IMG/VR virus record: IMGVR_UViG_3300028580_000125
Coordinates: 1 to 64,000 of that record
Reading direction: 5' to 3' (one strand)
Source of the DNA: a virus
Lineage: Duplodnaviria; Caudoviricetes
Length of the DNA: 64,000 nucleotides
Part shown: positions 1 through 64,000 of the stretch, one piece after another
How the letters are laid out: each line of letters begins with the position of its first letter
Position numbering within the stretch: position 1 is the stretch's first letter
Notes under the pieces: generated by a model
Databases searched by the model: none
What the model saw: only the letters and a program-made list of their open reading frames with translations
Told to the model about the DNA's origin: nothing
Program-made: the position numbers and the translations under genes

Positions 1-1074
1 TTAATTTTTGTACAGGTCATTTTGTACAGGTTTCGGCGGGGACGGAAGGGCTTCTACGGCAGCCTTTTTCTGAGAGTCACGCACATGCTGATAGTGCTTC
101 CACACCATGGACGGACTACTGTGTCCCATGAGCGTGGCCACCGTCCCCACATCTACATCGGCGGCGATAGCCTCTGTCGCAAATCCATGACGTAGGTCAT
201 ATGGACGTATGTGCCGCGTGATGCCAGCGATTCTTAGGGCTCCTTTCCATGCCGTTTTTATACTTTTGACCGGCTTCCCTCTGTACGTAATAACGTGCTC
301 CATCCCTTTCTCTGCGTCAGCTGCCAGCCATTGCCGCAATATGGGCAACAGATCGTCTCGGATAGGAACTTCCCGCCACATCTCTGTAGCACCTTTATTG
401 GCGTTGGGAACTCGGACCACTCCGCTGATCAGGTCAACGTCTTTCCAGCACAGCTTAAGCAGCTCGCTTTGCCCCACCCGCATGCCGAAGTGGTAGCCAA
501 GGATGATCACCCTGCGCATGTGCTCAGGAGCCACCCTGTACAGCATATTCACTTCTTCTTGTGTCGGCGGGACATATCTGGCATGTTGAGACTGCGGAAG
601 GACTGGAAACAACGGCAACGATTCAAGGCTCCCGTTTCGATACGCCCAACGCAAAACTGCCTTTACGATACCCATTTTCCTGCGGATGGTTGCCCACTTA
701 TTGCCTGTAGTGGTCAGCCATCCTTTCATTTCCTGTAAGCACTGCACATCAAGCTGCGGCAACTCGTAATCACCGAATCGTGAGAGTATGCCTTTCACAG
801 CAAGCAACGTCCTTTCAAGATTCTGGACTTCCATCTGCTTTTCTTTGAGATAGAGGTACAGGACTGATTCAAGCGTATTGGCTTTGACCTGCTGAGGCTC
901 TTCTGTCCTACGGAAGGAATCACGCTCGTATTTCAGTTGGTACTTGATGAAAGCATCGTGCTTTTCTGCATCCTCCGCTATGCTGAAAGCCTTGCTTTCA
1001 CTTTTTCCCGTAAAGGGATTCGTCCAATAAACAACAAAGGGGCTTTTACGCCCCGTCTGTATCCTGATTGCCAT
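1..1074 (-). CDS. int: Tyrosine recombinase / phage integrase
   Basis: Catalytic motifs GMRVGQSE (R), YDLRHGFAT (HxxR position, Y in place of H), LMGHSS and HYQH (Y). Likely ATG at 1074 (MAIRIQ), although the ORF extends to 1152. Confidence 0.93.
   Translation of the reverse strand: MAIRIQTGRKSPFVVYWTNPFTGKSESKAFSIAEDAEKHDAFIKYQLKYERDSFRRTEEPQQVKANTLESVLYLYLKEKQMEVQNLERTLLAVKGILSRFGDYELPQLDVQCLQEMKGWLTTTGNKWATIRRKMGIVKAVLRWAYRNGSLESLPLFPVLPQSQHARYVPPTQEEVNMLYRVAPEHMRRVIILGYHFGMRVGQSELLKLCWKDVDLISGVVRVPNANKGATEMWREVPIRDDLLPILRQWLAADAEKGMEHVITYRGKPVKSIKTAWKGALRIAGITRHIRPYDLRHGFATEAIAADVDVGTVATLMGHSSPSMVWKHYQHVRDSQKKAAVEALPSPPKPVQNDLYKN
5..31 (+). repeat. Two TTTTGTACAGGT direct repeats, putative integrase arm-type sites (left end)
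   Basis: Copies at 6-17 and 20-31; the same motif recurs three times at 57315-57370 beside the att site. Confidence 0.75.
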
Positions 1075-1093
1075 AATCACACACCTTTGGCAG

Positions 1094-1402
1094 CTATTGG
1101 ACAGGCTGCCCCCTGCTGATCTCAGCAAAAACCTCTGCGGCAGATCGTCCAAGAAGGGGACGCTTCCTTGGCAGTCTGCTTGAGTTTTTTGCCTGTCTGT
1201 TTTGGGCTTCGGCGTGCAATGTGTCCGCTACTTGGATAACAGCCGATGTTCTCCACCGCAAGCCGTTGCCCCGGCCACGCCCCCTGTCAACTGGCTTAAC
1301 GCCGTACTTGTCCAGCGTTGCCCTGGCTTTTGACTCGCTCATGTTCAGGGCTGGCCCTATTTCTTCCTTAGTCAAAAAAAGTGGTGTAATCGGCGAGGCC
1401 AT
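1094..1402 (-). CDS. Putative excisionase / HTH DNA-binding protein
   Basis: Small basic protein directly upstream of int with a MerR/Xis-like pattern (LFLTKEEIGPALNMSESKAR...LRWR). Confidence 0.6.
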   Translation of the reverse strand: MASPITPLFLTKEEIGPALNMSESKARATLDKYGVKPVDRGRGRGNGLRWRTSAVIQVADTLHAEAQNRQAKNSSRLPRKRPLLGRSAAEVFAEISRGQPVQ

Positions 1403-1629
1403 TATGCTACCTCCTCATAATTCTCTATGGCTGCATCGGGGTGCTTCTTTTTCCATCTGAAATTCCACGACCTGATAGCCGCAGACCTTGAGCGATTATT
1501 TCCAACCCAGTATGTGACGGGCACGCACCGGCATCCTGTCCTGAAGCATCCGATTGAGATCAAACTGCCTGTCCCTGCGACGGTCTTTGCAGGGCGACCA
1601 CATTCTGCGCACGGTTCAAGGTCTGGCAT
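1402..1629 (-). CDS. Lar-family (restriction alleviation) zinc-ribbon protein
   Basis: LEPCAECG...C...C...AAIRSWN pattern typical of Lar-like proteins; overlaps both neighbouring genes. Confidence 0.6.
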   Translation of the reverse strand: MPDLEPCAECGRPAKTVAGTGSLISIGCFRTGCRCVPVTYWVGNNRSRSAAIRSWNFRWKKKHPDAAIENYEEVA

Positions 1630-2518
1630 GGTCCTTCTCCTGACATCGGTAATCTTTCCAAGGAACTGTTTTAAAAATTGCCTTGTGATTAACCCACCTA
1701 GCGAATCTGCGCTGTTCTACATCTGGTGGAAAGTTTGTCGTGAAATCACGGTATGGCTGCGCAAATGGGGTTACATTAAGCTCTTTTAGAAACAAAACTC
1801 GTTCCAGGGCATCCTCAACATCCCTAACAAGCACATAGCAAAAGTATTCTCGGTAATGGCCACCGGCCGCCCTGAGTAGGCGAACAGCTCTTTCGACCTC
1901 AGGCATTTGTGATTTCTGGTCGCAAGCCAACCTGATAAAACGTGTCCAACGAAGTGCTGCAAGGCGCCGAGCTATGGCATCATCTATCAGGCGAGCGTCT
2001 AATCCTTGGTTGAAGTCTACGCGCAGATCCATTCTGGCCATCTTTTCAATTTGAGCTATTCCGTGTGGGTGTGCGAGCACGTTGTTGTCCATCAGCTTCA
2101 CATCACGATGGCGGCAGAATTCTGAAATGTCGGCATTGGCCCGTATGGCCCCCTCTTTTGCTGGCACAACGCACCATGGGCAAGATCGGATGCAGCCGCG
2201 CGTAAGAAATCCTAGGCTATAGTTGACGCCGTAGAACCCATAGTCTGGGCAGGTATGCTCTATCTCATCAGGCAAGTTTTTATTGGCACCATATCCTGTT
2301 CCACCTTTAACTGCCGATCTAGGCAAATACCTATCATCGGATGTCCAAGTGAAAACTTTGCTGGAATATATAACGCACTCCTTCGATCCTTTCGCACCGT
2401 GCAACATTGGCATGAATCGCTCTACTTTATCCCCTTTAGATTTGTGCCATGCCGCAAGTTTCATTAGGGCCAAATTTGGGAACTGCGTGCAGTCGGCATC
2501 ATGAAGTGCGACATTCAC
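1616..2518 (-). CDS. Phage radical SAM protein
   Basis: CxxxCxxC motif in TRGCIRSCPWC; FPNLALMKL N-terminus; DFNQGLDARL. Confidence 0.85.
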   Translation of the reverse strand: MNVALHDADCTQFPNLALMKLAAWHKSKGDKVERFMPMLHGAKGSKECVIYSSKVFTWTSDDRYLPRSAVKGGTGYGANKNLPDEIEHTCPDYGFYGVNYSLGFLTRGCIRSCPWCVVPAKEGAIRANADISEFCRHRDVKLMDNNVLAHPHGIAQIEKMARMDLRVDFNQGLDARLIDDAIARRLAALRWTRFIRLACDQKSQMPEVERAVRLLRAAGGHYREYFCYVLVRDVEDALERVLFLKELNVTPFAQPYRDFTTNFPPDVEQRRFARWVNHKAIFKTVPWKDYRCQEKDHARP

Positions 2519-2934
2519 TTTGCCTTACCCCAGAAAGCCCTGCGCGCATCAGCTATCAGGCCGTCAAAGACATCCTCGGCAGCAGCAACGCTGTCTTCGT
2601 TCGAGCCGTATTGCTCGTAGGCTTGTTGAGCTTCCCGCATGTGCTTGGCGGCATCCATAACCCGTTGGAGGGCCAGCGCCGCCCCGGCCGCCTGAAACTG
2701 CCAGGCGATCAGGGCGGTGCGCTGTGAATCTTCGAATGGGCGATTATTCCATGCAGATATGCTTTTGGCGCTTGCCTCCACCTGCGTCTTTCCGGACCGT
2801 AAAAAATAGGACTCAGCAATATCATCATTTACACATTGGCAAGAGACTGAAGCTAAGTATTCGCTTTCAGTATACCGACTTTCATTCAATGTGGGCATGA
2901 CCCCGCAAAACGGGCACGGTTTCAGTTCTGGCAT
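2515..2934 (-). CDS. Lar-family restriction alleviation protein with C-terminal extension
   Basis: MPELKPCPFCG...CQC...AWNNR signature; ATG at 2934. Confidence 0.7.
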   Translation of the reverse strand: MPELKPCPFCGVMPTLNESRYTESEYLASVSCQCVNDDIAESYFLRSGKTQVEASAKSISAWNNRPFEDSQRTALIAWQFQAAGAALALQRVMDAAKHMREAQQAYEQYGSNEDSVAAAEDVFDGLIADARRAFWGKAK

Positions 2935-2936
2935 GG

Positions 2937-3353
2937 CTATTTGCCCTCCACTGACTTTCGGGCGGCTTCTTTCCATTCTTCTGCCGTAGCTTTGTTGCAG
3001 TGGATAATTGTACACACCGCAACGCTACATCTAGGATTCGGCCCTTTGTCCTCGCAGTGTTCTGCACACCGCCCCGCCAGCCAATCCACCATCTTTTGCA
3101 GCCGTGCGTTCTCGGCCTCGGCATCAGCCAGTTTCGCCTTGAGGTCGGGAATGATTTCGGTGCAAGCCTGATACACCGCAGAGAAATTTGCGCGAGTTTC
3201 TTGGACTGAGCCATCAAGCAATAACTCGGTTACCTCCAAGGCATTGAGCAGCCTCAGAATACGTTCATCTTCTTCGCTGGGCGTGCCGCACTCGTCTGAG
3301 GCTTCAAAGCGCCACAGGTCGCGTTCTTCCTTGGATATTTCAACGGTGCTCAT
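2937..3353 (-). CDS. Hypothetical phage protein (coiled coil, Cys-rich C-terminus)
   Basis: 138-aa ORF packed in the operon; start overlaps the upstream stop; AAGGAG RBS. Confidence 0.6.
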   Translation of the reverse strand: MSTVEISKEERDLWRFEASDECGTPSEEDERILRLLNALEVTELLLDGSVQETRANFSAVYQACTEIIPDLKAKLADAEAENARLQKMVDWLAGRCAEHCEDKGPNPRCSVAVCTIIHCNKATAEEWKEAARKSVEGK

Positions 3354-3616
3354 CTGCTGGACTCCTTCGGCCTTAGCTTAAAAACCACACTGCACCCGTC
3401 CGCACGCCGCCAAATACGACCATCATTTTTTACTACCCCATACGACATGCACCGAACGGGATTGTTGTTCTTCTGGCATTCAGGACGCCAATCGCAATGG
3501 CGGCATATATTTTCGTTGCTGTCTGGACCAACAACGCTGGATTTAAGCACGGCGTAGTGCCCCGGTGGAGCGTCGGCTGAATTGAGAGTCGGTATGAGGT
3601 TTAGCTGCTCAGGCAT
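3350..3616 (-). CDS. Hypothetical Cys-rich phage protein
   Basis: CRHC...C...C...RADGCSVVFK; overlaps both neighbours; GGAGG RBS. Confidence 0.55.
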   Translation of the reverse strand: MPEQLNLIPTLNSADAPPGHYAVLKSSVVGPDSNENICRHCDWRPECQKNNNPVRCMSYGVVKNDGRIWRRADGCSVVFKLRPKESSR

Positions 3617-4043
3617 TGCATGCCTCCTGTGGCCACGAAACTCTGTGGGGGTAATCGAATTGCCAGAATTTCAGTTTGCCAATGGCGGGCACTGGCGGCA
3701 GGGGCAGAACCTTACCGATCATCCACCAGAACTTTGAGCCTTGGTCAGCCCATTCTGATGGAGCGTTGTCAGTGCTCGACGCCAAGCAGCCGGTAAATTG
3801 CACAGCCCCAATGATGCAGCCGCAAAGTGTCGTGGGGTGCAAAATTTCCATGGGCCAGCCGCGCGCAACCATTTCAAGTTGGGCTGTATGGGGATCAAAC
3901 GCGGGTTTCGCGCTTGAATGGATCAGTACGGTGCAGTTGCGAAACTTGTCCGGCAGCCGCCAATCCCTGTTTTCTATGTCCTTGTGTCCGCTGACGATCA
4001 GCGCCGCCCACGGCTGACGTATTGTGATGACCGGAAAAATCAT
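3609..4043 (-). CDS. ASCH domain protein
   Basis: ITIRQPWAALIVSGHKDIENRDW (GxKxxExR), GCIIGAV and GKLKFW motifs; ATG at 4043 overlaps the upstream stop. Confidence 0.88.
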   Translation of the reverse strand: MIFPVITIRQPWAALIVSGHKDIENRDWRLPDKFRNCTVLIHSSAKPAFDPHTAQLEMVARGWPMEILHPTTLCGCIIGAVQFTGCLASSTDNAPSEWADQGSKFWWMIGKVLPLPPVPAIGKLKFWQFDYPHRVSWPQEACNA

Positions 4044-5038
4044 TGCGGCACCTCGTCCCAGGTTCGCTTGTCGATGCTGCGGCCAGAGTTGGCCTTGCCG
4101 CATTTGAACATGCAGCCCATATGGCCAGGGGTGGGGCGTGGCGTTTCTGGGTGAGGCTTCTTTGTGCCGCACAAGCAATCAGGCGCCCATTCTCCCCAGG
4201 ACTTGAAGAAGAACGGAACAGTTGCCTCCTGGCACTGGTCGCGCAGGCTGCGCACCCAGTCGGGGTTCATGGGCCGCGCGCCCGAGCCGGTTTCGCCACC
4301 AGCAATGACCCAGCCAATGCCGGAAAGGTCTACGTTCCCGAGGTCGGAAAGCAGCGGCTCAAAAGATACAAAGCGCAGGGCGGCGGGGATTTTGCGCAGC
4401 ACGTCAAGTTTCCACAGTTCATCCCGGTTGCAGACCGTGACACCCAGCCACAGGTTCGGCAGAGGCCACAGATAATCTTGCCGCAGGTTGTCTCGGGTGC
4501 TGGTCATTTCCTGCGGGATGGTCTCAGCGTCGGCGTATTCTTCAAATGTCTCACTGTCGCCATCGCCAACAATTATCCAGCCATTGCCAGCCCTACCCCA
4601 CCTTCGCAGCAGTGTATTAGGGCCAGCGGCGAAATATTCTGCCATGGCCTGCGCTCGCTTTGTGAGAATGATGAAGGTGTGGCCGTGCCCGTTTGAAAAG
4701 ATGCAGTCGGCCATGATGGATGCAAAGAGCTCGTCGCGGTTCTCGGCTGGATAGTTCGGATGGAAAATGTCGGTCATGCTGCCGACAAACACCCTCTTGC
4801 CTTTGCCGGGCACCCGATGCGGGTACATCTTTTCGGAAAAGTTAGAATTGATTTTCCCCGTCCACTTGCCCCTTCCATCGACAACGCCTGCATAGACCTT
4901 TGCGGCTACAGGATTTTTTGACAGGCGGTGCGCAAACTTTTCAGCGTAGCAGTGGTCGCAGCCAGGGGAGCAGTGCGAGCAGCCCACGGCGGTGTTGGTG
5001 GTCGCGTCTGCCCATTCAATGCGCGTTGTTGTAGCCAT
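4040..5038 (-). CDS. Phage Gp37/Gp68 (DUF5131) radical-SAM-like protein
   Basis: TRIEWADAT.N...GCSHCSPGCDHCYAE, VFVGSMTDIFH, RFVSFEPLL, WVIAGGETG, VPFFFKSWG. Confidence 0.9.
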   Translation of the reverse strand: MATTTRIEWADATTNTAVGCSHCSPGCDHCYAEKFAHRLSKNPVAAKVYAGVVDGRGKWTGKINSNFSEKMYPHRVPGKGKRVFVGSMTDIFHPNYPAENRDELFASIMADCIFSNGHGHTFIILTKRAQAMAEYFAAGPNTLLRRWGRAGNGWIIVGDGDSETFEEYADAETIPQEMTSTRDNLRQDYLWPLPNLWLGVTVCNRDELWKLDVLRKIPAALRFVSFEPLLSDLGNVDLSGIGWVIAGGETGSGARPMNPDWVRSLRDQCQEATVPFFFKSWGEWAPDCLCGTKKPHPETPRPTPGHMGCMFKCGKANSGRSIDKRTWDEVPQ

Positions 5039-5062
5039 GTTGCGTTCTCCTCATAAAAAGCG

Positions 5063-5086
5063 ACGGCTCCGCTTTCGCGGAGCCGT
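5063..5086 (-). promoter_or_regulatory. DGR target hairpin downstream of VR2
   Basis: Minus strand ACGGCTCCGC-GAAA-GCGGAGCCGT: 10-bp stem with GRNA loop, 26 nt after the target-2 stop codon. Confidence 0.85.
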
Positions 5087-5112
5087 TCAGGAAACAAGGG
5101 CCAGGTTCCAGG

Positions 5113-6111
5113 CTACACTTTTGCGAGGCGGCACCCGATGACCGTGCCCGAGGAGGAAGCAACGAGGTTGAAGGTGCAGGAGAACAGGCCTGCGGCTGAA
5201 CCATCGACCCAGTCGCCGCCGGAGTAGAACACGTTCTTTTCGTCGGGCCATGAGCGCCACGTCTTGTCAGGGGCAAAGGCCGCAGAGGGCTCACCTTCGA
5301 TGTCAGCGTCGGCAGGAATGAAGCAGTCAGACAGGGAAAAGAATTTTCCGTCAGCAAAGGCAATGTCCGTTGGCCAGCCGGTGTCGCTGGAAGCGTGGAC
5401 GCCAGTGTTGATGTATTCACCAAGCCCCTTGGCATCCTCGATATGGATGACGTGCTGTTCATCGAGGATGATGCCGTCAATCATGGTTATGGAGTTGCCC
5501 CAGAGGTCATAAATTCCGCGCCAGCACAGCCCGCTTTCGCCGGTCTTTTTGAGACAATCGCACTGGACGTTGCCCATGCCGTATGCGGCCTGACTGTCTG
5601 TTGTGCCGGCCTCGATAATCATAAGGCGCTGAACGGCGGCCAGCATGCGGATGTTCTGCATACGCCATCCCAGGGCATCATCGCGGTTCCTGGCTGCGCA
5701 AGCGGCGCGCATGTCGAAGAAATCATTATTGCCAGCAGGCATTACGCCAGGCAGAGAGCATATTTCACCTTCCGCGCCGAAGCTTCCTTCGTAAGCACCG
5801 ATCCAGAAGGCCGCTGTAGGCATTCCGACGTACATGAACGCAGAGTGCAGGTGAAAGCCGTCGGCGGGCTCGGGGCTGATCCAATAGCGGTATGCGGTTT
5901 TGCCATTCTCGCTGGAACGCTCCTGGCGCACATAGAACGCCGGAATGCAAACCATGTGCTGCCCGTCTACGATTGCAGGCTTAATGCCCGCATAGGTGGG
6001 GTGCTTTTCGAAGAAGTCGCTGCTCACTTCAACGGGGTTTCCTGCCGCGTCAATTCTGGTGCATTTGCGGTCGCCATTTCCGATTTCTATGCTGATGCCT
6101 ATGATGCTCAT
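5113..6111 (-). CDS. Second (remote) DGR target: stand-alone Mtd/C-type-lectin-fold-like domain protein
   Basis: Paralogous to the C-terminal head of the tail fibre at 34540-36432 (HPTYAGIK..IVDGQ.M..IP.FYV, ISP..ADGFH.H.AFM). Ends in a VR. No collagen stalk and no obvious signal peptide. Confidence 0.92.
   Translation of the reverse strand: MSIIGISIEIGNGDRKCTRIDAAGNPVEVSSDFFEKHPTYAGIKPAIVDGQHMVCIPAFYVRQERSSENGKTAYRYWISPEPADGFHLHSAFMYVGMPTAAFWIGAYEGSFGAEGEICSLPGVMPAGNNDFFDMRAACAARNRDDALGWRMQNIRMLAAVQRLMIIEAGTTDSQAAYGMGNVQCDCLKKTGESGLCWRGIYDLWGNSITMIDGIILDEQHVIHIEDAKGLGEYINTGVHASSDTGWPTDIAFADGKFFSLSDCFIPADADIEGEPSAAFAPDKTWRSWPDEKNVFYSGGDWVDGSAAGLFSCTFNLVASSSGTVIGCRLAKV
5120..5223 (-). repeat. 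DGR variable repeat VR2
   Basis: 104-nt ungapped match to TR 37943-38046 with 13 mismatches, all at TR adenines. Confidence 0.95.
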
Positions 6112-6207
6112 TGTCCCTCCAAGGTGTTTTGTGTGGTAATCTTGAGCGAGGCTCCCCCGCCCTATTCCGCTCCCGTCCGTAGACGGGCGCGGTAAGGAAG
6201 TGGGGAT

Positions 6208-6579
6208 CTATTTATGCGTTGTTCCTTCAACGCCGCGCGCCTGTCTGTCCTTGGTGCGGTGGTCAAGCCAGTGCAAAGCTTCTTCAATCTTGGTCAGGGC
6301 CAATTCATTCTCACGGCAGGCAAAGTCGCCAGCCTGAAATGATTGCAGCCGATTTCGGCAAATTTGGAGTAAATCTTCCATGAAAATGCCGTTCACGCCG
6401 TTCTCAGCCACTGGTCCTTTCTGGAATTTGACCAAAGCATACGGTGATTCTTTCGTTGTGGCTGTATCGTCTGGATTGGCGCTCGTTACCTGATAATTGT
6501 GGTACGCGCCTCCTGCGCCGGGATCGTCCAGAACCTGTATGATGGTGAACCTGTGCTGTCCTGCTTCGAGTATGTGCAT
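6208..6579 (-). CDS. tad1: Tad1-like anti-defence sponge protein (Thoeris/CBASS signal sequestration)
   Basis: GAGGAYHNY, VKFQKG and DLLQICRNRLQSFQAGDFACRENELALTKIEEALHWLDHR..DRQARGVEGT match the recalled Tad1 sequence pattern along its length; 123 aa. Confidence 0.82.
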   Translation of the reverse strand: MHILEAGQHRFTIIQVLDDPGAGGAYHNYQVTSANPDDTATTKESPYALVKFQKGPVAENGVNGIFMEDLLQICRNRLQSFQAGDFACRENELALTKIEEALHWLDHRTKDRQARGVEGTTHK

Positions 6580-6596
6580 TCGATTCCTCTTTGCGT

Positions 6597-7181
6597 TTAT
6601 GCGACTGTGGGGCCGCTTGAAACCAGGCGGCGGTAGATTTCCATGGTCATGCGGATGTCTGTCATTGCGTCGTGGGCCTCGCCCTCGGGCTGAATACCGA
6701 AATGGGCGGCAACGGTTTCAAGCCGGAAGTTCGGGAGCTCATGACGCACGCCCATGAGGGCATGACCGGCCATGACGGACACGTCGATGCTGGGCCACCA
6801 GACGTAAGAGCCAAAGTACGGGTCGCCGCACTTTTTGAAGAAGGAGTGCAAGAAATTGAGGTCGAAAATGCCGTTGTAGCCCGCGAAGAAGCACTTATCG
6901 CGCTTGTCGTAGCTGTCAACGTGAGCAGAGAGCATTTGAACGAAGGAAACGCGCGCGTCATGCGGTGGCATGAACCCGGCGAGCTCCTCCCGCGTGAAGC
7001 CGTTCACGGCGAGTGCCGTGTCTTCGATAACGTCTTCAGCGAAAGGCCGAATTTTGTAGTCGAAGCTGCTGATTTCCTGACCGTTTATTTCAAGTACGCC
7101 AGCCAGTTGAATGATGCCGTTCTTGCCGGGGTCTGTGCCGGTTGTCTCTGTGTCTACCCAGAGTATCTTCTTGTCCCTCAT
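6597..7181 (-). CDS. DEDDh 3'-5' exonuclease (DnaQ-like)
   Basis: ExoI WVDTETTG, ExoII AGYNGIFDLNFL, ExoIII AHDAMTD. Confidence 0.9.
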   Translation of the reverse strand: MRDKKILWVDTETTGTDPGKNGIIQLAGVLEINGQEISSFDYKIRPFAEDVIEDTALAVNGFTREELAGFMPPHDARVSFVQMLSAHVDSYDKRDKCFFAGYNGIFDLNFLHSFFKKCGDPYFGSYVWWPSIDVSVMAGHALMGVRHELPNFRLETVAAHFGIQPEGEAHDAMTDIRMTMEIYRRLVSSGPTVA

Positions 7182-7190
7182 GCCGGGCCC

Positions 7191-7388
7191 CTACAGTTTT
7201 TTGAATTGTTCGCACCCGCAGATGGGGCACTTTTTCTTTTTCGAAACCGTCCCGCACTTTTTGCAGGCGCGGGACGGTTTGCCGTCACTGAGCCGTTCGC
7301 CCTTGCATGATGCGTAGATGTGCGCAAAATTCTTTACTTTACGCTTCCCACGCCACTCTGGGCGATTCGGATCATCGAAGCCGCTCAT
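7191..7388 (-). CDS. Small zinc-ribbon protein
   Basis: CKKC...CPICGC; start overlaps the upstream stop. Confidence 0.5.
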   Translation of the reverse strand: MSGFDDPNRPEWRGKRKVKNFAHIYASCKGERLSDGKPSRACKKCGTVSKKKKCPICGCEQFKKL

Positions 7389-8824
7389 TGGATGGCGGCT
7401 CCAGAAGCGGGCTGATGGTCGCCGCCCATGAGCGGGGGCTGTTCTGCCGATTCTTCTTCGACGGATTCCCCGGCCTGAAGTTCTTCTGCCGGTGTTTCAT
7501 CGATTTCAGTGGGTTCAGGGGTTGCAACAGGCTTGTTCCCGGCAGATATCCAGTTGTCGTCTTCGGCGCTGGCTTCTGCCTGGGGGTTAAGCATGCAGGT
7601 GTTGCAAGGGGGCATATTGACGGCCATGCTCTTGTAGTTGCAGGTGGAGCACTCACGGCGAGGCGTCCAGTTGTCCACGCCGCCCTCAACGGTCTGTGAG
7701 CAGTTGGCGCATTCATCAGCTTGGGTGCCGTCGTCAGCGTTGGGCATGTGTCCGCAGTCAACGCAGGTGTGCCCCCAGGTCTGAGGCGTGGGCTCCGTCG
7801 TCCCGATCCTGTTGCGCGGGTCTTCACCGAGCGGTGCGGAATGCCCCTTGATGGAAGGCGGGCCGTCAAACAGCGTCGGGCGGCGTTCGTCTGCAGTCAT
7901 GGGGCGGCGCATAATTTCTTCTGCGGCATCGTCGGCAGTGACGTACACGACTTCGCCGGAATCAAAGTCCTGGTAGACGTCACATTCAACGTCCTGTGGC
8001 TCAGTCTTGCCGAAGCGGAACTCCTCGGCAGCCCTACTCAAGGCCTCCTGGTGTTCCTCGATGCGGTTTTTAAAGCTCTTGCGCACGCTGGCGAGTTCAT
8101 CTTCAAGCTGGTCGATCTTAGCCTGCGCAGCAGCCATTTTGCTACCAAGCTCCAGTTTGTCCTCGTCGGACAAGGGGAAAGCCTTTGTGCAGGTTTCTTT
8201 CTTGAGCCAGTGGACATCCCGGCCACGCAAGCACACCGGCAGCGTTTCACCGGGATCACATTCTTCAGAGGCTTCGGGGCCATCGTCAGAGGTGCAGGCG
8301 CTTTCGTCCGGCACATCGTCAGGGCAAAGGTCTGTTGGCTCCACCGCGCTGGCAAGAACGTTGCACAAAACGGTGTCGCCCACGTTGATTTCGCTTTCGT
8401 CGTGGGTAAAGGAAGCCGTGGGAATGTCGGCGGTGTTGGCGTGGCGGTCTTCGACAGTGGCCGTTTCGCCATCTTCCGAAAAGGCGTGGATGGTGAGAGT
8501 GATCGCCATTGTAGCGTTGGGATCAGGCTCAGGATCGGGCGCAGTTTCCAGCGGCTGTTCCTGCTGGCTGCCGCCACTTTCGGCAATCGCATACCCCTGC
8601 CCATCGACAAGGCCGTTGTCCTCTGCCAGCCAATCGGGAAGCGTCACTTCGACATTCGTGTCATCGCGTTCGCCGACGTATTCAATCTGGCTCTTGGGCA
8701 GCCAGACTTTATCGCCAGCACACATGAGCATGATAGCGTCCTCGGTCTCCTGTACGATATCGCCGCAGACCGTATACATTTCGGGTTCAGGGCGCGGGAG
8801 CGCCTTGGCTTTCTTCTTGGGCAT
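7385..8824 (-). CDS. Hypothetical acidic phage protein with coiled coil and Cys-rich C-terminus
   Basis: AAGGAG RBS before ATG 8824 (MPKKKAK); VWLPKSQI...TLPDWLA N-domain; CxxC pairs. Confidence 0.7.
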   Translation of the reverse strand: MPKKKAKALPRPEPEMYTVCGDIVQETEDAIMLMCAGDKVWLPKSQIEYVGERDDTNVEVTLPDWLAEDNGLVDGQGYAIAESGGSQQEQPLETAPDPEPDPNATMAITLTIHAFSEDGETATVEDRHANTADIPTASFTHDESEINVGDTVLCNVLASAVEPTDLCPDDVPDESACTSDDGPEASEECDPGETLPVCLRGRDVHWLKKETCTKAFPLSDEDKLELGSKMAAAQAKIDQLEDELASVRKSFKNRIEEHQEALSRAAEEFRFGKTEPQDVECDVYQDFDSGEVVYVTADDAAEEIMRRPMTADERRPTLFDGPPSIKGHSAPLGEDPRNRIGTTEPTPQTWGHTCVDCGHMPNADDGTQADECANCSQTVEGGVDNWTPRRECSTCNYKSMAVNMPPCNTCMLNPQAEASAEDDNWISAGNKPVATPEPTEIDETPAEELQAGESVEEESAEQPPLMGGDHQPASGAAIQ

Positions 8825-8907
8825 GTTGTGCTCCTTAAAAATGGTTGCGCCCGCGACGCCATAAGAACGCCGCGGGCACTGTGGAGGGTGTGTGAGTTGT
8901 AGGGAAA

Positions 8908-9825
8908 CTATTGGCGGGCGCGGGCACTGAATGTCGTGCACAGGCCCCTCAGCTTTGCCAATGCAAGGCGCACTTCACCATCATTGGCAGGGCTGTATGT
9001 GATGATGATGGACATGGTTTTGTCCGGCCCTGCTTCAGCCGCAGGGGCCGTGGTAACGGCGGGAGCCGCAGACGTTTGGGGAGCAACCCACCGTTTGGCT
9101 GCTGGGGCTGGTACGCTGCGTTCTTCCTGGCGCGCCAGTGCCCGTTGTGCTGCGCTGGTAATGTCCTTGCACACATCATCGAGGGGCGTTGACAAACTGG
9201 TGTGCCATTGGGTCATAAACTGCGCGACGGACAGTTCAAGATGGTATTCAGCGTTTGTCGCCTTAACCGCCTGTTCAATGGCCGAGGCCCGCTCTACTCT
9301 CGCCTGCTCTGCCTGCTGCTGTAACCGCAGCGATTCGATGCGCTGGTCAATGATGCCCTGGACAGCTTCGCGGATGGATTTCAGTGTTGTTGATTTGAGC
9401 AGCCACTTGTCCTGTATGGGAATTGCAAAGGCTTGGACTTCGCCCTTCCGCTTGTCCAGTTCTTCCGAAATGGCGTTCTGTACGACAGTGCGCTTATTCT
9501 CGCGCTCCTGCGAGACGAAATGCTGAACCTGATCGCTGAGGGACTTGTATGTGGCGTCAAAAATGGCCGTAACCTTTTTTATCTGCCCTTCAAACTCCTT
9601 AAGCGGCGCGCTGAGCTTTTTGACTGTCTCCTTGCGAGAATTATCCACGCTGATTTTGGCTTTATTCAAATCAGACATGCACACGCGAATTTCAGAAACC
9701 TGATCTTCGGTAATAACAAGCCCTTGGTATTTTCTCGTCATACCCTGCGCCCAAGCCACCAAGCCTGCGTAATCGAAACTTACGGCAGGCAGGCTTGTTT
9801 GCAGCTTCATACGCGAGTCTTCCAT
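8908..9825 (-). CDS. DUF1351-like protein
   Basis: LNKAK..VDNSRKETVKKLSAPLKEFE coiled-coil pattern; lies in the recombination module. Confidence 0.7.
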   Translation of the reverse strand: MEDSRMKLQTSLPAVSFDYAGLVAWAQGMTRKYQGLVITEDQVSEIRVCMSDLNKAKISVDNSRKETVKKLSAPLKEFEGQIKKVTAIFDATYKSLSDQVQHFVSQERENKRTVVQNAISEELDKRKGEVQAFAIPIQDKWLLKSTTLKSIREAVQGIIDQRIESLRLQQQAEQARVERASAIEQAVKATNAEYHLELSVAQFMTQWHTSLSTPLDDVCKDITSAAQRALARQEERSVPAPAAKRWVAPQTSAAPAVTTAPAAEAGPDKTMSIIITYSPANDGEVRLALAKLRGLCTTFSARARQ

Positions 9826-9828
9826 GGC

Positions 9829-10980
9829 TTACCCCTCCTCAGGAAGATCAACGGCCCATTCAGGGCAGCGGGTGCGCTGATTGCACTTTTCGCAATCGGC
9901 TTCCGTTACCATCGTGGCTCCATCCGTGCGCGGGCATGGGAAAGCATTGGGGTTCTGGCTGTTCTGCTGCTGGGGTTGCGGCGCTGGTTCCGTGGGAACC
10001 GCACGTTCTTCTTTCTGAACAGGGGGCTGTGCCTGAGCAGGTGCTTTCTCGCGTACATGGACAGGTTCCTTCGGCGTAATCTCGCCGGTATCCATGTCTA
10101 TGTGTTCTCCGGGGGCAGCCTGGGGCAGCGTCGCCTTAATGTCGTCCATCGTCATTGGCTTAGGTTCTTCATCCAAGCCAAACGATCCTGGCGACATTTC
10201 AGACAGGTCGATGGTGTCGTGGATTTCTTCGGCGGTCTGAATGCCCATGAGCAGTTCAGGGGCGTAGAGCTTGCCAAAGAATGAGGCGGCGCGGTACCTG
10301 AGCATGACTTCCGGCATGGTCTTCCACTTGGAACCGTCCTTCCCATACCAGCCTTCAAGGACTGCCATTTCGATACTGACGGGAGGCGAAGAAATGCGCT
10401 CGCCGGTGGCCTTTTCAATGGCCCAAGCCACGCACTTCATATTACGAATGCGAGCATTCTTGGACACGTCCTTGCGGAAGTTGCGGCCATTCTGTGGGTT
10501 CTGCTCCCACACTTTTTCTGACCACTCAAAGTTCTTCTCCCCAAGGTCTTCGATCTCGAACCGCAAAGGGCTGAACTTGCCGCAAGCGTTAATGGCCGCC
10601 GTAATGAACTGCGAAGACCAGCCTGGCCGCCCCTCAACGATGTACAGATTCTGCATGATCATGAGCGGGTCGGCACCAAGGCGCTGTGACATGTTCAAGG
10701 CCAGCACACAGTTGGAAATGGCGTTGGGGTTTTGGGTTGGCTGCCCTTCCTGGTTGCCGTACTTGTCGCGCTTGACCCACAGGGATTGGTATTGTTTCGG
10801 TACCAGCGTCGAGTTGGAGAGCAGGTGTGCCGCTCTTTGCATGAGGTCAAGCCCGCCAGCCGTGAAAAAACCAATCTGGGTTTCAGCAGGGAGGCTGCGA
10901 GTTGATGCTTTGAGTTCTGCGAGGCTTGTTGGATTAACGCCGGGGCGCGGCGCTTGGGGTGCGGTTGCGGCCTGAGTCAT
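9829..10980 (-). CDS. Phage single-strand annealing recombinase (RecT-like)
   Basis: LSNSTLVPKQYQ, NCVLALNMSQRLGADPLMIMQNLYIVEGRPGWSS, SKWKTMPEVMLRYRA; adjacent to an exonuclease. Confidence 0.75.
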   Translation of the reverse strand: MTQAATAPQAPRPGVNPTSLAELKASTRSLPAETQIGFFTAGGLDLMQRAAHLLSNSTLVPKQYQSLWVKRDKYGNQEGQPTQNPNAISNCVLALNMSQRLGADPLMIMQNLYIVEGRPGWSSQFITAAINACGKFSPLRFEIEDLGEKNFEWSEKVWEQNPQNGRNFRKDVSKNARIRNMKCVAWAIEKATGERISSPPVSIEMAVLEGWYGKDGSKWKTMPEVMLRYRAASFFGKLYAPELLMGIQTAEEIHDTIDLSEMSPGSFGLDEEPKPMTMDDIKATLPQAAPGEHIDMDTGEITPKEPVHVREKAPAQAQPPVQKEERAVPTEPAPQPQQQNSQNPNAFPCPRTDGATMVTEADCEKCNQRTRCPEWAVDLPEEG

Positions 10981-10985
10981 GGTAG

Positions 10986-11786
10986 TTACCTCCTCCACCG
11001 GCACACATGATAAGCCGGGCAGTATTTTTCTCCGCAGATTTGCGATTTGGGGTTTCCGTAAAACAGGCCGCTGTGCAGCATGTTAGAAGCGATGGTGAGC
11101 AGCCCTGGACCTTCATCGCCCCCTACAAGCAGGGAGCGTGCGCCAGATATCTCCCCGATCCCTGCCCTTCGGCCTTTGTCGGTTTTTGCCACCTGTAGGC
11201 CAAAAATCTTTGCAGGGGCATCAATGGGCAGCCCTGTTGCCCTGGAAGCCATGAGCTCGTACACGCCCATCTGGGCGGCATGGCCCTTGGTATTAACCTT
11301 GCCATCGGCGGCTACAGCGCTCTTACCTGTCTTTATATCGCCAATGCCCAAGCAACCGCTCGTCTCGTAGATACGATCCAGAGTCCCGGTAAGGACCAGG
11401 GCAACGTCTTCTATGGGAAGATCGTCGCAGGTTGCCTCAACGGCAATGTAGGACTGCAGGGGGGCTATTTGCTCGCAGTACATCTTGTGCAGGGGTAAGG
11501 CGATGCTCTCCGCTTCGCGCGGGGAAGATTCCCCCCAATCCACCTCTTCATCGGGGTGGTGTATGGCGTCCACTACGGCACCAGCAGCTTCATCTGGCGT
11601 AAGGGGATTACCTTCAATGATCCGCTGGTCGAAAAGCGCGGCGCCGGCATGAACTGCAGTGCCAAGACGCGCGGCGTCAGATGCGGGCAAGTGCAACCCT
11701 TTGACGTATTTCGCCTCCCAGCGCGCCGGGCAATCAAAAAGCTCTGCCAGCGACGATGCGCGAATTTTGATGGCCTCAGCCTTCAT
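10986..11786 (-). CDS. PD-(D/E)XK RecB/Cas4-like exonuclease
   Basis: CPARW, GTAVH, LTGTLD...DIKTG, QMGVY, and C-terminal CGEKYCPAYHVC Fe-S-type cysteines. Confidence 0.85.
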   Translation of the reverse strand: MKAEAIKIRASSLAELFDCPARWEAKYVKGLHLPASDAARLGTAVHAGAALFDQRIIEGNPLTPDEAAGAVVDAIHHPDEEVDWGESSPREAESIALPLHKMYCEQIAPLQSYIAVEATCDDLPIEDVALVLTGTLDRIYETSGCLGIGDIKTGKSAVAADGKVNTKGHAAQMGVYELMASRATGLPIDAPAKIFGLQVAKTDKGRRAGIGEISGARSLLVGGDEGPGLLTIASNMLHSGLFYGNPKSQICGEKYCPAYHVCRWRR

Positions 11787-12001
11787 TGTTCCCTCCCACG
11801 GCTAAATATTTCAATAAGAAGCCCTGACGGGCACCAAGACCTGATCTTGTCCATGATCTGCGCCCGCGTTCCGTTGAGGATTACGAGGCTTCCTTTGCGG
11901 TAAATGTACATCCTCATGTCATCCCCCCATGCGCTCGCCGATTGCGATGACGAGCGGAAGGGACATGACGCCAAACAGAACGATCAGAATGTCGCGCGCG
12001 C

Positions 12002-12190
12002 TCATTGTGTGGACTCCTTCTCGCAATCCTGGTCTGCCAATGGGCATTGATCTGGATCGCAAAGTTCTCCATTAAGTTTGCAACGGTATCCCGGTTCGTC
12101 GCCGGGGTAGTATGCCCCCTGGCAACACCCTGGGATGTCGTCACCAAAAGACCTGTGCCCACGGCTGTATTCTCCCAAGTGCTCGCACAT
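12002..12190 (-). CDS. Small Cys-rich hypothetical protein
   Basis: GGAG RBS before ATG 12190; six Cys; in the operon directly after the tRNA. Confidence 0.45.
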   Translation of the reverse strand: MCEHLGEYSRGHRSFGDDIPGCCQGAYYPGDEPGYRCKLNGELCDPDQCPLADQDCEKESTQ

Positions 12191-12210
12191 GGCAGACTCC
12201 ATTTGAAAAT

Positions 12211-12287
12211 TGGTCGGGGCGACTGGATTCGAACCAGCGACCTTCGGCTCCCAAAGCCGCTGCGCTACCTGGCTGCGCTACGCCCCG
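12211..12287 (-). tRNA. tRNA-Pro (TGG), phage-encoded
   Basis: 77-nt cloverleaf CGGGGCGTAGCGCAGCCAGGTAGCGCAGCGGCTTTGGGAGCCGAAGGTCGCTGGTTCGAATCCAGTCGCCCCGACCA; encoded CCA; G27-A43 mismatch. Confidence 0.93.
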
Positions 12288-12520
12288 TCGCTGAAAATGG
12301 AAAAGGCCGGGGGAAGGGAAACACCCCCGGCCTTCGATTGCCCCCATGGCAGTTGTTCTGTTCAGCGGCTATCCACCGGCCTTAACGGTGTGCCTCACTG
12401 CTACAGAGCCATGGGAGGATTGTTCCCTCGATTGCCGAGGGCCGCGGATGACCATTGATTCCTCCCTGACGGGTTCACCCGGTATGTGCATATGTGAAAT
12501 GCCTGAGCATGATGCCCTGG

Positions 12521-12772
12521 CTAGGTGCCTTCTGAAAGCGTGAACCTCGACACATTCACTGGCCAGCCAGGTTCACCATCTCTGCTGTCTGTGGAATGCA
12601 GGCTGGCAAGAAGCAGTGTTTGCTCAGTCGCAGTCATCTGGTGCGGAGCTTCAGGAAGAAGCAAGTCTGTGGTTTTGTACCATCGCCCATTGCTTCCCTT
12701 GAAAACCGCCCTTCCCCAAAAGTCTTTGCCGACAAATTTTAGGGATACAGGCGAGGATTCGTTGGTGCTCAT
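12521..12772 (-). CDS. Hypothetical phage protein
   Basis: MSTNESS...LKFVGKDFWGRAVFK...DGEPGWPV; GGAGG RBS; start overlaps the upstream stop. Confidence 0.6.
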   Translation of the reverse strand: MSTNESSPVSLKFVGKDFWGRAVFKGSNGRWYKTTDLLLPEAPHQMTATEQTLLLASLHSTDSRDGEPGWPVNVSRFTLSEGT

Positions 12773-12990
12773 TTGCCCTCCCGGCATTTGATTTTGACCT
12801 TTTTCTTGAGCAAGCCGTTGCTCTTGGCAAAGGCCATCTTGAACCGTGCCTCCTGATCTGCGGCCACGCTGAGACATTCTTCCATGGTTCTGACCGGGCG
12901 CGCACCTTCAAGGAAGGTGGCTTGCCGTTCGACATGCAAGGACGTGTTGTTCGACAGGTAAAACGTGATCAGTAGGAAGAATGTTTTCAT
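12769..12990 (-). CDS. Hypothetical protein with hydrophobic N-terminus
   Basis: GGAGG RBS before ATG 12990 (MKTFFLLITFYL...TMEEC...KIKC). Confidence 0.5.
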   Translation of the reverse strand: MKTFFLLITFYLSNNTSLHVERQATFLEGARPVRTMEECLSVAADQEARFKMAFAKSNGLLKKKVKIKCREGK

Positions 12991-13071
12991 GGACCCTCCA
13001 AAATTGAAAAAGGCCGCTCCCCGATGGAACGGCCCCAGCGACGCGACATAGCTACAAAACGCGGCGCAAAT

Positions 13072-13183
13072 TGATGGCAGGCCCCGGATTCGCACCGGGC
13101 GCTGGCCTCTACGGATTGTCTGGTCATGCGCTTGTTGCCAGAGTCCTCAGCTTTCCCCACGTTCGCCGTGGGCCGCACCTGCC
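13072..13183 (-). ncRNA. tRNA-like RNA (canonical acceptor stem and T arm, expanded middle)
   Basis: 7-bp acceptor GGCAGGT/GCCTGCC followed by A-TCA; T arm CCCGG-TGCGAAT-CCGGG; 77-nt interior with two further hairpins. Confidence 0.5.
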
Positions 13184-13256
13184 GTAAACATCTCCATCAC
13201 CGGCAGCGACCATTTGCAGGTAGTCCCGAAATTGGTCGCTGCCGGTGGGGAAAAAT

Positions 13257-13463
13257 TCATTCAGTAAGCCCAATCGCGGTTTTGAGGTCGCGCTTTTCAG
13301 GGAGCATAAGTTCAAGGCCGGGAATAACCCACGTGTTGAGCCATACGCGCAAATGGTGGCTATTCATTGATTCAAACACTTCTCGCGAAACCTGACTGCT
13401 GTCTTCACAGCGCAACCTTATGATCAAGTTACGAACCACTTGTTCCTCTTGTGCATTAAGCAT
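13257..13463 (-). CDS. Hypothetical protein, first gene of the leftward operon
   Basis: GGAGG RBS before ATG 13463. Confidence 0.5.
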   Translation of the reverse strand: MLNAQEEQVVRNLIIRLRCEDSSQVSREVFESMNSHHLRVWLNTWVIPGLELMLPEKRDLKTAIGLTE

Positions 13464-13842
13464 GACTGCCTCCACCTTTTAGAAGTTCCTTCATTGCCGC
13501 CAAGGCTCTCGTGCGGCCCTGGCGGTATATAAAAGAAATTCGTTGTGCCTGAATAATTGCCGAACTCGGTTGCAGGTTGTCACCCTGGGGGTTAGTCACC
13601 TCCCCCGAACCTCCCCGACGCCGTTAGATCTTCCGCGACGGATCTACAGAACCCGCCCAAGTGGGCATTTTTGACAACTTTTGAATGGCCTCTATTCGAG
13701 CTTACGGCTGGGCCTCTTGCTCCCAGCACCCGACTTGTGGCCGGGCCTTCATGCCGCCAAGTTGCTGCCGATTGAGAATTCGGTTCGCTACTCTGTGCCG
13801 AAACACGCGTTCGCAACCTCTTCCTCGTTGGCAAAATCAAAA

Positions 13843-13892
13843 TAAGTCAATTTGACTTACTATGCAACAAAAAAATAAGTCAATTTGACCTA
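13843..13892. promoter_or_regulatory. Left operator: two TAAGTCAATTTGAC(T/C)TA palindromes
   Basis: 8-1-8 inverted repeats at 13843-13859 and 13876-13892 in an AT-rich region heading the leftward operon. Confidence 0.85.
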
Positions 13893-14210
13893 TACTTTTT
13901 TGCTCGATAGAATCCTGGAAAATTAAAAGCCCCCAGGCGGGGGCAAGGAGGGCGACGGGTATGAGCGGAATTGACAGAGCTAATGAGATCGAAGGCGGGA
14001 TTGGATCAGAAGGAGCGCAGGAGGGAAATATGAGGAGGGTGGAGTCTGCTATCAAGGAAGCCGTGATCTCCGCATACTGCAAGGAGAATGAGTTTCCTAT
14101 CCAATTATTTGATGGGATAGAACCTGCCGAGAGTATTCAATTAAAAAGCTACGCACGGCGCATCGCCGAAGTTTTGACTGGAATTATCATGAAAAGAAAG
14201 GGTTCACAGC

Positions 14211-14408
14211 TTATCTGCTTTTGGACTCGTCAAGGATGCCCCGAACTTCCTCCATCGCAGGAGTGAGGCAGGAAATTATTGCGTCAGCCGCTTCCTGAGC
14301 ATCCAACTCTGGGTTCATCTTCTGAATCAAGGCGGTGAACCCAGCAAAAATTATTGTATTGGTTACTTCGAGTTGGTCCTTAATTTCCTTAAACTGTGCA
14401 TCTGTCAT
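14211..14408 (-). CDS. Small hypothetical protein (immunity-region accessory gene)
   Basis: GGAG RBS before ATG 14408; co-oriented with cI. Confidence 0.5.
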   Translation of the reverse strand: MTDAQFKEIKDQLEVTNTIIFAGFTALIQKMNPELDAQEAADAIISCLTPAMEEVRGILDESKSR

Positions 14409-14431
14409 ATCTTTTCTCCAATAAATAAAAA

Positions 14432-15295
14432 TCACCCCAGCAGCGCCAGCACAGAGTTCTCATACTCTTGGATTCTGTCCGTCTTGGGGATTTCAGGAGG
14501 CGTAATCTGCTGCAACTTTTCTCCGTCTTCAGAGTAGTCTGGCGCACGCAAATAATACAATTGAGACACAACCGACAGCGGGTCCTGGATGGATTGAGGC
14601 CTTAAACTGTTTTCCCAATTTACTGCAATGACATTCAATTTTTTTATTGTTTCATTATCAAGCCTAGATGAAACCATCTTCAACGCCTGCTGAACATCTA
14701 ACAAAGATGATACAATACTAGATCTTTCATTATCAATTTTGGCTGACTGTTCTTTTGTTTTCATCAATCTATTAAGTTTCTTTTCGTATAAGATCGAAAG
14801 GACCTTAGTCCAGAAATACGATTTTGAAATTCCAGGCTCCGTATTTTCGTCACGATACAACAATGCAAGATAGCCCATGGCCGTTTTATCGCCCTCACTA
14901 GCCAATGAAAGAGCAAGATTTTCATACTGCTTTCTATTTTCAGCGTAATAAAGATAAAAAGATAAAAGCGCCGACCTGCCAATCCTACTTTGGCTTGAAC
15001 AGCGCACTAAAAGCTTTTCAGCCTCAATTAAATCTTTATTTAGGCATTCACCATTGGCTAGTGCACAAGCCTTATAAAATAAATATTCAAGTTCACCATA
15101 TTTTTTTACTTTCTTAAGCTCTTTTAAAGCTAAATTACATTCCTTGTCATAAATGCATCTAGGAAATGTGAGTACGGAAACTATTGGATTATTTTTATCA
15201 ACAGGAAGTGACAGCATCGCATCATCAATACAAGATGCTAAGGAAAAATTGGAAAACGAAAAAATAAATATTGCCGTTGCAACAATTATTTTCAT
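14432..15295 (-). CDS. AT-rich exported Sel1-like repeat protein, possible lipoprotein (moron)
   Basis: Signal peptide MKIIVATAIFIFSFSNFSLASC with LASC lipobox; Sel1-like helices (GECLNKDLIEAEKLL; ASEGDKTAMGYLALLY); visibly low GC. Confidence 0.65.
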   Translation of the reverse strand: MKIIVATAIFIFSFSNFSLASCIDDAMLSLPVDKNNPIVSVLTFPRCIYDKECNLALKELKKVKKYGELEYLFYKACALANGECLNKDLIEAEKLLVRCSSQSRIGRSALLSFYLYYAENRKQYENLALSLASEGDKTAMGYLALLYRDENTEPGISKSYFWTKVLSILYEKKLNRLMKTKEQSAKIDNERSSIVSSLLDVQQALKMVSSRLDNETIKKLNVIAVNWENSLRPQSIQDPLSVVSQLYYLRAPDYSEDGEKLQQITPPEIPKTDRIQEYENSVLALLG

Positions 15296-15326
15296 AGCAA
15301 CTCCAATCATTTCATAACATTATTGC

Positions 15327-15689
15327 TTAGTTTTTGTAGGAGGAGCTTCGCTCCACAGACTCAACTGGCGGGAGTCCACTGGATATCGCTTCCTCCTGCA
15401 CCTTTTTTTCTTGCACGGGTTGAGGGGCAATCCTCGTACCGAGTATCTTAGTTTGGGCAACACCACATAGGTCTGTTATAGAAATGCCCATTGCGCAAGC
15501 CAAATCATAAGCATCCCGAACAGAAAGTTCCCGGGGCGGATCACCATTTCTGATTTTACGCCACTTTGTCCCGGCATCTTTTCTGTGGGGCCACGCCATC
15601 TCAGCCAATGGCTTTGCCTTAAGCCCTTTTTTCAATGATATCTCAATGATAACATCTACTAGGGCGCGTTCGAATTCATATCCTTTCAT
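15327..15689 (-). CDS. CI-like repressor (HTH)
   Basis: XRE-like HTH (LAEMAW...KWRKIRNG...LSVRDAYDLACAMGISITDL); divergent from a Cro-like gene across the operator. Confidence 0.7.
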   Translation of the reverse strand: MKGYEFERALVDVIIEISLKKGLKAKPLAEMAWPHRKDAGTKWRKIRNGDPPRELSVRDAYDLACAMGISITDLCGVAQTKILGTRIAPQPVQEKKVQEEAISSGLPPVESVERSSSYKN

Positions 15690-15745
15690 ACTTTTACTCT
15701 ACGTGAGTTAGGTCAGCTTTCAATCAGTCAAACCTTGTGTTGATA

Positions 15746-15766
15746 AATAAGTCAATTTGACTTATT
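15746..15766. promoter_or_regulatory. Right operator palindrome AATAAGTCAATTTGACTTATT
   Basis: 10-1-10 inverted repeat with the same core as the left operators; lies between divergent cI and cro. Confidence 0.85.
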
Positions 15767-15787
15767 AAAAACCAAGAGGAACACACT

Positions 15788-16036
15788 ATGAACAATGAAC
15801 TCGAGAAGGCTTTTGCTGCACTTCGTAAGAAGTATGGGACGCATTGTGCCGCCGCAGAACATTTGGGTATTTACCGGGATCACTACCGCAGGCTTCGTAA
15901 CGGCCGGGCAAACATTCCCCAGCGCACCGCCGACTACATCCTGCTCAAGGCGAAGGAGGCTGTGGAGGATATGCCCGATATCAGTTCAACAGCGCCTGCC
16001 ATACCGCACGAACCTGCGCAGTCTGCCCACCCGTAA
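15788..16036 (+). CDS. Cro-like HTH regulator
   Basis: GAGGA RBS; THCAAAEHLGIYRDHYRRLRNG HTH. Confidence 0.75.
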   Translation: MNNELEKAFAALRKKYGTHCAAAEHLGIYRDHYRRLRNGRANIPQRTADYILLKAKEAVEDMPDISSTAPAIPHEPAQSAHP

Positions 16037-16266
16037 GCTGATTCGCTGCATGTCCAACCGCCCTTTCGACGGCGGCATCCTGCGGCATATCGCCGGGGTA
16101 GCTTCGGTACAGAGGTGTGGGCATGAGCGGCGAGACAACGGTGACAAGCAGACGTCCGTGTTTGGGCGTGATGTGGGCTCGGAATAAAAGTTTGGATTCT
16201 GCCATGTCCCATAATGGCATGGCCAAAGGCTCATGAAACCATCTAATATCAGTGGAATTTGACCCT

Positions 16267-16803
16267 ATGGACTACCAAACAATGAGCCACGTCGACGCCA
16301 TGCGCGAGGCAAAAGCTGCCAGCGGCATGACGGACGAAGAAATTGCAAAGGCGGCAAACATATCTGTGCATGCGGTGCGGCAGTATCAGCGCCCGCGCGA
16401 CGGATATGCCCCCGGCCTCGACAAAATTCCCACCCTGTGCCGCGTCATGGGCAACAACATCCTGCTCTCTTGGATTCAAGCCCAGGCTGACACCCGCGCA
16501 GACTACAATGACATTCCCCCTGCCACCTCCCGCGCCGAAGTGCTGACGGCGGTTGCCCGCGTGTCTGCCACTCTTGGCGACGCGCAGCGCAGGCTTGCCG
16601 ACTCGGAGCACAGCGGCATTGACCCTGAGTGCGCCCGCGACGTGCGCGGACTCATGAACGATGTGATCGAAGACTGCCGCGTTGTGATGGCAAAGCTGCT
16701 GCCCATTGCCCAGTTCAAGGACAGGACACGTTGCTACCCGCTTCTGAGCAAGGCAAACAACGGCTCTAAATACCGCAAGCCCTGGTGGAGGTTCTGGTCA
16801 TGA
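16267..16803 (+). CDS. Phage regulatory CII-family protein
   Basis: HTH (GMTDEEIAKAANISVHAVRQY), LCRVMGNNILLSW; positioned after cro. Confidence 0.7.
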   Translation: MDYQTMSHVDAMREAKAASGMTDEEIAKAANISVHAVRQYQRPRDGYAPGLDKIPTLCRVMGNNILLSWIQAQADTRADYNDIPPATSRAEVLTAVARVSATLGDAQRRLADSEHSGIDPECARDVRGLMNDVIEDCRVVMAKLLPIAQFKDRTRCYPLLSKANNGSKYRKPWWRFWS

Positions 16804-17243
16804 GCGATTGGTACGACACCTATCAGGCCCACGCCTCTTCCGACTGGGCCCCAACACAACTCAGCCCAGAAGACGAGCAAAAATTCCGCTCATGGATCGC
16901 CGGAACGAAGTGGTTTGCAGACGTTGCTGACGATGTTGCCGCCTCGGGCGAACAGTTGAGCAATGCAGATTTGCTTGAAGACATGATCGGGCCTCATGCC
17001 GATTACGACTACCGCGGCGCATGGAAGGCCGGCATATCTCCGCAGGCCTATGAGTACGACACGCGCCAGCACTGGCCCTCGGCCACCGAAGACGGGCAAA
17101 TGCTCAAAAGCCCGCAACACCCCACCGCTTGGATGGAATATTTCATGCGCGAAACCGGCGAAGACCCAAACTCGCTTGGTCTGCGCAACCCTGACGAGGC
17201 GCGCGAGTACACACGCAGCGCCCGCAGAAAGGAGGCAAAATAG
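16800..17243 (+). CDS. Hypothetical phage protein (TQLSPEDEQKF / DYDYRGAWKAG / HWPS / KSPQHPT domain)
   Basis: Start overlaps the upstream stop; conserved-looking aromatic and His motifs. Confidence 0.6.
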   Translation: MSDWYDTYQAHASSDWAPTQLSPEDEQKFRSWIAGTKWFADVADDVAASGEQLSNADLLEDMIGPHADYDYRGAWKAGISPQAYEYDTRQHWPSATEDGQMLKSPQHPTAWMEYFMRETGEDPNSLGLRNPDEAREYTRSARRKEAK

Positions 17244-17245
17244 CT

Positions 17246-17602
17246 ATGGACATGGACCCGAGAACAAAGGCCAAGCACATGCAGGCCGTGCGGACAATGG
17301 TGCATCTGCTGGAAGGACACATAAGCCAGCTGCCAAAAGGCAAGAGCTACCTCGATGTCGTCCTTGACGGGGCGAAGTCGGCAACGATCTTGGGCATTGA
17401 GAAGGTCAGCGTCGAAGAACGCGCAAGGGCCACGGCTGAGGCAGTTGCCCGCCTGGTGCCCAGGAAGGTTTTGAATCCCGTCTCGCCCGCGCACGCACCC
17501 CAGCCAGCCGTGGTTGGCCGTGGCATTGCCGCGCTATTTGAGCGTGTACCGCCTACCAAGCCCTGCGGCATAGAACTCAGCTGCCCGCGAGGCGACCAAT
17601 GA
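17246..17602 (+). CDS. Hypothetical protein
   Basis: GGAGG RBS; stop overlaps the MTase start. Confidence 0.5.
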   Translation: MDMDPRTKAKHMQAVRTMVHLLEGHISQLPKGKSYLDVVLDGAKSATILGIEKVSVEERARATAEAVARLVPRKVLNPVSPAHAPQPAVVGRGIAALFERVPPTKPCGIELSCPRGDQ

Positions 17603-19467
17603 CCGGGCTCGTTGTCGATCTTTTTGCCGGTGGTGGCGGAGCTTCTGAAGGTCTCGCCCAAGCCTTGGGACGCGACCCTGACATTGCAATCAATCATGAC
17701 CCAGAAGCATTGGCCATGCACAAGGTTAACCACCCAGGCACGCGGCACATGCTCAATGACATAACCAGAGTATTGCCCCTGGAAGCCACAGGCGGCCAAT
17801 CCGTCGCAATTCTGCATGCCTCGCCGGACTGCACCCATTTCAGTAAGGCCAAGGGCGCCAAGCCCAGATCGCAGTTTATCCGCGATTTAGCGTGGACCGT
17901 TGTTCGTTGGGCAGAAGACACGCGGCCGCATTTGATCACTCTGGAAAATGTCGAAGAATTCATGACCTGGGGGCCGCTTGATCGAAATGGATATCCCATT
18001 AAGGAACATGCAGGCGACACATTTAGGGCGTGGGTCAAACGACTGAAACGACTCGGCTACAAGATTTCCTGGCGTTTACTGCGCGCGTGCGACTATGGCG
18101 CTCCGACCACGCGCCGTAGGCTATTTGTGGTGGCTCGTTTGGATGGCAAATCTCCGTCATGGCCAAAGCCAACCCACGGAGCGCCTGGCTCACCATCTGT
18201 TTTATCTGGAAGGCTTAAACCTTGGCGTACAGCAGCCGAGTGCATTGACTGGTCGATTCAGAGCCAAAGTATTTTTGGTCGAAAAAAACCGCTGGCAATC
18301 AACACGCAGAGGCGAATTGCGGAAGGGATACGCCGCTACGTTTTGGGCAGTACAGAGCCGTTTATTGTTTGCTGCAATCATGCTGGAAATTTCAGGGGTC
18401 AATCTCTATCCGACCCGCTGGCCACTGTGACAAGGAAGCTTGGCTTTGGGGTTGTGTCGCCAGTTATTTCAGGATGCGTTATTAACCCCAATCATGTGGC
18501 CAGAGACTACACCCCATTCAGGGGCCATAACATCCAAGAGCCGCTGCGATCCATCACAAAATCACCAGGGTTCGCTCTGGCCACGGCTCACGCTGCCCCC
18601 TTCATCCAGCATGTCCAGCATAGCAAGGCTCCTGGCGGCGTTATGCCTGCCGATGAACCTCTGCGTACCATAACGGCCCAGCCAAAAGGCGGCGGGCTGG
18701 CGGTGGTGTCTGCCGCATGCGTGGCCAAGCACTATGGCGGTGTTGTCGGTCACGGACTGCGCCAACCTCTCGGAACGGTGACAACCGTTGACCATCACAG
18801 TCTGGTGACTGCCAACATGATCAAAATGCGCGGGCTTAATGTTGGCAGCCCCGCAGACGAGCCGTTGCGCACCATATCCGCGCAGGGGCAGCATCACGCC
18901 CTCGTTACGGCCTGCATCAACAAGCATTTCGGAAGCAGTATCGGCCAAGATATTCACGATCCGCTTCATACCGTTGTTGGAAAGGCCAAGCATTCTCTCA
19001 CTTCATGCCTGATCAAATACTATGGCACGGCCCTCGCCGCGCCCATGTCTGACCCCATGCACACGATTACGGCCAAAGCCCGCATGGGGCTGGTGTCTGC
19101 GGAAACGGATTCCGAGCCTGGCCGTTACGAACAGGTGTGCGCGTGGTTGCGCGAGTGGGGCGTGATCGGGCCGGATGATGAAGCCGAGATCACTTACAAC
19201 GGCATTGTTTATCGGCTGACTGACATCTGCATGAGAATGCTGGCCCCGCGCGAACTCTACACCGCTCAAGGCTTCGGCCAAGATTATCAAATTTCCCCAG
19301 ATATCAACGGCAAACCGCTGTCAAAAACTGCCCAGGTGCGTATGTGCGGCAATTCTGTTCCCCCGCAGTTCGTTGCTGCCCTGGTAGGGGCCAATGGACC
19401 GCAAACATGGGTAGAGGAAAAGCAGCCTGACATGCCTTTGTTTAAAGCGTGCGCCGTCGCTGTGTAG
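17599..19467 (+). CDS. C5-cytosine DNA methyltransferase (orphan, phage type)
   Basis: DLFAGGGG (motif I), SPDCTHFS (IV), LENVEEF (VI), PTTRRRLF (VIII), CGNSVPP (X). Confidence 0.93.
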   Translation: MTGLVVDLFAGGGGASEGLAQALGRDPDIAINHDPEALAMHKVNHPGTRHMLNDITRVLPLEATGGQSVAILHASPDCTHFSKAKGAKPRSQFIRDLAWTVVRWAEDTRPHLITLENVEEFMTWGPLDRNGYPIKEHAGDTFRAWVKRLKRLGYKISWRLLRACDYGAPTTRRRLFVVARLDGKSPSWPKPTHGAPGSPSVLSGRLKPWRTAAECIDWSIQSQSIFGRKKPLAINTQRRIAEGIRRYVLGSTEPFIVCCNHAGNFRGQSLSDPLATVTRKLGFGVVSPVISGCVINPNHVARDYTPFRGHNIQEPLRSITKSPGFALATAHAAPFIQHVQHSKAPGGVMPADEPLRTITAQPKGGGLAVVSAACVAKHYGGVVGHGLRQPLGTVTTVDHHSLVTANMIKMRGLNVGSPADEPLRTISAQGQHHALVTACINKHFGSSIGQDIHDPLHTVVGKAKHSLTSCLIKYYGTALAAPMSDPMHTITAKARMGLVSAETDSEPGRYEQVCAWLREWGVIGPDDEAEITYNGIVYRLTDICMRMLAPRELYTAQGFGQDYQISPDINGKPLSKTAQVRMCGNSVPPQFVAALVGANGPQTWVEEKQPDMPLFKACAVAV

Positions 19468-19481
19468 CGGAAGGAGATTTC

Positions 19482-19751
19482 ATGGACATCACAAGATTCA
19501 ATCCTCGCAACGTCGTCCGCGCAATAACTCTTTGCCGCCCGTATGTCGTCGCATACTGCGTCAAGGACCGCGACGGATGGCTTGTGCAGTATCCAGACAA
19601 GGCCGAGCCGGAACTGATGGAGAAAAAGGCGTTTGAGCGCAAGTTTTGCCTTGAGCACGCCTGCCCTCCCAAAGTTAAGGAACTCTTCGACGGGGTTTCC
19701 TCATTCAACCAGTGGCGGCAGAGACGCGGGGGGCAGTCATGGAATGGCTGA
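19482..19751 (+). CDS. Hypothetical protein
   Basis: AAGGAG RBS; packed in the operon. Confidence 0.55.
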   Translation: MDITRFNPRNVVRAITLCRPYVVAYCVKDRDGWLVQYPDKAEPELMEKKAFERKFCLEHACPPKVKELFDGVSSFNQWRQRRGGQSWNG

Positions 19752-20773
19752 AATGGTTTGTAGGGGCCACCACAGATCCAAAATTCGCTGTGATTGCACG
19801 GCGATCTAAGCAAAACATGGCGTCTGTCATTGCAGTATGGGCCATGCTTCTTGAGCGCGCCGGGCAGGCTGATGAACGCGGAGAAGTTGAAGGCTTCGAC
19901 TGCGAAGGCGCCGACATCGTGCTTGGCCTTGAGGACGGGGCTGCCTGCTCTATCTTGCAGGCCATGCAGGACAAAGGGCTCATAGCCAATGGATGCATCA
20001 CCAACTGGGACAAGCGCCAGCGCCGTGAAGAGCCTGAGGCTGTCAAAGAACGGAAGCGCCTGCAGCGTGAACGGGAAAAGCTCGCCGCTGAAATGGCCGC
20101 CATTGAAAAAGCCAGGGCTGAACTGAATGAAAAGTCACACAATGTCACGCCGCGTCACGCTACGTCACAGGATGTCACGAATGTCACGCATAAGAGGAGA
20201 GGAGAAGAGATAGAAGAACAAGAGGGGGGGGATAACGCGCGCGAAGTGCCTGCTGTGTTGGAAGCAAACCAAGATGATCCTTCCCCGGCTCAGGGCGTTC
20301 CCAAGCGCACAGATTGTCCAAGCAAAGGCAATCCGCAGTGGGCAGCCTTTTCTTCCTGCTGGCAGGTCTATCCTGTGCAGCAGGGCAAAGAAGCTGCGTG
20401 GTGCGAATGGATGCGCCTGCACGGCAACGGGACGCTTGCAGATTCCTACGCAATTCGTGACGCAATCCTCCTGCTGACTCAAGAAGACAGTCGTTGGCTG
20501 CGAGGTAAAGTGCCCAATATGGCCAAGTGGCTTAACGCTAAGGGCTGGGATGATCAGCCTTTCAAGGAGCCAGCGGCCTCACCGGGAACAACGCCAAGGG
20601 ATGGGCCACCTGTGGCTAGAACACAGGCACAGCGTAACAAGCAGAACCTGGAAGGACTCGCGGCGTTTGCGAATGCCGCCGGAAGGAGGATCGCAGATCA
20701 TGGCTACGGAACAAATAGTCGCATTGGAATTGAGCACGATGGCGGTTCTTTACCGGCACCCTCTGGACGCTGA
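19739..20773 (+). CDS. Phage replication initiator protein
   Basis: WLKWFVGATTDPKF...ITNWDKRQ N-domain; FSSCWQVYP...K..AW..W and MAKWLNAKGWDD C-domain; internal iteron-like repeats. Confidence 0.8.
   Translation: MEWLKWFVGATTDPKFAVIARRSKQNMASVIAVWAMLLERAGQADERGEVEGFDCEGADIVLGLEDGAACSILQAMQDKGLIANGCITNWDKRQRREEPEAVKERKRLQREREKLAAEMAAIEKARAELNEKSHNVTPRHATSQDVTNVTHKRRGEEIEEQEGGDNAREVPAVLEANQDDPSPAQGVPKRTDCPSKGNPQWAAFSSCWQVYPVQQGKEAAWCEWMRLHGNGTLADSYAIRDAILLLTQEDSRWLRGKVPNMAKWLNAKGWDDQPFKEPAASPGTTPRDGPPVARTQAQRNKQNLEGLAAFANAAGRRIADHGYGTNSRIGIEHDGGSLPAPSGR
20134..20187 (+). repeat. Six GTCAC iteron-like repeats (putative phage replication origin)
   Basis: GTCAC at 20134, 20144, 20154, 20164, 20174 and 20183, followed by a purine-rich tract. 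Confidence 0.7.
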
Positions 20774-21074
20774 GTACGAGCTCCCATTGCTGGTCGAAAA
20801 GTGGACGGATCTGTGTGCTGATATACCCGATGAGGATTTTTCCGCTGCCTGTAAGCTGTATCAGCAGAAGGAAAAGTTTTTCCCCTGCCCTGCAAACATC
20901 ATCAGCGTGTACGAGGCCAGCAGGCCAGCGCAATCCATGGCCGCACTTCCTGAACCGCCAGAAGACAAAACGCCCGGTCTGGGGATGTTGGTTGTCGCCG
21001 CCATTCGTGGAGACCGCGCGGCGCAGGAAGAACTTGGGGTTATCCGGCACAAGTGCGGGAGGAATATGCAATGA
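20700..21074 (+). CDS. Putative helicase loader/inhibitor (lambda P / G39P-like)
   Basis: AGGAGG RBS; W...D...F..AC......KFFPCPANI pattern; follows the initiator. Confidence 0.6.
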   Translation: MATEQIVALELSTMAVLYRHPLDAEYELPLLVEKWTDLCADIPDEDFSAACKLYQQKEKFFPCPANIISVYEASRPAQSMAALPEPPEDKTPGLGMLVVAAIRGDRAAQEELGVIRHKCGRNMQ

Positions 21075-21616
21075 AATTCGTCATCCCCATCAAGCCCACC
21101 GCCCAGATGCGAACAGCCGTCGGCGCTATCAAGCTCGGCAACGGCAAGGTGCGCGGCAATGCCCACAAGAAGAAGGAGCAGGTAAGCAACGAGGAGACCA
21201 TCAAGGCGTTCTTGGCCCAGCATAAGCCAGAACGCCAGATAAACTGCGCAGTCATGCTTGGAGTTAAAGTTTTTCTCCAGGTGCAAAAGACTGCGCCGGA
21301 TTGGTTCAATGGCAGCACCAAAGAATTTCACGCAGCGGCGTTAAAGCACATTGTTCGACCCATCACCAAGCCCGACGCTGATAACTTTTTGAAGCAAATT
21401 CAAGATTGCATAACCCAGATGGAGATCTGGCGGGACGACTCCCTCGTTGTGGGCTACCTCAGCGGAACGGGCAAATACTACACCGACGGCACGCCACGTT
21501 GGGAGATTGAGATTCAGGAATTGAGCCCTGACAGCTATTGCATCCCCGGCACGAAGGCCAAAGTCTCCCGCAAGAAATCGGCCAGCACACCAGGCCAGGG
21601 AGCTTTGCTATGCTGA
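21071..21616 (+). CDS. rusA: RusA-family Holliday junction resolvase
   Basis: PITKPDADNFLKQIQDCIT...WRDDSLVV. Confidence 0.88.
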   Translation: MKFVIPIKPTAQMRTAVGAIKLGNGKVRGNAHKKKEQVSNEETIKAFLAQHKPERQINCAVMLGVKVFLQVQKTAPDWFNGSTKEFHAAALKHIVRPITKPDADNFLKQIQDCITQMEIWRDDSLVVGYLSGTGKYYTDGTPRWEIEIQELSPDSYCIPGTKAKVSRKKSASTPGQGALLC

Positions 21617-21864
21617 AAGATTTTATCATCCCTGCATTCTTTGGCTTCTGTATCCTCGTGGCCCTCACGTTTGCCGCCGAGCTTTGCACTGCCCCTGGAA
21701 CGACTTCCGATGAAGACCTGGCCGCAAGGATTGCCCTCATTGACGCAAGGCTTCCCAGCTTGCGCTCAGACGTCCTCATTCAGCGCCAGGAGCGTGCGTT
21801 TCTGACTGCGCAGCGCAGGTGGATTGTTGAGCTCATGGAGGCGCAAAATGACCGCAGAAACTGA
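21610..21864 (+). CDS. Hypothetical membrane-anchored protein
   Basis: N-terminal hydrophobic helix followed by a coiled coil. Confidence 0.5.
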   Translation: MLKDFIIPAFFGFCILVALTFAAELCTAPGTTSDEDLAARIALIDARLPSLRSDVLIQRQERAFLTAQRRWIVELMEAQNDRRN

Positions 21865-22147
21865 GCGCATGCCATGGCTCACAATCAGGTTGATTTTTGG
21901 CAACGGCAATGCCGCCCAGGGGCGCAAGTGCATTGAGGCTATAGCTCGCAGGTTGATCCATGCCCGCACAAAGCACCCGGCCAGTGAATGGGCAGGCAGG
22001 GGTGAGGAATATGGGCTTGAAGCCATCGAAGGCGAGGTAAAAGAACTACGGTTTGCTGTACTTCTTGAGGGCCCAGAGCGCGTTGAAGACGAAACGCTTG
22101 ATGTCCTAGCAACTGGCGTACGCAAATTTAACCGCGAGGAAGCATGA
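21848..22147 (+). CDS. Hypothetical protein (possible MazG-like helical fold)
   Basis: GGAGG RBS; AIEGEVKEL...EDETLDVLAT acidic pattern. Confidence 0.5.
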   Translation: MTAETERMPWLTIRLIFGNGNAAQGRKCIEAIARRLIHARTKHPASEWAGRGEEYGLEAIEGEVKELRFAVLLEGPERVEDETLDVLATGVRKFNREEA

Positions 22148-22287
22148 TGAGTCCTAAAAATTGGGCAAAATTCTGCCTCGTCGTAATCTGCGTACTATGC
22201 GCGTTCGGCTTGATGATGGCCGGAAAAGACGGATGGGGATGGCTGCTTTTTGTAACCATCCTGATTAGCGGGGATCGACATGACTGA
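22144..22287 (+). CDS. Small membrane protein (47 aa, GKDGWGWLLF)
   Basis: Translated by hand: MMSPKNWAKFCLVVICVLCAFGLMMAGKDGWGWLLFVTILISGDRHD; GAGG RBS; overlaps both neighbours. Confidence 0.55.
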   Translation: MMSPKNWAKFCLVVICVLCAFGLMMAGKDGWGWLLFVTILISGDRHD

Positions 22288-22444
22288 AGCTGACGACAAA
22301 ATGATCGGCCAGGGCGTCGGCTTTGAACGCACCCGCCGCATCACCGGCTACCTTGTGGGGAGCGTTGACCGCTTTAACAATGCCAAGCGCGCTGAAGAGC
22401 GTGACCGCGTAAAACATGGGCTTGGAGGGTATGACCATGGCTAG
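22280..22444 (+). CDS. Stand-alone NrdD C-terminal glycyl-radical-domain-like peptide (54 aa)
   Basis: Translated by hand: MTEADDKMIGQGVGFERTRRITGYLVGSVDRFNNAKRAEERDRVKHGLGGYDHG. RITGYL and FNNAK.AE..DRVKH match the class III RNR C-terminus. Confidence 0.8.
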   Translation: MTEADDKMIGQGVGFERTRRITGYLVGSVDRFNNAKRAEERDRVKHGLGGYDHG

Positions 22445-23000
22445 ACTGTCTGAAGACCAGTGGCAGGCAGCCAGGGCCGAATATGAGGTGCGCGGCATCA
22501 GCCTCGGTGACGTGGCAAAGAAGTTTGGCGTCAACGTCAGCAGCGTGTCCCGGCGTGCAAAGTCTGAGGGCTGGGTTCAGGGGCAAATGCAAGAGCTCGC
22601 CAACCGAAAAGTTGCGGCAGTCAAAGAAATGGCCGCCGTAGAAATGCAAACGCAAGAGTTACCCTTGCGCACAAGGCACACCTTGCAAACCGTCGTGCAG
22701 GAGCGGTTGCAGGCTGAGGGAATGCTGGCGTCGCTGGATATTGCTCTGGCAGACCGGGCGATTGCCCTCGCCATGGAGGCAACGAGCCCAGACGATATTG
22801 AAACGCTCTCCCGCGCGCGTAAGAACCTTGCACCCTCTGTGCATGCTCCTGCCCCACAGACGACTGTCACTGTCACCCAGCAGACTGAGGCCAAGGCAGG
22901 TGCAGCTGCTGATGCAGTTGCGGCACCCGTTGCTGCCCCCACGCCCGACCGAGTTGTGCGCGCGGTGCTGGCCGGTGATCTTTCAGGGGATGATGACTGA
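22437..23000 (+). CDS. terS: Terminase small subunit (putative)
   Basis: N-terminal HTH (W..ARAEYE...SLGDVAKKFGV..SSVSRRAKSEGW); directly upstream of TerL. Confidence 0.75.
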   Translation: MARLSEDQWQAARAEYEVRGISLGDVAKKFGVNVSSVSRRAKSEGWVQGQMQELANRKVAAVKEMAAVEMQTQELPLRTRHTLQTVVQERLQAEGMLASLDIALADRAIALAMEATSPDDIETLSRARKNLAPSVHAPAPQTTVTVTQQTEAKAGAAADAVAAPVAAPTPDRVVRAVLAGDLSGDDD

Positions 23001-24469
23001 TGCTGTTTGCCAAGGCGTCAGAGTCCGAACTAGCCGCCATACGGCAGGCCTGCGAAGCTGATTTGCTGACATTCACAGCGGTCATGTTTCAGGCGCGCAT
23101 GTGCCAGCCGTTTTTGGTCAACTGGCATCATGCCAAAATGGCTGACGAGTTGATGGCTGTGTACCGCGGCGAAACAAAAAACCTGCTGATTACCATGCCC
23201 CCAGGCGGCACCAAGACAGAGTTGGCCGTAATCCATTTCATGGCGTGGTGCTTCGCGCGTAGCCAAAGCTGCCGATTCCTGCACCTCTCTGGCTCAAAGG
23301 AATTGGCCCTACTCAACTCCGAAACCGTGCGCGAAATTGTCACGCTTGAAGAGTTTCAGGCGCTGTGGCCACGCCAGATTAAGAACGACAGTAGAGCCAA
23401 GAACCGTTGGAACCTTGAGTTTATGAACCGTACAACCGGCGGCCTGTATGCTGCCAGTTCCGGCGGCCAGGTGACGGGCTTCCGCGCCGGTTACATCCGG
23501 CCAGGGTTCAGCGGCGCAATCATAATCGACGATCCACTCAAGGCTGACGACATCTGGAGCAAGGCCAAGCGCCAAGCCGTTAACCGCAAGCTGACAGGTA
23601 CTATCCGCAGCCGCCGAGCCAGTTCAGAGCATACACCCATCATCATGGTCATGCAGCGCCTGCATGAGGATGACCCGGCAGCCCATGCCCTTTCAGGGGA
23701 TTTTGCAGCAGAGTTTAAGCACCTTGAAATTCAAGCGATCATTGACGAAGGGACTGAAAACGAACGCAGCTATTGGCAAGAAAAAGAAAGCCTTGAGTCC
23801 CTTAATGACCTGAAACAGAAGGACCCCTACACACTGAGCGCGCAGTATCAGCAGCGCCCCACCCCTGCCGGTGGCGCCATGATCAAGACATCGTGGCTGC
23901 AGCAATACTCCACGCCGCCAGCTGTGCACACCGTCCTGTATGTTTTGGATACCGCTTTGAAAGCCGCAGAGACCAACGACTTCTCAGTAATGAGCTTTTG
24001 GGGGCTGAATGGAATCAACGTCTATCTGCTCGACGTTCTGCGCGGCAAATGGGAGGTGCCAGACCTTGAGCCGTTAGCCATCAAATTTCTGGAAAGCCAC
24101 AGGCCCAAAGGGTTTAATCGCGCAAGGATTCGTGGGGCAGTTATCGAAGACAAGGCCAGCGGAACGGGTCTGATTCAAGGCCTGAGGCGCAAAACAGCAC
24201 TGCGCGACATCCCGATCATTGCGAAGCAACGCAGCACGGACAAGGTAAGCAGGGTAAACAACGTCCTGTCCTTCATTCGCGCAGGGCAACTATGGGTTCC
24301 AGAAACTGCCGAACATGCACCATGGCTGCCTGCATACCTTGGTGAGCTTGCCGCATTTTCGCCAGCAATGACCCACCAGAACGATGACCAAGTTGACGTA
24401 ACCGTTGATGCCCTTGACGAACTGCTTCAGTCAGGTGGTGGAGTCAGCGAAGGCATGGACCTTTCGTAG
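23000..24469 (+). CDS. terL: Terminase large subunit
   Basis: LLITMPPGGTKTE (Walker A variant), IIIDDPLK (Walker B), VMQRLHEDD, DTA..., IEDKASG, NDDQVD nuclease motif. Confidence 0.93.
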   Translation: MLFAKASESELAAIRQACEADLLTFTAVMFQARMCQPFLVNWHHAKMADELMAVYRGETKNLLITMPPGGTKTELAVIHFMAWCFARSQSCRFLHLSGSKELALLNSETVREIVTLEEFQALWPRQIKNDSRAKNRWNLEFMNRTTGGLYAASSGGQVTGFRAGYIRPGFSGAIIIDDPLKADDIWSKAKRQAVNRKLTGTIRSRRASSEHTPIIMVMQRLHEDDPAAHALSGDFAAEFKHLEIQAIIDEGTENERSYWQEKESLESLNDLKQKDPYTLSAQYQQRPTPAGGAMIKTSWLQQYSTPPAVHTVLYVLDTALKAAETNDFSVMSFWGLNGINVYLLDVLRGKWEVPDLEPLAIKFLESHRPKGFNRARIRGAVIEDKASGTGLIQGLRRKTALRDIPIIAKQRSTDKVSRVNNVLSFIRAGQLWVPETAEHAPWLPAYLGELAAFSPAMTHQNDDQVDVTVDALDELLQSGGGVSEGMDLS

Positions 24470-24481
24470 GAGAATGCACAC

Positions 24482-25144
24482 ATGGCAAGACTTAGAAGCC
24501 TCATAGACGCAGTGACACGAGAGCGGTACGTCCGAGACGCAGCAACTGGCATTGCATACAGAAGGACAGCAGGAAGCCTTGTGTGGCCATCTGGGGAACG
24601 GAACGGATGTGTTGCCGTGCTGGCAGAAACACGGTCACGCCAGAACATCCTCGGCGGCCGGCACGACGTCCACCTTCTTGCTGAGGAATGCAGTGCAGAC
24701 GTGAGCAAGCTCATATCTGCCGTAGAAAAATTCACCATGCTGCTCATGGTTCGCTCGTGGGCGACCCCACTCTCCGACACGCGAGCCTTCATGCTCGACG
24801 ACACCAATGATGACCGTCGCAAGGTGCGCCTACCTATCATACGCTTTGACGATCCTCAGGGCTGGCACGGAAAGGGAGAGGGGCTTATGGCCTTTTACCA
24901 CGCCCTTGTGCAGCGCCGCACGCTCTCCGAGAAGACTCTCTTCCTGGGGAAGAACTGTGAAGGCAGGAATAACATAGAGAAAATGCAGGCAGAGGACATG
25001 ACGTGCAAGCCCACTGACTTTCCTGCTGCTGCCGCGTTGTGTTTTGCCCTGGCAGAGATTGACCTGAACCCCATGACCGATTGGGCTGATCGCGGAAACG
25101 TGTCGTCATATGGCGGCCCTGCCGATCTCATCGGGGGATATTAA
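24482..25144 (+). CDS. Hypothetical phage protein
   Basis: AGGAG RBS; 220-aa ORF in the operon. Confidence 0.6.
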   Translation: MARLRSLIDAVTRERYVRDAATGIAYRRTAGSLVWPSGERNGCVAVLAETRSRQNILGGRHDVHLLAEECSADVSKLISAVEKFTMLLMVRSWATPLSDTRAFMLDDTNDDRRKVRLPIIRFDDPQGWHGKGEGLMAFYHALVQRRTLSEKTLFLGKNCEGRNNIEKMQAEDMTCKPTDFPAAAALCFALAEIDLNPMTDWADRGNVSSYGGPADLIGGY

Positions 25145-25146
25145 GC

Positions 25147-25374
25147 ATGGTGCTCGCCTACATACCTGTGCCGCTGAATTCCATGACCGACATCCGTAAG
25201 CACCTGAGTGTAGGCGAGGCAAGGGTCAAGGAATGGGTTGACGCCGGTGCACCAATCGCCGTTGAAGGGGACGGTGCAAACGCTCGCTACTCGTCGGAAT
25301 TGGCAGCACTTCTCATGTGGAGGGCTGAATACAGTAAATTCATACGGTTACAAAAAACATCACAAAACGGCTAA
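25147..25374 (+). CDS. Small HTH DNA-binding protein (MerR/Nu1-like), possible late regulator
   Basis: IRKHLSVGEARVKEWVDAGAPI pattern; sits before a repeat array and the lysis/structural operon. Confidence 0.55.
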   Translation: MVLAYIPVPLNSMTDIRKHLSVGEARVKEWVDAGAPIAVEGDGANARYSSELAALLMWRAEYSKFIRLQKTSQNG

Positions 25375-25384
25375 AACCTGTCAA

Positions 25385-25432
25385 CCCCCAAATACGCCCC
25401 CCAATACCCCCCCATACGCCCCCCATACGCCC
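25385..25432 (+). repeat. C-rich tandem repeat (C5-7 tracts alternating with ATAC, four units)
   Basis: ATAC at 25392, 25404, 25414 and 25425, separated by C tracts; intergenic, upstream of the endolysin. Confidence 0.8.
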
Positions 25433-25483
25433 ACTCGGGCATAAAAGGCCATGCTACGCTTCCACGCAAACAGGAGCGTAGTC

Positions 25484-26032
25484 ATGGCCAGAATTCCCTA
25501 CCAAAAATCCCCTGCAATATTTGTCGGTGCAGCGCTTATCGCGTTGTTGCTGCATTCTGGCGTCGATCCTGACACCGCACACCAAACGGCGCAGCAGGCC
25601 ATAAACACCGTCGCAAAGTACGAGGGCTATGTTCCTGTAGCATACCGTGATCCCGCAGGGATATGGACAAAATGCTATGGCGACACAACGGATGTTGTTC
25701 CCGGCGATACATACACCGCAGAGCAGTGCGCTGCATCGTTGAACAAGCATATTGTTGAAACATCTGAACCAGTCATGCGTTGCGTTCCAGATCTCGCCAA
25801 ACAGAATCCAAAAGTAATTATTGCCTTTTTAGATATGGCCTACAACATCGGTCCAACTGCGCTTTGCAAGTCGAGCATAGCCCGTCACGCAAATGCTGGT
25901 GAGTGGACAGAGGCCTGCTATCGCATCGCGGAAATATACAAAACCGCGAAAGGCATACCGCTACAGGGGCTAGTTATCCGACGCACTGATGAATCTGAAA
26001 TGTGCCTTCAGGGGCTCAAGGAAGGACGCTGA
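25484..26032 (+). CDS. Endolysin (GH24 lysozyme), probable SAR type
   Basis: EG...YRDPAGIWTKCYGDT catalytic E-D-T, AYNIG, GLVIRR..E; N-terminal weakly hydrophobic helix; AGGAG RBS. Confidence 0.9.
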   Translation: MARIPYQKSPAIFVGAALIALLLHSGVDPDTAHQTAQQAINTVAKYEGYVPVAYRDPAGIWTKCYGDTTDVVPGDTYTAEQCAASLNKHIVETSEPVMRCVPDLAKQNPKVIIAFLDMAYNIGPTALCKSSIARHANAGEWTEACYRIAEIYKTAKGIPLQGLVIRRTDESEMCLQGLKEGR

Positions 26033-26033
26033 T

Positions 26034-26153
26034 ATGGAGCAAGACGTCTACGAACTGTATTACGCGGCGCGCGCAAAATTCTTGCGTATTGGCATCATCG
26101 TCGGCCTTGTTGCCGGATTTTGTCTTGGATTCTTTTGCAGGGGGCTATTCTGA
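26034..26153 (+). CDS. Small single-TM protein (holin/antiholin candidate, 39 aa)
   Basis: Translated by hand: MEQDVYELYYAARAKFLRIGIIVGLVAGFCLGFFCRGLF; fills the gap between endolysin and the next gene exactly. Confidence 0.5.
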   Translation: MEQDVYELYYAARAKFLRIGIIVGLVAGFCLGFFCRGLF

Positions 26154-26464
26154 TGTTTGCTGCAATCACTTGGATATTGGGCCTTATCAAGGGAATTCCT
26201 GGCATAGGAGCCATCATTGAAAGGTTTACGGCTGGCAACGCTGAAGCCGAAAAAATCAGGGCACAGACAGAACTTGTTGAGGCAGAAGCCTTCAAAGAGG
26301 GACGAGTGGCTCCGCGATATATGAAGCAATACGTCTTCATTGGTGCGTTCACAATCGTTCTCGTATTGATCGTTGTTTCAGCATTCTTCCCTGAAGTGTC
26401 CGAGGTGACAGACAGCATTGTAGACAGGGTCGCCAAGGCCAGCAAAACCCTGATGGTGTTTTAG
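26153..26464 (+). CDS. Putative holin
   Basis: Two hydrophobic segments; lies in the lysis cassette. Confidence 0.55.
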   Translation: MFAAITWILGLIKGIPGIGAIIERFTAGNAEAEKIRAQTELVEAEAFKEGRVAPRYMKQYVFIGAFTIVLVLIVVSAFFPEVSEVTDSIVDRVAKASKTLMVF

Positions 26465-26466
26465 CC

Positions 26467-26742
26467 ATGACGTATGAACTTTCATTGCTCATAAACACCT
26501 GCCTCATGGGGTACTTCCTGTGGTCAATACGCGCTTTTTTGAAATCACATCAATCACAGCATGAGCAGATTACAGAAGACAATAAGGCCCTCGTTAAAGC
26601 GATTGAAGGCCTTACTGCTGTTTACGCCAGCAAGGAAAGTGTCAGCAGGGCTCATGCCCGCTTGGATGACGTTGAAAGCACCGTAGACAACCACGGTGAG
26701 CGCTTGGCGCGCGTAGAAACCAGGCTTGAATCCGTAAAATAG
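26467..26742 (+). CDS. Membrane-anchored coiled-coil protein (lysis cassette)
   Basis: N-terminal TM; C-terminal RAHARLD...RLARVE coil. Confidence 0.55.
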   Translation: MTYELSLLINTCLMGYFLWSIRAFLKSHQSQHEQITEDNKALVKAIEGLTAVYASKESVSRAHARLDDVESTVDNHGERLARVETRLESVK

Positions 26743-26753
26743 GAAAACAGGCT

Positions 26754-28871
26754 ATGGACACAGAACAACAGCAAGCCCCGAACATTGGCGCCCTCGCGTC
26801 TCAACTCATGGCTGAATTCAGCGAGGCGCAGCGGTCGCGCGCAATGGTGAATGAACGCTGGCTTGAGGATTTGCGGCAATATCGCGGCATCTATGCCGGT
26901 GATGTGTCCAAGAGGCTCAAGAAGAACAAGTCTTCGCGTGCGTTCTACCGGCTGACGACTGCCAAGGTTAATACCATGACGGCCAGGCTTATGGACTTGC
27001 TGTTTCCTCAGCGCACCAAAAACTGGTCCATATCCCCCACCCCCGACCCGATGTTGCCAGATGATGTCGTGATGGATGCCCTCAAGGACGAGATAGGCCA
27101 ATCCGCACAGCAGATCATGGGCGAGATGATGCAAAAGCTGCAGGCGCAGAACGTAATCCCTGACGCATGGGCGGCACAAAACATTCAAACCGAGGCTTAC
27201 AATCAGGCTTTTGCTCAGGCAGACACAGAGCCTGCAAGGATCAGGATTGCTCAGGATCGCGCCAAGGCCATGGAAAACGTGATCGATGACCAGCTGAAGG
27301 AATGCAATGCCAACGGACAGCGCCGCCCAAGCTGGCGCCAAAATTGCCGCACGATTGTCAAAAGCTCCTGCCTCTATGGCATGGGTGTCCTTAAAGGCCC
27401 CCTGATCGAGCGTGTCGTTACAAAACGCTTCGTTCCAACCAAGGATACCTCCGGCAACGTTTCGTGGAAGGAGCAGGAATACTCGCAGGATTTGCGCCCA
27501 TATCATGAGGCTGTGAGCATCTGGGAAATCTACCCTGACCCCGGCGCGCGCCTTCCTTCCGAGCTCAGATATGTTTGGCAGATCCACACAATGGCTGACA
27601 AGGATTTGGCCGACCTGAGAAACTTCCCAGGATTTGACGCAGAGTTGATCAAAGACCACATGGCGGCCAACGAGGACGGCGACGCGCAGCTTTCTGATTG
27701 GGAAGTGCAGGTGCGCGAGCTCAATGACGACAATATTTCCAACGGCCAGCCACTTAAAAAGCGGTTTCGCGTCTACGAACGGTGGGGTTTTCTTTCCGGC
27801 AAAGACCTCGCGTCTGCTGGTGTCGAGATTGCCGCAGAGGACATGACCAAGATTTATTCCTCCTGCATCTGGATTCTAGGTAACTCCATTATCAAGGCCT
27901 CGGTGAACCCGTTGGAAGGCGTAGATATCCCCTACCACTTCTACCCCTACCAAGACGACGATTCATCGTTTTGGCCCGAGGGTATCGCCTACCAACTGCG
28001 CACGCCGCAATCCGGCATTAATGCTGCCGTCAGGGCCATGCAAGATAATGCTGGTGCATCTTCCGGCCCAATTTATGGAATCAACACGCAGGCTCTTGAC
28101 GACACTCAGTCCGTTGACGAGATGCGCGCCAATAAGCTGTTCCTGTTTGCCAAGTCTGGCATCAACCTTTCTCAGGCATTCCAAGCGGTAACGGTCCCGT
28201 CAGCGATTGAACACAACATGACCCTGCAAAACTTTTGGCAGCAGGTTGGTGACGAGGTTTCCACGCCGCGCTTCAATCAGGGCGACGGCAACATCGCGGG
28301 CGCAGGTAAGACAGCCAGCGGCCTTTCTATGCTTATGGGCGCGTCCAACATCCTGCTCAAGGATCACGTCAAAGATTTTGACGACTTCGTTGTGGCTCCC
28401 TTCATTCGGGCCATGTTCCGCTGGAATATGCAGTGGAACCCGCGCGAGGACATCAAGGGCGACTTTGAAGTTGTCGCCTCTGGCAGTCAGTCACTCATAG
28501 CCAAAGAGGTACGCGCACAGCAGGTTCCGGCGCTGATCGGCTATCTCGGAATCCCCGCCTTTGAACCATACCTCAAGGCAAAAGAGCTACTTGAGGTTGC
28601 CCTTGAGCAGACAGACCTGCCAGCAGAACGGCTCCTGCGCTCCGATGACGAGGCAAAGCAATATCAGCAACAGATGATGCTCGACCAGGCCAAGGCCCAA
28701 GCTCAGGCCCAGGCCTCGGCGCTTGTTGAACAGCTTGAACGCCAAGGCCTGCCCCCTGAACAAATCCAGCAGCAGTTGTTGATGCTCCTATCGAAAACCG
28801 TTCCAGCCACAATGGGCCCAGGCGGCCAGCAGCCAGGCGCAGCAATGCCGCCGCAAGGAGCGATGCAATGA
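26754..28871 (+). CDS. Portal protein
   Basis: 705 aa; YGMGVLKGP, IYPDPGA, VYERWG, TASGLSMLM, IKGDFEV; Gln-rich C-terminal barrel; precedes scaffold and capsid genes. Confidence 0.88.
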   Translation: MDTEQQQAPNIGALASQLMAEFSEAQRSRAMVNERWLEDLRQYRGIYAGDVSKRLKKNKSSRAFYRLTTAKVNTMTARLMDLLFPQRTKNWSISPTPDPMLPDDVVMDALKDEIGQSAQQIMGEMMQKLQAQNVIPDAWAAQNIQTEAYNQAFAQADTEPARIRIAQDRAKAMENVIDDQLKECNANGQRRPSWRQNCRTIVKSSCLYGMGVLKGPLIERVVTKRFVPTKDTSGNVSWKEQEYSQDLRPYHEAVSIWEIYPDPGARLPSELRYVWQIHTMADKDLADLRNFPGFDAELIKDHMAANEDGDAQLSDWEVQVRELNDDNISNGQPLKKRFRVYERWGFLSGKDLASAGVEIAAEDMTKIYSSCIWILGNSIIKASVNPLEGVDIPYHFYPYQDDDSSFWPEGIAYQLRTPQSGINAAVRAMQDNAGASSGPIYGINTQALDDTQSVDEMRANKLFLFAKSGINLSQAFQAVTVPSAIEHNMTLQNFWQQVGDEVSTPRFNQGDGNIAGAGKTASGLSMLMGASNILLKDHVKDFDDFVVAPFIRAMFRWNMQWNPREDIKGDFEVVASGSQSLIAKEVRAQQVPALIGYLGIPAFEPYLKAKELLEVALEQTDLPAERLLRSDDEAKQYQQQMMLDQAKAQAQAQASALVEQLERQGLPPEQIQQQLLMLLSKTVPATMGPGGQQPGAAMPPQGAMQ

Positions 28872-29089
28872 GCGCTCGAAGCTCAAAGGATGCGTCCATA
28901 AGAACGCTTCGCTCATGCAATGGGCAAGGTGTCTATACAGCACTCACAGATTTGCTGAGTTCAGTAATTGTCGAGGCCCATGAAGAGATGGAATCGGCAA
29001 CTGACAATATCACCATTTGGCGCGCTCAGGGTAAGGCCACCGCAGCCAGAGACCTGATAGCCGCCATAAAACCGCGTGACGCGGAATAA
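28868..29089 (+). CDS. Small head-module protein
   Basis: IWRAQGKA motif; typical position between portal and scaffold. Confidence 0.6.
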   Translation: MSARSSKDASIRTLRSCNGQGVYTALTDLLSSVIVEAHEEMESATDNITIWRAQGKATAARDLIAAIKPRDAE

Positions 29090-29099
29090 GGAGGAGATC

Positions 29100-30005
29100 A
29101 TGAGCCAGGTTAATGAAAACGATCTGCAGCAGGGAGTTGAAACCCCCGTTGACGACGAAGAGACCCAATTCGATCAGGGCTTTTCCCTCGGCGAAGACGA
29201 AGCAGAAGCCAAGGGCAGTGCTGAAAATGGCCAGGAGCAGGAAGCCAACAGCGAAGGAAATGAAGCCGCTGGTTCCCAGGAACCCGCCAAGGCTGATGAA
29301 GGCAAGCAGCCCAATGTTCAGAATGAACAGCCGCCGGCCGCAGAACAGCCCCAGCAGCCCCAACCGCAGATGGAACAGCCGCGCGAAAGCGCACCGGCAG
29401 AACCTGAGCCGCCGAAAAAAATTGAAGTCCCTGAAAACCTCACTGAGGAATTTGCGACCCTCAAAAAACTGAACCCGGCCGCAGCAGAGCTTGCGCTTGA
29501 GGACTCGCCAGAAGGCGAACGGCTCAGGAGCCGAATGGAAGAATACGGGGCCGAGATGGCCCTTGATCGCGCTGAAGTCGTTCTTGATAAGCGCAACCGT
29601 GATGTTGCCACGCGCAAGGCTGACTTTGAGCGCCAGCAGCAGGCAGTGCAGGAACACAATAATCGCTTCATGTCCACGCTCAAGCAAACGCACCCTGACT
29701 ATGCGGCCATGATTACTGACCCGGCCAGGCGCGACGAAGCGGTCAAAAAGCAGAACGAAATCATCGAATGGATCAACGGCAAGCCATACGCTGAAGGCGC
29801 AAGGCTTATGCAGGTTGCAAAGTCGGGGCGCGACCCGAACGAAATATGCGCCCTGCTCACCCAATTTGAGAGCGAACGTCAGGCGAAGCCGAAGCTGGCT
29901 GATCCAACGGGAGCTCTCGCTGTGCCAGGAAGGGGTGCGCCCGCCGCGCCCGCAGGCATCGGAGATAAGGACGACTTCGATGCTGGATGGAACCTCGAAA
30001 AATAG
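29100..30005 (+). CDS. Capsid scaffolding protein (putative)
   Basis: Acidic, Gln/Pro-rich, coiled coil, ends DDFDAGW; AAGGAGG RBS; upstream of the capsid gene. Confidence 0.7.
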   Translation: MSQVNENDLQQGVETPVDDEETQFDQGFSLGEDEAEAKGSAENGQEQEANSEGNEAAGSQEPAKADEGKQPNVQNEQPPAAEQPQQPQPQMEQPRESAPAEPEPPKKIEVPENLTEEFATLKKLNPAAAELALEDSPEGERLRSRMEEYGAEMALDRAEVVLDKRNRDVATRKADFERQQQAVQEHNNRFMSTLKQTHPDYAAMITDPARRDEAVKKQNEIIEWINGKPYAEGARLMQVAKSGRDPNEICALLTQFESERQAKPKLADPTGALAVPGRGAPAAPAGIGDKDDFDAGWNLEK

Positions 30006-30026
30006 TCCAAGAAAGCGAGTTCAGTT

Positions 30027-31058
30027 ATGCCTATTACTACCACCGGCGACATCTCGTACCGCACTGCTGGTTACATGTCGAAAGAGCTTCTCAAGCGGGC
30101 TCAGCCCCTGCTCTGTGTAACCCGCCTTGGGCATCCCAAGCCGCTGCCCAAGAACTCCACACGAACCATCAAGTTCCGCGGCTATCAGCACATTGCCAGC
30201 CAGCCCAAAGTGTTGGTTGAAGGCGTGACCCCTGAGGCCAGCAAGCCTGAATTCAGGGATGTGTTCTGCACCGTTGAGCAGTATGGCGACTGGGTTGAAT
30301 TGACTGACGTCATCAAGGACACCCACGAAGACCCCATTCTCAACGAATTCACTGACATGCTTGGCGAACAGAGCGCCATCATGTTGGAGCGCGTTACCAT
30401 CGGCAAGGTGCTTGCCGGTACCAACGTTTACTACAGCGGGACCACCGGCGGCGTGATTGCGACGAAGCGCAGCAGCGTCAACAAGCCCCTGAACATCAAC
30501 CTGCAGCGCAGCGTGCGCCGTGGCCTTGAACGGCAGTTGGCAAAGCCGATCACCAAGATTGTGAGCGCGTCTCCCAATTTCAACACGTCGCCTATTCCCC
30601 AGGGCTTTATCGCCGTTTGCCATACGGATTTGGACTCCGATATCCGCGACATGCCCGGCTTCATCCCTGTGGAAAAATACGCCCAGCAGCAGATCCTCCC
30701 TGGCGAAATCGGCACCGTGGAAAACATCCGCTACGTCGGCACCACGCTCCTTGAGCCGTTTGCTGACGCTGGCGCTGCGAGCGAAGCTGGCCAGAAGGCC
30801 GTTCTTTCTACGAGCGGTGCCTGCGCCGACGTCTACCCCATTCTCTTCTTCGGCCAGGACGCTTTTGGCGTCATTCCCCTGGCGCGTGAAAAGAGTGGTG
30901 CTTCTCCCATTACTCCCATGGTTCTTAACCCCGGCGTTCCCCGCAGTGGCGACCCCCTCGGTCAGCGCGGAAGCGTAAGCTGGAAGGCTTACCACGGCGC
31001 CGTCATCCTTTACGACTTCTACATGGCGCGCGTTGAAGTGGCCGCCTCCGCCCTCTAG
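30027..31058 (+). CDS. Major capsid protein, N4-gp56 family
   Basis: LVEGVTP, QYGDWVELTD, GFIPVEKYA, GEIG.VENIRYV, DVYPIL..GQDAFG, DPLGQRGSVSWK. Confidence 0.92.
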   Translation: MPITTTGDISYRTAGYMSKELLKRAQPLLCVTRLGHPKPLPKNSTRTIKFRGYQHIASQPKVLVEGVTPEASKPEFRDVFCTVEQYGDWVELTDVIKDTHEDPILNEFTDMLGEQSAIMLERVTIGKVLAGTNVYYSGTTGGVIATKRSSVNKPLNINLQRSVRRGLERQLAKPITKIVSASPNFNTSPIPQGFIAVCHTDLDSDIRDMPGFIPVEKYAQQQILPGEIGTVENIRYVGTTLLEPFADAGAASEAGQKAVLSTSGACADVYPILFFGQDAFGVIPLAREKSGASPITPMVLNPGVPRSGDPLGQRGSVSWKAYHGAVILYDFYMARVEVAASAL

Positions 31059-31073
31059 GCAAAGGATCGAATC

Positions 31074-31526
31074 ATGCCCAAGGACAAAGATATGACCAAC
31101 ACCCAGGAAGGAACCGAAACGGGTGCCGCCGACACCAGCGCAGAAGTGAAGGGCGTGGACGATGCCCCGTCTACCGATGCAACGGTTGCGCAGCGCGAAC
31201 GGATGTCAACGAACCAGGTTCGCAAGGGACGCTGGGTAAGAATCGTTCTGGCAAGCGGCCAGGAAGAAGCCGAACGCGCCCCAGTGCCGATTGCCGTTAA
31301 TGGCTACCAGTGCCTGCTCAAACGCGACGAGGAAGGGATTATTCCCGAATCCCTTCTGAACGTGCTTGAAGACGCAGTTGAAACGCGCCCGGTTGTCGTC
31401 GAAGAAGGCGGCTCCCGCAAAGTTACCTGGAAGAAGATCAAGCGGTTTTCGTACATGGTTGTCGGCTCTTACGACACCAAGGCCGAAGCCGAAGCGGCTG
31501 CGGAAGCTGCGAAGGACAGCCAGTAA
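31074..31526 (+). CDS. Conserved phage protein downstream of the capsid gene
   Basis: VPIAVNGYQCLLKR....IPE....VLEDA...RFSY pattern. Confidence 0.65.
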   Translation: MPKDKDMTNTQEGTETGAADTSAEVKGVDDAPSTDATVAQRERMSTNQVRKGRWVRIVLASGQEEAERAPVPIAVNGYQCLLKRDEEGIIPESLLNVLEDAVETRPVVVEEGGSRKVTWKKIKRFSYMVVGSYDTKAEAEAAAEAAKDSQ

Positions 31527-32239
31527 TGCGCGCCGCCGAGGTATTGCGCTTGGTTTCTGGCGCGCTGCAAGACCTCGAACCAGGCCTCGAATCAAGATGG
31601 CCTTGGGAAGGTGGAGACGACGGACGTATTGGACTCCTTGATTTCCTCAATGAGTCCATGCGTGTTGTCGTCATGCAACGCCCAGACGCCTTTGCGATTA
31701 CAGAGCCTATCCGGCTCGAGCCTGGTATGCGGCAACGCATGCCGAGCAAAAAGCGCAACTCGGCATCGCGCAACGCTGCAACGCTTATTGAGCTTGTGCG
31801 CAACCTTGGACAGGACGGGGACACCCCTGGACAGGCCATTGTGTCTGCGCAGCCATCCCTGCTGCTGGCATGGGCCGATGCCACACGCGCTGCGCGCAGT
31901 GTGGAAAATTTCGCCTATGACCGTCTCACTAACCCCAACATTTACTACGTCTACCCAGCCGTGTGCGAAGACGCTGACGTGTGGGTCGAAGCCACATACA
32001 GCGCGGCCCCGGAAGCCATAACCAGCCCAGAGCAGGAGATTGGTTTGCCAGAGGGCTACGCAGCGGCGCTGAAACACCATATTCTGGCGAGTATTTTGTC
32101 TGGGGATAACGAAAGCAGCAACGCCAGCAAGGCATCCCTCCACCTGCAACTCTATGCGCAGATCCTCGGGATCAAGTTGCAGGTGGACGCCGGATGGCCA
32201 AAGGCAAAATCAACCGCGCCCGCAGGAGGTGCAGCATGA
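31526..32239 (+). CDS. Head-tail adaptor protein (putative)
   Basis: LQD....RW....LLDFLNE.......RPDA and YYVYP motifs. Confidence 0.7.
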   Translation: MRAAEVLRLVSGALQDLEPGLESRWPWEGGDDGRIGLLDFLNESMRVVVMQRPDAFAITEPIRLEPGMRQRMPSKKRNSASRNAATLIELVRNLGQDGDTPGQAIVSAQPSLLLAWADATRAARSVENFAYDRLTNPNIYYVYPAVCEDADVWVEATYSAAPEAITSPEQEIGLPEGYAAALKHHILASILSGDNESSNASKASLHLQLYAQILGIKLQVDAGWPKAKSTAPAGGAA

Positions 32240-32808
32240 TGAACAGAATGGAACAGCTTGGAGTCCTTGTGCCAAGGGTTCTGCCACAAGTTCTGCCGTG
32301 CCCCCGCAGCATGGTTATTGATGCCCTGCAATACATTGCGGGCGATTTTTGCGGAAAGACTGGCGTGTGGTCCATGACCCTGCAAGAAGACGCAATCAAA
32401 GGGGATAGCGGAATACGGCTCAATCCTCCAAAGGGCGTTGCTATTTCCAGAGTCGAGTCTGTCTACATTGATGGCTCGTACATTGACAAAGATGAGTATC
32501 GCTCAACGGCAAACGACATCCTGCTTGGATTTGTGCCACAGCGTGATGCCATTGCCACAATCATGTGCACCGTGAGGCCGTCCCGTAATGCGGAATCCTT
32601 ACCAGAAGAGATTGCCGAGGAATGGGGCGACACAATCGCATATGGGGCCCTGGCAAAAGTTAAGGCCATGAGCGGAAACAATATCGAGTGGACAGATGCC
32701 CAAGGGGCCAAATTAGCCCTTGAACTATACAACGAGGGCTGCGCGCGAGCGAGGGCCAAAATGATACGCCGCAAGCACGGCGACAGCCTTTTTGTGGGGG
32801 ATCTATGA
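32236..32808 (+). CDS. Second adaptor-like virion protein
   Basis: PQVLPCP...FC.KTGVW...IAYGALA; GGAGG RBS. Confidence 0.6.
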   Translation: MMNRMEQLGVLVPRVLPQVLPCPRSMVIDALQYIAGDFCGKTGVWSMTLQEDAIKGDSGIRLNPPKGVAISRVESVYIDGSYIDKDEYRSTANDILLGFVPQRDAIATIMCTVRPSRNAESLPEEIAEEWGDTIAYGALAKVKAMSGNNIEWTDAQGAKLALELYNEGCARARAKMIRRKHGDSLFVGDL

Positions 32809-34454
32809 GCAACACAATACCCACAGTCAAAGTAACCGCAAGATTCGTTGACCAGCTTGGCGCGCCTGTCTGCAAGGCTGTTGTGACCATGCGGCTTACT
32901 ACAACGGAACGCTATGCCGGGTACATTGTTCCGCGCGAGGCGCGGGCTGTGACCGATGCAATGGGCGTTGCCGTGCTGCAGGTATGGCCCAATGAACTGG
33001 GCACTGAAAGCAGCGAGTATGCCGTTTCTGTCACATTCCCAGATGCTTGCGCTGCAAACAGCAGCATAGCGCCAATGCGCAGCATCAGGGGAAACTGCGT
33101 TGTTCCAAACGCAGATTGCAACCTGCAAGACATAATGGAGTTGCCCGCTTACGAGCCGCGCAGTGCTGGACAGGCTGTAGAAACAGAGGTCGCGCACTGG
33201 GCGTCTTTGGCTGCCCAGTATTCGGAAGGTGCCAGGGCTTCAATGCAGGGTGCGCAGTCCGTTGAGACCAGGCTTAATGCCACAGCTGACGTGGCATCTG
33301 CCTCGCGGCTGGCGGCGCAAGAGGCCGCACAGTCAGCAAGCGCATCTGCTACGCGGGCGCAAGGTCTTGTCGATGGAGTTTCAAGCACCATAAGCCACTT
33401 CCAAAACTCTGTTGTCGAACAAACAGCAGAAACAGTGGAACGGCTTACGGTTGATGCGACAACTTCCATCGGCCAGCACAAAGCCTCTGCCATCGACGAG
33501 ATCGGCGCCAAGGTTGAAGCGACTATGGATGAATCCATAGCCACTTTGACGCAGGCCAGATCAGAATCAATGCAGGCCGTATCAGGCGCAAAGCAGGCTG
33601 GCCTTGATCAAATATCAACGGCCGGGGCCACTCAGCTTTTGGCGCTACGCAATGAGGCCGCACTCTTTGGCGAGGACTTTGAAAACCTCACCGAACGCGC
33701 GGAATCCGCAGCAAAGAAAGCCGGGTGTTCATCTGCCGCAGCGGCCAATGCTGAGAGCGTAGCAACATCCGCGGCTTCGCGGGCCGAAAGTGCAGCACAA
33801 TGGCTTGAGAGGCACAGGGACGATGCCTTGTCTGCTGCCACCAGGGCCGTCGCTGCAGCACAAACCGTTGACGCGGCAGCAAACACAGCCACGGCCAAAG
33901 CAACCTTGGCCGTGAATGCCGCAGCGGAAGTGGCCACAGCTCACCAGTCAATATCTCAAAGTGAGCAGTCTGCAGCTGCCAGCGCACAGGTGGCCACGGC
34001 AGCGAAGAATGCCACCGCAGCAAATGCCGAGGCGGTGGCCACGGCAACTGCCAACATGGAACAGTCCATAGCGGCTGCGGCTGGCAAGCTTGTGAACGAA
34101 GACATTGTAAACGCAGCAGTATCCCAGGCAACTGCAAGCGCAACGGCTGCCGCGACAGCGGCAACCAATGCGGCAACGTCTGCTGGACAAGCTGCTTCTG
34201 TCGTCGAAACACACGCCGCTGAGGTCGCAACGGCTACCGCAAGGGTGGTTGATATCGCCGGACAAATGACCCTGGGGCTAAACGTTGAGAAGTCGACAAT
34301 CGAAATGGCCGCATCGGTCATACGACTCACCGATCACTCAACGCAGCTTCAGGTTGATAACCTCACTGCTTCTGTGTCTGGGGTTGATATGGCCACTGAG
34401 CTTGCGCGCCTTTCCGGCAGGGTAACGCGCCTGGAACTGCAAGGGGCATCCTAA
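32805..34454 (+). CDS. Tail fibre stalk-like protein (Ala-rich coiled coil)
   Basis: N-terminal attachment domain (TDAMG..VLQVWPNELG..SEY) plus long Ala/Ser/Thr repeats. Confidence 0.7.
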   Translation: MSNTIPTVKVTARFVDQLGAPVCKAVVTMRLTTTERYAGYIVPREARAVTDAMGVAVLQVWPNELGTESSEYAVSVTFPDACAANSSIAPMRSIRGNCVVPNADCNLQDIMELPAYEPRSAGQAVETEVAHWASLAAQYSEGARASMQGAQSVETRLNATADVASASRLAAQEAAQSASASATRAQGLVDGVSSTISHFQNSVVEQTAETVERLTVDATTSIGQHKASAIDEIGAKVEATMDESIATLTQARSESMQAVSGAKQAGLDQISTAGATQLLALRNEAALFGEDFENLTERAESAAKKAGCSSAAAANAESVATSAASRAESAAQWLERHRDDALSAATRAVAAAQTVDAAANTATAKATLAVNAAAEVATAHQSISQSEQSAAASAQVATAAKNATAANAEAVATATANMEQSIAAAAGKLVNEDIVNAAVSQATASATAAATAATNAATSAGQAASVVETHAAEVATATARVVDIAGQMTLGLNVEKSTIEMAASVIRLTDHSTQLQVDNLTASVSGVDMATELARLSGRVTRLELQGAS

Positions 34455-34539
34455 ATACTGATCAGGCTGACCCTGAATTGATGCCGCTATTTCATAGCTG
34501 AGGCCAGTGGCCCCGGCTTCAACAAGCAACGGAGTTCAT

Positions 34540-36432
34540 ATGAGCCAAACCACAGAAGATCAGCCGACCAATGCAGAATTGGTTGCCGCTGTTACCGGCG
34601 CTGTAAGCGCTGTGCAGGATGCTCAGACGACGGTGGTGAATGCCACCAAAAATCTTACGACGCACCTTTCTGACCCCAACGCGCACGGCGCAGAAACGAA
34701 AGCAAACATTGAGGCCGCTGTACCCAAACCCATATGGGCAGGAACGCGCCTTTCCTTTGCGAGCGACAATGGCAGCATTGCAACGACATCTGTCAACCTC
34801 AAGGGCGAAAAGGGGGACAAAGGCGATAAGGGTGACGCAGGCACAGCGGGCACGACTGGCCCGCGCCCTGCCCATAAATGGGTTGGCACGTCCCTGTTCG
34901 TCCAGTCGCCCGATGGGACATACCCTGAAACCGGCACTGATCTTAAGGGTGAGAAAGGAGATCAGGGCGAGAAAGGTGACAAGGGCGACAAAGGCGACAC
35001 TGGCATCCAAGGGCCAGCTGGCGGCCCCAAAGGTGACAAGGGCGATAAGGGTGATACCGGCCCGATGCCAGAACATCTGTGGGACGGAACGTCCGTCATG
35101 TTCCAGAAAGCGGATGGTTCGTGGCCTACCCAATATGTCAACCTCAAGGGCGAAAAGGGGGACAAGGGCGATACCGGCGCTGCTGGTATTGACGGTGCCG
35201 TGACCAACCTTTCGGACGCCATCAACTCCAGCGACAGCACCAAGGCGGCAAGCTCCAAGGCAGTCAAGGACGCGACGGACACGCATAACTCGGCTTCTGA
35301 CGCACACGGGATCAACAATCCCGAAAGCGGCTTCCGCGCTTCAATCGTAGCCATTGCTGCGGCTCAGGCCCAAAAGGCTGCGGCTGACGCAGTGGCCAGC
35401 CTCGAAATTGTTTCTGCAAGCCCGATCTTTGGTATCTGCCGCGTTCGCACTGGTGGCGGTAGCGGCCTGTTCTTCCAGACTGACGACAAGGGCAACCCGC
35501 AAAACCTTGTTACGGATTATTTTGACCGGCACCCGGTTTACAGCGCCATCAAGCGCGTCATCGTTGACGGCCAGGTAATGAACGAAATTCCTCAGTTCTT
35601 CGTGAAGAACTACACCCCTACGGAAGGAACGTTTGCCAACTGCCCTATCACCATGATCTCTCCCGTTGCCGCTGACGGGTTCCACATCCACCCTGCGTTC
35701 ATGAACAACAGCGCCCAGATCAGCAAGTTTATGCTCGGCTGCTACAAGGGCAGTTTGGACAGTACACTCACGAAGGTTCAGAGCGTCCCCGGCGTATATC
35801 CTGCCGTGTCCAAGGACTTCTCCACATTCAAGGCCCTTTGCACAAACAGAAACGTCAGCGGCGTTGCAGGCTTCATGATGCAGGATGTGTATCAGCGCGC
35901 TGCCCTGCAACTGCTCATGCTTGCAGAATTTGCCAATTCCAACATGCAGTCTGTTCTTGGCGCCGGGCACACAGCCGGTTCTGCTGCCGTGACGGTGGAC
36001 AACGCCGCAAACCATAAGCCCTGGCGAAACTTCCACGGCGTGTACGGGAACGTCTGGGAAATGGTCGATGGCGTTCGCGCAGACGGAAGTAAAAAGCTTG
36101 AAATCTATCGCAATGACGGAACGCGGGCATATCTCGCAACGAATCTCACCATACCTGTGTTTGGCTCCGGCATGACCGGGTGGACGGTGGATATGCTGAG
36201 CGATGTGGCTGACGGCTACGACATGCGCGACGCCTTCATTCCCAAAACACTGGACGCGACAGAAACGAACGGCACCTACAGCGATGGCATGTGGGGCGCA
36301 GTGGCAAACGGCGTTTGCTATACCGGCGGCTGCTGGGGCGATGGTTCAGCCGCAGGCCTGTTCTCCTGCAACTTCAACTACGTTGCTTCCTACTCGGACG
36401 CGTACATCGGGTGCCGCCTCGCAAAAGTGTAG
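34540..36432 (+). CDS. Collagen-repeat tail fibre / receptor-binding protein; primary DGR target (Mtd-like)
   Basis: Three W.GT.(L/V)...NLKGEKGDKGD collagen modules; C-terminal head with GNVWEMVDG and GGxW...IGCRL; ends in VR1. Confidence 0.92.
   Translation: MSQTTEDQPTNAELVAAVTGAVSAVQDAQTTVVNATKNLTTHLSDPNAHGAETKANIEAAVPKPIWAGTRLSFASDNGSIATTSVNLKGEKGDKGDKGDAGTAGTTGPRPAHKWVGTSLFVQSPDGTYPETGTDLKGEKGDQGEKGDKGDKGDTGIQGPAGGPKGDKGDKGDTGPMPEHLWDGTSVMFQKADGSWPTQYVNLKGEKGDKGDTGAAGIDGAVTNLSDAINSSDSTKAASSKAVKDATDTHNSASDAHGINNPESGFRASIVAIAAAQAQKAAADAVASLEIVSASPIFGICRVRTGGGSGLFFQTDDKGNPQNLVTDYFDRHPVYSAIKRVIVDGQVMNEIPQFFVKNYTPTEGTFANCPITMISPVAADGFHIHPAFMNNSAQISKFMLGCYKGSLDSTLTKVQSVPGVYPAVSKDFSTFKALCTNRNVSGVAGFMMQDVYQRAALQLLMLAEFANSNMQSVLGAGHTAGSAAVTVDNAANHKPWRNFHGVYGNVWEMVDGVRADGSKKLEIYRNDGTRAYLATNLTIPVFGSGMTGWTVDMLSDVADGYDMRDAFIPKTLDATETNGTYSDGMWGAVANGVCYTGGCWGDGSAAGLFSCNFNYVASYSDAYIGCRLAKV
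36323..36425 (+). repeat. DGR variable repeat VR1
   Basis: 103-nt ungapped match to TR 37944-38046 with 10 mismatches, all at TR adenines. Confidence 0.96.
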
Positions 36433-36460
36433 CCTGAACCCTGAAACACGTTTCCTGCTC

Positions 36461-36480
36461 TGGCCGCCGATAGGCGGCCA
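36461..36480 (+). promoter_or_regulatory. DGR target hairpin downstream of VR1
   Basis: TGGCCGCC-GATA-GGCGGCCA: 8-bp GC-rich stem with GRNA loop, 28 nt after the stop. Confidence 0.85.
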
Positions 36481-36503
36481 TGGCCAGGGAAAAGGATTGC
36501 CAT

Positions 36504-36773
36504 ATGAAGATCATTTTTACCCACAACGAAAAGACCATCGAAATTGAATACCTGGGAACGGGCAATGGCGAAGCGAAGCTTTACGGCGTTCCCACCGATT
36601 ACAGCGAAGACGGGTACTACGTTTCCGCTTGGCAAAAAACTGAAATCGAACCCGTCCCGGCCTGCGCCGTGAGTGACGCTCACCTGCTTTGCCACGTCAA
36701 CATCGAGAAGGATCGGGAAAGCTTTGTGCTGAAAACTGTCAAGACCACCGAGGGGGCCGACTGCCATGCCTAA
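36504..36773 (+). CDS. Hypothetical tail-associated protein
   Basis: AAGGA RBS; overlaps the next gene. Confidence 0.55.
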   Translation: MKIIFTHNEKTIEIEYLGTGNGEAKLYGVPTDYSEDGYYVSAWQKTEIEPVPACAVSDAHLLCHVNIEKDRESFVLKTVKTTEGADCHA

Positions 36774-37167
36774 GACAGAAACAGGGATCAACCATGTGAC
36801 CATGCTTGGCGGGATTGAGAGCGCCAAGGCTGTGAAGCTCAACGAAATAAACAACAAGTGCGAGCTCGCCCTGCGCAGCCTCACGGACAATTACCCCGAC
36901 ACGGAACGCCTGACCTTTGATCAGCAGAAGGCAGAAGCGGCAGCCTACCAGGCCAACAACACTGCATCCTGCCCGATGCTCACCACTCTTGCCCAGGCAC
37001 GCGGGATAACGATTGAAGATTTGGCCGCCAGGGTTTTGGAAAAGGCGGCAGCGTTTTCAAAGGCATCTGGTGCGCTCATTGGCACACGCCAGAAGTTTGA
37101 AGATACGCTTGACGGCTGCACAAGCATCCAGGCCGTTGAATCAATCTTTGTGGATTACGCACTGTAG
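36766..37167 (+). CDS. Tail fibre assembly/chaperone-like protein
   Basis: YPDTERLTFDQQKAEA...PMLTTLAQARGIT...L...VLEKA...G.RQ..ED pattern. Confidence 0.7.
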   Translation: MPKTETGINHVTMLGGIESAKAVKLNEINNKCELALRSLTDNYPDTERLTFDQQKAEAAAYQANNTASCPMLTTLAQARGITIEDLAARVLEKAAAFSKASGALIGTRQKFEDTLDGCTSIQAVESIFVDYAL

Positions 37168-37176
37168 GGCTTGGCC

Positions 37177-37494
37177 ATGAACCGCTTTCAAGTCTTGCTC
37201 CACAACGGACGGCAGATGTTGATCTCCATAGATCAGGGTGCCAACGCCGCATTCGGCCTCATGATTGCCACGCTCTGCATGATCCCTTTCATTCCAAAGG
37301 CCGGGCTGTGGTGGGCAGATGAAACAATCAGCGCCCATTGCTGGCGGTGGCATATTAACGGCGTGCGCAGTTGGCCACGCAAGGTTGTAGATGCTTTGGC
37401 GCTCCTGTTTGGCGACAAGGACCACTGCCAACAGAGCTATGAGAGTGAACGCCTCGGGCGGCAACTGCCGCCTGAAGAACGAACATCAAAATAA
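37177..37494 (+). CDS. Conserved hypothetical phage protein
   Basis: LISIDQ..NA...DETISAHCWR...VD.L...DHC..SYESE pattern. Confidence 0.65.
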   Translation: MNRFQVLLHNGRQMLISIDQGANAAFGLMIATLCMIPFIPKAGLWWADETISAHCWRWHINGVRSWPRKVVDALALLFGDKDHCQQSYESERLGRQLPPEERTSK

Positions 37495-37504
37495 AGAAGG
37501 ACAC

Positions 37505-37918
37505 ATGAGCGGTGAAAGCCTGGCAATGCTGGAAAAGATGGAAGACGTCAGCGCATATTCCAGAATCGCCATGCGACAGTTCCCACGCTACGAGAAGTTT
37601 CTTTTGGCCGCCGAGATCAGGACGGCAATCTCTGAAATAAAGCGCCTGCTCATACGGGCTGCGAAACGTTATTACAAAAAAACCACCCTGGAAGACTTGG
37701 ACATTGAGCTTGAACTGCTCCGCTCTCTCATACGAGAGGCAGTAAAGCTCAAATACATAGACGTGCACCGCTATGAGGTCTGGTCTTTGAAAATAAGCGA
37801 AGTCGGCAAAATGACCGGGGCATGGATGAAGAAGGTGCGAAGCGCACAGGAATCCAGCGCGCGAACTGGTCAGAGAGGTGGTCGCACAACTTTCCCATTG
37901 AACCCGAACGACGGGTAA
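37505..37918 (+). CDS. avd: DGR accessory variability determinant
   Basis: QFPRYEKFLLAAEIR...KKTTLEDLDIELELLRSLIR...EVGKMTGAWMK four-helix pattern; directly upstream of TR and RT. Confidence 0.92.
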   Translation: MSGESLAMLEKMEDVSAYSRIAMRQFPRYEKFLLAAEIRTAISEIKRLLIRAAKRYYKKTTLEDLDIELELLRSLIREAVKLKYIDVHRYEVWSLKISEVGKMTGAWMKKVRSAQESSARTGQRGGRTTFPLNPNDG

Positions 37919-37942
37919 GTGGGATAAGGGCAGCGACCTACA

Positions 37943-38046
37943 TCCGGCGGCAACTGGGACAATGGTTCAGCCGCAGGCCTGTTCTACTGCAACTTCAACA
38001 ACGTTGCTTCCAACTCGAACACGAACATCGGGTGCCGCCTCGCAAA
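37943..38046 (+). ncRNA. DGR template repeat (TR)
   Basis: Non-coding, between avd and RT; eight AAY codons in the target frame (GGNWDNGSAAGLFYCNFNNVASNSNTNIGCRLA). Confidence 0.96.
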
Positions 38047-38207
38047 TATAGCCCACAAGCCAGAAGGCGAATGCCCAAGGGTATTCATCCAGTGCTTTAT
38101 TTGGGGCCGCTGTCCTTCTCGGTAAGCCGGGAAAAGAACAAAACCGTGGCAGGCGGCAAGTAGCTGCTGCAAAAGCGGCCTGCCACACCCTCAAGGGGTA
38201 TGAACGT

Positions 38208-39257
38208 ATGCCAAAGACAATCAGGGACATCTGGCCGCGCATAACCTGCTTCGACAATCTCGTTGCTGCCTGGGAGGATGCACGGCGCGGAAAGAGGTTT
38301 CTTCCGTCTGTCCTCAAATTCAGCGGCAGCGTTGAAGAGAATCTACTCGATATTCAAGGCAGACTCCTCCATAGGACTTGGCGGCCTGGCCCATGGCGCG
38401 AGTTCATATCCAACGATCCAAAACCACGCCTCATTCAAGCCCCGCAGTTTGGGGATCGCGTTGTGCACCATGCGCTCGTGCGGGTTATAGGCCCGGCATT
38501 TGAGCGCAGATTCATCAATGATAGCTACGCTTGCCGCAAGGGGCTTGGTAATTTGTCGGCCAGTGACCGGCTTACTGATTTTCTCAGGGCTTCAACGTCT
38601 GAAACGAGAAAGTCTGGGCGTAAAATTTACGCTCTCAAGGCCGATGTGCGGAAGTATTTCCCGAACATTGACCACGACATCCTCCTTGGCGTTTTGAAGC
38701 GCACAGTGGGCGACGAGGGCGCGTTATGGCTCATAGAGAAAATTGTCAAAGACAATGGATTTGAGCAGCGCGGCCTACCTATCGGCGCACTGACAAGCCA
38801 ACTTTTCGCAAACGCCTACCTGGACGTTCTGGATCACTACGTCAAGGACGAGCTCGGCGTTCGTTTCTACGTCAGGTATATGGATGATTTCATCATCTTG
38901 CATACCGACAAGCGCCACCTTCACGATCTCCAAACACTTATCGGCTCTGTTCTTTGGGAGCGGTTAAAGCTTCAGTTCAACCCTAAGACGAGCATCTTCC
39001 CTGCGTCGCACGGAATTGACTTCGCCGGGTATCGCCACTGGGTATCGTACCGCCTCCCGCGAAAGCGAAATATCAAGCGGACTCGCAGAAAATTCAAAGA
39101 GATCAGGAAGCTTTATGCCGAAGGAAGGATGGACGTGGCGCAGGTAAGGTCAAGGGTCGCCTCTTTTGTTGGATACACAAAGCACTGCAAGGCTTCGAGA
39201 ACCGTAAAGGGAGTTCTCGACGAATTAGTTTTGCAGCGCGGTGGAGGTGCAGAATGA
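38208..39257 (+). CDS. DGR reverse transcriptase (bRT-like)
   Basis: KPRLIQAP.F.DRVVHHA, KADVRKYFPNIDH, GLPIGALTSQLFAN (DGR-type SQ), YVRYMDDF, GIDFAGY; intact 349 aa. Confidence 0.96.
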   Translation: MPKTIRDIWPRITCFDNLVAAWEDARRGKRFLPSVLKFSGSVEENLLDIQGRLLHRTWRPGPWREFISNDPKPRLIQAPQFGDRVVHHALVRVIGPAFERRFINDSYACRKGLGNLSASDRLTDFLRASTSETRKSGRKIYALKADVRKYFPNIDHDILLGVLKRTVGDEGALWLIEKIVKDNGFEQRGLPIGALTSQLFANAYLDVLDHYVKDELGVRFYVRYMDDFIILHTDKRHLHDLQTLIGSVLWERLKLQFNPKTSIFPASHGIDFAGYRHWVSYRLPRKRNIKRTRRKFKEIRKLYAEGRMDVAQVRSRVASFVGYTKHCKASRTVKGVLDELVLQRGGGAE

Positions 39258-39655
39258 TTTTTTACGGGCTTCACTTTGTCGGTGACGACAAAGTTCCAGT
39301 TCAAGTGCGGATAAGCACCAGCAATCAGCAGATATGGGCGCGGTCAGCACCCAATGGCGAATGGACTGAATGGCGCAGGCTTGACGTAATACGAAATTTG
39401 GACGGCACCCTGGCAGAAGAAGTGACAGAGGCAACGCACGCAAAATCAGCTGACGCAGCGGGAAGGCTCAAGAACCAAGTGAAGATCACGTTCTCGGGTG
39501 ATGTTTCTGGAAGCGTGAGCTTCGATGGATCTGCAAGCGTTGCGTGTGCATTGTCAATTGCAGGCCTTGGCTCATTGAGCAGTCGTATCTCAAGCCTTGA
39601 AGACAGAATCAACAACCTCGGAACTGGCAGCAATACCAACTACGGATCAAGCTAA
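39254..39655 (+). CDS. Short tail-fibre-like protein
   Basis: IWARSAPNGEWTEWRRL knob-like motif and ITFSGDVSGSVSFDGSA fibre repeat. Confidence 0.6.
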   Translation: MIFYGLHFVGDDKVPVQVRISTSNQQIWARSAPNGEWTEWRRLDVIRNLDGTLAEEVTEATHAKSADAAGRLKNQVKITFSGDVSGSVSFDGSASVACALSIAGLGSLSSRISSLEDRINNLGTGSNTNYGSS

Positions 39656-41439
39656 TGGCCACTATCACAATACCAACGTTTGGCGGCGAGATACCCCGCA
39701 CGGCCCCAAGGCTGCTTGAGGACACACAGGCATCCGTTGCCGTTAACTGCCAATTGCAACGCGGAGCCCTTGAAGCCTTGCGTGGCCCGGTGGAGGTCGC
39801 AGGCTTGAGCGCCAGTTCTAAAACAATCTTCAAGCATGCCCAGGACGGTTGGCTGTCATGGCCCGGCGCAGTCGATGTGGTCAAGTCTGCCGTAACGGAC
39901 ATCTCTGGTGAAACCCCTCTTGGTCATCTTTTTATAACCGGCGACAGGGCTTACCCGACGCAATACATGAGTGGTGGCAAGATACACCGCCTCGGCATTC
40001 CAAGGCCTGGCAAGGCGCCATCTGTGGCCGTAACCAAGGGCGCGGCAGATGCTACCGTCGCCTGTTATGCCTTTGGCGCAAACTCAGAATCCGAAATACC
40101 GCCACGTTACGGGTATGAAGACACCCTTTCGACCGTTCAAGAAGACAACGTGAGCGTGGCTGTTACGGCTGAAACAGTTGAGGACACAACATCGACGGAT
40201 AGCGGCATAGCCCGTTCATCCGCTTACTGCTACACGATTGTCCAATCCCTTGCAGACGGGATTTTCCAGCAAGAATCTGCGCCGTCACCGGCGTCTGAAG
40301 TTGTTGATGTGCTTGATGGGGACGGCGTGACCATCAGCGATTTTGAAATTCCAGAGCTTGAAGGTCTGGAAATTTCCCATATCCGCATTTACCGCACGGT
40401 ATCCGGCACAACGACGAGCGAGTTTCATTTCCTAGTTGAGCTTCCACTGCCCGTCACATCCCATGTGGACACGGTAAATGACGTGGACATCTCCACTGAC
40501 GTTATGGCCACAACGACATGGGACGCGATACCCGATGACGCGCGCGGCCTTATCAAGACTGACAACGGCATCTACGCGGCATTTCGCGGGAATGAGCTTC
40601 TTATTTCTGAACCGTTCTATGGCTATGTCTTCCCAGAGAGCTACCGCCTGACAACCGAGGACCCCATTGTGGCCCTTGGGCATGTCGATGGCACGATTGT
40701 CGTGCTGACCACCGGGCGGCCCTACCTGGCAACAGGCTCAGAACCTGAAAGCCTGCAATTCACTCACCTTCCCATTGAACAAAGTTGTGTGTCAGCGGGA
40801 AGCGTCGGCAGCCTGCCTGGCGGCGTTGTGTATGCAAGCCCTGATGGCCTCATGCTGTTCACCAGCAGCGACCAGAGCCTTCTTACTGCTCAGACCTTCA
40901 CCCGCGACCAATGGCAAGCAATGCACCCTGAGAACCTTATGGGAACTGTGCATGACGGGCGGTATGTCGCTTTCTTTTCTGGGACGAATACGGGGATGCT
41001 TATCAGCGTCGGCGCAAAGGATTTGGTGCGCGTTGAACTCCCAGAAGATTGGAAGGTCCGCGCCGTTTACCACCATTCAGAGGACGATGCCGTTTACCTG
41101 GCCGTGGACACCAAAGAAGGGAGCCAAATCTACCAGCTAGAGGCTGGCGCGCCCATGACATACACATGGCGCTCAAAGCCCTTCTTCACTTCCTCGCTCC
41201 TGTGCATGTCCGTTATCCGTATTGAAGGTGATTTTTCAGCCGACGCTTCTGTTCGGGCATCCTTGTTTGGCCCAAATGAAAATAGGCCTCGTGCGCGCAT
41301 GAAGGTTTCTGACAGCAGGGCGAAACGCCTTCCAACTGGCCGTGCTGAAAAAGTATGGAGCCTAGAGCTCACTGGGACTGCAACCGCCTATGAAGTTCGG
41401 ATGGGCGGGAGTGTTGAGGGGGTTGAATATGGCAACTGA
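39655..41439 (+). CDS. Tail nozzle/stabilisation protein (podoviral)
   Basis: FGGEIPR..P.LL, ES.PSPAS, IRIYRT, QSCVS..S, V.YASPDGL, YTWRSKPF. Confidence 0.75.
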   Translation: MATITIPTFGGEIPRTAPRLLEDTQASVAVNCQLQRGALEALRGPVEVAGLSASSKTIFKHAQDGWLSWPGAVDVVKSAVTDISGETPLGHLFITGDRAYPTQYMSGGKIHRLGIPRPGKAPSVAVTKGAADATVACYAFGANSESEIPPRYGYEDTLSTVQEDNVSVAVTAETVEDTTSTDSGIARSSAYCYTIVQSLADGIFQQESAPSPASEVVDVLDGDGVTISDFEIPELEGLEISHIRIYRTVSGTTTSEFHFLVELPLPVTSHVDTVNDVDISTDVMATTTWDAIPDDARGLIKTDNGIYAAFRGNELLISEPFYGYVFPESYRLTTEDPIVALGHVDGTIVVLTTGRPYLATGSEPESLQFTHLPIEQSCVSAGSVGSLPGGVVYASPDGLMLFTSSDQSLLTAQTFTRDQWQAMHPENLMGTVHDGRYVAFFSGTNTGMLISVGAKDLVRVELPEDWKVRAVYHHSEDDAVYLAVDTKEGSQIYQLEAGAPMTYTWRSKPFFTSSLLCMSVIRIEGDFSADASVRASLFGPNENRPRARMKVSDSRAKRLPTGRAEKVWSLELTGTATAYEVRMGGSVEGVEYGN

Positions 41440-42046
41440 TCGCGGAATCCCAGCTGTGCCTCGCGGGCTTGACCGCACCCTTACAAACTATCTGCAATCG
41501 CTGCAAAGCATTGTCTTGCGCCTATCAGGCATGGTGCGCGGGTCAGACGAATCTCGAGCGGTGCGCGTTTCAGATGGCTCGGTATCAACCGGCACTGCAA
41601 CCGCGAGCATTGGTCAGGGATCGATCCTTACCCAGCATATAGCGGATAATGCCATTACATCGGCAAAGATTACGGACGGCGCAGTCACAGACACAAAGCT
41701 TTCCGCAAGTTCCGTAACGGGCAGAGCCATTGCCGCAGGCGCTGTGGAAACCATGGCCCTGGCCGGGATGTGCGTTACCGCAGAAAAGATTGCCGATGGC
41801 GTACTGCCGACGGTGGTTGATGGGGAAGCCGTTGACGGAGAGGAAGTGCTGATACCTGGTAAATGGCTTTCAAAGCCATGGATAATGCTTTCTTCCGTAA
41901 GCCAGCCCCAGGCAACGACAGGGGCATTCGGGGCAACTGGGCTCCAAGAAATTTTGGATATGGATGGAAAGGGAACAGGCGAATGGAAATTCACAGCCGC
42001 GGGCAGTTTTGCTTGGCTGGCACTGGGGAATGCGAATGAGCAATAA
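41429..42046 (+). CDS. Virion/tail protein with ITSAKI.DGAVT repeats
   Basis: Repeat pattern and position in the tail module. Confidence 0.6.
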   Translation: MATDRGIPAVPRGLDRTLTNYLQSLQSIVLRLSGMVRGSDESRAVRVSDGSVSTGTATASIGQGSILTQHIADNAITSAKITDGAVTDTKLSASSVTGRAIAAGAVETMALAGMCVTAEKIADGVLPTVVDGEAVDGEEVLIPGKWLSKPWIMLSSVSQPQATTGAFGATGLQEILDMDGKGTGEWKFTAAGSFAWLALGNANEQ

Positions 42047-42584
42047 CGACGTGTGCAAAGATTTCTTCATGCAATACCTGAACTATCTCGACAGTAACAG
42101 TGAGCTTGTAGTTCGTTGCGTTTACATGCGGATGGAAGACGAAAACCTGCTCAAATCAACACTTTACGGGATGCACAATAGGAACGTTGATGCGTTTGTA
42201 GCCCTCGTTCTCAGGAATGGCACCCTCCCTTATCTGCTTATGGATGGAGATCGCCTCATTGGCTTCGCTTGGTACGACGCCTTCGCAGCAAAATCGTGCA
42301 TCGGGCATGTTGTGTTTTTCAAAGAAGCTTGGGGCAATGCACGCCAATTCGGAAAGCAAGTTTACAGGCAGCTTCTTTCATACAGCGATGGGATGGGTCA
42401 CCTGTTTGACTGCGTGATGGGCCTGACGCCCATAAACAACCCACTCGCATGGCGCGGCGCGGTTGCTTGTGGGGCTTCAAAAATTGGCGTGATCCCAAAG
42501 GCGTTGTTCGACGCTGAAAGCGGTGAAAGCATTGACGCTGTGCTCACCGTTGCCACGCGAGAAATCATTGGCGCAGAGGCATAA
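42036..42584 (+). CDS. Putative GNAT acetyltransferase-like protein
   Basis: LIGFAW, GLTPINN..A......G...IG.IP; precedes the ejection proteins as in other podoviruses. Confidence 0.6.
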   Translation: MSNNDVCKDFFMQYLNYLDSNSELVVRCVYMRMEDENLLKSTLYGMHNRNVDAFVALVLRNGTLPYLLMDGDRLIGFAWYDAFAAKSCIGHVVFFKEAWGNARQFGKQVYRQLLSYSDGMGHLFDCVMGLTPINNPLAWRGAVACGASKIGVIPKALFDAESGESIDAVLTVATREIIGAEA

Positions 42585-42587
42585 TTC

Positions 42588-43253
42588 ATGAAGATATACA
42601 CCAGAGTAGAAATCAACATGGAAACCATGGCCGTCACGCACGAAGAGTTCATCGAGTATGACGGATGGGTTTCACAGTGCGGCGGCGGTAGCGGTGGCGG
42701 CAGTTCCACCACAAACACTGTGGACTATGCGTATAACTCACGCATGGCCGCCCTTTCAGAAGAGCAGCAAACCTGGGCGCGCGATTATTACAATATGTGG
42801 TCTACATACACCAAGCCGTATGAGATCGCGCAGGCGCAGGCAAACCTTGAAACCTTGCCCCTGGAAACGAATCTCTACAAGCAGGCTCTTACTTCTGCCA
42901 CGCAACTGCTGCCGCAGCAGACGGCAGCCGCCCAGAAGTTTTTGACGGCATCCACAACCGGCGTTGATGTCAATGAGCGCATGGCGCTGGCAACTGCGGA
43001 TGCGGCCAACGCATGGAAGGACACCAAGGCAGCCAGCAACAGGGCGCAGGCAAGGCTTGGGGTAAATCCCAATTCCGGCAGGTACCAGGGCATTGCTGCT
43101 GCACAGCAAACCACGCAGGCCGCACAGCTTGCTGGTGCGCGGACGCAAGCCAGGGTTGGCGCGGAACAGGAAAACTATGACCGGCTGAAAAGCGCTGCGT
43201 CGTACAATGCCACTGGCGGCGTGTTGCAGGGCATCAATCTGCTGAAAAGCTAA
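42588..43253 (+). CDS. Internal virion / ejection protein
   Basis: CGGGSGGGSSTT and RLGVNPNSGRY motifs; Ala/Gln-rich. Confidence 0.65.
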   Translation: MKIYTRVEINMETMAVTHEEFIEYDGWVSQCGGGSGGGSSTTNTVDYAYNSRMAALSEEQQTWARDYYNMWSTYTKPYEIAQAQANLETLPLETNLYKQALTSATQLLPQQTAAAQKFLTASTTGVDVNERMALATADAANAWKDTKAASNRAQARLGVNPNSGRYQGIAAAQQTTQAAQLAGARTQARVGAEQENYDRLKSAASYNATGGVLQGINLLKS

Positions 43254-43269
43254 TCCGTGAGGTGCAATT

Positions 43270-44235
43270 ATGCCTTTATATAGACCAGAAAATCCTTATT
43301 CGATGGGCCAAAAGGCCATGGGCCAAGCGAGCAGCACCATGGCATCGCAAACGAAGGAAGGGCCCCGCACTGAAGTCGAGGCATCCTCTCCGTCAGCCGG
43401 ACAGATGGGCATGACAGGCCTATCTTTGCTTGGTGCCGGTGAGCAGGCATGGAAGTACGGCAGCAAGGGATATGATTTTTTGCAATCAAAATGGGGTACC
43501 CCCGATGCGGCTTCACAGGCCGCAAACGCTGGGTCTGGCGCTGCTCCTGCTGGGGGTGCTGTTCAAGCTCAACAAGCCGCGGATGCTGTCGCTCCCAGCG
43601 TACAGCTTCAGACAGGGGCGCATGCAGCGGCCACGGACGCAACATCGGCAGCAACTGGGGCAACAGCACAGGAAGGCATTACGGCAGGATCACAGCAGGC
43701 AATGCAGGGCATTGCTGGTACGCCTGCTGCTGGCACTACCGCCACAGAAGGCGGGGCATCATCTGGCGCATCTGCCGCATCAAGCAGCGCGGCGTACCCC
43801 TGGGCTTCTACCGCTGGCTCTCTCGCTGGCGGTGTTGGTGGTGGACTCGCGGGGCGCGAGCTTGGTAAGGCCATCGGCGGCGACACTGGCGGGAAGATTG
43901 GCGGCATTGCTGGCAGTCTCGGCGGCAGCTATCTCGGCGGTCTAGCTGGGTCTGCGGTAAGCAGCGGCCTCGGCGCGTCTGCAGGAACAGTGGCGGGAAC
44001 AGCCGCAACCGCAGCTGCAACATCCGCAGCTACCACGGCGGCCACCACAGCAGCCGGTGCAGGGGCTGGCGTTGCCGCAGGTGCTGCTGGTGGTGCCGCA
44101 GCAGGGACAGCAGCGGGCGCTGGTGCCGGGGCGGCTGGCGGCGCTGCTGCTGGCGCAACGGCTGGTTCGGTGGTTCCAGGCGTCGGAACGCTTATTGGCG
44201 CTGGCGTCGGCGTCCTTGCGTCTTTTTTCCTCTAG
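43270..44235 (+). CDS. Gly/Ala-rich ejection protein (glycine zipper)
   Basis: GxxxG repeats; C-terminal GSVVPGVGTLIGAGVG. Confidence 0.65.
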   Translation: MPLYRPENPYSMGQKAMGQASSTMASQTKEGPRTEVEASSPSAGQMGMTGLSLLGAGEQAWKYGSKGYDFLQSKWGTPDAASQAANAGSGAAPAGGAVQAQQAADAVAPSVQLQTGAHAAATDATSAATGATAQEGITAGSQQAMQGIAGTPAAGTTATEGGASSGASAASSSAAYPWASTAGSLAGGVGGGLAGRELGKAIGGDTGGKIGGIAGSLGGSYLGGLAGSAVSSGLGASAGTVAGTAATAAATSAATTAATTAAGAGAGVAAGAAGGAAAGTAAGAGAGAAGGAAAGATAGSVVPGVGTLIGAGVGVLASFFL

Positions 44236-44244
44236 GAGATTGTC

Positions 44245-45930
44245 ATGCCTCTTTATAAGCCAAGCAACACTGCTGAATTGGCCCAATCTGCCATGAATGG
44301 CGCGACGCAGGCCGCAGCTGCGCAGACAAAGCAAACTGGAACTAAAACCGAAAAAGAAAGCAACTTCTGGGACGATCTCAACAAGGGAGCCGCAGCCGTT
44401 GCCTATGTTGGGCGTGGCCTTGACGGCCTCACAAAGGCCGCCGACGGCGCATGGAATATGTATGACAAGTACAAGCTCCGCGACGCCTACGATAACGTTG
44501 ACAAGGCCTACAGCGAAGGTGGCATAGACGCCATTCAGAATAACCCTGACATGCAGGATTATTGGCATTCAAAGGCATTCGGACAGTTCATGCTAGACCG
44601 GGCCAGTAACGAAAAGGGTCGCCTGGAAATGATGCAGAACATGGATGCCGCTGCTGATAAGATGTATCAGGACTGGCGCATACAGGCCATGGGAGTTCGT
44701 CAGGCGTACACATCTGGCGACACGCAAAAATTCATGCCGATGATGCAGCAGCTTTCAACCAACTCTCCCCTGCCCTACAAGCTTGAGCCGACAAATGACG
44801 GCAATTTCAAGGTTCTGTTCCGCTCCGATGAAAAAGGTGGATGGGCAGATACCGGCAGGACGATGACGCAGCAAGAAGCCATGGGCGAGGTCGACAATGT
44901 GCTACGCGGCGAGCAGTCAATGCTCCGTGGCGTAGACGGCAAAACCGTGCCCGTTAACCTCGCCTTCAACAAGGCGGCCGTAAGGTCGTATTGGTTGACG
45001 CAAATAGGGAACGCAGAAAACAGGACTGACCCAAAGCGACAGATCCCACTCTACAACTCTGAAGGAAAGCCAACCGGCATCGGCATTGTCCAGAATCCCC
45101 TCGATGACTACAGCGTAGGGCCAAAGCTCCTTGTGTATGGGAATGGTGGTCGGCAGATCGGAACATTTGACGGGTATGATGGGGCAATGAAGGCTGGATA
45201 TATCCCCTTTGCGCCCCCAAAGGGTAAGGGTGGTGCAAAAGGCGGGGCCGCTGGGGAAGGCGGTGGTTATTCTCTGACGCAGGGCGATATTGGTGCCCTT
45301 CAAAAATATGCCACCTCTGAAAACGAGATGGGTGAAAAGTCTGTTGATTATGAAAAAGCTGCGTTCCTAGAACAATTTGTGAGAACAACTGGCCTATCTC
45401 CGCTGCAGGCCATTGCCGCGTATGATGGAAATATCAAGCGTGCAATGGAGATGGGGGCAAGTCGTGGACAAGCAGAAAGGGCTACTATGTCTCTCCTTGC
45501 CCAGCGTATTTCTGGCGGGCAACGGGGGCAATCTCCGCAACATGGTCAATCAGAGCAATCTCCGCAGCAGTCACCTTCGCAGCAACAACAGAACCCCAAG
45601 GTTCGAGGAAGAATACAGGGTATACTTGGCCTTGCACCGCAAGAAGATCAGCAAGGTGGGGCAAGCGGTGGTTATGGCGGCGCGCCTGCAACGCTTAGCG
45701 GAAATTACCGCGACAATCTAGAACGCCAGGCAACTACTCGACAGGCACTCGCAGAAAGCGGCGATTACCCAACGGAAATTGTTGGGCTGCCGGGGCTGGG
45801 CATTAACAGCGGCGCTCTTGTTGAGGGCGACAATGTTCGCGGCCAAGGCATGCTGAGTGGCATTGGCCTCAGGCCGTCACCGTTTGGGCAGACAGAAAGT
45901 CAAAAATGGCGGCAGCATTTCAACAGGTAA
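44245..45930 (+). CDS. Internal virion / ejection protein
   Basis: AGGAG RBS; N-terminus similar to that of the preceding gene; position before the giant gene. Confidence 0.6.
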   Translation: MPLYKPSNTAELAQSAMNGATQAAAAQTKQTGTKTEKESNFWDDLNKGAAAVAYVGRGLDGLTKAADGAWNMYDKYKLRDAYDNVDKAYSEGGIDAIQNNPDMQDYWHSKAFGQFMLDRASNEKGRLEMMQNMDAAADKMYQDWRIQAMGVRQAYTSGDTQKFMPMMQQLSTNSPLPYKLEPTNDGNFKVLFRSDEKGGWADTGRTMTQQEAMGEVDNVLRGEQSMLRGVDGKTVPVNLAFNKAAVRSYWLTQIGNAENRTDPKRQIPLYNSEGKPTGIGIVQNPLDDYSVGPKLLVYGNGGRQIGTFDGYDGAMKAGYIPFAPPKGKGGAKGGAAGEGGGYSLTQGDIGALQKYATSENEMGEKSVDYEKAAFLEQFVRTTGLSPLQAIAAYDGNIKRAMEMGASRGQAERATMSLLAQRISGGQRGQSPQHGQSEQSPQQSPSQQQQNPKVRGRIQGILGLAPQEDQQGGASGGYGGAPATLSGNYRDNLERQATTRQALAESGDYPTEIVGLPGLGINSGALVEGDNVRGQGMLSGIGLRPSPFGQTESQKWRQHFNR

Positions 45931-45954
45931 TCGAATTTCAAAGGAGATATCGAC

Positions 45955-48900
45955 ATGCCCAAACAAAAGGCCCCACGGCCTACGAAGACCAATACAGGCG
46001 ATTACCTGCTTGATTTCGACGGGACAGATTTCAGCCAGTTCGGCGGCCAACAGGCGCAGCAGCAGGAAGAAGAACCTGGACTTATGAGCAAGATTGGCAG
46101 TTCTGCCCAGGCAATTGCTGAAGGTGCAACCATGCTGCCGGGCCAGATCGCTGATACGCTCAGGGATGCCTACCATGGCGGCGATGTGGATGTTACCGAT
46201 ACTGATGCCATTCGCGCGCGCCAGGCACGCGAGCAAGAGCGCGCAGACTACGGTAAAAAGTATGATGGCAAAGCCTTTGAGGGCGTAACCGATGCCATGA
46301 ATTCCATGGGCTATTCCATGGGAACAATGGGTGCAAGCCTCGGCGCTGCGGCCCTGGCTTCCCCTGCCGGGCCGATTGCCGCTGGCGCAGCAGGCATGGC
46401 CGCCTCTGGCGCCATGGCATACAGGGCAACAAAGCAGCAGTTTTTGCAGCAAATGCTTGGCGAGACGGAAAAGGTTCTTGGCCGCCTGCCAACACAGGAT
46501 GAGTGGGACAAGATCGCCACAGAGTTTGACGGCGAGGCAACGCGCTACGGTGCATGGGAAGCAGGCCCGGAAGCCCTGAGCAACCTCATTATGGCAAAAA
46601 TTCTCGGCCCGCTTGGAAAGGGCCTGTTGCGCGGCAGCGTGGGCCAGGGCATCAAGAGGATTGGCGGCCTGTATGGTGAAGAGCTTGCCACAGAAACAGC
46701 AACCCAGATGGGACAAGGCCAAGAAGAGGCCAATGTGGGCTTGCGCGACACAGCGCCGGGCGTCTGGGATGCGTTCAAGGAAATCGGCCCTGCTACGTTC
46801 TGGCAGACCACGCTCATGGCTGGCGGCAAGAAAGGTGCAGACATGCTTGCCAACCGCATGCGCGCACGTTCGCAACAGGTTGAAAATAATGTCGACCAGA
46901 CGCAGCAACAGGGGCAAGGCACAACGGGACTGACGAACCAAGCCGCATTGCCAATGGCGCAGGGGATATTTGCCTTGCCGCAGGGCGACGGCTCAATTCC
47001 CATGGGCAGCACAGATACGGGCCGGGGCCCCATTGCCGCAGGCGTTGTAGCTGGCCAGCAGCCAAAGCCTTTTCTCAGCGACGCTGACCATGCCGATACT
47101 GAGGCCTTTGTGCGTGCCTTTGAAGAGCGCGAGCGAAACAGGGATGACGAGGAAGCCCTTATCGAGTACGGCCAGCGTCAGGCCCGCTCGCCTGCTCAGC
47201 TTGCACTTGACCAGGGCGAAAACGTCGACCTGCTATCGCTTCCGCAGGGTAATGCGGCCATGGCCATGGGGACCGAAGACACCGGGCGCGGCCCGATTGC
47301 CCCGCCAACTGACTATGCAGGTCAGCCCATTGCGACCCCATATACGCCACGCCCCGCCCTTCCTGAACAGACTTCGCAATCTGCGGGCATGGGCCAGTGG
47401 GCTGGCGGGCGCTCGCAGCTTGCCTACGGGCCGAAGTCTGAACCGCAGATGATGCAGGGCTTGGGCATCATGTCGCAGCAGGGAGCACCAGTTCAGCCCC
47501 AGGCAATGCCCACCTCGGCACAAATCAACAATACACAGGCCGCGCCCCGTTCGGACACAACAGCCGCAGCTAATGCCCTTGGCATGCCCTCGCCGCAGGC
47601 TGTTCCACAGGAGGCCATGGCCCCGCAGAGGGCACAGGCTTTGCCCCCAATAATGCAGGGCATAGGCGCTGCGCCTGCGCAGCCAACACCCGCCCCACAG
47701 CAAGCGTTTACCAGCCAGCCGCAGCCAGAACAAAATTCAAGAGGTCCGTGGCTTGAGGTGGTTCATATTGGCGATTCTGCCCCTAAAGCAAAGCCTCGGC
47801 CGCAACAGAGTCAGCCTGCAGGGCGTGCAGATGACTCGCGCCCAATTGGAAAGAACAGCCGCGGGCAGCAAGTGTTCGAGGACAAAAATGGAGTGCGCTC
47901 TTATGCTGACGGCGGCGTGCGAGTTTCGCAGAGCGTTGGTGTTATCCCCGGCCATGGCATAACGTTTGATGGCCCTGACGCGCTGTATAAGAGCGGAAAG
48001 CAGGAGTACCTGACCAACGACGAGGTTAAAAGCCTTTCTGGTGGCACAAGTGAGCCTGAGAGCAAAAAGCCAAGCCGCATAGAGCTCATTCGCCAACTCC
48101 CCAAAGAAGAGCAGGCTGATGCCCGCAAGCTTCCAAACTCAAAGCTGTTGGAGCGAGTTCGCCAGCTTTCAGAGGTCAATACTGCTTCCGAAGATCAGCC
48201 GGGCGTGGTAGAATCTAACCATGCCAAGGAGGGCGAACATGCAGAAGCAAACGAAGGAAGAACGCGCGGAAATGAAGGAAAAGCTGAACCAGGTGTACGC
48301 AACCCTGACGAAGCCGTTGGAAACCCAGCTGATGGATCACATGAAGAAGTACACGCCGAACCAGGTGAAGGAATGGCTGACGGACGACGGGCCGAAGGCG
48401 CTCGCGGACTTCATTCAGGAACAGGTAGCGAGCGCGGAAAGCACGCGGGACGATACGGCGAAGAAGCTGATCGAAAAGGGGATGAGCGAGGGCGAAGCGT
48501 GGCCGATGGCGCGCGAAGTGGCGATGCAGGACTTTTGGCCACAAGCGGAACCCGGGCGCGAGGGGTAAAAGACTTTCGCATTTCCCCCGATGACCACATC
48601 GGAGAAGGTGGAAAGGTCGCCAAATTCAACGACAACCTTTCTGCCATTCGCACGCTCAAGGAAATTGAGCAGTCTGGCCGCCCAGCTACCGAAGACGAAC
48701 AGAGAACCCTTGCCCGGTATGTTGGCTGGGGTGGCCTTCCAGAAGTGTTTGCCGAAGGCGGCAAGGCCGACCCTGCGCTGACCCGCAGGCGCGCCGAATT
48801 GCGCGAACTTCTTTCGCCAAAAGAATTTGAAGAAGCGCGCAGATCCACAACGAACGCTCACTACACTTCGCCTGAAATCATCATGGCAATGTGGGATGCC

Positions 48901-51900
48901 ATTAAGCGTATGGGCTTTAAGGGCGGCAAAGTTCTTGAGCCTTCTATGGGCGTTGGCAACTTCATTGGCTTGATGCCTAATGACGTATACAAAAAGTCCC
49001 ACGTCACCGGCATTGAGCTTGATGGCATTACTGCGCGGATCGCAAAGCTGCTGTATCCGAAACAGACCATTCTTTCGCAGGGATTTGAAACTGCCAAACT
49101 GCGTGACGGCAGCTTTGACCTGGCCATATCCAACGTGCCATTCGGCGACTACAAGCTGCACGACACCCGCTACGCGAAGCACAATCTCTTCATCCACGAC
49201 TATTTCATCACTCGCGCGCTCGACCTTGTGCGCCCGGGCGGCGTGGTAGCCTTTATCACCACTTCCGGCTCACTGAACAGCGGGCGCTCAATGAATATGC
49301 GCCAGTTGGCCGCCGACAAGGCGCGCCTGCTCGGTGCTATTCGCCTGCCAGGCACATCATTCAGCAAGAATGCCCTCACGGACGTGACAACGGACATTCT
49401 GTTTTTGCAACGCCTTGGTGAGGGTGAAACCAACACCAGCCCCGCATGGAAGGATGTGGTTGATACCGACGTTGTTTCGGAGAAGACGGGCAAGCCGTTG
49501 CGGAACAACGAATACTATTCTGCGCACCCAGAAATGATGCTGGGGCAGCTGGCAGACGATAAGCTCTACCCTGGCAGGACGGCGCTTAAGGATGACGGCA
49601 GGGACATGCCGGCCGCTTTGGGTGACGCGCTGAAAACGCTCCCAGAAGGAGTGTTTTCTGGTGAAGGTCTGCGCCATGAGGATCAGAAAGCAACTGCCAA
49701 TGTGCAGATGCAGGACGCCAAAGAGGGCCAGCTGCTGCTGGATGGCAAAGGCAATATCGTTCAGGTGTCTGACGGGGAACTGAAAAACTATCCGGCTGAC
49801 GGAAAGAAAGCTGCGCGCATTGCCGGGATGATCGGGGTTCGTGATGCCCTGCGTTCAAACCTGCGGGCGCAGATGAACGGAGACGAAGACAGCATTGCGC
49901 ACTCCCGCACGGCTCTCAACGACGCTTACGACGCATTTGTGAAGCAGCACGGCTTCTTAAATGACAATGCCAACCGCCTGGCCATGTCAGAAGACCCCGA
50001 CTTTCCCCTTTTGCAAGCCCTGGAAAACAACTACACCAAGGGAAAAAACGGTGCGCCTTCCAAGGCTGAGAAGGCCGACATCTTCACCCGCCGGACAATC
50101 GCTGAACCCAAGATTATTGAGCACGCAGAGACGCCGCAGGATGCCCTGCACGCACAGCTTGCGGATATAGGCCGGGTTGATATTCCAGGCATTGCGAAAA
50201 TGACCGGCCTTTCTGAGCAGGCCGTTATTGACGATTTACACGGAACCATCTTTCAAAACCCCAAGGGAACCCGGTGGGAAACCGCTGACGACTATCTCTC
50301 TGGGAACGTCCGCAAAAAACTTGCTGAGGCAAAGAAGGCCGCCGAAAAGGACGTGAAGTTCAAGGAGAACGTTAAGGCTCTAGAAGCCGTGCAGCCGCAG
50401 GATGTGCCGCCACAAGACATCCGCGTTGACCTGGGCGCCGGGTGGGTTCCCTCGGCGCGCGTTGAAGAATTTGCGGCAAAAGTCCTTGGCATATCGCCTT
50501 CAGACGTATCGGCACGCTATTCAAAAGAACTGGCGCAATGGTCGCTGAACGTCAAAAAAAGCGGCCTAAGCAATGAGTACGGGACGCCAGAGCGTAGCGC
50601 ACTGGAACTGCTCAATGATTCGCTCAATCTGAAACAGGCAAAAATTCAGATCGACACGCCGGAAGGTGTGATCGTGAACAAGGAAGCCACCATTGCCGCC
50701 CGCGAGGCGCAACGCAAGTTGCATGAAGAATTCTCGCGCTGGATTCTGGAGGATGAAAAGCGCGCCGCTGAATTGGCCCGCATCTACAACGACACTTACA
50801 ATGCCATGCGCCTTTATGAGGCTGATGGCTCGCACCTTGTGTTGCCCGGCATTGCCGATACCATAGAGGGGAAACCCTTTGCCCTGCGCCCGCACCAGAA
50901 AAGCGCCGTGTGGAGGATTATCCAGAAGGGCAACACGCTGGTTGCCCATGCTGTTGGTGCTGGCAAAACGTATGAAATGATTGCCGCAGGCATGGAAATG
51001 AAGCGTCTTGGAATGATCAACAAGCCGCTTTACGTCGTTCCCAACCATATGCTTGAGCAGTGGTCGCGCGAGTTTTTGCAGGCCTACCCTGCCGCCAATA
51101 TCCTCGTTGCATCCAAGGCTGACCTTCAAAAGGAGAAGCGCCGCAAGTTTGTGAGCCGCATTGCCACTGGCAACTGGGATGCCGTGGTCATGACCCACTC
51201 TTCTTTTGGCCGCATTCCTATTTCAGTGGAGCGGAAAGAAAAACATATCCGCGATCAGATTGAGCAGTATGAATCTGCCCTGCGCGCCGAGAACGAAGAA
51301 AAGAAGGCTGGGCGCGGGCGTTCTGAAAACAGGCTTGTTAAGCAACTTGAAAAGCAGAAAATGCGCCTTGAAGAAAAACTTCGCACGCTGCTTGAAGACG
51401 GAAAAAATGCCAAAGATAACCAGGTGAATTTTGAAGAACTTGGCGTGGACTTCATGTTTGTCGATGAGGCCCATAACTTCAAGAATCTGAGCTACGTCAC
51501 GCGGATGCAGCGCATTGCCGGTCTGCCCAATAGTCATTCCCAGCGCGCTGAGGACATGCTTCTGAAGACGCAGTACCTCGACGAATTGCACCCTGGCAGG
51601 AGCCTTGTGTTTGCCACCGGCACGCCAATCTCCAATACCGTGGCCGAAATGTACACCATGACCAGGTATGTAGCTCCGCATCTGCTGCGCGAATCCGGCC
51701 TTGAAATGTGTGATTCTTGGGCGCGCCAGTTTGGCCGCACTGTCACCGGCATGGAAATATCGCCGGATGGCCGGAACTTCCGCGAAAATACCCGCTTCTC
51801 GCGTTTCACAAACGTGCCGGAACTTTTGACCATGTTCCGCAGCTTTGCCGACGTGAAGACCAAGGAAGACCTCGACCTGCCGCTTCCTGACCTCAAGGGC

Positions 51901-54900
51901 GGCAAGCCTGAAGTTGTGTCTGTAAAGCCGTCCGAATCCCTCACGAATTATGTCGATGAACTTGTGGCCAGGGCTGAGAAGATACGTGGCGGTTCCGTTG
52001 ATCCGCGCAAAGACAACATGCTCAAGGTGACAAGCGAGGGTCGCCTTGCTGCCCTGGACATGCGCCTGATTGACGACACGCTCCCTGCTGACCCCAATGG
52101 CAAGGTAGCGCGCGCGACTGACAACATCTACGACATCTGGAAATCCACATCGAAGGACAGACTCGCCCAGATGGTTTTCTGCGACCTCTCTGTGCCATCA
52201 AAGCAGAGGGCCAAAGGCCTGAAGGAGGCAGAAAACCAAGATCAGGACGGCGAAGCCGCCAAGCCTGAGGCAAGTCCTGATGATTTGCTGGCTGCCGCAT
52301 CTCGCGGGTCATTCAGCGTCTACGACGAGATCAAGAACAACCTCGTCGACATGGGTGTTCCAGCAGACGAAATTGCCTTTATCCATGACTTCAACGGCGA
52401 TAAGGCAAAGGCCCAGCTTTTTAAAGACGTGCGGGCGGGCAAGGTGCGGGTGCTCCTTGGTTCGACCGCTAAGATGGGAGAAGGAACGAACGTGCAGGAG
52501 CGACTTGTGGCTCTGCACCATCTGGACGCGCCCTGGAAGCCATCAGCCGTCGAACAGCGTGAAGGGCGAATTCTGCGCCAAGGCAACAAGAACAAAGAGG
52601 TGCAGATATACACCTATGTGACCGAGAACAGCTTTGATGCCTATATGTGGCAATTGCTGGAATCGAAGGCGCGCTTTGTGGCCACATCCATGCGCAGCGG
52701 TGTCACCGAGCGAGACATGGACGATATCAGCGTTACCGAACTTTCCGCTGCAGAAGCCAAGGCCGCCGCAACTGGAGATAAGCGCATCCTTGAAAAAGTT
52801 GGCCTGGACAACACCATATCTCGGTTGACCGTTCTGAAGCGTGAATTTGATCGCAACCAGTGGGCCAAGGGGCGCGAGGTAGCCGAATCTAAATCCCGCC
52901 TCGCCACGCTTACAGACATACTTGCTGCCGAAAAGAAAGATTTATCCCTGGCGGCAACGCTGACCGGGAAGAACTTTGCGCTCACCCTGCGCGGCAAAGA
53001 ATACACGAAGTCCACGGATGCAGCCGCGGCTATAATCAGCATTGTTTCTGACAAAAGCATCCCCAGCGGCGCAGTCATCGGCAAGGCTGGCGGCTTTGAT
53101 ATTACCATGTGGCGCAAGGCAACGGGCTATGAGTTTTCCCTGTCTGGGGAATCCTCGTTCAGTACCGGCGACACAACATCATCCGAAGGAGCCGTGACGC
53201 GCATCGTCAAGGGAGCCTCGCCAGAGAACAGCGCCAGCAGGATTGCGGCAACCGAAGAGGCCATTGCCAAAACAAACCGTAGACTTGATGGGGCAACGAA
53301 GTGGCTTACGAACAACAAGTCTTTCGACAGGCAAGAAGAACTGGAAACGGCCTTGGCCAGAAGCCAGGAGCTCGATGACGAGCTTGGTCTGTCTGCATCC
53401 AAGGATGCCAGCGTGATCAGCAATGAAGCTGACAGCGACAATGATCTTATGGCCTCAAAGGTGAACCCTGGCGAATACCTCCCCCCCGTTGACGGGAAAA
53501 AGGGCATGCGCCTTGAAGACGTACAGACCGTTGCTGACAAGATCGGGAAGCTGGCAAAAAATGCGGCAGCGTCGCGTGTCGTGCAAGGTTTTGACGAACT
53601 GCCATATTCGATCAGGGAGCGTTATTCGGACGCTAAAAACAGCGTCGAGGGCGTTTTTGACCCGCGTTCTGGCGTGGTCTGGATGGTGGCCGACAACCTC
53701 AGTGATCCAACGCGCGCGGCCGAGGTGTGGGCCCATGAACAGATTGTTCACCATGGCCTGCGCGGGCTGCTTCCGGCTGATGCCAGAAGGCGTGTGCTTA
53801 ACCAGCTTTGGCTTGGTGCTGGCGGCATGAAGAACGGCATGGTGAAGGACATTGCCAGCCGTTACGGCTTGGCCCCCACCAGAAGCTTGCAAGACCGTCA
53901 AACGGTTATGGAAGAAGTCATTGCTGCCCTGGCAGAAAAGAAGGGGCAGGGGCTTCTTGAGCGCGCCGAAGGCAACCTATGGCGCAGGGTTGTTTCTGCC
54001 CTGTACCGTGCATGGAACAGCCTCGTTCGCGCCGTTTCTGGGCGAGAAGGGGCTATGAACATGGACAACATTGATGCCTTGCTCTCCGCACTCGGAAGAC
54101 ATGTGATTGATGGGGAATCTTCCGGCATCACCCAGAAGGCCGGGCCGTTTGAACAGGCGGTTGCGCCAGCGTCGATGTCAACTGAGGGTGACGGCGGCGT
54201 TGAATTGGCTTCCCTTTCACCGAAAGACATTCTCGGCCTTACTGGCATAAAGGCCGCAAAGATTGCTGACGCACCAGAGATTCACCATATGTTCAAGAAG
54301 GATGACTTGAGCTTGATGCAGAGCATTTTTAATCTGCCGCATTGGATTGCCAAAAAAGCGCCGGCCTTTGCCAAAGTCTATGAACGGCAGTTGCAACGCT
54401 TGGATGATCGGTCATCCGCGCTCAAGGAAAGCCTTGAAACCGCGCCGAGCATTTTCGGCAAGGACAGACTCAAGCCTGCCGACATGGACAGCCTGAAAAA
54501 GCTGCTTTGGGAGCATGAGGGCCGGGACGCATGGCAGATTGACGCTTCCGGCGTTGACAAGTTTGTCACCAAGGAAACTCTGGCCAACGGGCGAGAATTA
54601 ATTTCTGTGAACCCTGAATTTTATCGGGAGTACAAGAAATGGCTCGGCGGCCTGGAAGGCACAAAGGCTGCCAAGGACGCAATGCTTGAAATTCGCAAGA
54701 GCCTTGATGAGGACTTGGTGCGGGCTCATAACCGCATGGCTGCAATGTCTGAAATGAGCGACGACGCGATCAGGGAGTTCCGGCAAAGCATTGGCCATGT
54801 GCCGAACTACTTTCCTCACCACCGATATGGGAACTACTTTATTCAAGCGAAGATCGGTGATGAGGTTGTTTTTAGGCAGCACTTTGATGCACTGAACACC

Positions 54901-56898
54901 CAAGCGGCAAAACAGCGCGCCGCCATGATCGCTGCTGAGCAAAAAGAAAACTACCCTGGCGCAAGCTGGACGGATGGAAAGAATGACCGTCTGCCAGATG
55001 AAATTCTTGGCGCACCGATTGACACCGAGGCAATGGAGCAAATCATCCGTGCGGCAACATCGAAGATTGCGGACAAGGAACGTGCCGCCGAAATCAATGA
55101 ACTGCTCACGTCTGGCGTTGCCGATGTGCTTAAGGCGCGTGGCTGGGGCGCGCACGGCATACAACGTAAAGGCATTCCAGGCTTTGAGCGTGAGGACATC
55201 ACGCGGGTGCTCTACGACTACAAATCCGGCCTGAATGGCTGGCTTACCAAGATGGAGGCCGCAAAGGATTTCAGCGAGGCGTTGTCGGGCATTGATGCAC
55301 GGCGCACTCCGAACCTTTGGAAGTACACGGCCCAATACGTCAAAGACATGCTGCGCAACTCTGATCGCGTGGACAGGATCACCGGCAATATCAAGTCTGT
55401 TGCCTTTGCCTGGTATCTTGGCGGCTCAATCAAAACTGCGTTTGTGAACGCCACCCAGAACCTTGTAGTGGGTGTGCCGCGCTTGCAGATGGATGTAACC
55501 GGCGGCGGCCGCCTCTGGCTCGATGGTGCGCAAAAAGCAATCATTGACCGGGTGACAGGCAGCAAGGGCAAAGGCCTTTCGGACGAAGAGGCAAAGCTCG
55601 TACATGAACTTTACGGCGAGAGCGTGATCACTGACGCTTTCATGGAAGAAGTGCGCGGGCATTTGCAGGGCTTCACCGGCGCTACGCTCTGGAACAAGTT
55701 CACTAAGGCATTGGGCCTGCCCATGAGCGAAGTTGAACGATTCAACCGGGCCAGTTTGGCCCTGGCCGCATTCCGCGCTGCGCGCAGCGGCAAGCTCAAG
55801 CAGCAGGCAAAAGAGAAGTATGGTGTCAGGGGCGAACAGGCGAATTATGACCAGGCGAAAGAATTTGCCACGGATGTAGTGCGAGATGCCCACTTTGTGT
55901 ACGGCAAGTCCAACCTGCCAGAGTTCATGCGCAGCAATACTGCCGGGCGGTCAATGGCTTCGCTCTATACGTTCCGCACGTTCACACACAACATGATTTC
56001 CATGTGGGCATGGGCGCTGGAATCGCAAGGCAAAGAAGGCGCTGCGTTTGTGGCGAAAAGCATAGGGGCCACAATGGCCCTTGGCGGCGTTACCGCCCTG
56101 CCCTTCTACGCAACCATTATGGCCTTGTGCCAGGCTGCCACCGGAGACGATGACGATTGGACAGAAAAACTCCGCTCCTGGCTGCCCAAGAACAACTTGC
56201 TGCGGGATGCTGTGTGCTACGGCACGCCAGCCATGGCCGGGGTAAACATTGGCGGCTCGCTCAAGATGGAGACGCCTATTACTGGCGGCCTTGCCAAGGG
56301 TAAGACGCCCAAAGAAATACTTACCCAGAGCATTGGGGATATAATCGGCGTTCCATACGATTTGCTGATCGAAAAGCCCTCCAAGATGATTGAGGCTCAC
56401 CGCAAGGGGAATACGTGGAGAATGATCGAAGAGGCCATGCCGGTTGCATTCAAGAGCGGCATGCAGGCTTGGCGGCTGTACACCCATGGGCAAACAACCA
56501 TGTCTGGACGGCCAATAAATGACCCTGGAACGCCAGGTGCGCGCAAGCTTTCGTCAAGTGAGGCCATAGGCAAGGCTCTTGGATTCCAGCCAGTCAGTAG
56601 CACAAAGAGCTATGATGCGTATGCCGCATCGCAGCATTCGAAACAGGTGCGCGACGACAAGCTTGATGACCTTACGGCCATGGCGCTGAAAACAGTCGAT
56701 ACTGGGGACCCGGCGGGCAGAAAGGAAATGCTCAAGGACCTCAAAAATTGGAACAGTCGCATGAAGGAAGAGGGCAAGCCCAATATGCTCATTGCACCCA
56801 AAGAAGTTATTCGCAGGGTGAAGGCACGCAGGCGCGAGAACAGGCCGACGCCAAAGAACCTGCGCGAAAAGGCACGGCTGCAGGCGTCTTGGAACTAA
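45955..56898 (+). CDS. Giant DarB-like polyvalent protein (N6-adenine MTase + SNF2 helicase + zincin-like motif + PLxRFG-like C-terminal region)
   Basis: LARYVGWGG, VLEPSMGVGNF, ISNVPF (MTase); AHAVGAGKT, VDEAHNFKN, ATGTPISN, QREGRILRQGN (SF2); AHEQIVHHGL; YFPHHRYGNY. Confidence 0.9.
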   Translation: MPKQKAPRPTKTNTGDYLLDFDGTDFSQFGGQQAQQQEEEPGLMSKIGSSAQAIAEGATMLPGQIADTLRDAYHGGDVDVTDTDAIRARQAREQERADYGKKYDGKAFEGVTDAMNSMGYSMGTMGASLGAAALASPAGPIAAGAAGMAASGAMAYRATKQQFLQQMLGETEKVLGRLPTQDEWDKIATEFDGEATRYGAWEAGPEALSNLIMAKILGPLGKGLLRGSVGQGIKRIGGLYGEELATETATQMGQGQEEANVGLRDTAPGVWDAFKEIGPATFWQTTLMAGGKKGADMLANRMRARSQQVENNVDQTQQQGQGTTGLTNQAALPMAQGIFALPQGDGSIPMGSTDTGRGPIAAGVVAGQQPKPFLSDADHADTEAFVRAFEERERNRDDEEALIEYGQRQARSPAQLALDQGENVDLLSLPQGNAAMAMGTEDTGRGPIAPPTDYAGQPIATPYTPRPALPEQTSQSAGMGQWAGGRSQLAYGPKSEPQMMQGLGIMSQQGAPVQPQAMPTSAQINNTQAAPRSDTTAAANALGMPSPQAVPQEAMAPQRAQALPPIMQGIGAAPAQPTPAPQQAFTSQPQPEQNSRGPWLEVVHIGDSAPKAKPRPQQSQPAGRADDSRPIGKNSRGQQVFEDKNGVRSYADGGVRVSQSVGVIPGHGITFDGPDALYKSGKQEYLTNDEVKSLSGGTSEPESKKPSRIELIRQLPKEEQADARKLPNSKLLERVRQLSEVNTASEDQPGVVESNHAKEGEHAEANEGRTRGNEGKAEPGVRNPDEAVGNPADGSHEEVHAEPGEGMADGRRAEGARGLHSGTGSERGKHAGRYGEEADRKGDERGRSVADGARSGDAGLLATSGTRARGVKDFRISPDDHIGEGGKVAKFNDNLSAIRTLKEIEQSGRPATEDEQRTLARYVGWGGLPEVFAEGGKADPALTRRRAELRELLSPKEFEEARRSTTNAHYTSPEIIMAMWDAIKRMGFKGGKVLEPSMGVGNFIGLMPNDVYKKSHVTGIELDGITARIAKLLYPKQTILSQGFETAKLRDGSFDLAISNVPFGDYKLHDTRYAKHNLFIHDYFITRALDLVRPGGVVAFITTSGSLNSGRSMNMRQLAADKARLLGAIRLPGTSFSKNALTDVTTDILFLQRLGEGETNTSPAWKDVVDTDVVSEKTGKPLRNNEYYSAHPEMMLGQLADDKLYPGRTALKDDGRDMPAALGDALKTLPEGVFSGEGLRHEDQKATANVQMQDAKEGQLLLDGKGNIVQVSDGELKNYPADGKKAARIAGMIGVRDALRSNLRAQMNGDEDSIAHSRTALNDAYDAFVKQHGFLNDNANRLAMSEDPDFPLLQALENNYTKGKNGAPSKAEKADIFTRRTIAEPKIIEHAETPQDALHAQLADIGRVDIPGIAKMTGLSEQAVIDDLHGTIFQNPKGTRWETADDYLSGNVRKKLAEAKKAAEKDVKFKENVKALEAVQPQDVPPQDIRVDLGAGWVPSARVEEFAAKVLGISPSDVSARYSKELAQWSLNVKKSGLSNEYGTPERSALELLNDSLNLKQAKIQIDTPEGVIVNKEATIAAREAQRKLHEEFSRWILEDEKRAAELARIYNDTYNAMRLYEADGSHLVLPGIADTIEGKPFALRPHQKSAVWRIIQKGNTLVAHAVGAGKTYEMIAAGMEMKRLGMINKPLYVVPNHMLEQWSREFLQAYPAANILVASKADLQKEKRRKFVSRIATGNWDAVVMTHSSFGRIPISVERKEKHIRDQIEQYESALRAENEEKKAGRGRSENRLVKQLEKQKMRLEEKLRTLLEDGKNAKDNQVNFEELGVDFMFVDEAHNFKNLSYVTRMQRIAGLPNSHSQRAEDMLLKTQYLDELHPGRSLVFATGTPISNTVAEMYTMTRYVAPHLLRESGLEMCDSWARQFGRTVTGMEISPDGRNFRENTRFSRFTNVPELLTMFRSFADVKTKEDLDLPLPDLKGGKPEVVSVKPSESLTNYVDELVARAEKIRGGSVDPRKDNMLKVTSEGRLAALDMRLIDDTLPADPNGKVARATDNIYDIWKSTSKDRLAQMVFCDLSVPSKQRAKGLKEAENQDQDGEAAKPEASPDDLLAAASRGSFSVYDEIKNNLVDMGVPADEIAFIHDFNGDKAKAQLFKDVRAGKVRVLLGSTAKMGEGTNVQERLVALHHLDAPWKPSAVEQREGRILRQGNKNKEVQIYTYVTENSFDAYMWQLLESKARFVATSMRSGVTERDMDDISVTELSAAEAKAAATGDKRILEKVGLDNTISRLTVLKREFDRNQWAKGREVAESKSRLATLTDILAAEKKDLSLAATLTGKNFALTLRGKEYTKSTDAAAAIISIVSDKSIPSGAVIGKAGGFDITMWRKATGYEFSLSGESSFSTGDTTSSEGAVTRIVKGASPENSASRIAATEEAIAKTNRRLDGATKWLTNNKSFDRQEELETALARSQELDDELGLSASKDASVISNEADSDNDLMASKVNPGEYLPPVDGKKGMRLEDVQTVADKIGKLAKNAAASRVVQGFDELPYSIRERYSDAKNSVEGVFDPRSGVVWMVADNLSDPTRAAEVWAHEQIVHHGLRGLLPADARRRVLNQLWLGAGGMKNGMVKDIASRYGLAPTRSLQDRQTVMEEVIAALAEKKGQGLLERAEGNLWRRVVSALYRAWNSLVRAVSGREGAMNMDNIDALLSALGRHVIDGESSGITQKAGPFEQAVAPASMSTEGDGGVELASLSPKDILGLTGIKAAKIADAPEIHHMFKKDDLSLMQSIFNLPHWIAKKAPAFAKVYERQLQRLDDRSSALKESLETAPSIFGKDRLKPADMDSLKKLLWEHEGRDAWQIDASGVDKFVTKETLANGRELISVNPEFYREYKKWLGGLEGTKAAKDAMLEIRKSLDEDLVRAHNRMAAMSEMSDDAIREFRQSIGHVPNYFPHHRYGNYFIQAKIGDEVVFRQHFDALNTQAAKQRAAMIAAEQKENYPGASWTDGKNDRLPDEILGAPIDTEAMEQIIRAATSKIADKERAAEINELLTSGVADVLKARGWGAHGIQRKGIPGFEREDITRVLYDYKSGLNGWLTKMEAAKDFSEALSGIDARRTPNLWKYTAQYVKDMLRNSDRVDRITGNIKSVAFAWYLGGSIKTAFVNATQNLVVGVPRLQMDVTGGGRLWLDGAQKAIIDRVTGSKGKGLSDEEAKLVHELYGESVITDAFMEEVRGHLQGFTGATLWNKFTKALGLPMSEVERFNRASLALAAFRAARSGKLKQQAKEKYGVRGEQANYDQAKEFATDVVRDAHFVYGKSNLPEFMRSNTAGRSMASLYTFRTFTHNMISMWAWALESQGKEGAAFVAKSIGATMALGGVTALPFYATIMALCQAATGDDDDWTEKLRSWLPKNNLLRDAVCYGTPAMAGVNIGGSLKMETPITGGLAKGKTPKEILTQSIGDIIGVPYDLLIEKPSKMIEAHRKGNTWRMIEEAMPVAFKSGMQAWRLYTHGQTTMSGRPINDPGTPGARKLSSSEAIGKALGFQPVSSTKSYDAYAASQHSKQVRDDKLDDLTAMALKTVDTGDPAGRKEMLKDLKNWNSRMKEEGKPNMLIAPKEVIRRVKARRRENRPTPKNLREKARLQASWN
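48239..48568 (+). CDS. Nested +1-frame gene inside the DarB-like ORF; DUF1896/TnpV-like helical protein (109 aa)
   Basis: AAGGAGG at 48226-48232, 6 nt before the ATG; extended -10 TGGTAGAAT at 48206-48214; protein-like helical sequence, whereas the host frame here is low-complexity. Confidence 0.65.
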   Translation: MQKQTKEERAEMKEKLNQVYATLTKPLETQLMDHMKKYTPNQVKEWLTDDGPKALADFIQEQVASAESTRDDTAKKLIEKGMSEGEAWPMAREVAMQDFWPQAEPGREG

Positions 56899-56935
56899 AC
56901 GCAACATTGCCAAATTGCGAAATCTGTCAATTTTG

Positions 56936-56973
56936 GGCCGGGGGACACAACGCCTCCGGCCTTTGCTTTTTTT
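56936..56973 (+). terminator. Rho-independent terminator after the giant gene
   Basis: GGCCGGGGG...CCTCCGGCC followed by a T tract. Confidence 0.65.
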
Positions 56974-56997
56974 GCCGGATCATTTAGATTTTGCTTC

Positions 56998-57276
56998 ATG
57001 GCAACAATGATTGACCCTCTCGTGAAGCTCGCAGCGCTTGGGGCATACCCCCATCTTGAGGTGAGTACAGACGGTTCAAAAAATGTCACACTGACCTTTG
57101 CGAGATCATCAACGCATAAGGCGCAACAACAGGCACAGGCGTTGCTAAAACGCTATGGAAGGTTGCTCCTCATGCAACTGGACGTAAAGCCTAGTTGCAT
57201 TCCAAGGACAGTTCAGCAGTTGGTTGCCAGTGGCAAGATCAGAATAGAGAACGGAAAATTCAAGTTGGTGATTTAA
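56998..57276 (+). CDS. Hypothetical protein
   Basis: 92-aa ORF at the prophage right end; weak RBS. Confidence 0.45.
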   Translation: MATMIDPLVKLAALGAYPHLEVSTDGSKNVTLTFARSSTHKAQQQAQALLKRYGRLLLMQLDVKPSCIPRTVQQLVASGKIRIENGKFKLVI

Positions 57277-57314
57277 AGCCAGACATGGACGAGGTGGGAT
57301 TGATGGCGGGTTCC

Positions 57315-57370
57315 TGTACAGGTATTTTGTACAGGTTGTATGTGGCATATTGTGGGTATTTTGTACAGGT
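57315..57370 (+). repeat. Three TGTACAGGT repeats, putative integrase arm-type sites (right end)
   Basis: Copies at 57315-57323, 57324-57336 and 57358-57370; same motif as at 5-31. Confidence 0.75.
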
Positions 57371-57428
57371 TTTGGACACATTGCACGCAAAATACCACAA
57401 TAAAAACAGAAGATTATGCTTAAAATAA

Positions 57429-57478
57429 CCGCCCTTACAAGGCGGGGGCCACAGGTTCAAGTCCTGTACTGCCCACCA
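57429..57478 (+). pseudogene. 3' portion of tRNA-Val (TAC) = attR core
   Basis: CCGCC-CTTACAA-GGCGG anticodon arm, ACAGG-TTCAAGT-CCTGT T arm, ACTGCCC-A-CCA; 5' acceptor strand and D arm absent. Confidence 0.9.
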
Positions 57479-57486
57479 AATAAATC

Positions 57487-57525
57487 GAAGGGTTACAGCT
57501 TTTGCTGTAACCCTTCTTTATTTTT
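57487..57525 (+). terminator. Terminator hairpin after the tRNA fragment
   Basis: 13-bp perfect stem GAAGGGTTACAGC-TTTT-GCTGTAACCCTTC plus T tract. Confidence 0.8.
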
Positions 57526-57895
57526 CCCAACACCATTCCCAACACGCGCACTAAAAAACAGAAACAACCAGTACAAGTCTCTCAGGCGAGATGCTCTTCT
57601 TTTTGGAGGAACTGAACAACTCGCAGCTGGTTCCTATCCTCACCCCCTCACCCCCTTCCACCATTTCGCTCTACTCACTTTTCGCTTGAATCATCGGTGC
57701 CACTCTAAACGCTGGCCTTCTGGAGTTGTGTAACTCTAGTGGGCCATTTTTTGTTTTTTCCAGGTATGGCTCGAGATGCCAAAACTCAAAAATATCCTAG
57801 AGCCGCGCGCCCTCGCCGTTTTTCAAAAATCGGCGTCATTGCACATGACTTAACCTCAGAGTACTCGCGAGAACTTTTTGTGGAGGAATAAGGAC

Positions 57896-58117
57896 ATGAA
57901 CGAACGAAGCGCGGTGGTGAATGAAAAGGATCAAAATCAATGGCTGACTGAAGTAGAAGTTAGCCTACTCACGAAGTTAAGTTTGTCAACGCTTAGGGCG
58001 CATAGGTTTTACCGCAAGGGTATGCCGTACTCAAAGGTGGGAAGATCTGTGCGGTACAGCTTGGCGGATGTAGCGGCTTTCATGGAATCTCGTCGGGTAA
58101 CCATTGAAAACGCGTAA
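57896..58117 (+). CDS. AlpA/excisionase-like HTH protein
   Basis: WLTEVEVSLLTKLSLSTLRAHR....GMPYSKVGRSVRY...DV..FM. Confidence 0.88.
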   Translation: MNERSAVVNEKDQNQWLTEVEVSLLTKLSLSTLRAHRFYRKGMPYSKVGRSVRYSLADVAAFMESRRVTIENA

Positions 58118-58239
58118 CTGTGAGAAGCTTATGCTGCATGCAAGGGATCCACCGTTACCGACGATATAGTTCACAAATCAGAAATGAAAATGATAACTTC
58201 TAACCCTCCTAGAATCGAGAGGCATCTTTGGAAGCTGAT

Positions 58240-58470
58240 ATGTCTAATAAAATGATTACCCTACCTGCGGGCAACGCCAGTGCCACATGCGAAGTCAATG
58301 ATACAAAAATGATGAACTCAGAGGTGCGTGATGCGCTTTCCAATCTTAAAGAAGAGATGCACGCTATGTTGCAGCTCCCACCGGAAGATCTGGCTAAAGT
58401 CGACCATATCGAGTGGAAGCTGGATTGGAAGCCTGTGTTGACCTCCCGCATTTACCCCAAAAAAGACTAA
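58240..58470 (+). CDS. Hypothetical protein
   Basis: Short ORF between the AlpA-like and AAA genes. Confidence 0.4.
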   Translation: MSNKMITLPAGNASATCEVNDTKMMNSEVRDALSNLKEEMHAMLQLPPEDLAKVDHIEWKLDWKPVLTSRIYPKKD

Positions 58471-58525
58471 GCCTATTACGAGGAGAAGCAGGGACTGCCT
58501 GCTTCTCCTGCTTTTGGAGGTAACA

Positions 58526-60982
58526 ATGACTTTTGATTATCGAAAAATGGTCAAGGAAGCGACGGAAACAGGCCAACCAGTCACCAGAGTTCGCCATCTA
58601 GTTTGTCAAGGCAATACTTCTGCCCCGGTTGCAGCAAAAACTATTGATACAACGGCAAAGGTTGTGCCTTCACACGACTATTCACAAACACCTTCTCTTG
58701 ATGTGCTTGACTATGCCCGGCGACGGAAGCTGCCGCCTTCCAAGACCATGATCTTTGTTTCAGCAAGCAAAAAAAAACATCCTTTCGAGATAACCCCGGA
58801 AAAGGTGGCTGAGACCATCCAGCAAATGGATCGCTTCGGCATTCCCGCATGCATGATGGACAGCCAGCAGGCTTACTTCTATATATCGCTGGTCGGCTAC
58901 GAGTTTACTTCCCTGAACGGATGGACGAAAATTAGAATCATTCGTGCCGTTGGCGGCAATGATGCTGATGCCAGGTTTTGGCAGTCTCATTTACGCTTGG
59001 AAGATTTCTTGCCGTGGGTCGTGAAAAAGTTGAATCGTGGCCCTGTGATTTCAGCCTTGGTTCTGGGAAGACTGATGTGTTTGAAGCCGGAATTTTGTTT
59101 TAGCGCATTTCCTGAAACCACCCAGCAGAGGGCTCAGTACTCGAAGGAAGCTCAAGTTGAGGATGCAACCCCGAAGGGCATCGTTGTGGGTGCCATCAAC
59201 TTCAAACGTCTACATATGGACATTCAGCGGGATCTAGACGACTCCATAATGCAGGCGGTGTGCCATTACTCTGATGGTAAAAATGACATATTTGCTCTCG
59301 CAGTCCGCGTTACTGGCGAGCAGGGCAAAGATTCACTAAAGATCGGCATGAAATCCGCCGTTGCGCATCTGCTGTCACGCGATATGATTGTTCGCCACCC
59401 CAAAGCCCCCGTGCTCATCTGCGTGGACATCAAAGTGGCTATTTCTTTTCGGGATGCAGCGCGTGAGGGACATGTTTTTGAACGAACTGGTGTGATCGTG
59501 TCGGGCTTTGCCGGTGGAGAAGAGACCCCAAAAGGCCTTCTGCTCAGTGATGTGGCTGGGCATTCCGTAACCATCGTCTCCACTCCTGGGCAAAAAGGCT
59601 GGGATGGGGTTGACCTGCTGGTCAAACGCTGCCTTGAGAATGGTGCTACTGACGTAAATGTTTATCCATGGCCCATAATGCAAGGGGGCGTTCCGGATAT
59701 TTCCTCATATAAGCCGGGAATGCAGGATAACGTGCTTGCCAAGACGACTAACCTTGACACGCTGGAATTGCCTTCACAACTGGTTGCCCGCATCAGGCGC
59801 GAGGCCATTCCGATTGAAGATATGACATCATGGAAAAAGAACGTGCTGCTCCTTGAAAAAGCCCCTACATGCATAGAAGGAGAACAATCCTGCCAGACGG
59901 ATTTTGAAATTGTCACGTTCGAGATGCTGCCTGATGTCGTTCCTAGAGAGGATGACGTCCCTGTGGCCGTGAGGCAAATGTTTACTCCGCAGTATACCAC
60001 CTTGATTTGGGGGGCTTCAAATGCGGGAAAAAGCTGGCTGGGTATTGAACTGGCAACATCTTTGACCACGGGAACACCCTACCTCTATTTTACAGCCTCT
60101 GCTCCTTGTACGCTGTGCTACCTGGATGGCGAGGTCGGCTCTGACTTTAAGCCTAGGGTAAATCAGCTTCTGCAGGGGCGTGAAGAATTTCTTCCTCTTC
60201 TGAGAAAAAACCTCTTTGTGATTTCTGCCAAGGGTGGGCTTAATATTCTTGACGGAGAAACGCAGAAAATCCTCATAGGCAAGCTGCAAAAATCTGGAGT
60301 CAAATGCATAGTCATCGACAATCTGCTTTCCCTCGCCCCGACAGCTTCAAAAAGTAATTCCACTCCGTTCTTTGATTTTATCCACAGGATAGAAAAGCTT
60401 GGTATTGGCGTCATTGTGCTGCACCATGCCGGTAAAACAGGCAAAGACTTCAAGGGGCCTGTAGATCTTGCCAGCCTGTGCCAGAATGTCATTCACCTTG
60501 AAGGCCGTGATCAGCTTGAAAAGGAAATAAGTAAAGACGATGAAGGCGATGATGAACCGTTAAGTCAGGATCTGACCGAGGCCCTTGAAGGCGACGGTCC
60601 TGTGGTACGAATGACCATTGAAAAATGTAAAATTGCCCCGGAGCTTGAACGCCGGAAGATGGTGTACAAATTGCCTGTTGGCGGAATCTGGAAGTTTGTT
60701 GAAGGGGATATGCCAGTGTTAGCACTGGACGGATCGGATGAATATCCTGAGAGGATTGGGGGCAAGCAACCTGCCGTTAACGGCAACCTCACAAAAAATC
60801 AGCAGACGGTCTACGCATTTTTCCAGCATCACCCGGAAAGGGATATCATGAATAAAGATATTCAGAATCTTCTGGGTGTTAAGGAAGGTGCAAGCCGCAA
60901 TGTACTAAAGGATCTGGAACGGATGGGTTACATTGAACGCTTTGGTAAGGACAACCAGACCATCTATCGGTTGAAAAAATAG
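58526..60982 (+). CDS. AAA_25/RepA-like helicase with possible degenerate TOPRIM region and C-terminal winged HTH
   Basis: Walker A WGASNAGKS, YLDGE, Walker B IVIDNL, VLHHAGK; C-terminal wHTH; GGAGG RBS. Confidence 0.75.
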   Translation: MTFDYRKMVKEATETGQPVTRVRHLVCQGNTSAPVAAKTIDTTAKVVPSHDYSQTPSLDVLDYARRRKLPPSKTMIFVSASKKKHPFEITPEKVAETIQQMDRFGIPACMMDSQQAYFYISLVGYEFTSLNGWTKIRIIRAVGGNDADARFWQSHLRLEDFLPWVVKKLNRGPVISALVLGRLMCLKPEFCFSAFPETTQQRAQYSKEAQVEDATPKGIVVGAINFKRLHMDIQRDLDDSIMQAVCHYSDGKNDIFALAVRVTGEQGKDSLKIGMKSAVAHLLSRDMIVRHPKAPVLICVDIKVAISFRDAAREGHVFERTGVIVSGFAGGEETPKGLLLSDVAGHSVTIVSTPGQKGWDGVDLLVKRCLENGATDVNVYPWPIMQGGVPDISSYKPGMQDNVLAKTTNLDTLELPSQLVARIRREAIPIEDMTSWKKNVLLLEKAPTCIEGEQSCQTDFEIVTFEMLPDVVPREDDVPVAVRQMFTPQYTTLIWGASNAGKSWLGIELATSLTTGTPYLYFTASAPCTLCYLDGEVGSDFKPRVNQLLQGREEFLPLLRKNLFVISAKGGLNILDGETQKILIGKLQKSGVKCIVIDNLLSLAPTASKSNSTPFFDFIHRIEKLGIGVIVLHHAGKTGKDFKGPVDLASLCQNVIHLEGRDQLEKEISKDDEGDDEPLSQDLTEALEGDGPVVRMTIEKCKIAPELERRKMVYKLPVGGIWKFVEGDMPVLALDGSDEYPERIGGKQPAVNGNLTKNQQTVYAFFQHHPERDIMNKDIQNLLGVKEGASRNVLKDLERMGYIERFGKDNQTIYRLKK

Positions 60983-61035
60983 CATCCAGAGAAATTAGGG
61001 GTGCATGACTCAATGAAGGTTAGCACCATTTTTGC

Positions 61036-61064
61036 AAATCCCCGGCCTCACCGGGGATTTTTTT
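61036..61064 (+). terminator. Rho-independent terminator between convergent genes
   Basis: AAATCCCCGG-CCTCA-CCGGGGATTT plus T tract. Confidence 0.8.
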
Positions 61065-61194
61065 GGCGATACTATACTTGCATAGAAGGGCAAGGTATTG
61101 AAGCCTAAATGCCCAGCTTTTCAACCACATGCAATAGCCGCTTTGAAACAGGAAGCTGAGATGGACTGTTGCTTACTTGACAGGTACAATCATA

Positions 61195-64000: not shown

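Follow-up and report, generated by a model that had tools for sequence, protein, structure and literature searches.

In Bordetella phage BPP-1 the DGR is laid out as mtd-avd-TR-brt, and its variable protein, Mtd, is a separate 381-aa protein at the fibre tips. Second targets that are not adjacent to the cassette have been catalogued for phage-associated DGRs in prophages (Wu et al. 2018; PMC5758913), and two-target DGRs are described in Faecalibacterium Toutatisvirus and in 'tentaclin' phages (10.1101/2024.10.15.618418; PMC10743442). In Quimbyvirus ('Quimbyviridae', Bacteroides phages), a distal, non-structural DGR target lies among defence-related genes, and the authors inferred for it a role in phage–host conflict (Benler et al. 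2021; PMC8008677); in 2021, uncultured gut phages brought up the question of what non-structural DGR targets do. TaqVP (PDB 5VF4), which is diversified by a prophage DGR of Thermus aquaticus, is monomeric and consists of a single domain (PMC6328139).

Here, we analyse a two-target DGR in a window of 64,000 nt (the whole stretch of DNA examined) from the 91.6-kb IMG/VR record IMGVR_UViG_3300028580_000125, which is a temperate Desulfovibrio prophage of lambdoid layout (table 1). The arrangement resembles the published description of Quimbyvirus in layout and gene context: one DGR serves two C-type-lectin targets, one beside the tail genes and one remote from the structural module and encoded on the other strand. 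The distal Quimbyvirus target is surrounded by methylases and further genes of defence or counter-defence (PMC8008677); Target 2 (T2) of our prophage lies near Tad1, Lar, DUF5131 and ASCH genes. Host phylum and phage type differ from those of Quimbyvirus, the carriers here being temperate prophages of Desulfovibrio and Proteobacteria with a lambdoid layout; in addition, T2 is a paralogue that spans the whole fibre head, its neighbour is a probable bona fide Tad1, and the RT is a single ORF. The preliminary description of this locus had overstated the novelty of the layout, second targets having been published (PMC5758913), including one nested among defence genes with the same conflict hypothesis (PMC8008677). 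The survey of Wu et al. was, however, made without gene neighbourhood, stalk-less architecture or early-operon placement (PMC5758913), all of which are described here for T2. Toutatisvirus and the 'tentaclin' phages likewise pair one TR with two VR genes, one of them ~17 kb away (10.1101/2024.10.15.618418; PMC10743442), but their targets, from the DUF6273 and Ig-like families, are both read as receptor-binding proteins.

Table 1. Features of the two-target DGR and of the operon around T2; positions are those of the 64,000-nt window.
Feature	Position	Strand	Description
Leftward operon	1-15689	-	From immunity region to integrase; gene order in text
Integrase	1-1152		End of leftward operon
DUF5131 gene	4040-5038	-	Directly downstream of T2; 253.7 bits
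Hairpin after VR2	5063-5086	-	10-bp GC-rich stem, GAAA loop, stop+26; then CGCTTTTTAT
GC-rich stretch and IMH-like end	5109-5136	-	GGGTGCCGCCTCGC AAAAGTGTAGCCTG; as in VR1, unlike TR end
Target 2 (T2)	5113-6111	-	Stand-alone DGR variable protein of 332 aa; fold of FGE-type C-type lectins
VR2	5120-5223	-	104 nt at 3' end of T2
Tad1–T2 intergenic spacer	6112-6207	-	96 nt
Tad1 homologue	6208-6579	-	123 aa, immediately upstream of T2
Target 1 (T1)	34507-36432	+	641-aa collagen-like tail fibre, head domain like T2
VR1	36322-36425	+	In T1
Hairpin after VR1	36461-36480	+	8-bp stem, GATA loop, stop+28
avd	37391-37918	+	phrog_3206, Avd protein of DGR
TR	37943-38046	+	25 A in 104-nt core
DGR reverse transcriptase	38208-39257	+	Intact; motifs IGALTSQ, YMDD

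The repeat occurs in exactly three copies in the 91.6-kb record, in T2, in T1 and as the TR, and the avd and RT genes (RT: phrog_1423, E 2e-122) lie on the same element as T2. Ungapped comparison of VR2 with the TR gives 13 mismatches, 13/13 of them at TR adenines (hypergeometric P 4e-10 for such a bias by chance), and VR1 differs from the TR at 11 positions, 10 of which are A. The earlier proposals that VR2 is a second VR and that one TR serves both targets are thereby borne out, as is the distance of ~33 kb to the cassette on the opposite strand (32.7 kb from T2 to the TR). VR1 and VR2 differ in the substitutions that they carry, so that their specificities would be independent. Both VRs end in AAAAGTGTAGCCTG, preceded by a GC-rich stretch that they share, whereas the TR ends in AAATATAGCCCAC; the VR end reads as IMH-like and as distinct from the IMH* of the TR, and the T2 stop codon (5113-5115) falls inside this GC-rich, IMH-like segment. 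The hairpin that follows VR2 is predicted to be of the DGR target-recognition type and is also terminator-like; its position is kept after T1, after T2 and in relatives, and the stem sequences differ. Both the VR1-like end and the GAAA-loop hairpin had been noticed previously. As in BPP-1, the transfer from TR to VR is adenine-specific, the VR is C-terminal in a C-type-lectin fold, and the VR end, an IMH in BPP-1 and IMH-like here, is followed by a GC-rich hairpin with a 4-nt loop.

Rather than being invariant, an outcome the preliminary description had entertained, VR2 varies at A-containing codons among close relatives. In 15 T2-type proteins that are >90% identical to each other, the variable sites are 300, 302, 303, 311, 313, 315, 316, 320, 322, 323, 324 and 325, with up to ~10 residues per site, and these hypervariable positions are exactly the A-containing TR codons. 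The dN/dS ratio is ~6.8 in the VR and 0.13 in the scaffold (296 codons), indicating that the scaffold is under purifying selection; dS is far lower in the VR (0.037) than in the scaffold (0.19-0.47), a difference that repeated overwriting of the VR would produce. Four more contigs from IMG/VR or JGI (L004, L008, L009 and L013) carry a stand-alone VR whose mismatches to the TR of the same record are all at adenines, and in nine pairs of targets on a common contig, one of them in Bordetella hinzii (also L011/L023), both VRs match one TR with differences mostly at adenines. T2 is almost certainly a true second target on which the single DGR of this prophage still acts, and there is equally little doubt that it is an old, selected gene, neither a fresh duplicate nor a relic. 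In one lineage (L012) the stand-alone gene persists although no TR that matches it lies close to either of the RTs in the record, so diversification is not needed in every case.

T2 aligns end to end with residues 307-641 of the T1 fibre (37% identity, E 7e-59) and is evidently a paralogue of the fibre head. It begins at the domain boundary, at fibre residue 307, without an N-terminal extension; the collagen/fibre repeats of T1 are absent from T2, and its first residues form beta-strands of the fold (pLDDT 94) rather than a signal peptide. The claim that T2 is a head without stalk, attachment domain or signal peptide is upheld by these boundaries. Folding with AlphaFold, as the preliminary description had suggested, yielded an AF2 model of a DGR-type C-type-lectin domain (pLDDT 94.5), in which VR2 is placed on the C-terminal face. 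The best solved structural matches found by Foldseek are TaqVP (E 1e-14), TvpA, Mtd and then FGE. TaqVP, the best of these, likewise stands alone as one FGE-type C-type-lectin domain whose VR is C-terminal, but it is the sole target of its DGR, is encoded directly beside avd-TR-RT and shares 16% identity with T2. Mtd is part of the virion, is made late, carries trimerisation domains at its N terminus and is encoded beside its cassette, whereas T2 is remote, encoded in the early operon and head-only. Sequence searches with T2 returned no Pfam family, no PDB match and, by blastn/tblastn against deposited phages, no useful relatives; tblastn against 50,697 phage records gave two weak matches only, neither to a Bacteroides phage.

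T2 lies outside the virion module and is co-oriented with early recombination and anti-defence genes. Its leftward operon runs through small ORFs, tRNA-Pro, a YqaJ-like exonuclease, RecT, DUF1351, a 518-aa ORF and an RNase_T exonuclease, and then through Tad1, T2, DUF5131, ASCH, Lar and a radical-SAM-like gene to the integrase. Among the neighbours named earlier, DUF5131, ASCH (just over the Pfam cut-off) and one Lar-like gene (42 bits) were recovered; a second Lar-like gene was not, since the ORFs at 2937-3353 and 3350-3616 show no match to Lar or to the Lar gene that was confirmed. In three RNA runs (Logan contigs, region 1-20000), the early operon appears as scattered short pieces, none over 5337-6670, and these runs are uninformative on expression.

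The gene upstream of T2, earlier called Tad1-like, aligns with solved Tad1 (7UAV/8KBG) over residues 10-122 versus 12-123 (phmmer E 8e-24) and is, as far as sequence can tell, a true homologue of Tad1 (Thoeris anti-defence 1). Its match to Pfam PF24729 is sub-threshold (20.8 bits against a cut-off of 27, with 21 residues matched), and its L006 orthologue carries PF24729 without the mark of a weak match. In this lineage, T2 abuts a bona fide homologue of an immune-signal sponge. The adjacency is confined to the closest Desulfovibrio-phage relatives, and it is dispensable, for a variant without the Tad1 gene exists. The anti-defence link of T2 is weak because the adjacency is both lineage-specific and dispensable, and an anti-defence role for T2 is guilt by association.

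We surveyed the context of 16 stand-alone and 33 fused copies using called genes together with six-frame marker searches; greedy longest-ORF calling was discarded because antisense ORFs hid real genes in GC-rich DNA. The resulting split is clean. Stand-alone copies lie mostly in the early recombination operon, with early markers near 13/16 of them versus 0/33 fused copies (P 2e-9), whereas avd-RT adjoins most of the fused copies (22/33) and none of the stand-alone ones (0/16; P 5e-6). Not one of the 16 stand-alone copies is in or beside the structural module; their place is consistently the early operon, on the opposite strand, and the prophages that carry them come from Desulfovibrio, Bordetella, Pseudomonas, Castellaniella, Comamonas and others. 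Six further lineages have RecT/ERF, YqaJ, SSB, RdgC, methylases, ASCH, DUF5131, AlpA and integrase as same-strand neighbours, and relatives outside the Tad1-linked lineage have methylases near the stand-alone gene and no Tad1; across the stand-alone family, no flanking partner gene is conserved. Of the linkage predicted in the preliminary description, the association with early loci therefore stands, and that with Tad1 holds for the closest Desulfovibrio-phage relatives only. In a tree built without the VR, the stand-alone genes fall into two clades, each supported at 100%, and the fibres of the same phages group together, apart from their own stand-alone gene. The stand-alone early-operon arrangement is old and widespread, and its layout is no oddity of Bacteroides phages but one selected in temperate phages of Proteobacteria and Desulfovibrionaceae.

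Almost certainly, the TR RNA, encoded beside avd and the RT, is copied into cDNA with adenine-specific errors, and this cDNA replaces the last 104 nt of both T1 (VR1) and T2 (VR2), each of which carries an IMH-like end and a downstream hairpin. We further hypothesize that T2 is an early product, a soluble binder of one domain in the cytoplasm; its ligand-binding face could be re-randomised by the phage, and it would act in phage–host conflict by binding a variable host or competitor factor. To this explanation as a whole, an active second DGR target and an early cytoplasmic conflict binder, we assign a probability of about 0.5. Early recombination and anti-restriction genes lie between the immunity region and the integrase, and T2 is co-oriented with them and in relatives translationally coupled (in L004, the start of the T2 homologue overlaps the end of the upstream gene). 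We infer that T2 is early, cytoplasmic and soluble because it is such a co-oriented early-operon gene, coupled in relatives, and has no stalk, anchor or signal peptide; its early timing, cytoplasmic location and absence from the virion are read from gene order only. That T2 is an early cytoplasmic binder, with phage–host conflict as its most likely setting, rather than a virion receptor-binding protein, is a tentative reading to which we give somewhat less than even odds.

T2 might instead be an auxiliary receptor-binding protein or adhesin that is produced in the infected cell and docks non-covalently on the virion, much as Mtd occupies the fibre tips of BPP-1, or is freed at lysis as a soluble surface-binding lectin, giving the phage a second, independently varied specificity. 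As a full fibre-head paralogue, T2 reaches TMq ~0.8 to many 'tail collar fibre' models and matches phrog_5302, a tail protein, and in the literature both targets of such phage DGRs are mostly taken to be receptor-binding proteins (10.1101/2024.10.15.618418, PMC10743442). Its lack of a stalk is compatible with virion attachment, given that short head-only targets occur directly beside avd-RT (L027, 301 aa; L106, 365 aa) and that Mtd is separate at fibre tips. We nevertheless consider a receptor-binding role rather unlikely, as the stand-alone copies keep to the early operon and away from the structural module, have neither anchor domain nor signal peptide, and form clades long separate from the fibres. 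A receptor-masking decoy with the specificity of the fibre was also considered and set aside, VR1 and VR2 being identical at 4/8 co-mutated sites, with ~2.7 expected by chance.

The position of T2 suggests another role. It lies in the accessory stretch, bounded by the recombination genes and the integrase, in which lambdoid phages encode exclusion functions; it could be a prophage exclusion or defence sensor, made in lysogens to bind parts of superinfecting phages or other mobile elements from a repertoire that the DGR has prepared in advance. Two studies propose that lectin domains diversified by DGRs inside the cell are sensors in bacterial conflict systems (PMC10907252, PMC10053308), and the 96-nt spacer upstream of T2 shows higher conservation across the window, L007 and L006 than the coding DNA on either side. 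A crude sigma-70 scan of 6112-6207, in a genus whose promoters may differ, found no T2 promoter, however, and in relatives the gene directly follows its upstream neighbour or overlaps it, as in an operon, which should be repressed in lysogens; T2 also has no effector domain or partner gene, and we regard the sensor role as doubtful. It is very improbable that T2 is chiefly an archive, in which a second VR variant is kept as DNA for exchange with that of the fibre by homologous recombination (e.g. through RecT). VR1 and VR2 share ~100 nt of near-identity with a flanking IMH-like end, and T2 is beside recombination genes; the purifying selection on the scaffold, the confident fold and the intact ORF across deep divergence are, however, nothing that a DNA store needs.

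Returning to T2 as an early cytoplasmic binder, one form of it would be a phage 'intracellular antibody', a cytoplasmic inhibitor randomised by the DGR such that the population always holds variants neutralising a defence or competitor protein. This form is possible but probably not correct; if true, DGRs would be a counter-defence diversification system besides a host-range one. Were T2 an intracellular binder of any kind, targeted hypermutation would count among the counter-defence strategies of phages, and its scaffold would constitute a natural cytoplasmic display platform. The question of function is experimentally testable because the stand-alone gene has cultured carriers: Pseudomonas sp. 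UMAB-08, Castellaniella denitrificans CCUG 39541, Comamonas nitrativorans CCUG 45781, Gulbenkiania mobilis DSM 18507 and Desulfovibrio sp. QI0442.

As shown at the sequence level, a single template repeat (TR), with one RT and avd, serves two targets, a collagen-like tail fibre (target 1) and a stand-alone variable protein (target 2); both genes carry an IMH-like end as well as a hairpin, and both are being rewritten. The RT is intact (IGALTSQ and YMDD motifs) and avd is present. Scanning the complete window without gaps for the TR core located the variable repeats VR1 and VR2 listed below. The window covers bases 1-64000 of a 91.6-kb provirus record, and searching that record in full gave only three copies, namely TR, VR1 and VR2. 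The preliminary description had target 2 ending in a 104-nt VR whose 13 mismatches all lie at TR adenines, which the scan reproduced; the probability of all 13 falling on adenines by chance is 4e-10. It had also ascribed to VR2 a VR1-like end and a GAAA-loop hairpin of its own, and both hold: in a three-region alignment VR1 and VR2 have in common a GC-rich stretch, GGGTGCCGCCTCGC, and an end, AAAAGTGTAGCCTG, where the TR has AAATATAGCCCAC, the relationship between IMH and IMH* expected in a DGR. The VR2 hairpin, directly followed by CGCTTTTTAT, is also among the region's best-scoring terminator-like sites; the stem of the VR1 hairpin, at stop+28, is 8 bp long, ends in a GATA loop and differs in sequence from its counterpart.

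Coordinates of the two-target DGR and of neighbouring features in the window
Feature	Position	Strand	Remark
Tyrosine integrase	1-1152	-	start of record
Radical-SAM-like gene (phrog_9298)	1616-2518	-	same operon as target 2
DUF5131 gene	4040-5038	-	same operon as target 2
VR2 hairpin	5063-5086		10-bp GC-rich stem, GAAA loop, 26 nt past stop
Target 2 (P0001)	5113-6111	-	332 aa
VR2	5120-5223	-	13 mismatches to TR, 13/13 at TR adenines
Tad1-target 2 spacer	6112-6207	-	96 nt
Tad1 homologue	6208-6579	-	123 aa; phmmer
tRNA-Pro(TGG)	12211-12287	-	within leftward early operon
Low-GC island	14000-16000		42% vs ~56% GC
Target 1 (fibre)	34507-36432	+	641 aa
VR1	36322-36425	+	11 mismatches to TR, 10/11 at TR adenines
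TR core	37943-38046	+	104 nt, 25 A
Single large ORF	45955-56898	+	3647 aa
Large ATPase gene	58514-60982	+
Large ATPase gene	61195-63855	-

Variation among relatives shows that target 2 is active. Clustering at 90% identity places its protein in a group of 62 sequences, among them proteins of Desulfovibrio sp. QI0442 and an uncultured Desulfovibrio. In 15 members of this cluster no more than 2-3 alleles occur at ordinary positions, and positions 300, 302, 303, 311, 313, 315, 316, 320, 322, 323, 324 and 325, which are exactly the adenine-containing TR codons (AAC, AAT, GAC, TAC, ACG, ATC), show up to ~10 residues. An invariant VR2, the outcome that the preliminary description had counted against its own reading, is hence not what the relatives display. 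Between the window and the two relatives with DNA (L007 and L006), the 296-codon scaffold has a dN/dS of 0.13 at dS 0.19-0.47 and is thus under purifying selection, and the VR, with a dN/dS of ~6.8 at dS 0.037, is held template-identical at non-adenine sites and scrambled at adenine sites. The target 2 stop codon sits within the IMH-like end. Natural variants with altered ends occur (P0034 and P0026, in the cluster of P0003): in one the stop reads Q and the ORF continues into DUF5131 (546 aa), and another has a frameshift within the VR (364 aa). These are either rare alleles or assembly errors.

The target 2 protein aligns from residue 3 through to its C-terminus with residues 307-641 of the fibre (37% identity, E 7e-59), confirming the earlier account of a fibre head domain lacking a stalk; nothing precedes the head in target 2, and the N-terminal half of the fibre carries collagen and phage-fibre repeats. 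A Pfam search of target 2 returned no family, and the PHROGs match is to the C-terminal portion of a "tail protein" family. The AlphaFold2 model (32-row alignment) is a confident single domain (pLDDT 94.5, pTM 0.94) in which the first residues are beta-strands of the fold, with no signal peptide. Among solved structures it best matches the DGR variable proteins TaqVP (E 1e-14), TvpA and Mtd, with formylglycine-generating enzymes next; among viral models the fold extends over the C-terminal regions of many "tail collar fibre" proteins (TMq ~0.8). TaqVP is, like target 2, a stand-alone, single-domain prophage protein, and is monomeric (PMC6328139).

The gene order is a lambdoid layout, with target 2 in the leftward (PL-like) early operon. 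From the point of divergence near 15.7 kb, a minus-strand run reads leftward through small ORFs, tRNA-Pro, a YqaJ-like exonuclease, RecT, DUF1351, an ORF of 518 aa, an RNase_T-type exonuclease, the gene for the 123-aa protein, target 2, DUF5131, ASCH, one Lar-like gene and a radical-SAM-like gene to the integrase. Genes for a methylase, a replication organiser, terminase, portal, capsid, tail and the fibre occupy the plus strand from 15.8 kb, with avd-TR-RT, internal-virion-protein genes and an ORF of 3647 aa further on. A second Lar-like gene, described previously beside the supported one, found no support in Pfam or PHROGs. The supposed Tad1-like neighbour was borne out: phmmer matches to solved Tad1 (7UAV, 8KBG and others; E 8e-24 over residues 10-122) establish it as a true homologue, with the Pfam hairpin-domain model alone sub-threshold.

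A word-indexed search recovered a stand-alone family of 323-341-aa proteins with identities of 92% down to 38%, and HMMER run in full against 1.84 billion representatives gave 4746 relatives, comprising stand-alone proteins and the C-termini of fibres up to 1030 aa. We read the called genes flanking seven stand-alone homologues, which stand for six lineages other than that of the window (loci L004/L005, L048, L049, L050, L066, L067 and L068, with L006 for the window's own lineage). At every locus read, the stand-alone gene is co-oriented with early genes (RecT or ERF, YqaJ, SSB, RdgC, DNA methylases, ASCH, DUF5131, PAPS reductase, CP76, Cro/CI, AlpA, integrase); its start overlaps the upstream stop in L004, and an operon-like 12-nt gap lies upstream in L068. 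DUF5131 is also found near stand-alone genes of other lineages (L048, L074, L082, L092). The L004 prophage (target 2 45% identical) has the same two-target DGR with adenine-only mismatches in both VRs, and adenine-only mismatches likewise separate the stand-alone VR from its own record's TR in L008, L009, L011 and L013, the RT being tens of kilobases away.

A survey of one genome per prokaryotic species yielded 80 loci, which six-frame marker searches then divided cleanly by form. Same-strand early markers accompany 13 of the 16 stand-alone genes (318-348 aa) and none of the 33 fused ones (at least 421 aa), which agrees with the proposed association of homologues with early loci; avd or RT lies within 8 kb of no stand-alone gene and of 22 fused genes (within 2 kb downstream). 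For early markers Fisher's test gives P 2e-9, and for avd-RT adjacency P 5e-6, values that overstate the case because the lineages are not independent. In nine genomes the two forms share a contig (Bordetella hinzii LMG 13501, Castellaniella denitrificans, Pseudomonas sp. UMAB-08, Gulbenkiania mobilis, Pusillimonas noertemannii, an Alcaligenaceae isolate and three MAGs); in each of these genomes one TR is matched by both VRs with mismatches mostly at adenines, and a hairpin at fixed distance from the stop is kept in both targets. The suggested linkage to anti-defence genes survives as early-locus placement, but not as Tad1 adjacency, which is seen only in the window, L007 and L006; six-frame marker searches found no Tad1 homologue near the 16 surveyed stand-alone copies. 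A contig from one wastewater metagenome run (X11) joins 6215 to 6598, with 9 nt replacing the Tad1 gene; it represents a relative without that gene, so that Tad1 is a dispensable insert next to target 2.

A Comamonas nitrativorans prophage (L062:14343-14444, L018:10835-11000) has two tandem DGR RTs and a second TR that adjoins no VR and is 80% like the VR of a remote stand-alone early gene (9/20 mismatches at adenines); it is perhaps a cassette dedicated to the early-operon target that is now out of step. In GCA_900455635.1 (L012/L063), no TR matching the stand-alone early-operon homologue occurs near either of the record's two RTs, and the gene persists without detectable DGR service.

In a maximum-likelihood tree of 35 head domains, with VR columns taken out, stand-alone genes form two clades (100% support). 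One clade holds target 2 of the window, that of L004 and five proteins from metagenomes. The fibre heads of the window and L004 group together, and the fibres of G002, G006 and G008 group with one another and not with their own stand-alone genes; the pair is therefore older than the divergence of these phages and was inherited as a pair. Target 2 is accordingly an old paralogue, neither a recent duplicate nor a decaying relic.

We hypothesize that target 2 is produced early and remains cytoplasmic, acting as a soluble binding domain rather than as part of the virion, a reading suggested by its constant placement within early recombination and anti-restriction operons, operon-like spacing, the strand opposite to the late genes, and the lack of stalk, anchor or signal peptide. 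The earlier interpretation stands in its two active targets and early-operon location; one of its further proposals, an intracellular conflict-related binder, is our leading but tentative reading (probability roughly 0.4). Toutatisvirus and "tentaclin" phages differ in that both targets of their DGRs are read as receptor-binding proteins (10.1101/2024.10.15.618418; PMC10743442). An auxiliary adhesin or virion add-on is an unlikely, if the next most plausible, role for target 2. Somewhat less probable still is a sensor for exclusion expressed by the lysogen. A simple decoy masking the receptor is weakened by the unrelated substitutions of VR1 and VR2, which imply that the two proteins have no common specificity, and a mere archive of VRs, contradicted by the constrained scaffold, is very improbable.

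The kind of second target is already known: DGRs associated with phages often pair an adjacent target with a non-adjacent one in the same prophage (Wu et al., PMC5758913), and the idea of the preliminary description was essentially published by Benler et al. (PMC8008677), who inferred a phage-host conflict role for the distal target of Quimbyvirus and left its function open. New here are the host range and phage type, the fibre-head paralogy with co-divergence, the clean split between stand-alone and fused forms, the position of target 2 directly beside a verified Tad1, and the occurrence of the pair in strains that are cultured and tractable, making the function of target 2 a worthwhile question now open to testing.

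Several other features of the window merit mention. The Tad1-target 2 spacer is better conserved than the surrounding coding DNA (window, L007, L006), holds a small hairpin (CCCGTC TACG GACGGG) and may be a regulatory element. Many metatranscriptome contigs from other organisms pile up at tRNA-Pro(TGG). Neither Pfam nor PHROGs gave a match for the ORFs of the low-GC island at the divergent switch region (292, 120 and 130 aa). The single large ORF follows the internal-virion-protein genes, and the ATPase genes at the right end (AAA_25; AAA_23/SMC_N/AAA_21-like, 886 aa), beyond which the record runs on to 91.6 kb, may be defence or replication genes, or lie outside the prophage proper.

What the first reader, a model, noticed from the sequence alone, without database searches (positions are those of the whole stretch)
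48206..48568. Overprinted gene with its own promoter and RBS hidden inside the 11-kb DarB-like ORF
Seen: a 109-codon ORF in the +1 frame (MQKQTKEERAEMKEKL...FIQEQVASAES...GMSEGEAWPMAREVAMQDFW) with a perfect AAGGAGG 6 nt upstream and an extended -10 (TGGTAGAAT). The host frame over the same bases reads as a G/E/R/A-rich linker. The nested ORF stops right where the methylase N-domain begins. Known (recalled): in conjugative elements a small DUF1896-type gene lies just upstream of DarB-like methylase-helicases. Inference: a two-gene module was captured into an ejection protein by read-through in another frame, keeping the small gene separately expressible. It may be a partner, chaperone or inhibitor of the enzyme, including during lysogeny.
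Basis: partly seen in the sequence, partly recalled or inferred. Interest (0 to 1): 0.75.

Follow-up and report, generated by a model that had tools for sequence, protein, structure and literature searches.

The report
Small gene nested in giant phage gene
A real, unannotated 109-residue TnpV-like protein gene is written in a second reading frame inside the floppy linker of this temperate phage's 3,647-residue DarB-like anti-restriction virion protein gene, and the same two-frame layout recurs, unannotated, in at least a dozen cultured phages.

Summary
ORF 48239-48568 (109 codons) lies in the +1 frame of the giant ORF 45955-56898, with AAGGAGG 6 nt before its ATG.

It is not a chance ORF:
- This is the only place in the 11-kb gene where codon usage favours the +1 frame.
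- Among 13 close relatives, polymorphisms fall on the third codon positions of the nested frame. They switch back to the host frame exactly at both borders.
- dN/dS is 0.19 in the nested frame and 1.11 in the host frame.
- The host frame still stays open, although chance predicts about 5 stops (P = 0.002). So both frames are selected.

The same nesting, just ahead of the LPD36-methylase-SNF2 module, occurs in L031 and L030. It also occurs in Atu_ph08, PBC5, Stean, LASTA, VvAW1, Itty13, Mwe-JY07 and other phages.

The protein joins this family at hhalign probability 93%. The family gives sub-threshold hits to Pfam TnpV. It also matches a free-standing TnpV gene that directly precedes a methylase-helicase gene on an Acaryochloris plasmid. 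DUF1896 holds the same position in Bacteroidota, but homology to it is only borderline.

The proposed promoter is unsupported, and translation was not shown. This scan found the same TnpV-in-giant-gene nesting earlier on other DNA. I found no published description.

The parts
45955..56898 (+). Giant host ORF (3647 codons): polyvalent DarB-like virion/ejection protein gene at the end of the internal-virion-protein block
   Evidence: ORF list. Pfam matches to SNF2-rel_dom, ResIII, Helicase_C, Eco57I and Methyltransf_11. An internal virion protein (phrog_511) lies at 39655-41436 upstream. tblastn matches annotated DarB-like / N-6 methylase / SNF2 genes in 2031 plasmid records.
45955..48237 (+). 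N-terminal module of the giant protein (761 aa), no family match. It is not homologous to the N-terminal 1138 aa of the L030 giant protein.
   Evidence: Pfam and PHROGs give nothing. BLASTP of the two giant proteins aligns only from residue 781 onward.
48206..48214 (+). TGGTAGAAT, an extended -10-like motif. Function not supported.
   Evidence: Read. Invariant in close relatives, and TGGTAAAAT in L031. Not called by the promoter scan and absent upstream of the nested ORF in eight other phages.
48226..48232 (+). Shine-Dalgarno AAGGAGG, 6 nt before the nested ATG
   Evidence: The SD and ATG are invariant in 13 relatives, while the 6-nt spacer varies at 4 positions. The same AAGGAGG-6nt-ATG is present in L031, whose nested protein is only 42% identical. 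SD-like GGAG/GAGG lies 6-10 nt upstream in the other phages.
48239..48568 (+). Nested gene, +1 frame, 109 codons plus TAA: a TnpV-like five-helix protein (P0001)
   Evidence: Translation. Codon scan. Polymorphism by codon position. dN/dS 0.19. AF2 model pLDDT 85, pTM 0.71. hhalign to the nested family plus free-standing TnpV: 93%, E 3e-7, with null maximum 18.9 against score 40.4.
48238..48573 (+). Host-frame reading of the same bases: a G/E/R/A-rich low-complexity linker. It is kept open but its sequence is not conserved.
   Evidence: Translation. Host-frame dN/dS 1.11. No T at nested position 3 before any of the 38 AA/AG/GA-starting codons, and P(open) 0.0024.
48574..48760 (+). LPD36 helical domain of the methylase-helicase module, containing the GxGU motif YVGWGG
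   Evidence: Host-frame translation. Definition of LPD36 in PMC5512222. Alignment to the N-termini of free-standing Bacteroidota methylase-helicases.
48937..49315 (+). Adenine methyltransferase core
   Evidence: Pfam Methyltransf_11 (20.1 bits) and Eco57I (24.4 bits), both just under their cut-offs. 33-44% identity to annotated N-6 DNA methylases.
50761..52585 (+). SNF2/ResIII helicase core and Helicase_C
   Evidence: Pfam SNF2-rel_dom 41.4 bits, ResIII 40.4 bits, Helicase_C 25.4 bits.

Best explanation
Window 48239-48568 is a true dual-coding segment.

- Nested gene: ribosomes that start at the internal AAGGAGG-6nt-ATG site read the +1 frame and make a free 109-residue, five-helix, TnpV-like protein.
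- Host frame: ribosomes translating the giant gene read the same bases as a disordered G/E/R/A-rich tether. This tether joins a 761-residue N-terminal virion module to the LPD36-methylase-SNF2 (DarB-like) module.
- Origin: the small gene is the phage counterpart of the free-standing small gene (TnpV in Acaryochloris, DUF1896 in Bacteroidota) that directly precedes stand-alone methylase-helicase genes on plasmids and conjugative elements. The likeliest origin is a two-gene cassette joined to an upstream virion gene by read-through in another frame.
- Function: inferred, not shown. The free small protein works with the methylase-helicase module as a partner or chaperone-like factor and has to be made as a separate chain.
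For: Shown for this window:
- It is the only codon-usage frame switch in the 11-kb gene.
- Polymorphisms among 13 relatives follow the nested frame inside 48239-48565 and the host frame on both sides.
- Ten relatives (L004-L013) encode an identical nested protein, although several (L006, L009-L011) differ in host-frame peptide.
- Against L033, dN/dS is 0.19 in the nested frame and 1.11 in the host frame.
- Host-frame openness has probability 0.0024 here, 0.0001 in L031, 0.005 in L030, 0.009 in Atu_ph08 and 0.028 in Stean.
- The SD and ATG are invariant while the spacer varies.

Shown across relatives:
- The same +1 nesting ahead of LPD36 is present in L031 and L030.
- It is present in Atu_ph08 and Stean, and in VvAW1, Itty13, Mwe-JY07 and LASTA.
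- tblastn finds it in 21 records, about 12 phages, always under a giant annotated CDS.
- Within that group the nested proteins score far higher than the host-frame peptides, for example 206 against 87.

Family assignment:
- hhalign of A1 against the nested group plus free-standing TnpV gives 93%, E 3.2e-7, score 40.4. The shuffle maximum is 18.9.
- Pfam TnpV is the only family hit, in 4 of 13 members at E <= 0.01.
- A free-standing TnpV lies directly upstream of a methylase-helicase gene with an 8-nt overlap.

Fold: AF2 pLDDT 85.

Partner role:
- Synteny supports it.
- Complex prediction gave weak support: score 0.60, best of 3 controls 0.00. The mark was reached by 58 of 80 solved complexes and 2 of 110 mismatched pairs. 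At 0.60 or under it was reached by only 7 of those 80, and by both of the mismatched pairs that passed. The runs agree in at least 81% of contacts, and partner pLDDT is at least 81.
Against: - No direct evidence of translation or of a separate transcript. The RNA-library contigs cannot tell.
- The window's own protein gives no Pfam TnpV or DUF1896 hit. The family link is profile-profile only.
- No structural match is significant.
- The function of TnpV itself is unknown.
- In PBC5 as deposited, the N-terminal module is in frame with the TnpV-like segment. A fused form may therefore exist, or that record may carry an indel.
- The complex prediction is weak by the tool's own calibration.
Confidence: 0.8

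Rival explanations
1. Programmed +1 ribosomal frameshifting rather than internal initiation. Ribosomes translating the N-terminal module would shift into the nested frame, stimulated by the SD-like sequence as in prfB. This would make a truncated N-module-TnpV fusion that ends at the nested stop, alongside the full-length giant protein.
For: In the deposited PBC5 genome, orf33 (2185 aa) is exactly such a fusion. It is the source of the C-terminal 100 positions of phrog_938. An SD-like element upstream of a shift site is a known +1 stimulator (established knowledge of prfB).
Against: - The +1 frame is closed by a stop only 9 codons before the ATG here (TAG 48209-48211). The gap is 5 codons in VvAW1 and 2 in LASTA, which leaves almost no room for a shift site.
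- The ATG is conserved in every lineage.
- SD spacing of 6-10 nt fits initiation, not the 3-nt spacing of prfB.
- No slippery motif is visible.
Confidence: 0.06
2. De novo overprinting. The disordered linker came first, and the nested gene arose later within it, so it is the younger frame. Its resemblance to TnpV and DUF1896 would then be convergent or spurious.
For: - Giant proteins of this kind carry low-complexity linkers before LPD36 that tolerate change.
- Overprinting is the usual origin of viral overlapping genes (PMC8227390, abstract seen).
- The nested codon usage is atypical, with 60% G at position 3.
Against: - The nested protein is well folded in prediction and is the conserved frame.
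- It matches a free-standing TnpV gene at the same syntenic position.
- The nested gene travels with the methylase module while the N-terminal modules differ.
- The G-rich third positions are explained by selection to keep the host frame open.
Confidence: 0.1
3. Chance ORF or assembly artefact. The +1 ORF would be a by-product of a G-rich linker, or of two compensating indel errors, and no separate protein would be made.
For: Nested ORFs of about 100 codons are common in this 56% GC gene. The AAGGAGG count is at chance level for the window.
Against: - Gapless alignments to 15 independent assemblies keep both frames.
- The frame-specific substitution pattern and dN/dS contradict it.
- The arrangement is conserved across cultured phages of eight host genera.
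- The predicted fold is confident.
Confidence: 0.03

Closest known systems
TnpV (Pfam PF14198), the small protein of Tn4451-type transposons and other mobile elements. Here, specifically, the free-standing 121-aa TnpV gene directly upstream of the methylase-helicase gene on Acaryochloris marina plasmid pREC3.
   Same: - Size of about 100-130 aa, helical.
- Shared motif pattern: W....H/N-W/M-K...P..Y......G.L...AL, with an acidic tail in several members.
- The same position immediately 5' of an LPD36-methylase-SNF2 gene.
   Different: - Here the gene is not free-standing. It is embedded out of frame inside the giant gene.
- The window's copy is too diverged to hit the Pfam model and carries an extra N-terminal helix.
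- TnpV has no known function.
DUF1896 (Pfam PF08989; structure 2apl, PG0816) of Bacteroidota conjugative elements
   Same: - A small helical protein gene directly upstream of, and overlapping by 11 nt, giant N-6 methylase/helicase genes.
- Borderline profile similarity over nested residues 27-98 against DUF1896 16-73.
- 2apl is the top-ranked Foldseek hit, though not significant, with the same residue register.
   Different: - No HMM hit.
- DUF1896 is about 150 aa with a C-terminal half that is absent here.
- The wider nested family shows almost no similarity to it (E 0.03).
- It is free-standing, not nested.
Embedded same-strand overlapping genes of phages, such as Rz1 inside Rz of lambda in the +1 frame (from my own knowledge, not checked here)
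   Same: A complete small gene with its own start lies wholly inside a larger gene in the +1 frame, and both frames are functional.
   Different: - The embedded gene appears to be the older, conserved frame.
- The host frame over it is only a spacer that fuses two modules.
- The two products are not known to form a complex.
DarB of phage P1 and the polyvalent proteins of Iyer et al. 2017 (PMC5512222)
   Same: The host gene has the LPD36-adenine methylase-SWI2/SNF2 module. It lies with virion and ejection genes, as described for phage-type polyvalent proteins.
   Different: That paper contains none of the words 'overlapping', 'frameshift', 'linker' or 'low-complexity'. It does not describe a nested gene ahead of LPD36.

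Membership tests
TnpV (PF14198) | Match to the Pfam model at or above the gathering score (27 bits) | tested here: not met
   P0001, P0004 and P0033 give no TnpV hit at E <= 10. Nested relatives score 22.9 bits (L030) and 20.9 bits (Stean), which is significant by E-value but under the cut-off. Only the free-standing Acaryochloris protein passes, at 29.5 bits.
TnpV (PF14198) | Profile-level homology to recognised TnpV proteins | tested here: met
   hhalign of A1 against the 9-sequence profile (eight nested proteins plus Acaryochloris TnpV) gives 93.1%, E 3.2e-7, score 40.4. The maximum of 120 column shuffles is 18.9. The nested trio against Acaryochloris TnpV alone gives 68.5%, E 4.6e-5.
TnpV (PF14198) | Small protein encoded on a mobile genetic element | tested here: met
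   109 aa, on a 91.6-kb temperate phage record with an integrase.
DUF1896 (PF08989) | Match to the Pfam model (cut-off 25 bits) | tested here: not met
   No match anywhere in the 91.6-kb record in six frames at E <= 10. No hit in hmmscan.
DUF1896 (PF08989) | Profile-profile or structural similarity to DUF1896 / 2apl | tested here: inconclusive
   hhalign of A3 against a 9-sequence DUF1896 alignment gives 50.5%, E 1.6e-4, score 30.1, with null maximum 17.0. The wider nested group gives only E 0.03. 2apl has Foldseek E 1.8 and VIA Z 4.2 over 57 residues.
DUF1896 (PF08989) | Position directly upstream of a methylase-helicase gene | tested here: met
   DUF1896 overlaps the start of the giant gene by 11 nt in L035, L037 and L038. 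The nested stop lies about 11 codons before the homologous start point.
Embedded out-of-frame overlapping gene pair | The small ORF lies wholly inside the larger ORF on the same strand in another frame | tested here: met
   48239-48568 lies inside 45955-56898, in the +1 frame.
Embedded out-of-frame overlapping gene pair | Both frames maintained by selection | tested here: met
   Nested frame: polymorphism pattern and dN/dS 0.19. Host frame: stop avoidance with P 0.0024, repeated in four other lineages.
Embedded out-of-frame overlapping gene pair | Both products made in the cell | not testable with these tools
   Only Logan contigs of RNA libraries were available. They cover the region but show no starts, strand or level.
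DarB-like polyvalent protein (LPD36-MTase-SNF2 module, PMC5512222) | LPD36 helical domain with a GxGU motif N-terminal to the methylase | tested here: met
   YVGWGG follows the helices that begin at GKVAKFNDNLSAIR. This stretch aligns to the N-termini of Bacteroidota methylase-helicases, which carry GFGG. Definition read.
DarB-like polyvalent protein (LPD36-MTase-SNF2 module, PMC5512222) | Adenine methylase followed by an SWI2/SNF2-type helicase in one polypeptide | tested here: met
   SNF2-rel_dom 41.4, ResIII 40.4 and Helicase_C 25.4 bits are above their cut-offs. The methylase models are just under theirs (Eco57I 24.4 against 25.3). There is 33-44% identity over 95% of 600 aa to annotated N-6 methylase/SNF2 proteins.

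The most novel reading that the evidence does not exclude
The TnpV-like protein is a dedicated free partner of the LPD36-methylase module. It could be a chaperone or an anti-activator that masks the DNA-binding surface, in the manner of small acidic secretion chaperones. Writing it out of frame inside the linker would be an evolved way to deliver a separate chain from the same late mRNA at a fixed ratio to a packaged giant protein. If so, TnpV and DUF1896 genes next to methylase-helicase genes would be a general accessory factor for protein-mediated anti-restriction in phages, plasmids and conjugative elements.
Probability: 0.3. Interest if true: 0.8.

Novelty: new variant of a known kind. Interest (0 to 1): 0.66.

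Why it matters
1. Annotation. Gene callers forbid nested same-strand genes, so this conserved protein is missing from the annotation of every complete phage genome examined here. It appears only on short metagenome contigs. It also contaminates a PHROG profile labelled 'endolysin'.

2. Evolution. This is a clean, statistically strong case of dual coding in which the embedded frame is the conserved one. The host frame is merely kept open, which shows how two genes can be fused by out-of-frame read-through without losing the first.

3. Function. TnpV is an orphan family, and this gives it a testable context. It is tied to the DarB-like methylase-helicase module that protects incoming DNA from restriction. 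Several of the carrier phages are cultured (Agrobacterium, Klebsiella, Pseudomonas, Vibrio, Erwinia), so they can be used for genetics.

Tried and rejected
- Direct homology searches for P0001. PHROGs, Pfam and NCBIfam gave nothing. tblastn against phages gave nothing, and against plasmids only noise. IMG/VR and genome contigs pattern scans gave nothing. phmmer against 1.84 billion representatives found only P0033, plus two spurious repeat proteins (saposin-like P0034, TPR-like P0035).
- Apparent relatives in cluster 2 (P0019-P0029, ABC-transporter membrane domain, beside ABC ATPase genes) are not relatives. They are linked through one chimeric 796-bp contig product, P0028.
- Structure searches. 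Foldseek against PDB and BFVD found nothing at E <= 0.001. VIA second-look Z values were all 5 or less, which is the noise range for helical proteins. The ESM Atlas gave scores of 0.78, at noise level, although rank 3 was a TnpV cluster.
- LPD36 as the identity of the nested protein was rejected. LPD36 is in the host frame downstream.
- RNA evidence. Contigs from four metatranscriptome-labelled runs (wastewater and sludge) lie on the nested region and patchily on both flanks. One contig starts at 48236. Contigs cannot show starts, strand or level, and DNA carry-over is possible, so this supports neither a separate transcript nor expression.
- Promoter. The sigma-70 scan does not call a site at 48206-48214. 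The extended -10-like motif is shared with L031 only. There it could equally reflect the host-frame Val-Val codons.
- The P. fluorescens pG69 small genes upstream of its methylase show no similarity to the nested family.
- L003 diverges from the window after 48425 and was treated as a chimeric or rearranged contig.
Full report
**The observation**

The giant ORF runs from 45955 to 56898 (3647 codons). In its +1 frame an ATG at 48239 opens 109 codons that end at TAA 48566-48568. AAGGAGG lies at 48226-48232, 6 nt before the ATG, and TGGTAGAAT lies at 48206-48214. Over the same bases the host frame reads as a G/E/R/A-rich low-complexity peptide.

Neither ORF length nor the SD count is unusual by itself. 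Seven other + strand ORFs of 80 codons or more are nested in the giant gene. AAGGAGG occurs 8 times in the window against 7.7 expected. However, 5 of the 7 + strand copies precede an ATG that opens an ORF of at least 100 codons.

**Is it a gene?**

A codon-usage log-likelihood scan of the whole 11-kb ORF finds one place only, about 48205-48650, where the +1 frame beats the host frame.

Protein searches found 109-residue products called on short metagenome contigs. I fetched 13 such loci, 92-97% identical in DNA and aligned without gaps. The polymorphism pattern is as follows:

| Region | Polymorphic sites, host codon positions 1/2/3 | Same sites, nested-frame positions 1/2/3 |
|---|---|---|
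| 705 bases upstream | 14/7/43 | 7/43/14 |
| 48239-48565 (nested ORF) | 21/6/9 | 6/9/21 |
| 532 bases downstream | 13/7/65 | 7/65/13 |

Ten loci (L004-L013) encode an identical nested protein, although several of them (L006, L009-L011) differ in host-frame peptide. The SD and ATG are invariant, while four of the six spacer bases vary.

Against the most diverged close relative, L033, Nei-Gojobori dN/dS is 0.19 in the nested frame and 1.11 in the host frame. The host frame gives 0.22 and 0.06 in the flanks.

**Is the host frame also selected?**

I resampled synonymous codons for the nested protein from the phage's own codon usage. The host frame stays open in only 0.24% of trials, with a mean of 5.2 stops. 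In reality T occupies 4% of nested third positions, against 22% genome-wide. None of the 38 codons starting with AA, AG or GA is preceded by a T. Both frames are therefore maintained: one for its sequence, the other for being open.

**Deeper relatives**

phmmer against 1.84 billion representatives found one true distant homologue, P0033, at 42% identity and E 1e-11. Its 713-bp contig, L031, shows the same layout:
- A host-like frame is open throughout and ends in the start of the methylase N-domain.
- The nested ORF is in the +1 frame.
- AAGGAGG-6nt-ATG is present.
- The probability that the host frame is open by chance is 0.0001.

An IMG/VR phage, L030, has a methylase domain 54% identical to this one, but its N-terminal 1138 residues are unrelated to the window's. 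It shows the same single codon-usage switch just before LPD36, and a 75-codon +1 ORF with an AGGAG site. P(open) there is 0.005.

Atu_ph08 and Stean, two cultured phages found by DNA similarity, show it too. A tblastn search with the Atu_ph08 nested protein found 21 records, about 12 phages:
- Atu_ph08, PBC5, POI1126, VvAW1 and Mwe-JY07.
- Pavtok, PEp14 and Stean.
- LASTA, SJM3, SopranoGao and Itty13.

In every record the match lies under a giant annotated CDS and is never annotated itself. In VvAW1, Itty13, Mwe-JY07 and LASTA I verified that the host frame is open across the locus and that the nested ORF is in host frame +1. Within this group the nested proteins are much better conserved than the host-frame peptides from the same bases.

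The window clade plus L031 joins this group, together with a free-standing TnpV, at hhalign probability 93%, E 3.2e-7 and score 40.4. The maximum over 120 column shuffles is 18.9. The alignment is A4.

**What the protein is**

AF2 on a 4-sequence alignment gives a confident five-helix model, with pLDDT 85 and pTM 0.71. No structural match is significant.

Pfam TnpV (PF14198) is the only family that any member hits at E <= 0.01. It is hit by 4 of 13 members, and the nested ones score 22.9 and 20.9 bits against a cut-off of 27. The window's own copy does not hit it.

The best plasmid match to the window's methylase domain is Acaryochloris pREC3, at 44% identity. There a free-standing 121-residue TnpV gene overlaps the start of the methylase-helicase gene by 8 nt.

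The recall is correct as synteny. In B. fragilis and Runella plasmids a DUF1896 gene overlaps the start of the giant methylase-helicase gene by 11 nt. In two Prevotella cases it does not. The free-standing proteins begin at the residue homologous to window nt ~48601, which is 11 codons after the nested stop.

Homology to DUF1896 is only borderline:
- No HMM hit.
- hhalign 50%, E 1.6e-4, with a clean null.
- 2apl, which I confirmed to be DUF1896, is Foldseek's top but non-significant hit, in the same register.
- The wider nested group gives E 0.03.

**The host gene**

It has the LPD36 GxGU motif, a methylase and an SNF2 helicase. It follows internal-virion-protein genes. It is therefore a phage-type polyvalent DarB-like protein in the sense of PMC5512222. 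That paper contains none of the words 'overlapping', 'frameshift' or 'linker'.

The record is a 91.6-kb provirus with an integrase. Near-identical DNA occurs in wastewater, bioreactor and landfill metagenomes.

**Mechanism**

Internal initiation is the best reading:
- The ATG is conserved in all lineages.
- SD-like sites lie 6-10 nt upstream.
- The +1 frame is closed by a stop only 2-9 codons before the ATG. This leaves no room for a programmed +1 shift.

The one exception is the deposited PBC5 sequence. There the N-terminal module is in frame with the TnpV-like segment (orf33, 2185 aa), and the methylase frame opens upstream of it. This is either a natural fused variant or an indel in a 2002 record. 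It also explains why phrog_938, labelled 'endolysin', matches the nested proteins at its last 100 positions.

The proposed promoter is not supported. RNA-library contigs do not discriminate.

A partner role for the small protein is inferred from conserved adjacency. It is only weakly supported by complex prediction: score 0.60, best control 0.00. By the tool's calibration a pass at this level is more often wrong than right unless the guess was likely beforehand.

**Earlier scan notes**

After reaching the TnpV reading, I found that this scan had reported the same nesting on other DNA at least seven times. These are AI notes, not publications. My full-text searches for TnpV, DUF1896 and polyvalent proteins found no description of it.

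Noticed in passing
L048 (Sinorhizobium phage PBC5, AF448724.1) 1-1809 and 1233-3305: In the deposited PBC5 genome the N-terminal module (orf33, 2185 aa) runs in frame into the TnpV-like segment and stops there. The methylase frame is already open from L048:1233. A frame switch therefore lies upstream of the nested ATG. It could be a natural fused variant or a sequencing indel.
   Followed up: partly
PHROGs family phrog_938 ('endolysin'), profile positions 2084-2185: The last ~100 positions of this 2185-column profile are the nested TnpV-like protein (E 1e-43 for Atu_ph08), evidently because PBC5 orf33 is a member. The functional label is misleading for that part.
   Followed up: partly
L050 (Pseudomonas phage Itty13, MW460249.1): The giant + strand frame is open across the whole 3.2-kb locus, yet the record annotates two 'hypothetical protein' CDSs on the opposite strand there. 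This is probably a mis-annotation of the giant DarB-like gene.
   Followed up: no
Proteins P0019-P0029 and loci L014-L029: A 90%-identity protein cluster mixes the nested protein with an unrelated ABC-transporter membrane domain. The cause is one chimeric 796-bp contig product (P0028) that joins them at a shared MKEKLNQ word. It is a clustering artefact that could mislead context analyses.
   Followed up: yes
window 38052-39254 and 34498-36429: A reverse transcriptase (phrog_1423, E 4e-124) lies next to a tail-fibre gene. This is consistent with a diversity-generating retroelement acting on the fibre, as other notes of this scan say.
   Followed up: no
window 76-564 (-): A tyrosine integrase (PF00589, 86.7 bits) at the left end of the record. 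The element is a temperate phage or provirus.
   Followed up: no
L042 (P. fluorescens plasmid pG69) 1187-1492 and 1501 onward: The tblastn match to LPD36 starts at 1501, but the methylase CDS is annotated from 1822. A 101-aa hypothetical gene ends at 1492. The methylase start is probably mis-called, and another unrelated small gene sits directly upstream.
   Followed up: partly
L003 after window position 48425: This 1182-bp metagenome scaffold matches the window at 97% up to 48425 and then continues with unrelated sequence, cutting the nested ORF to 75 codons. It is likely a chimeric assembly.
   Followed up: no
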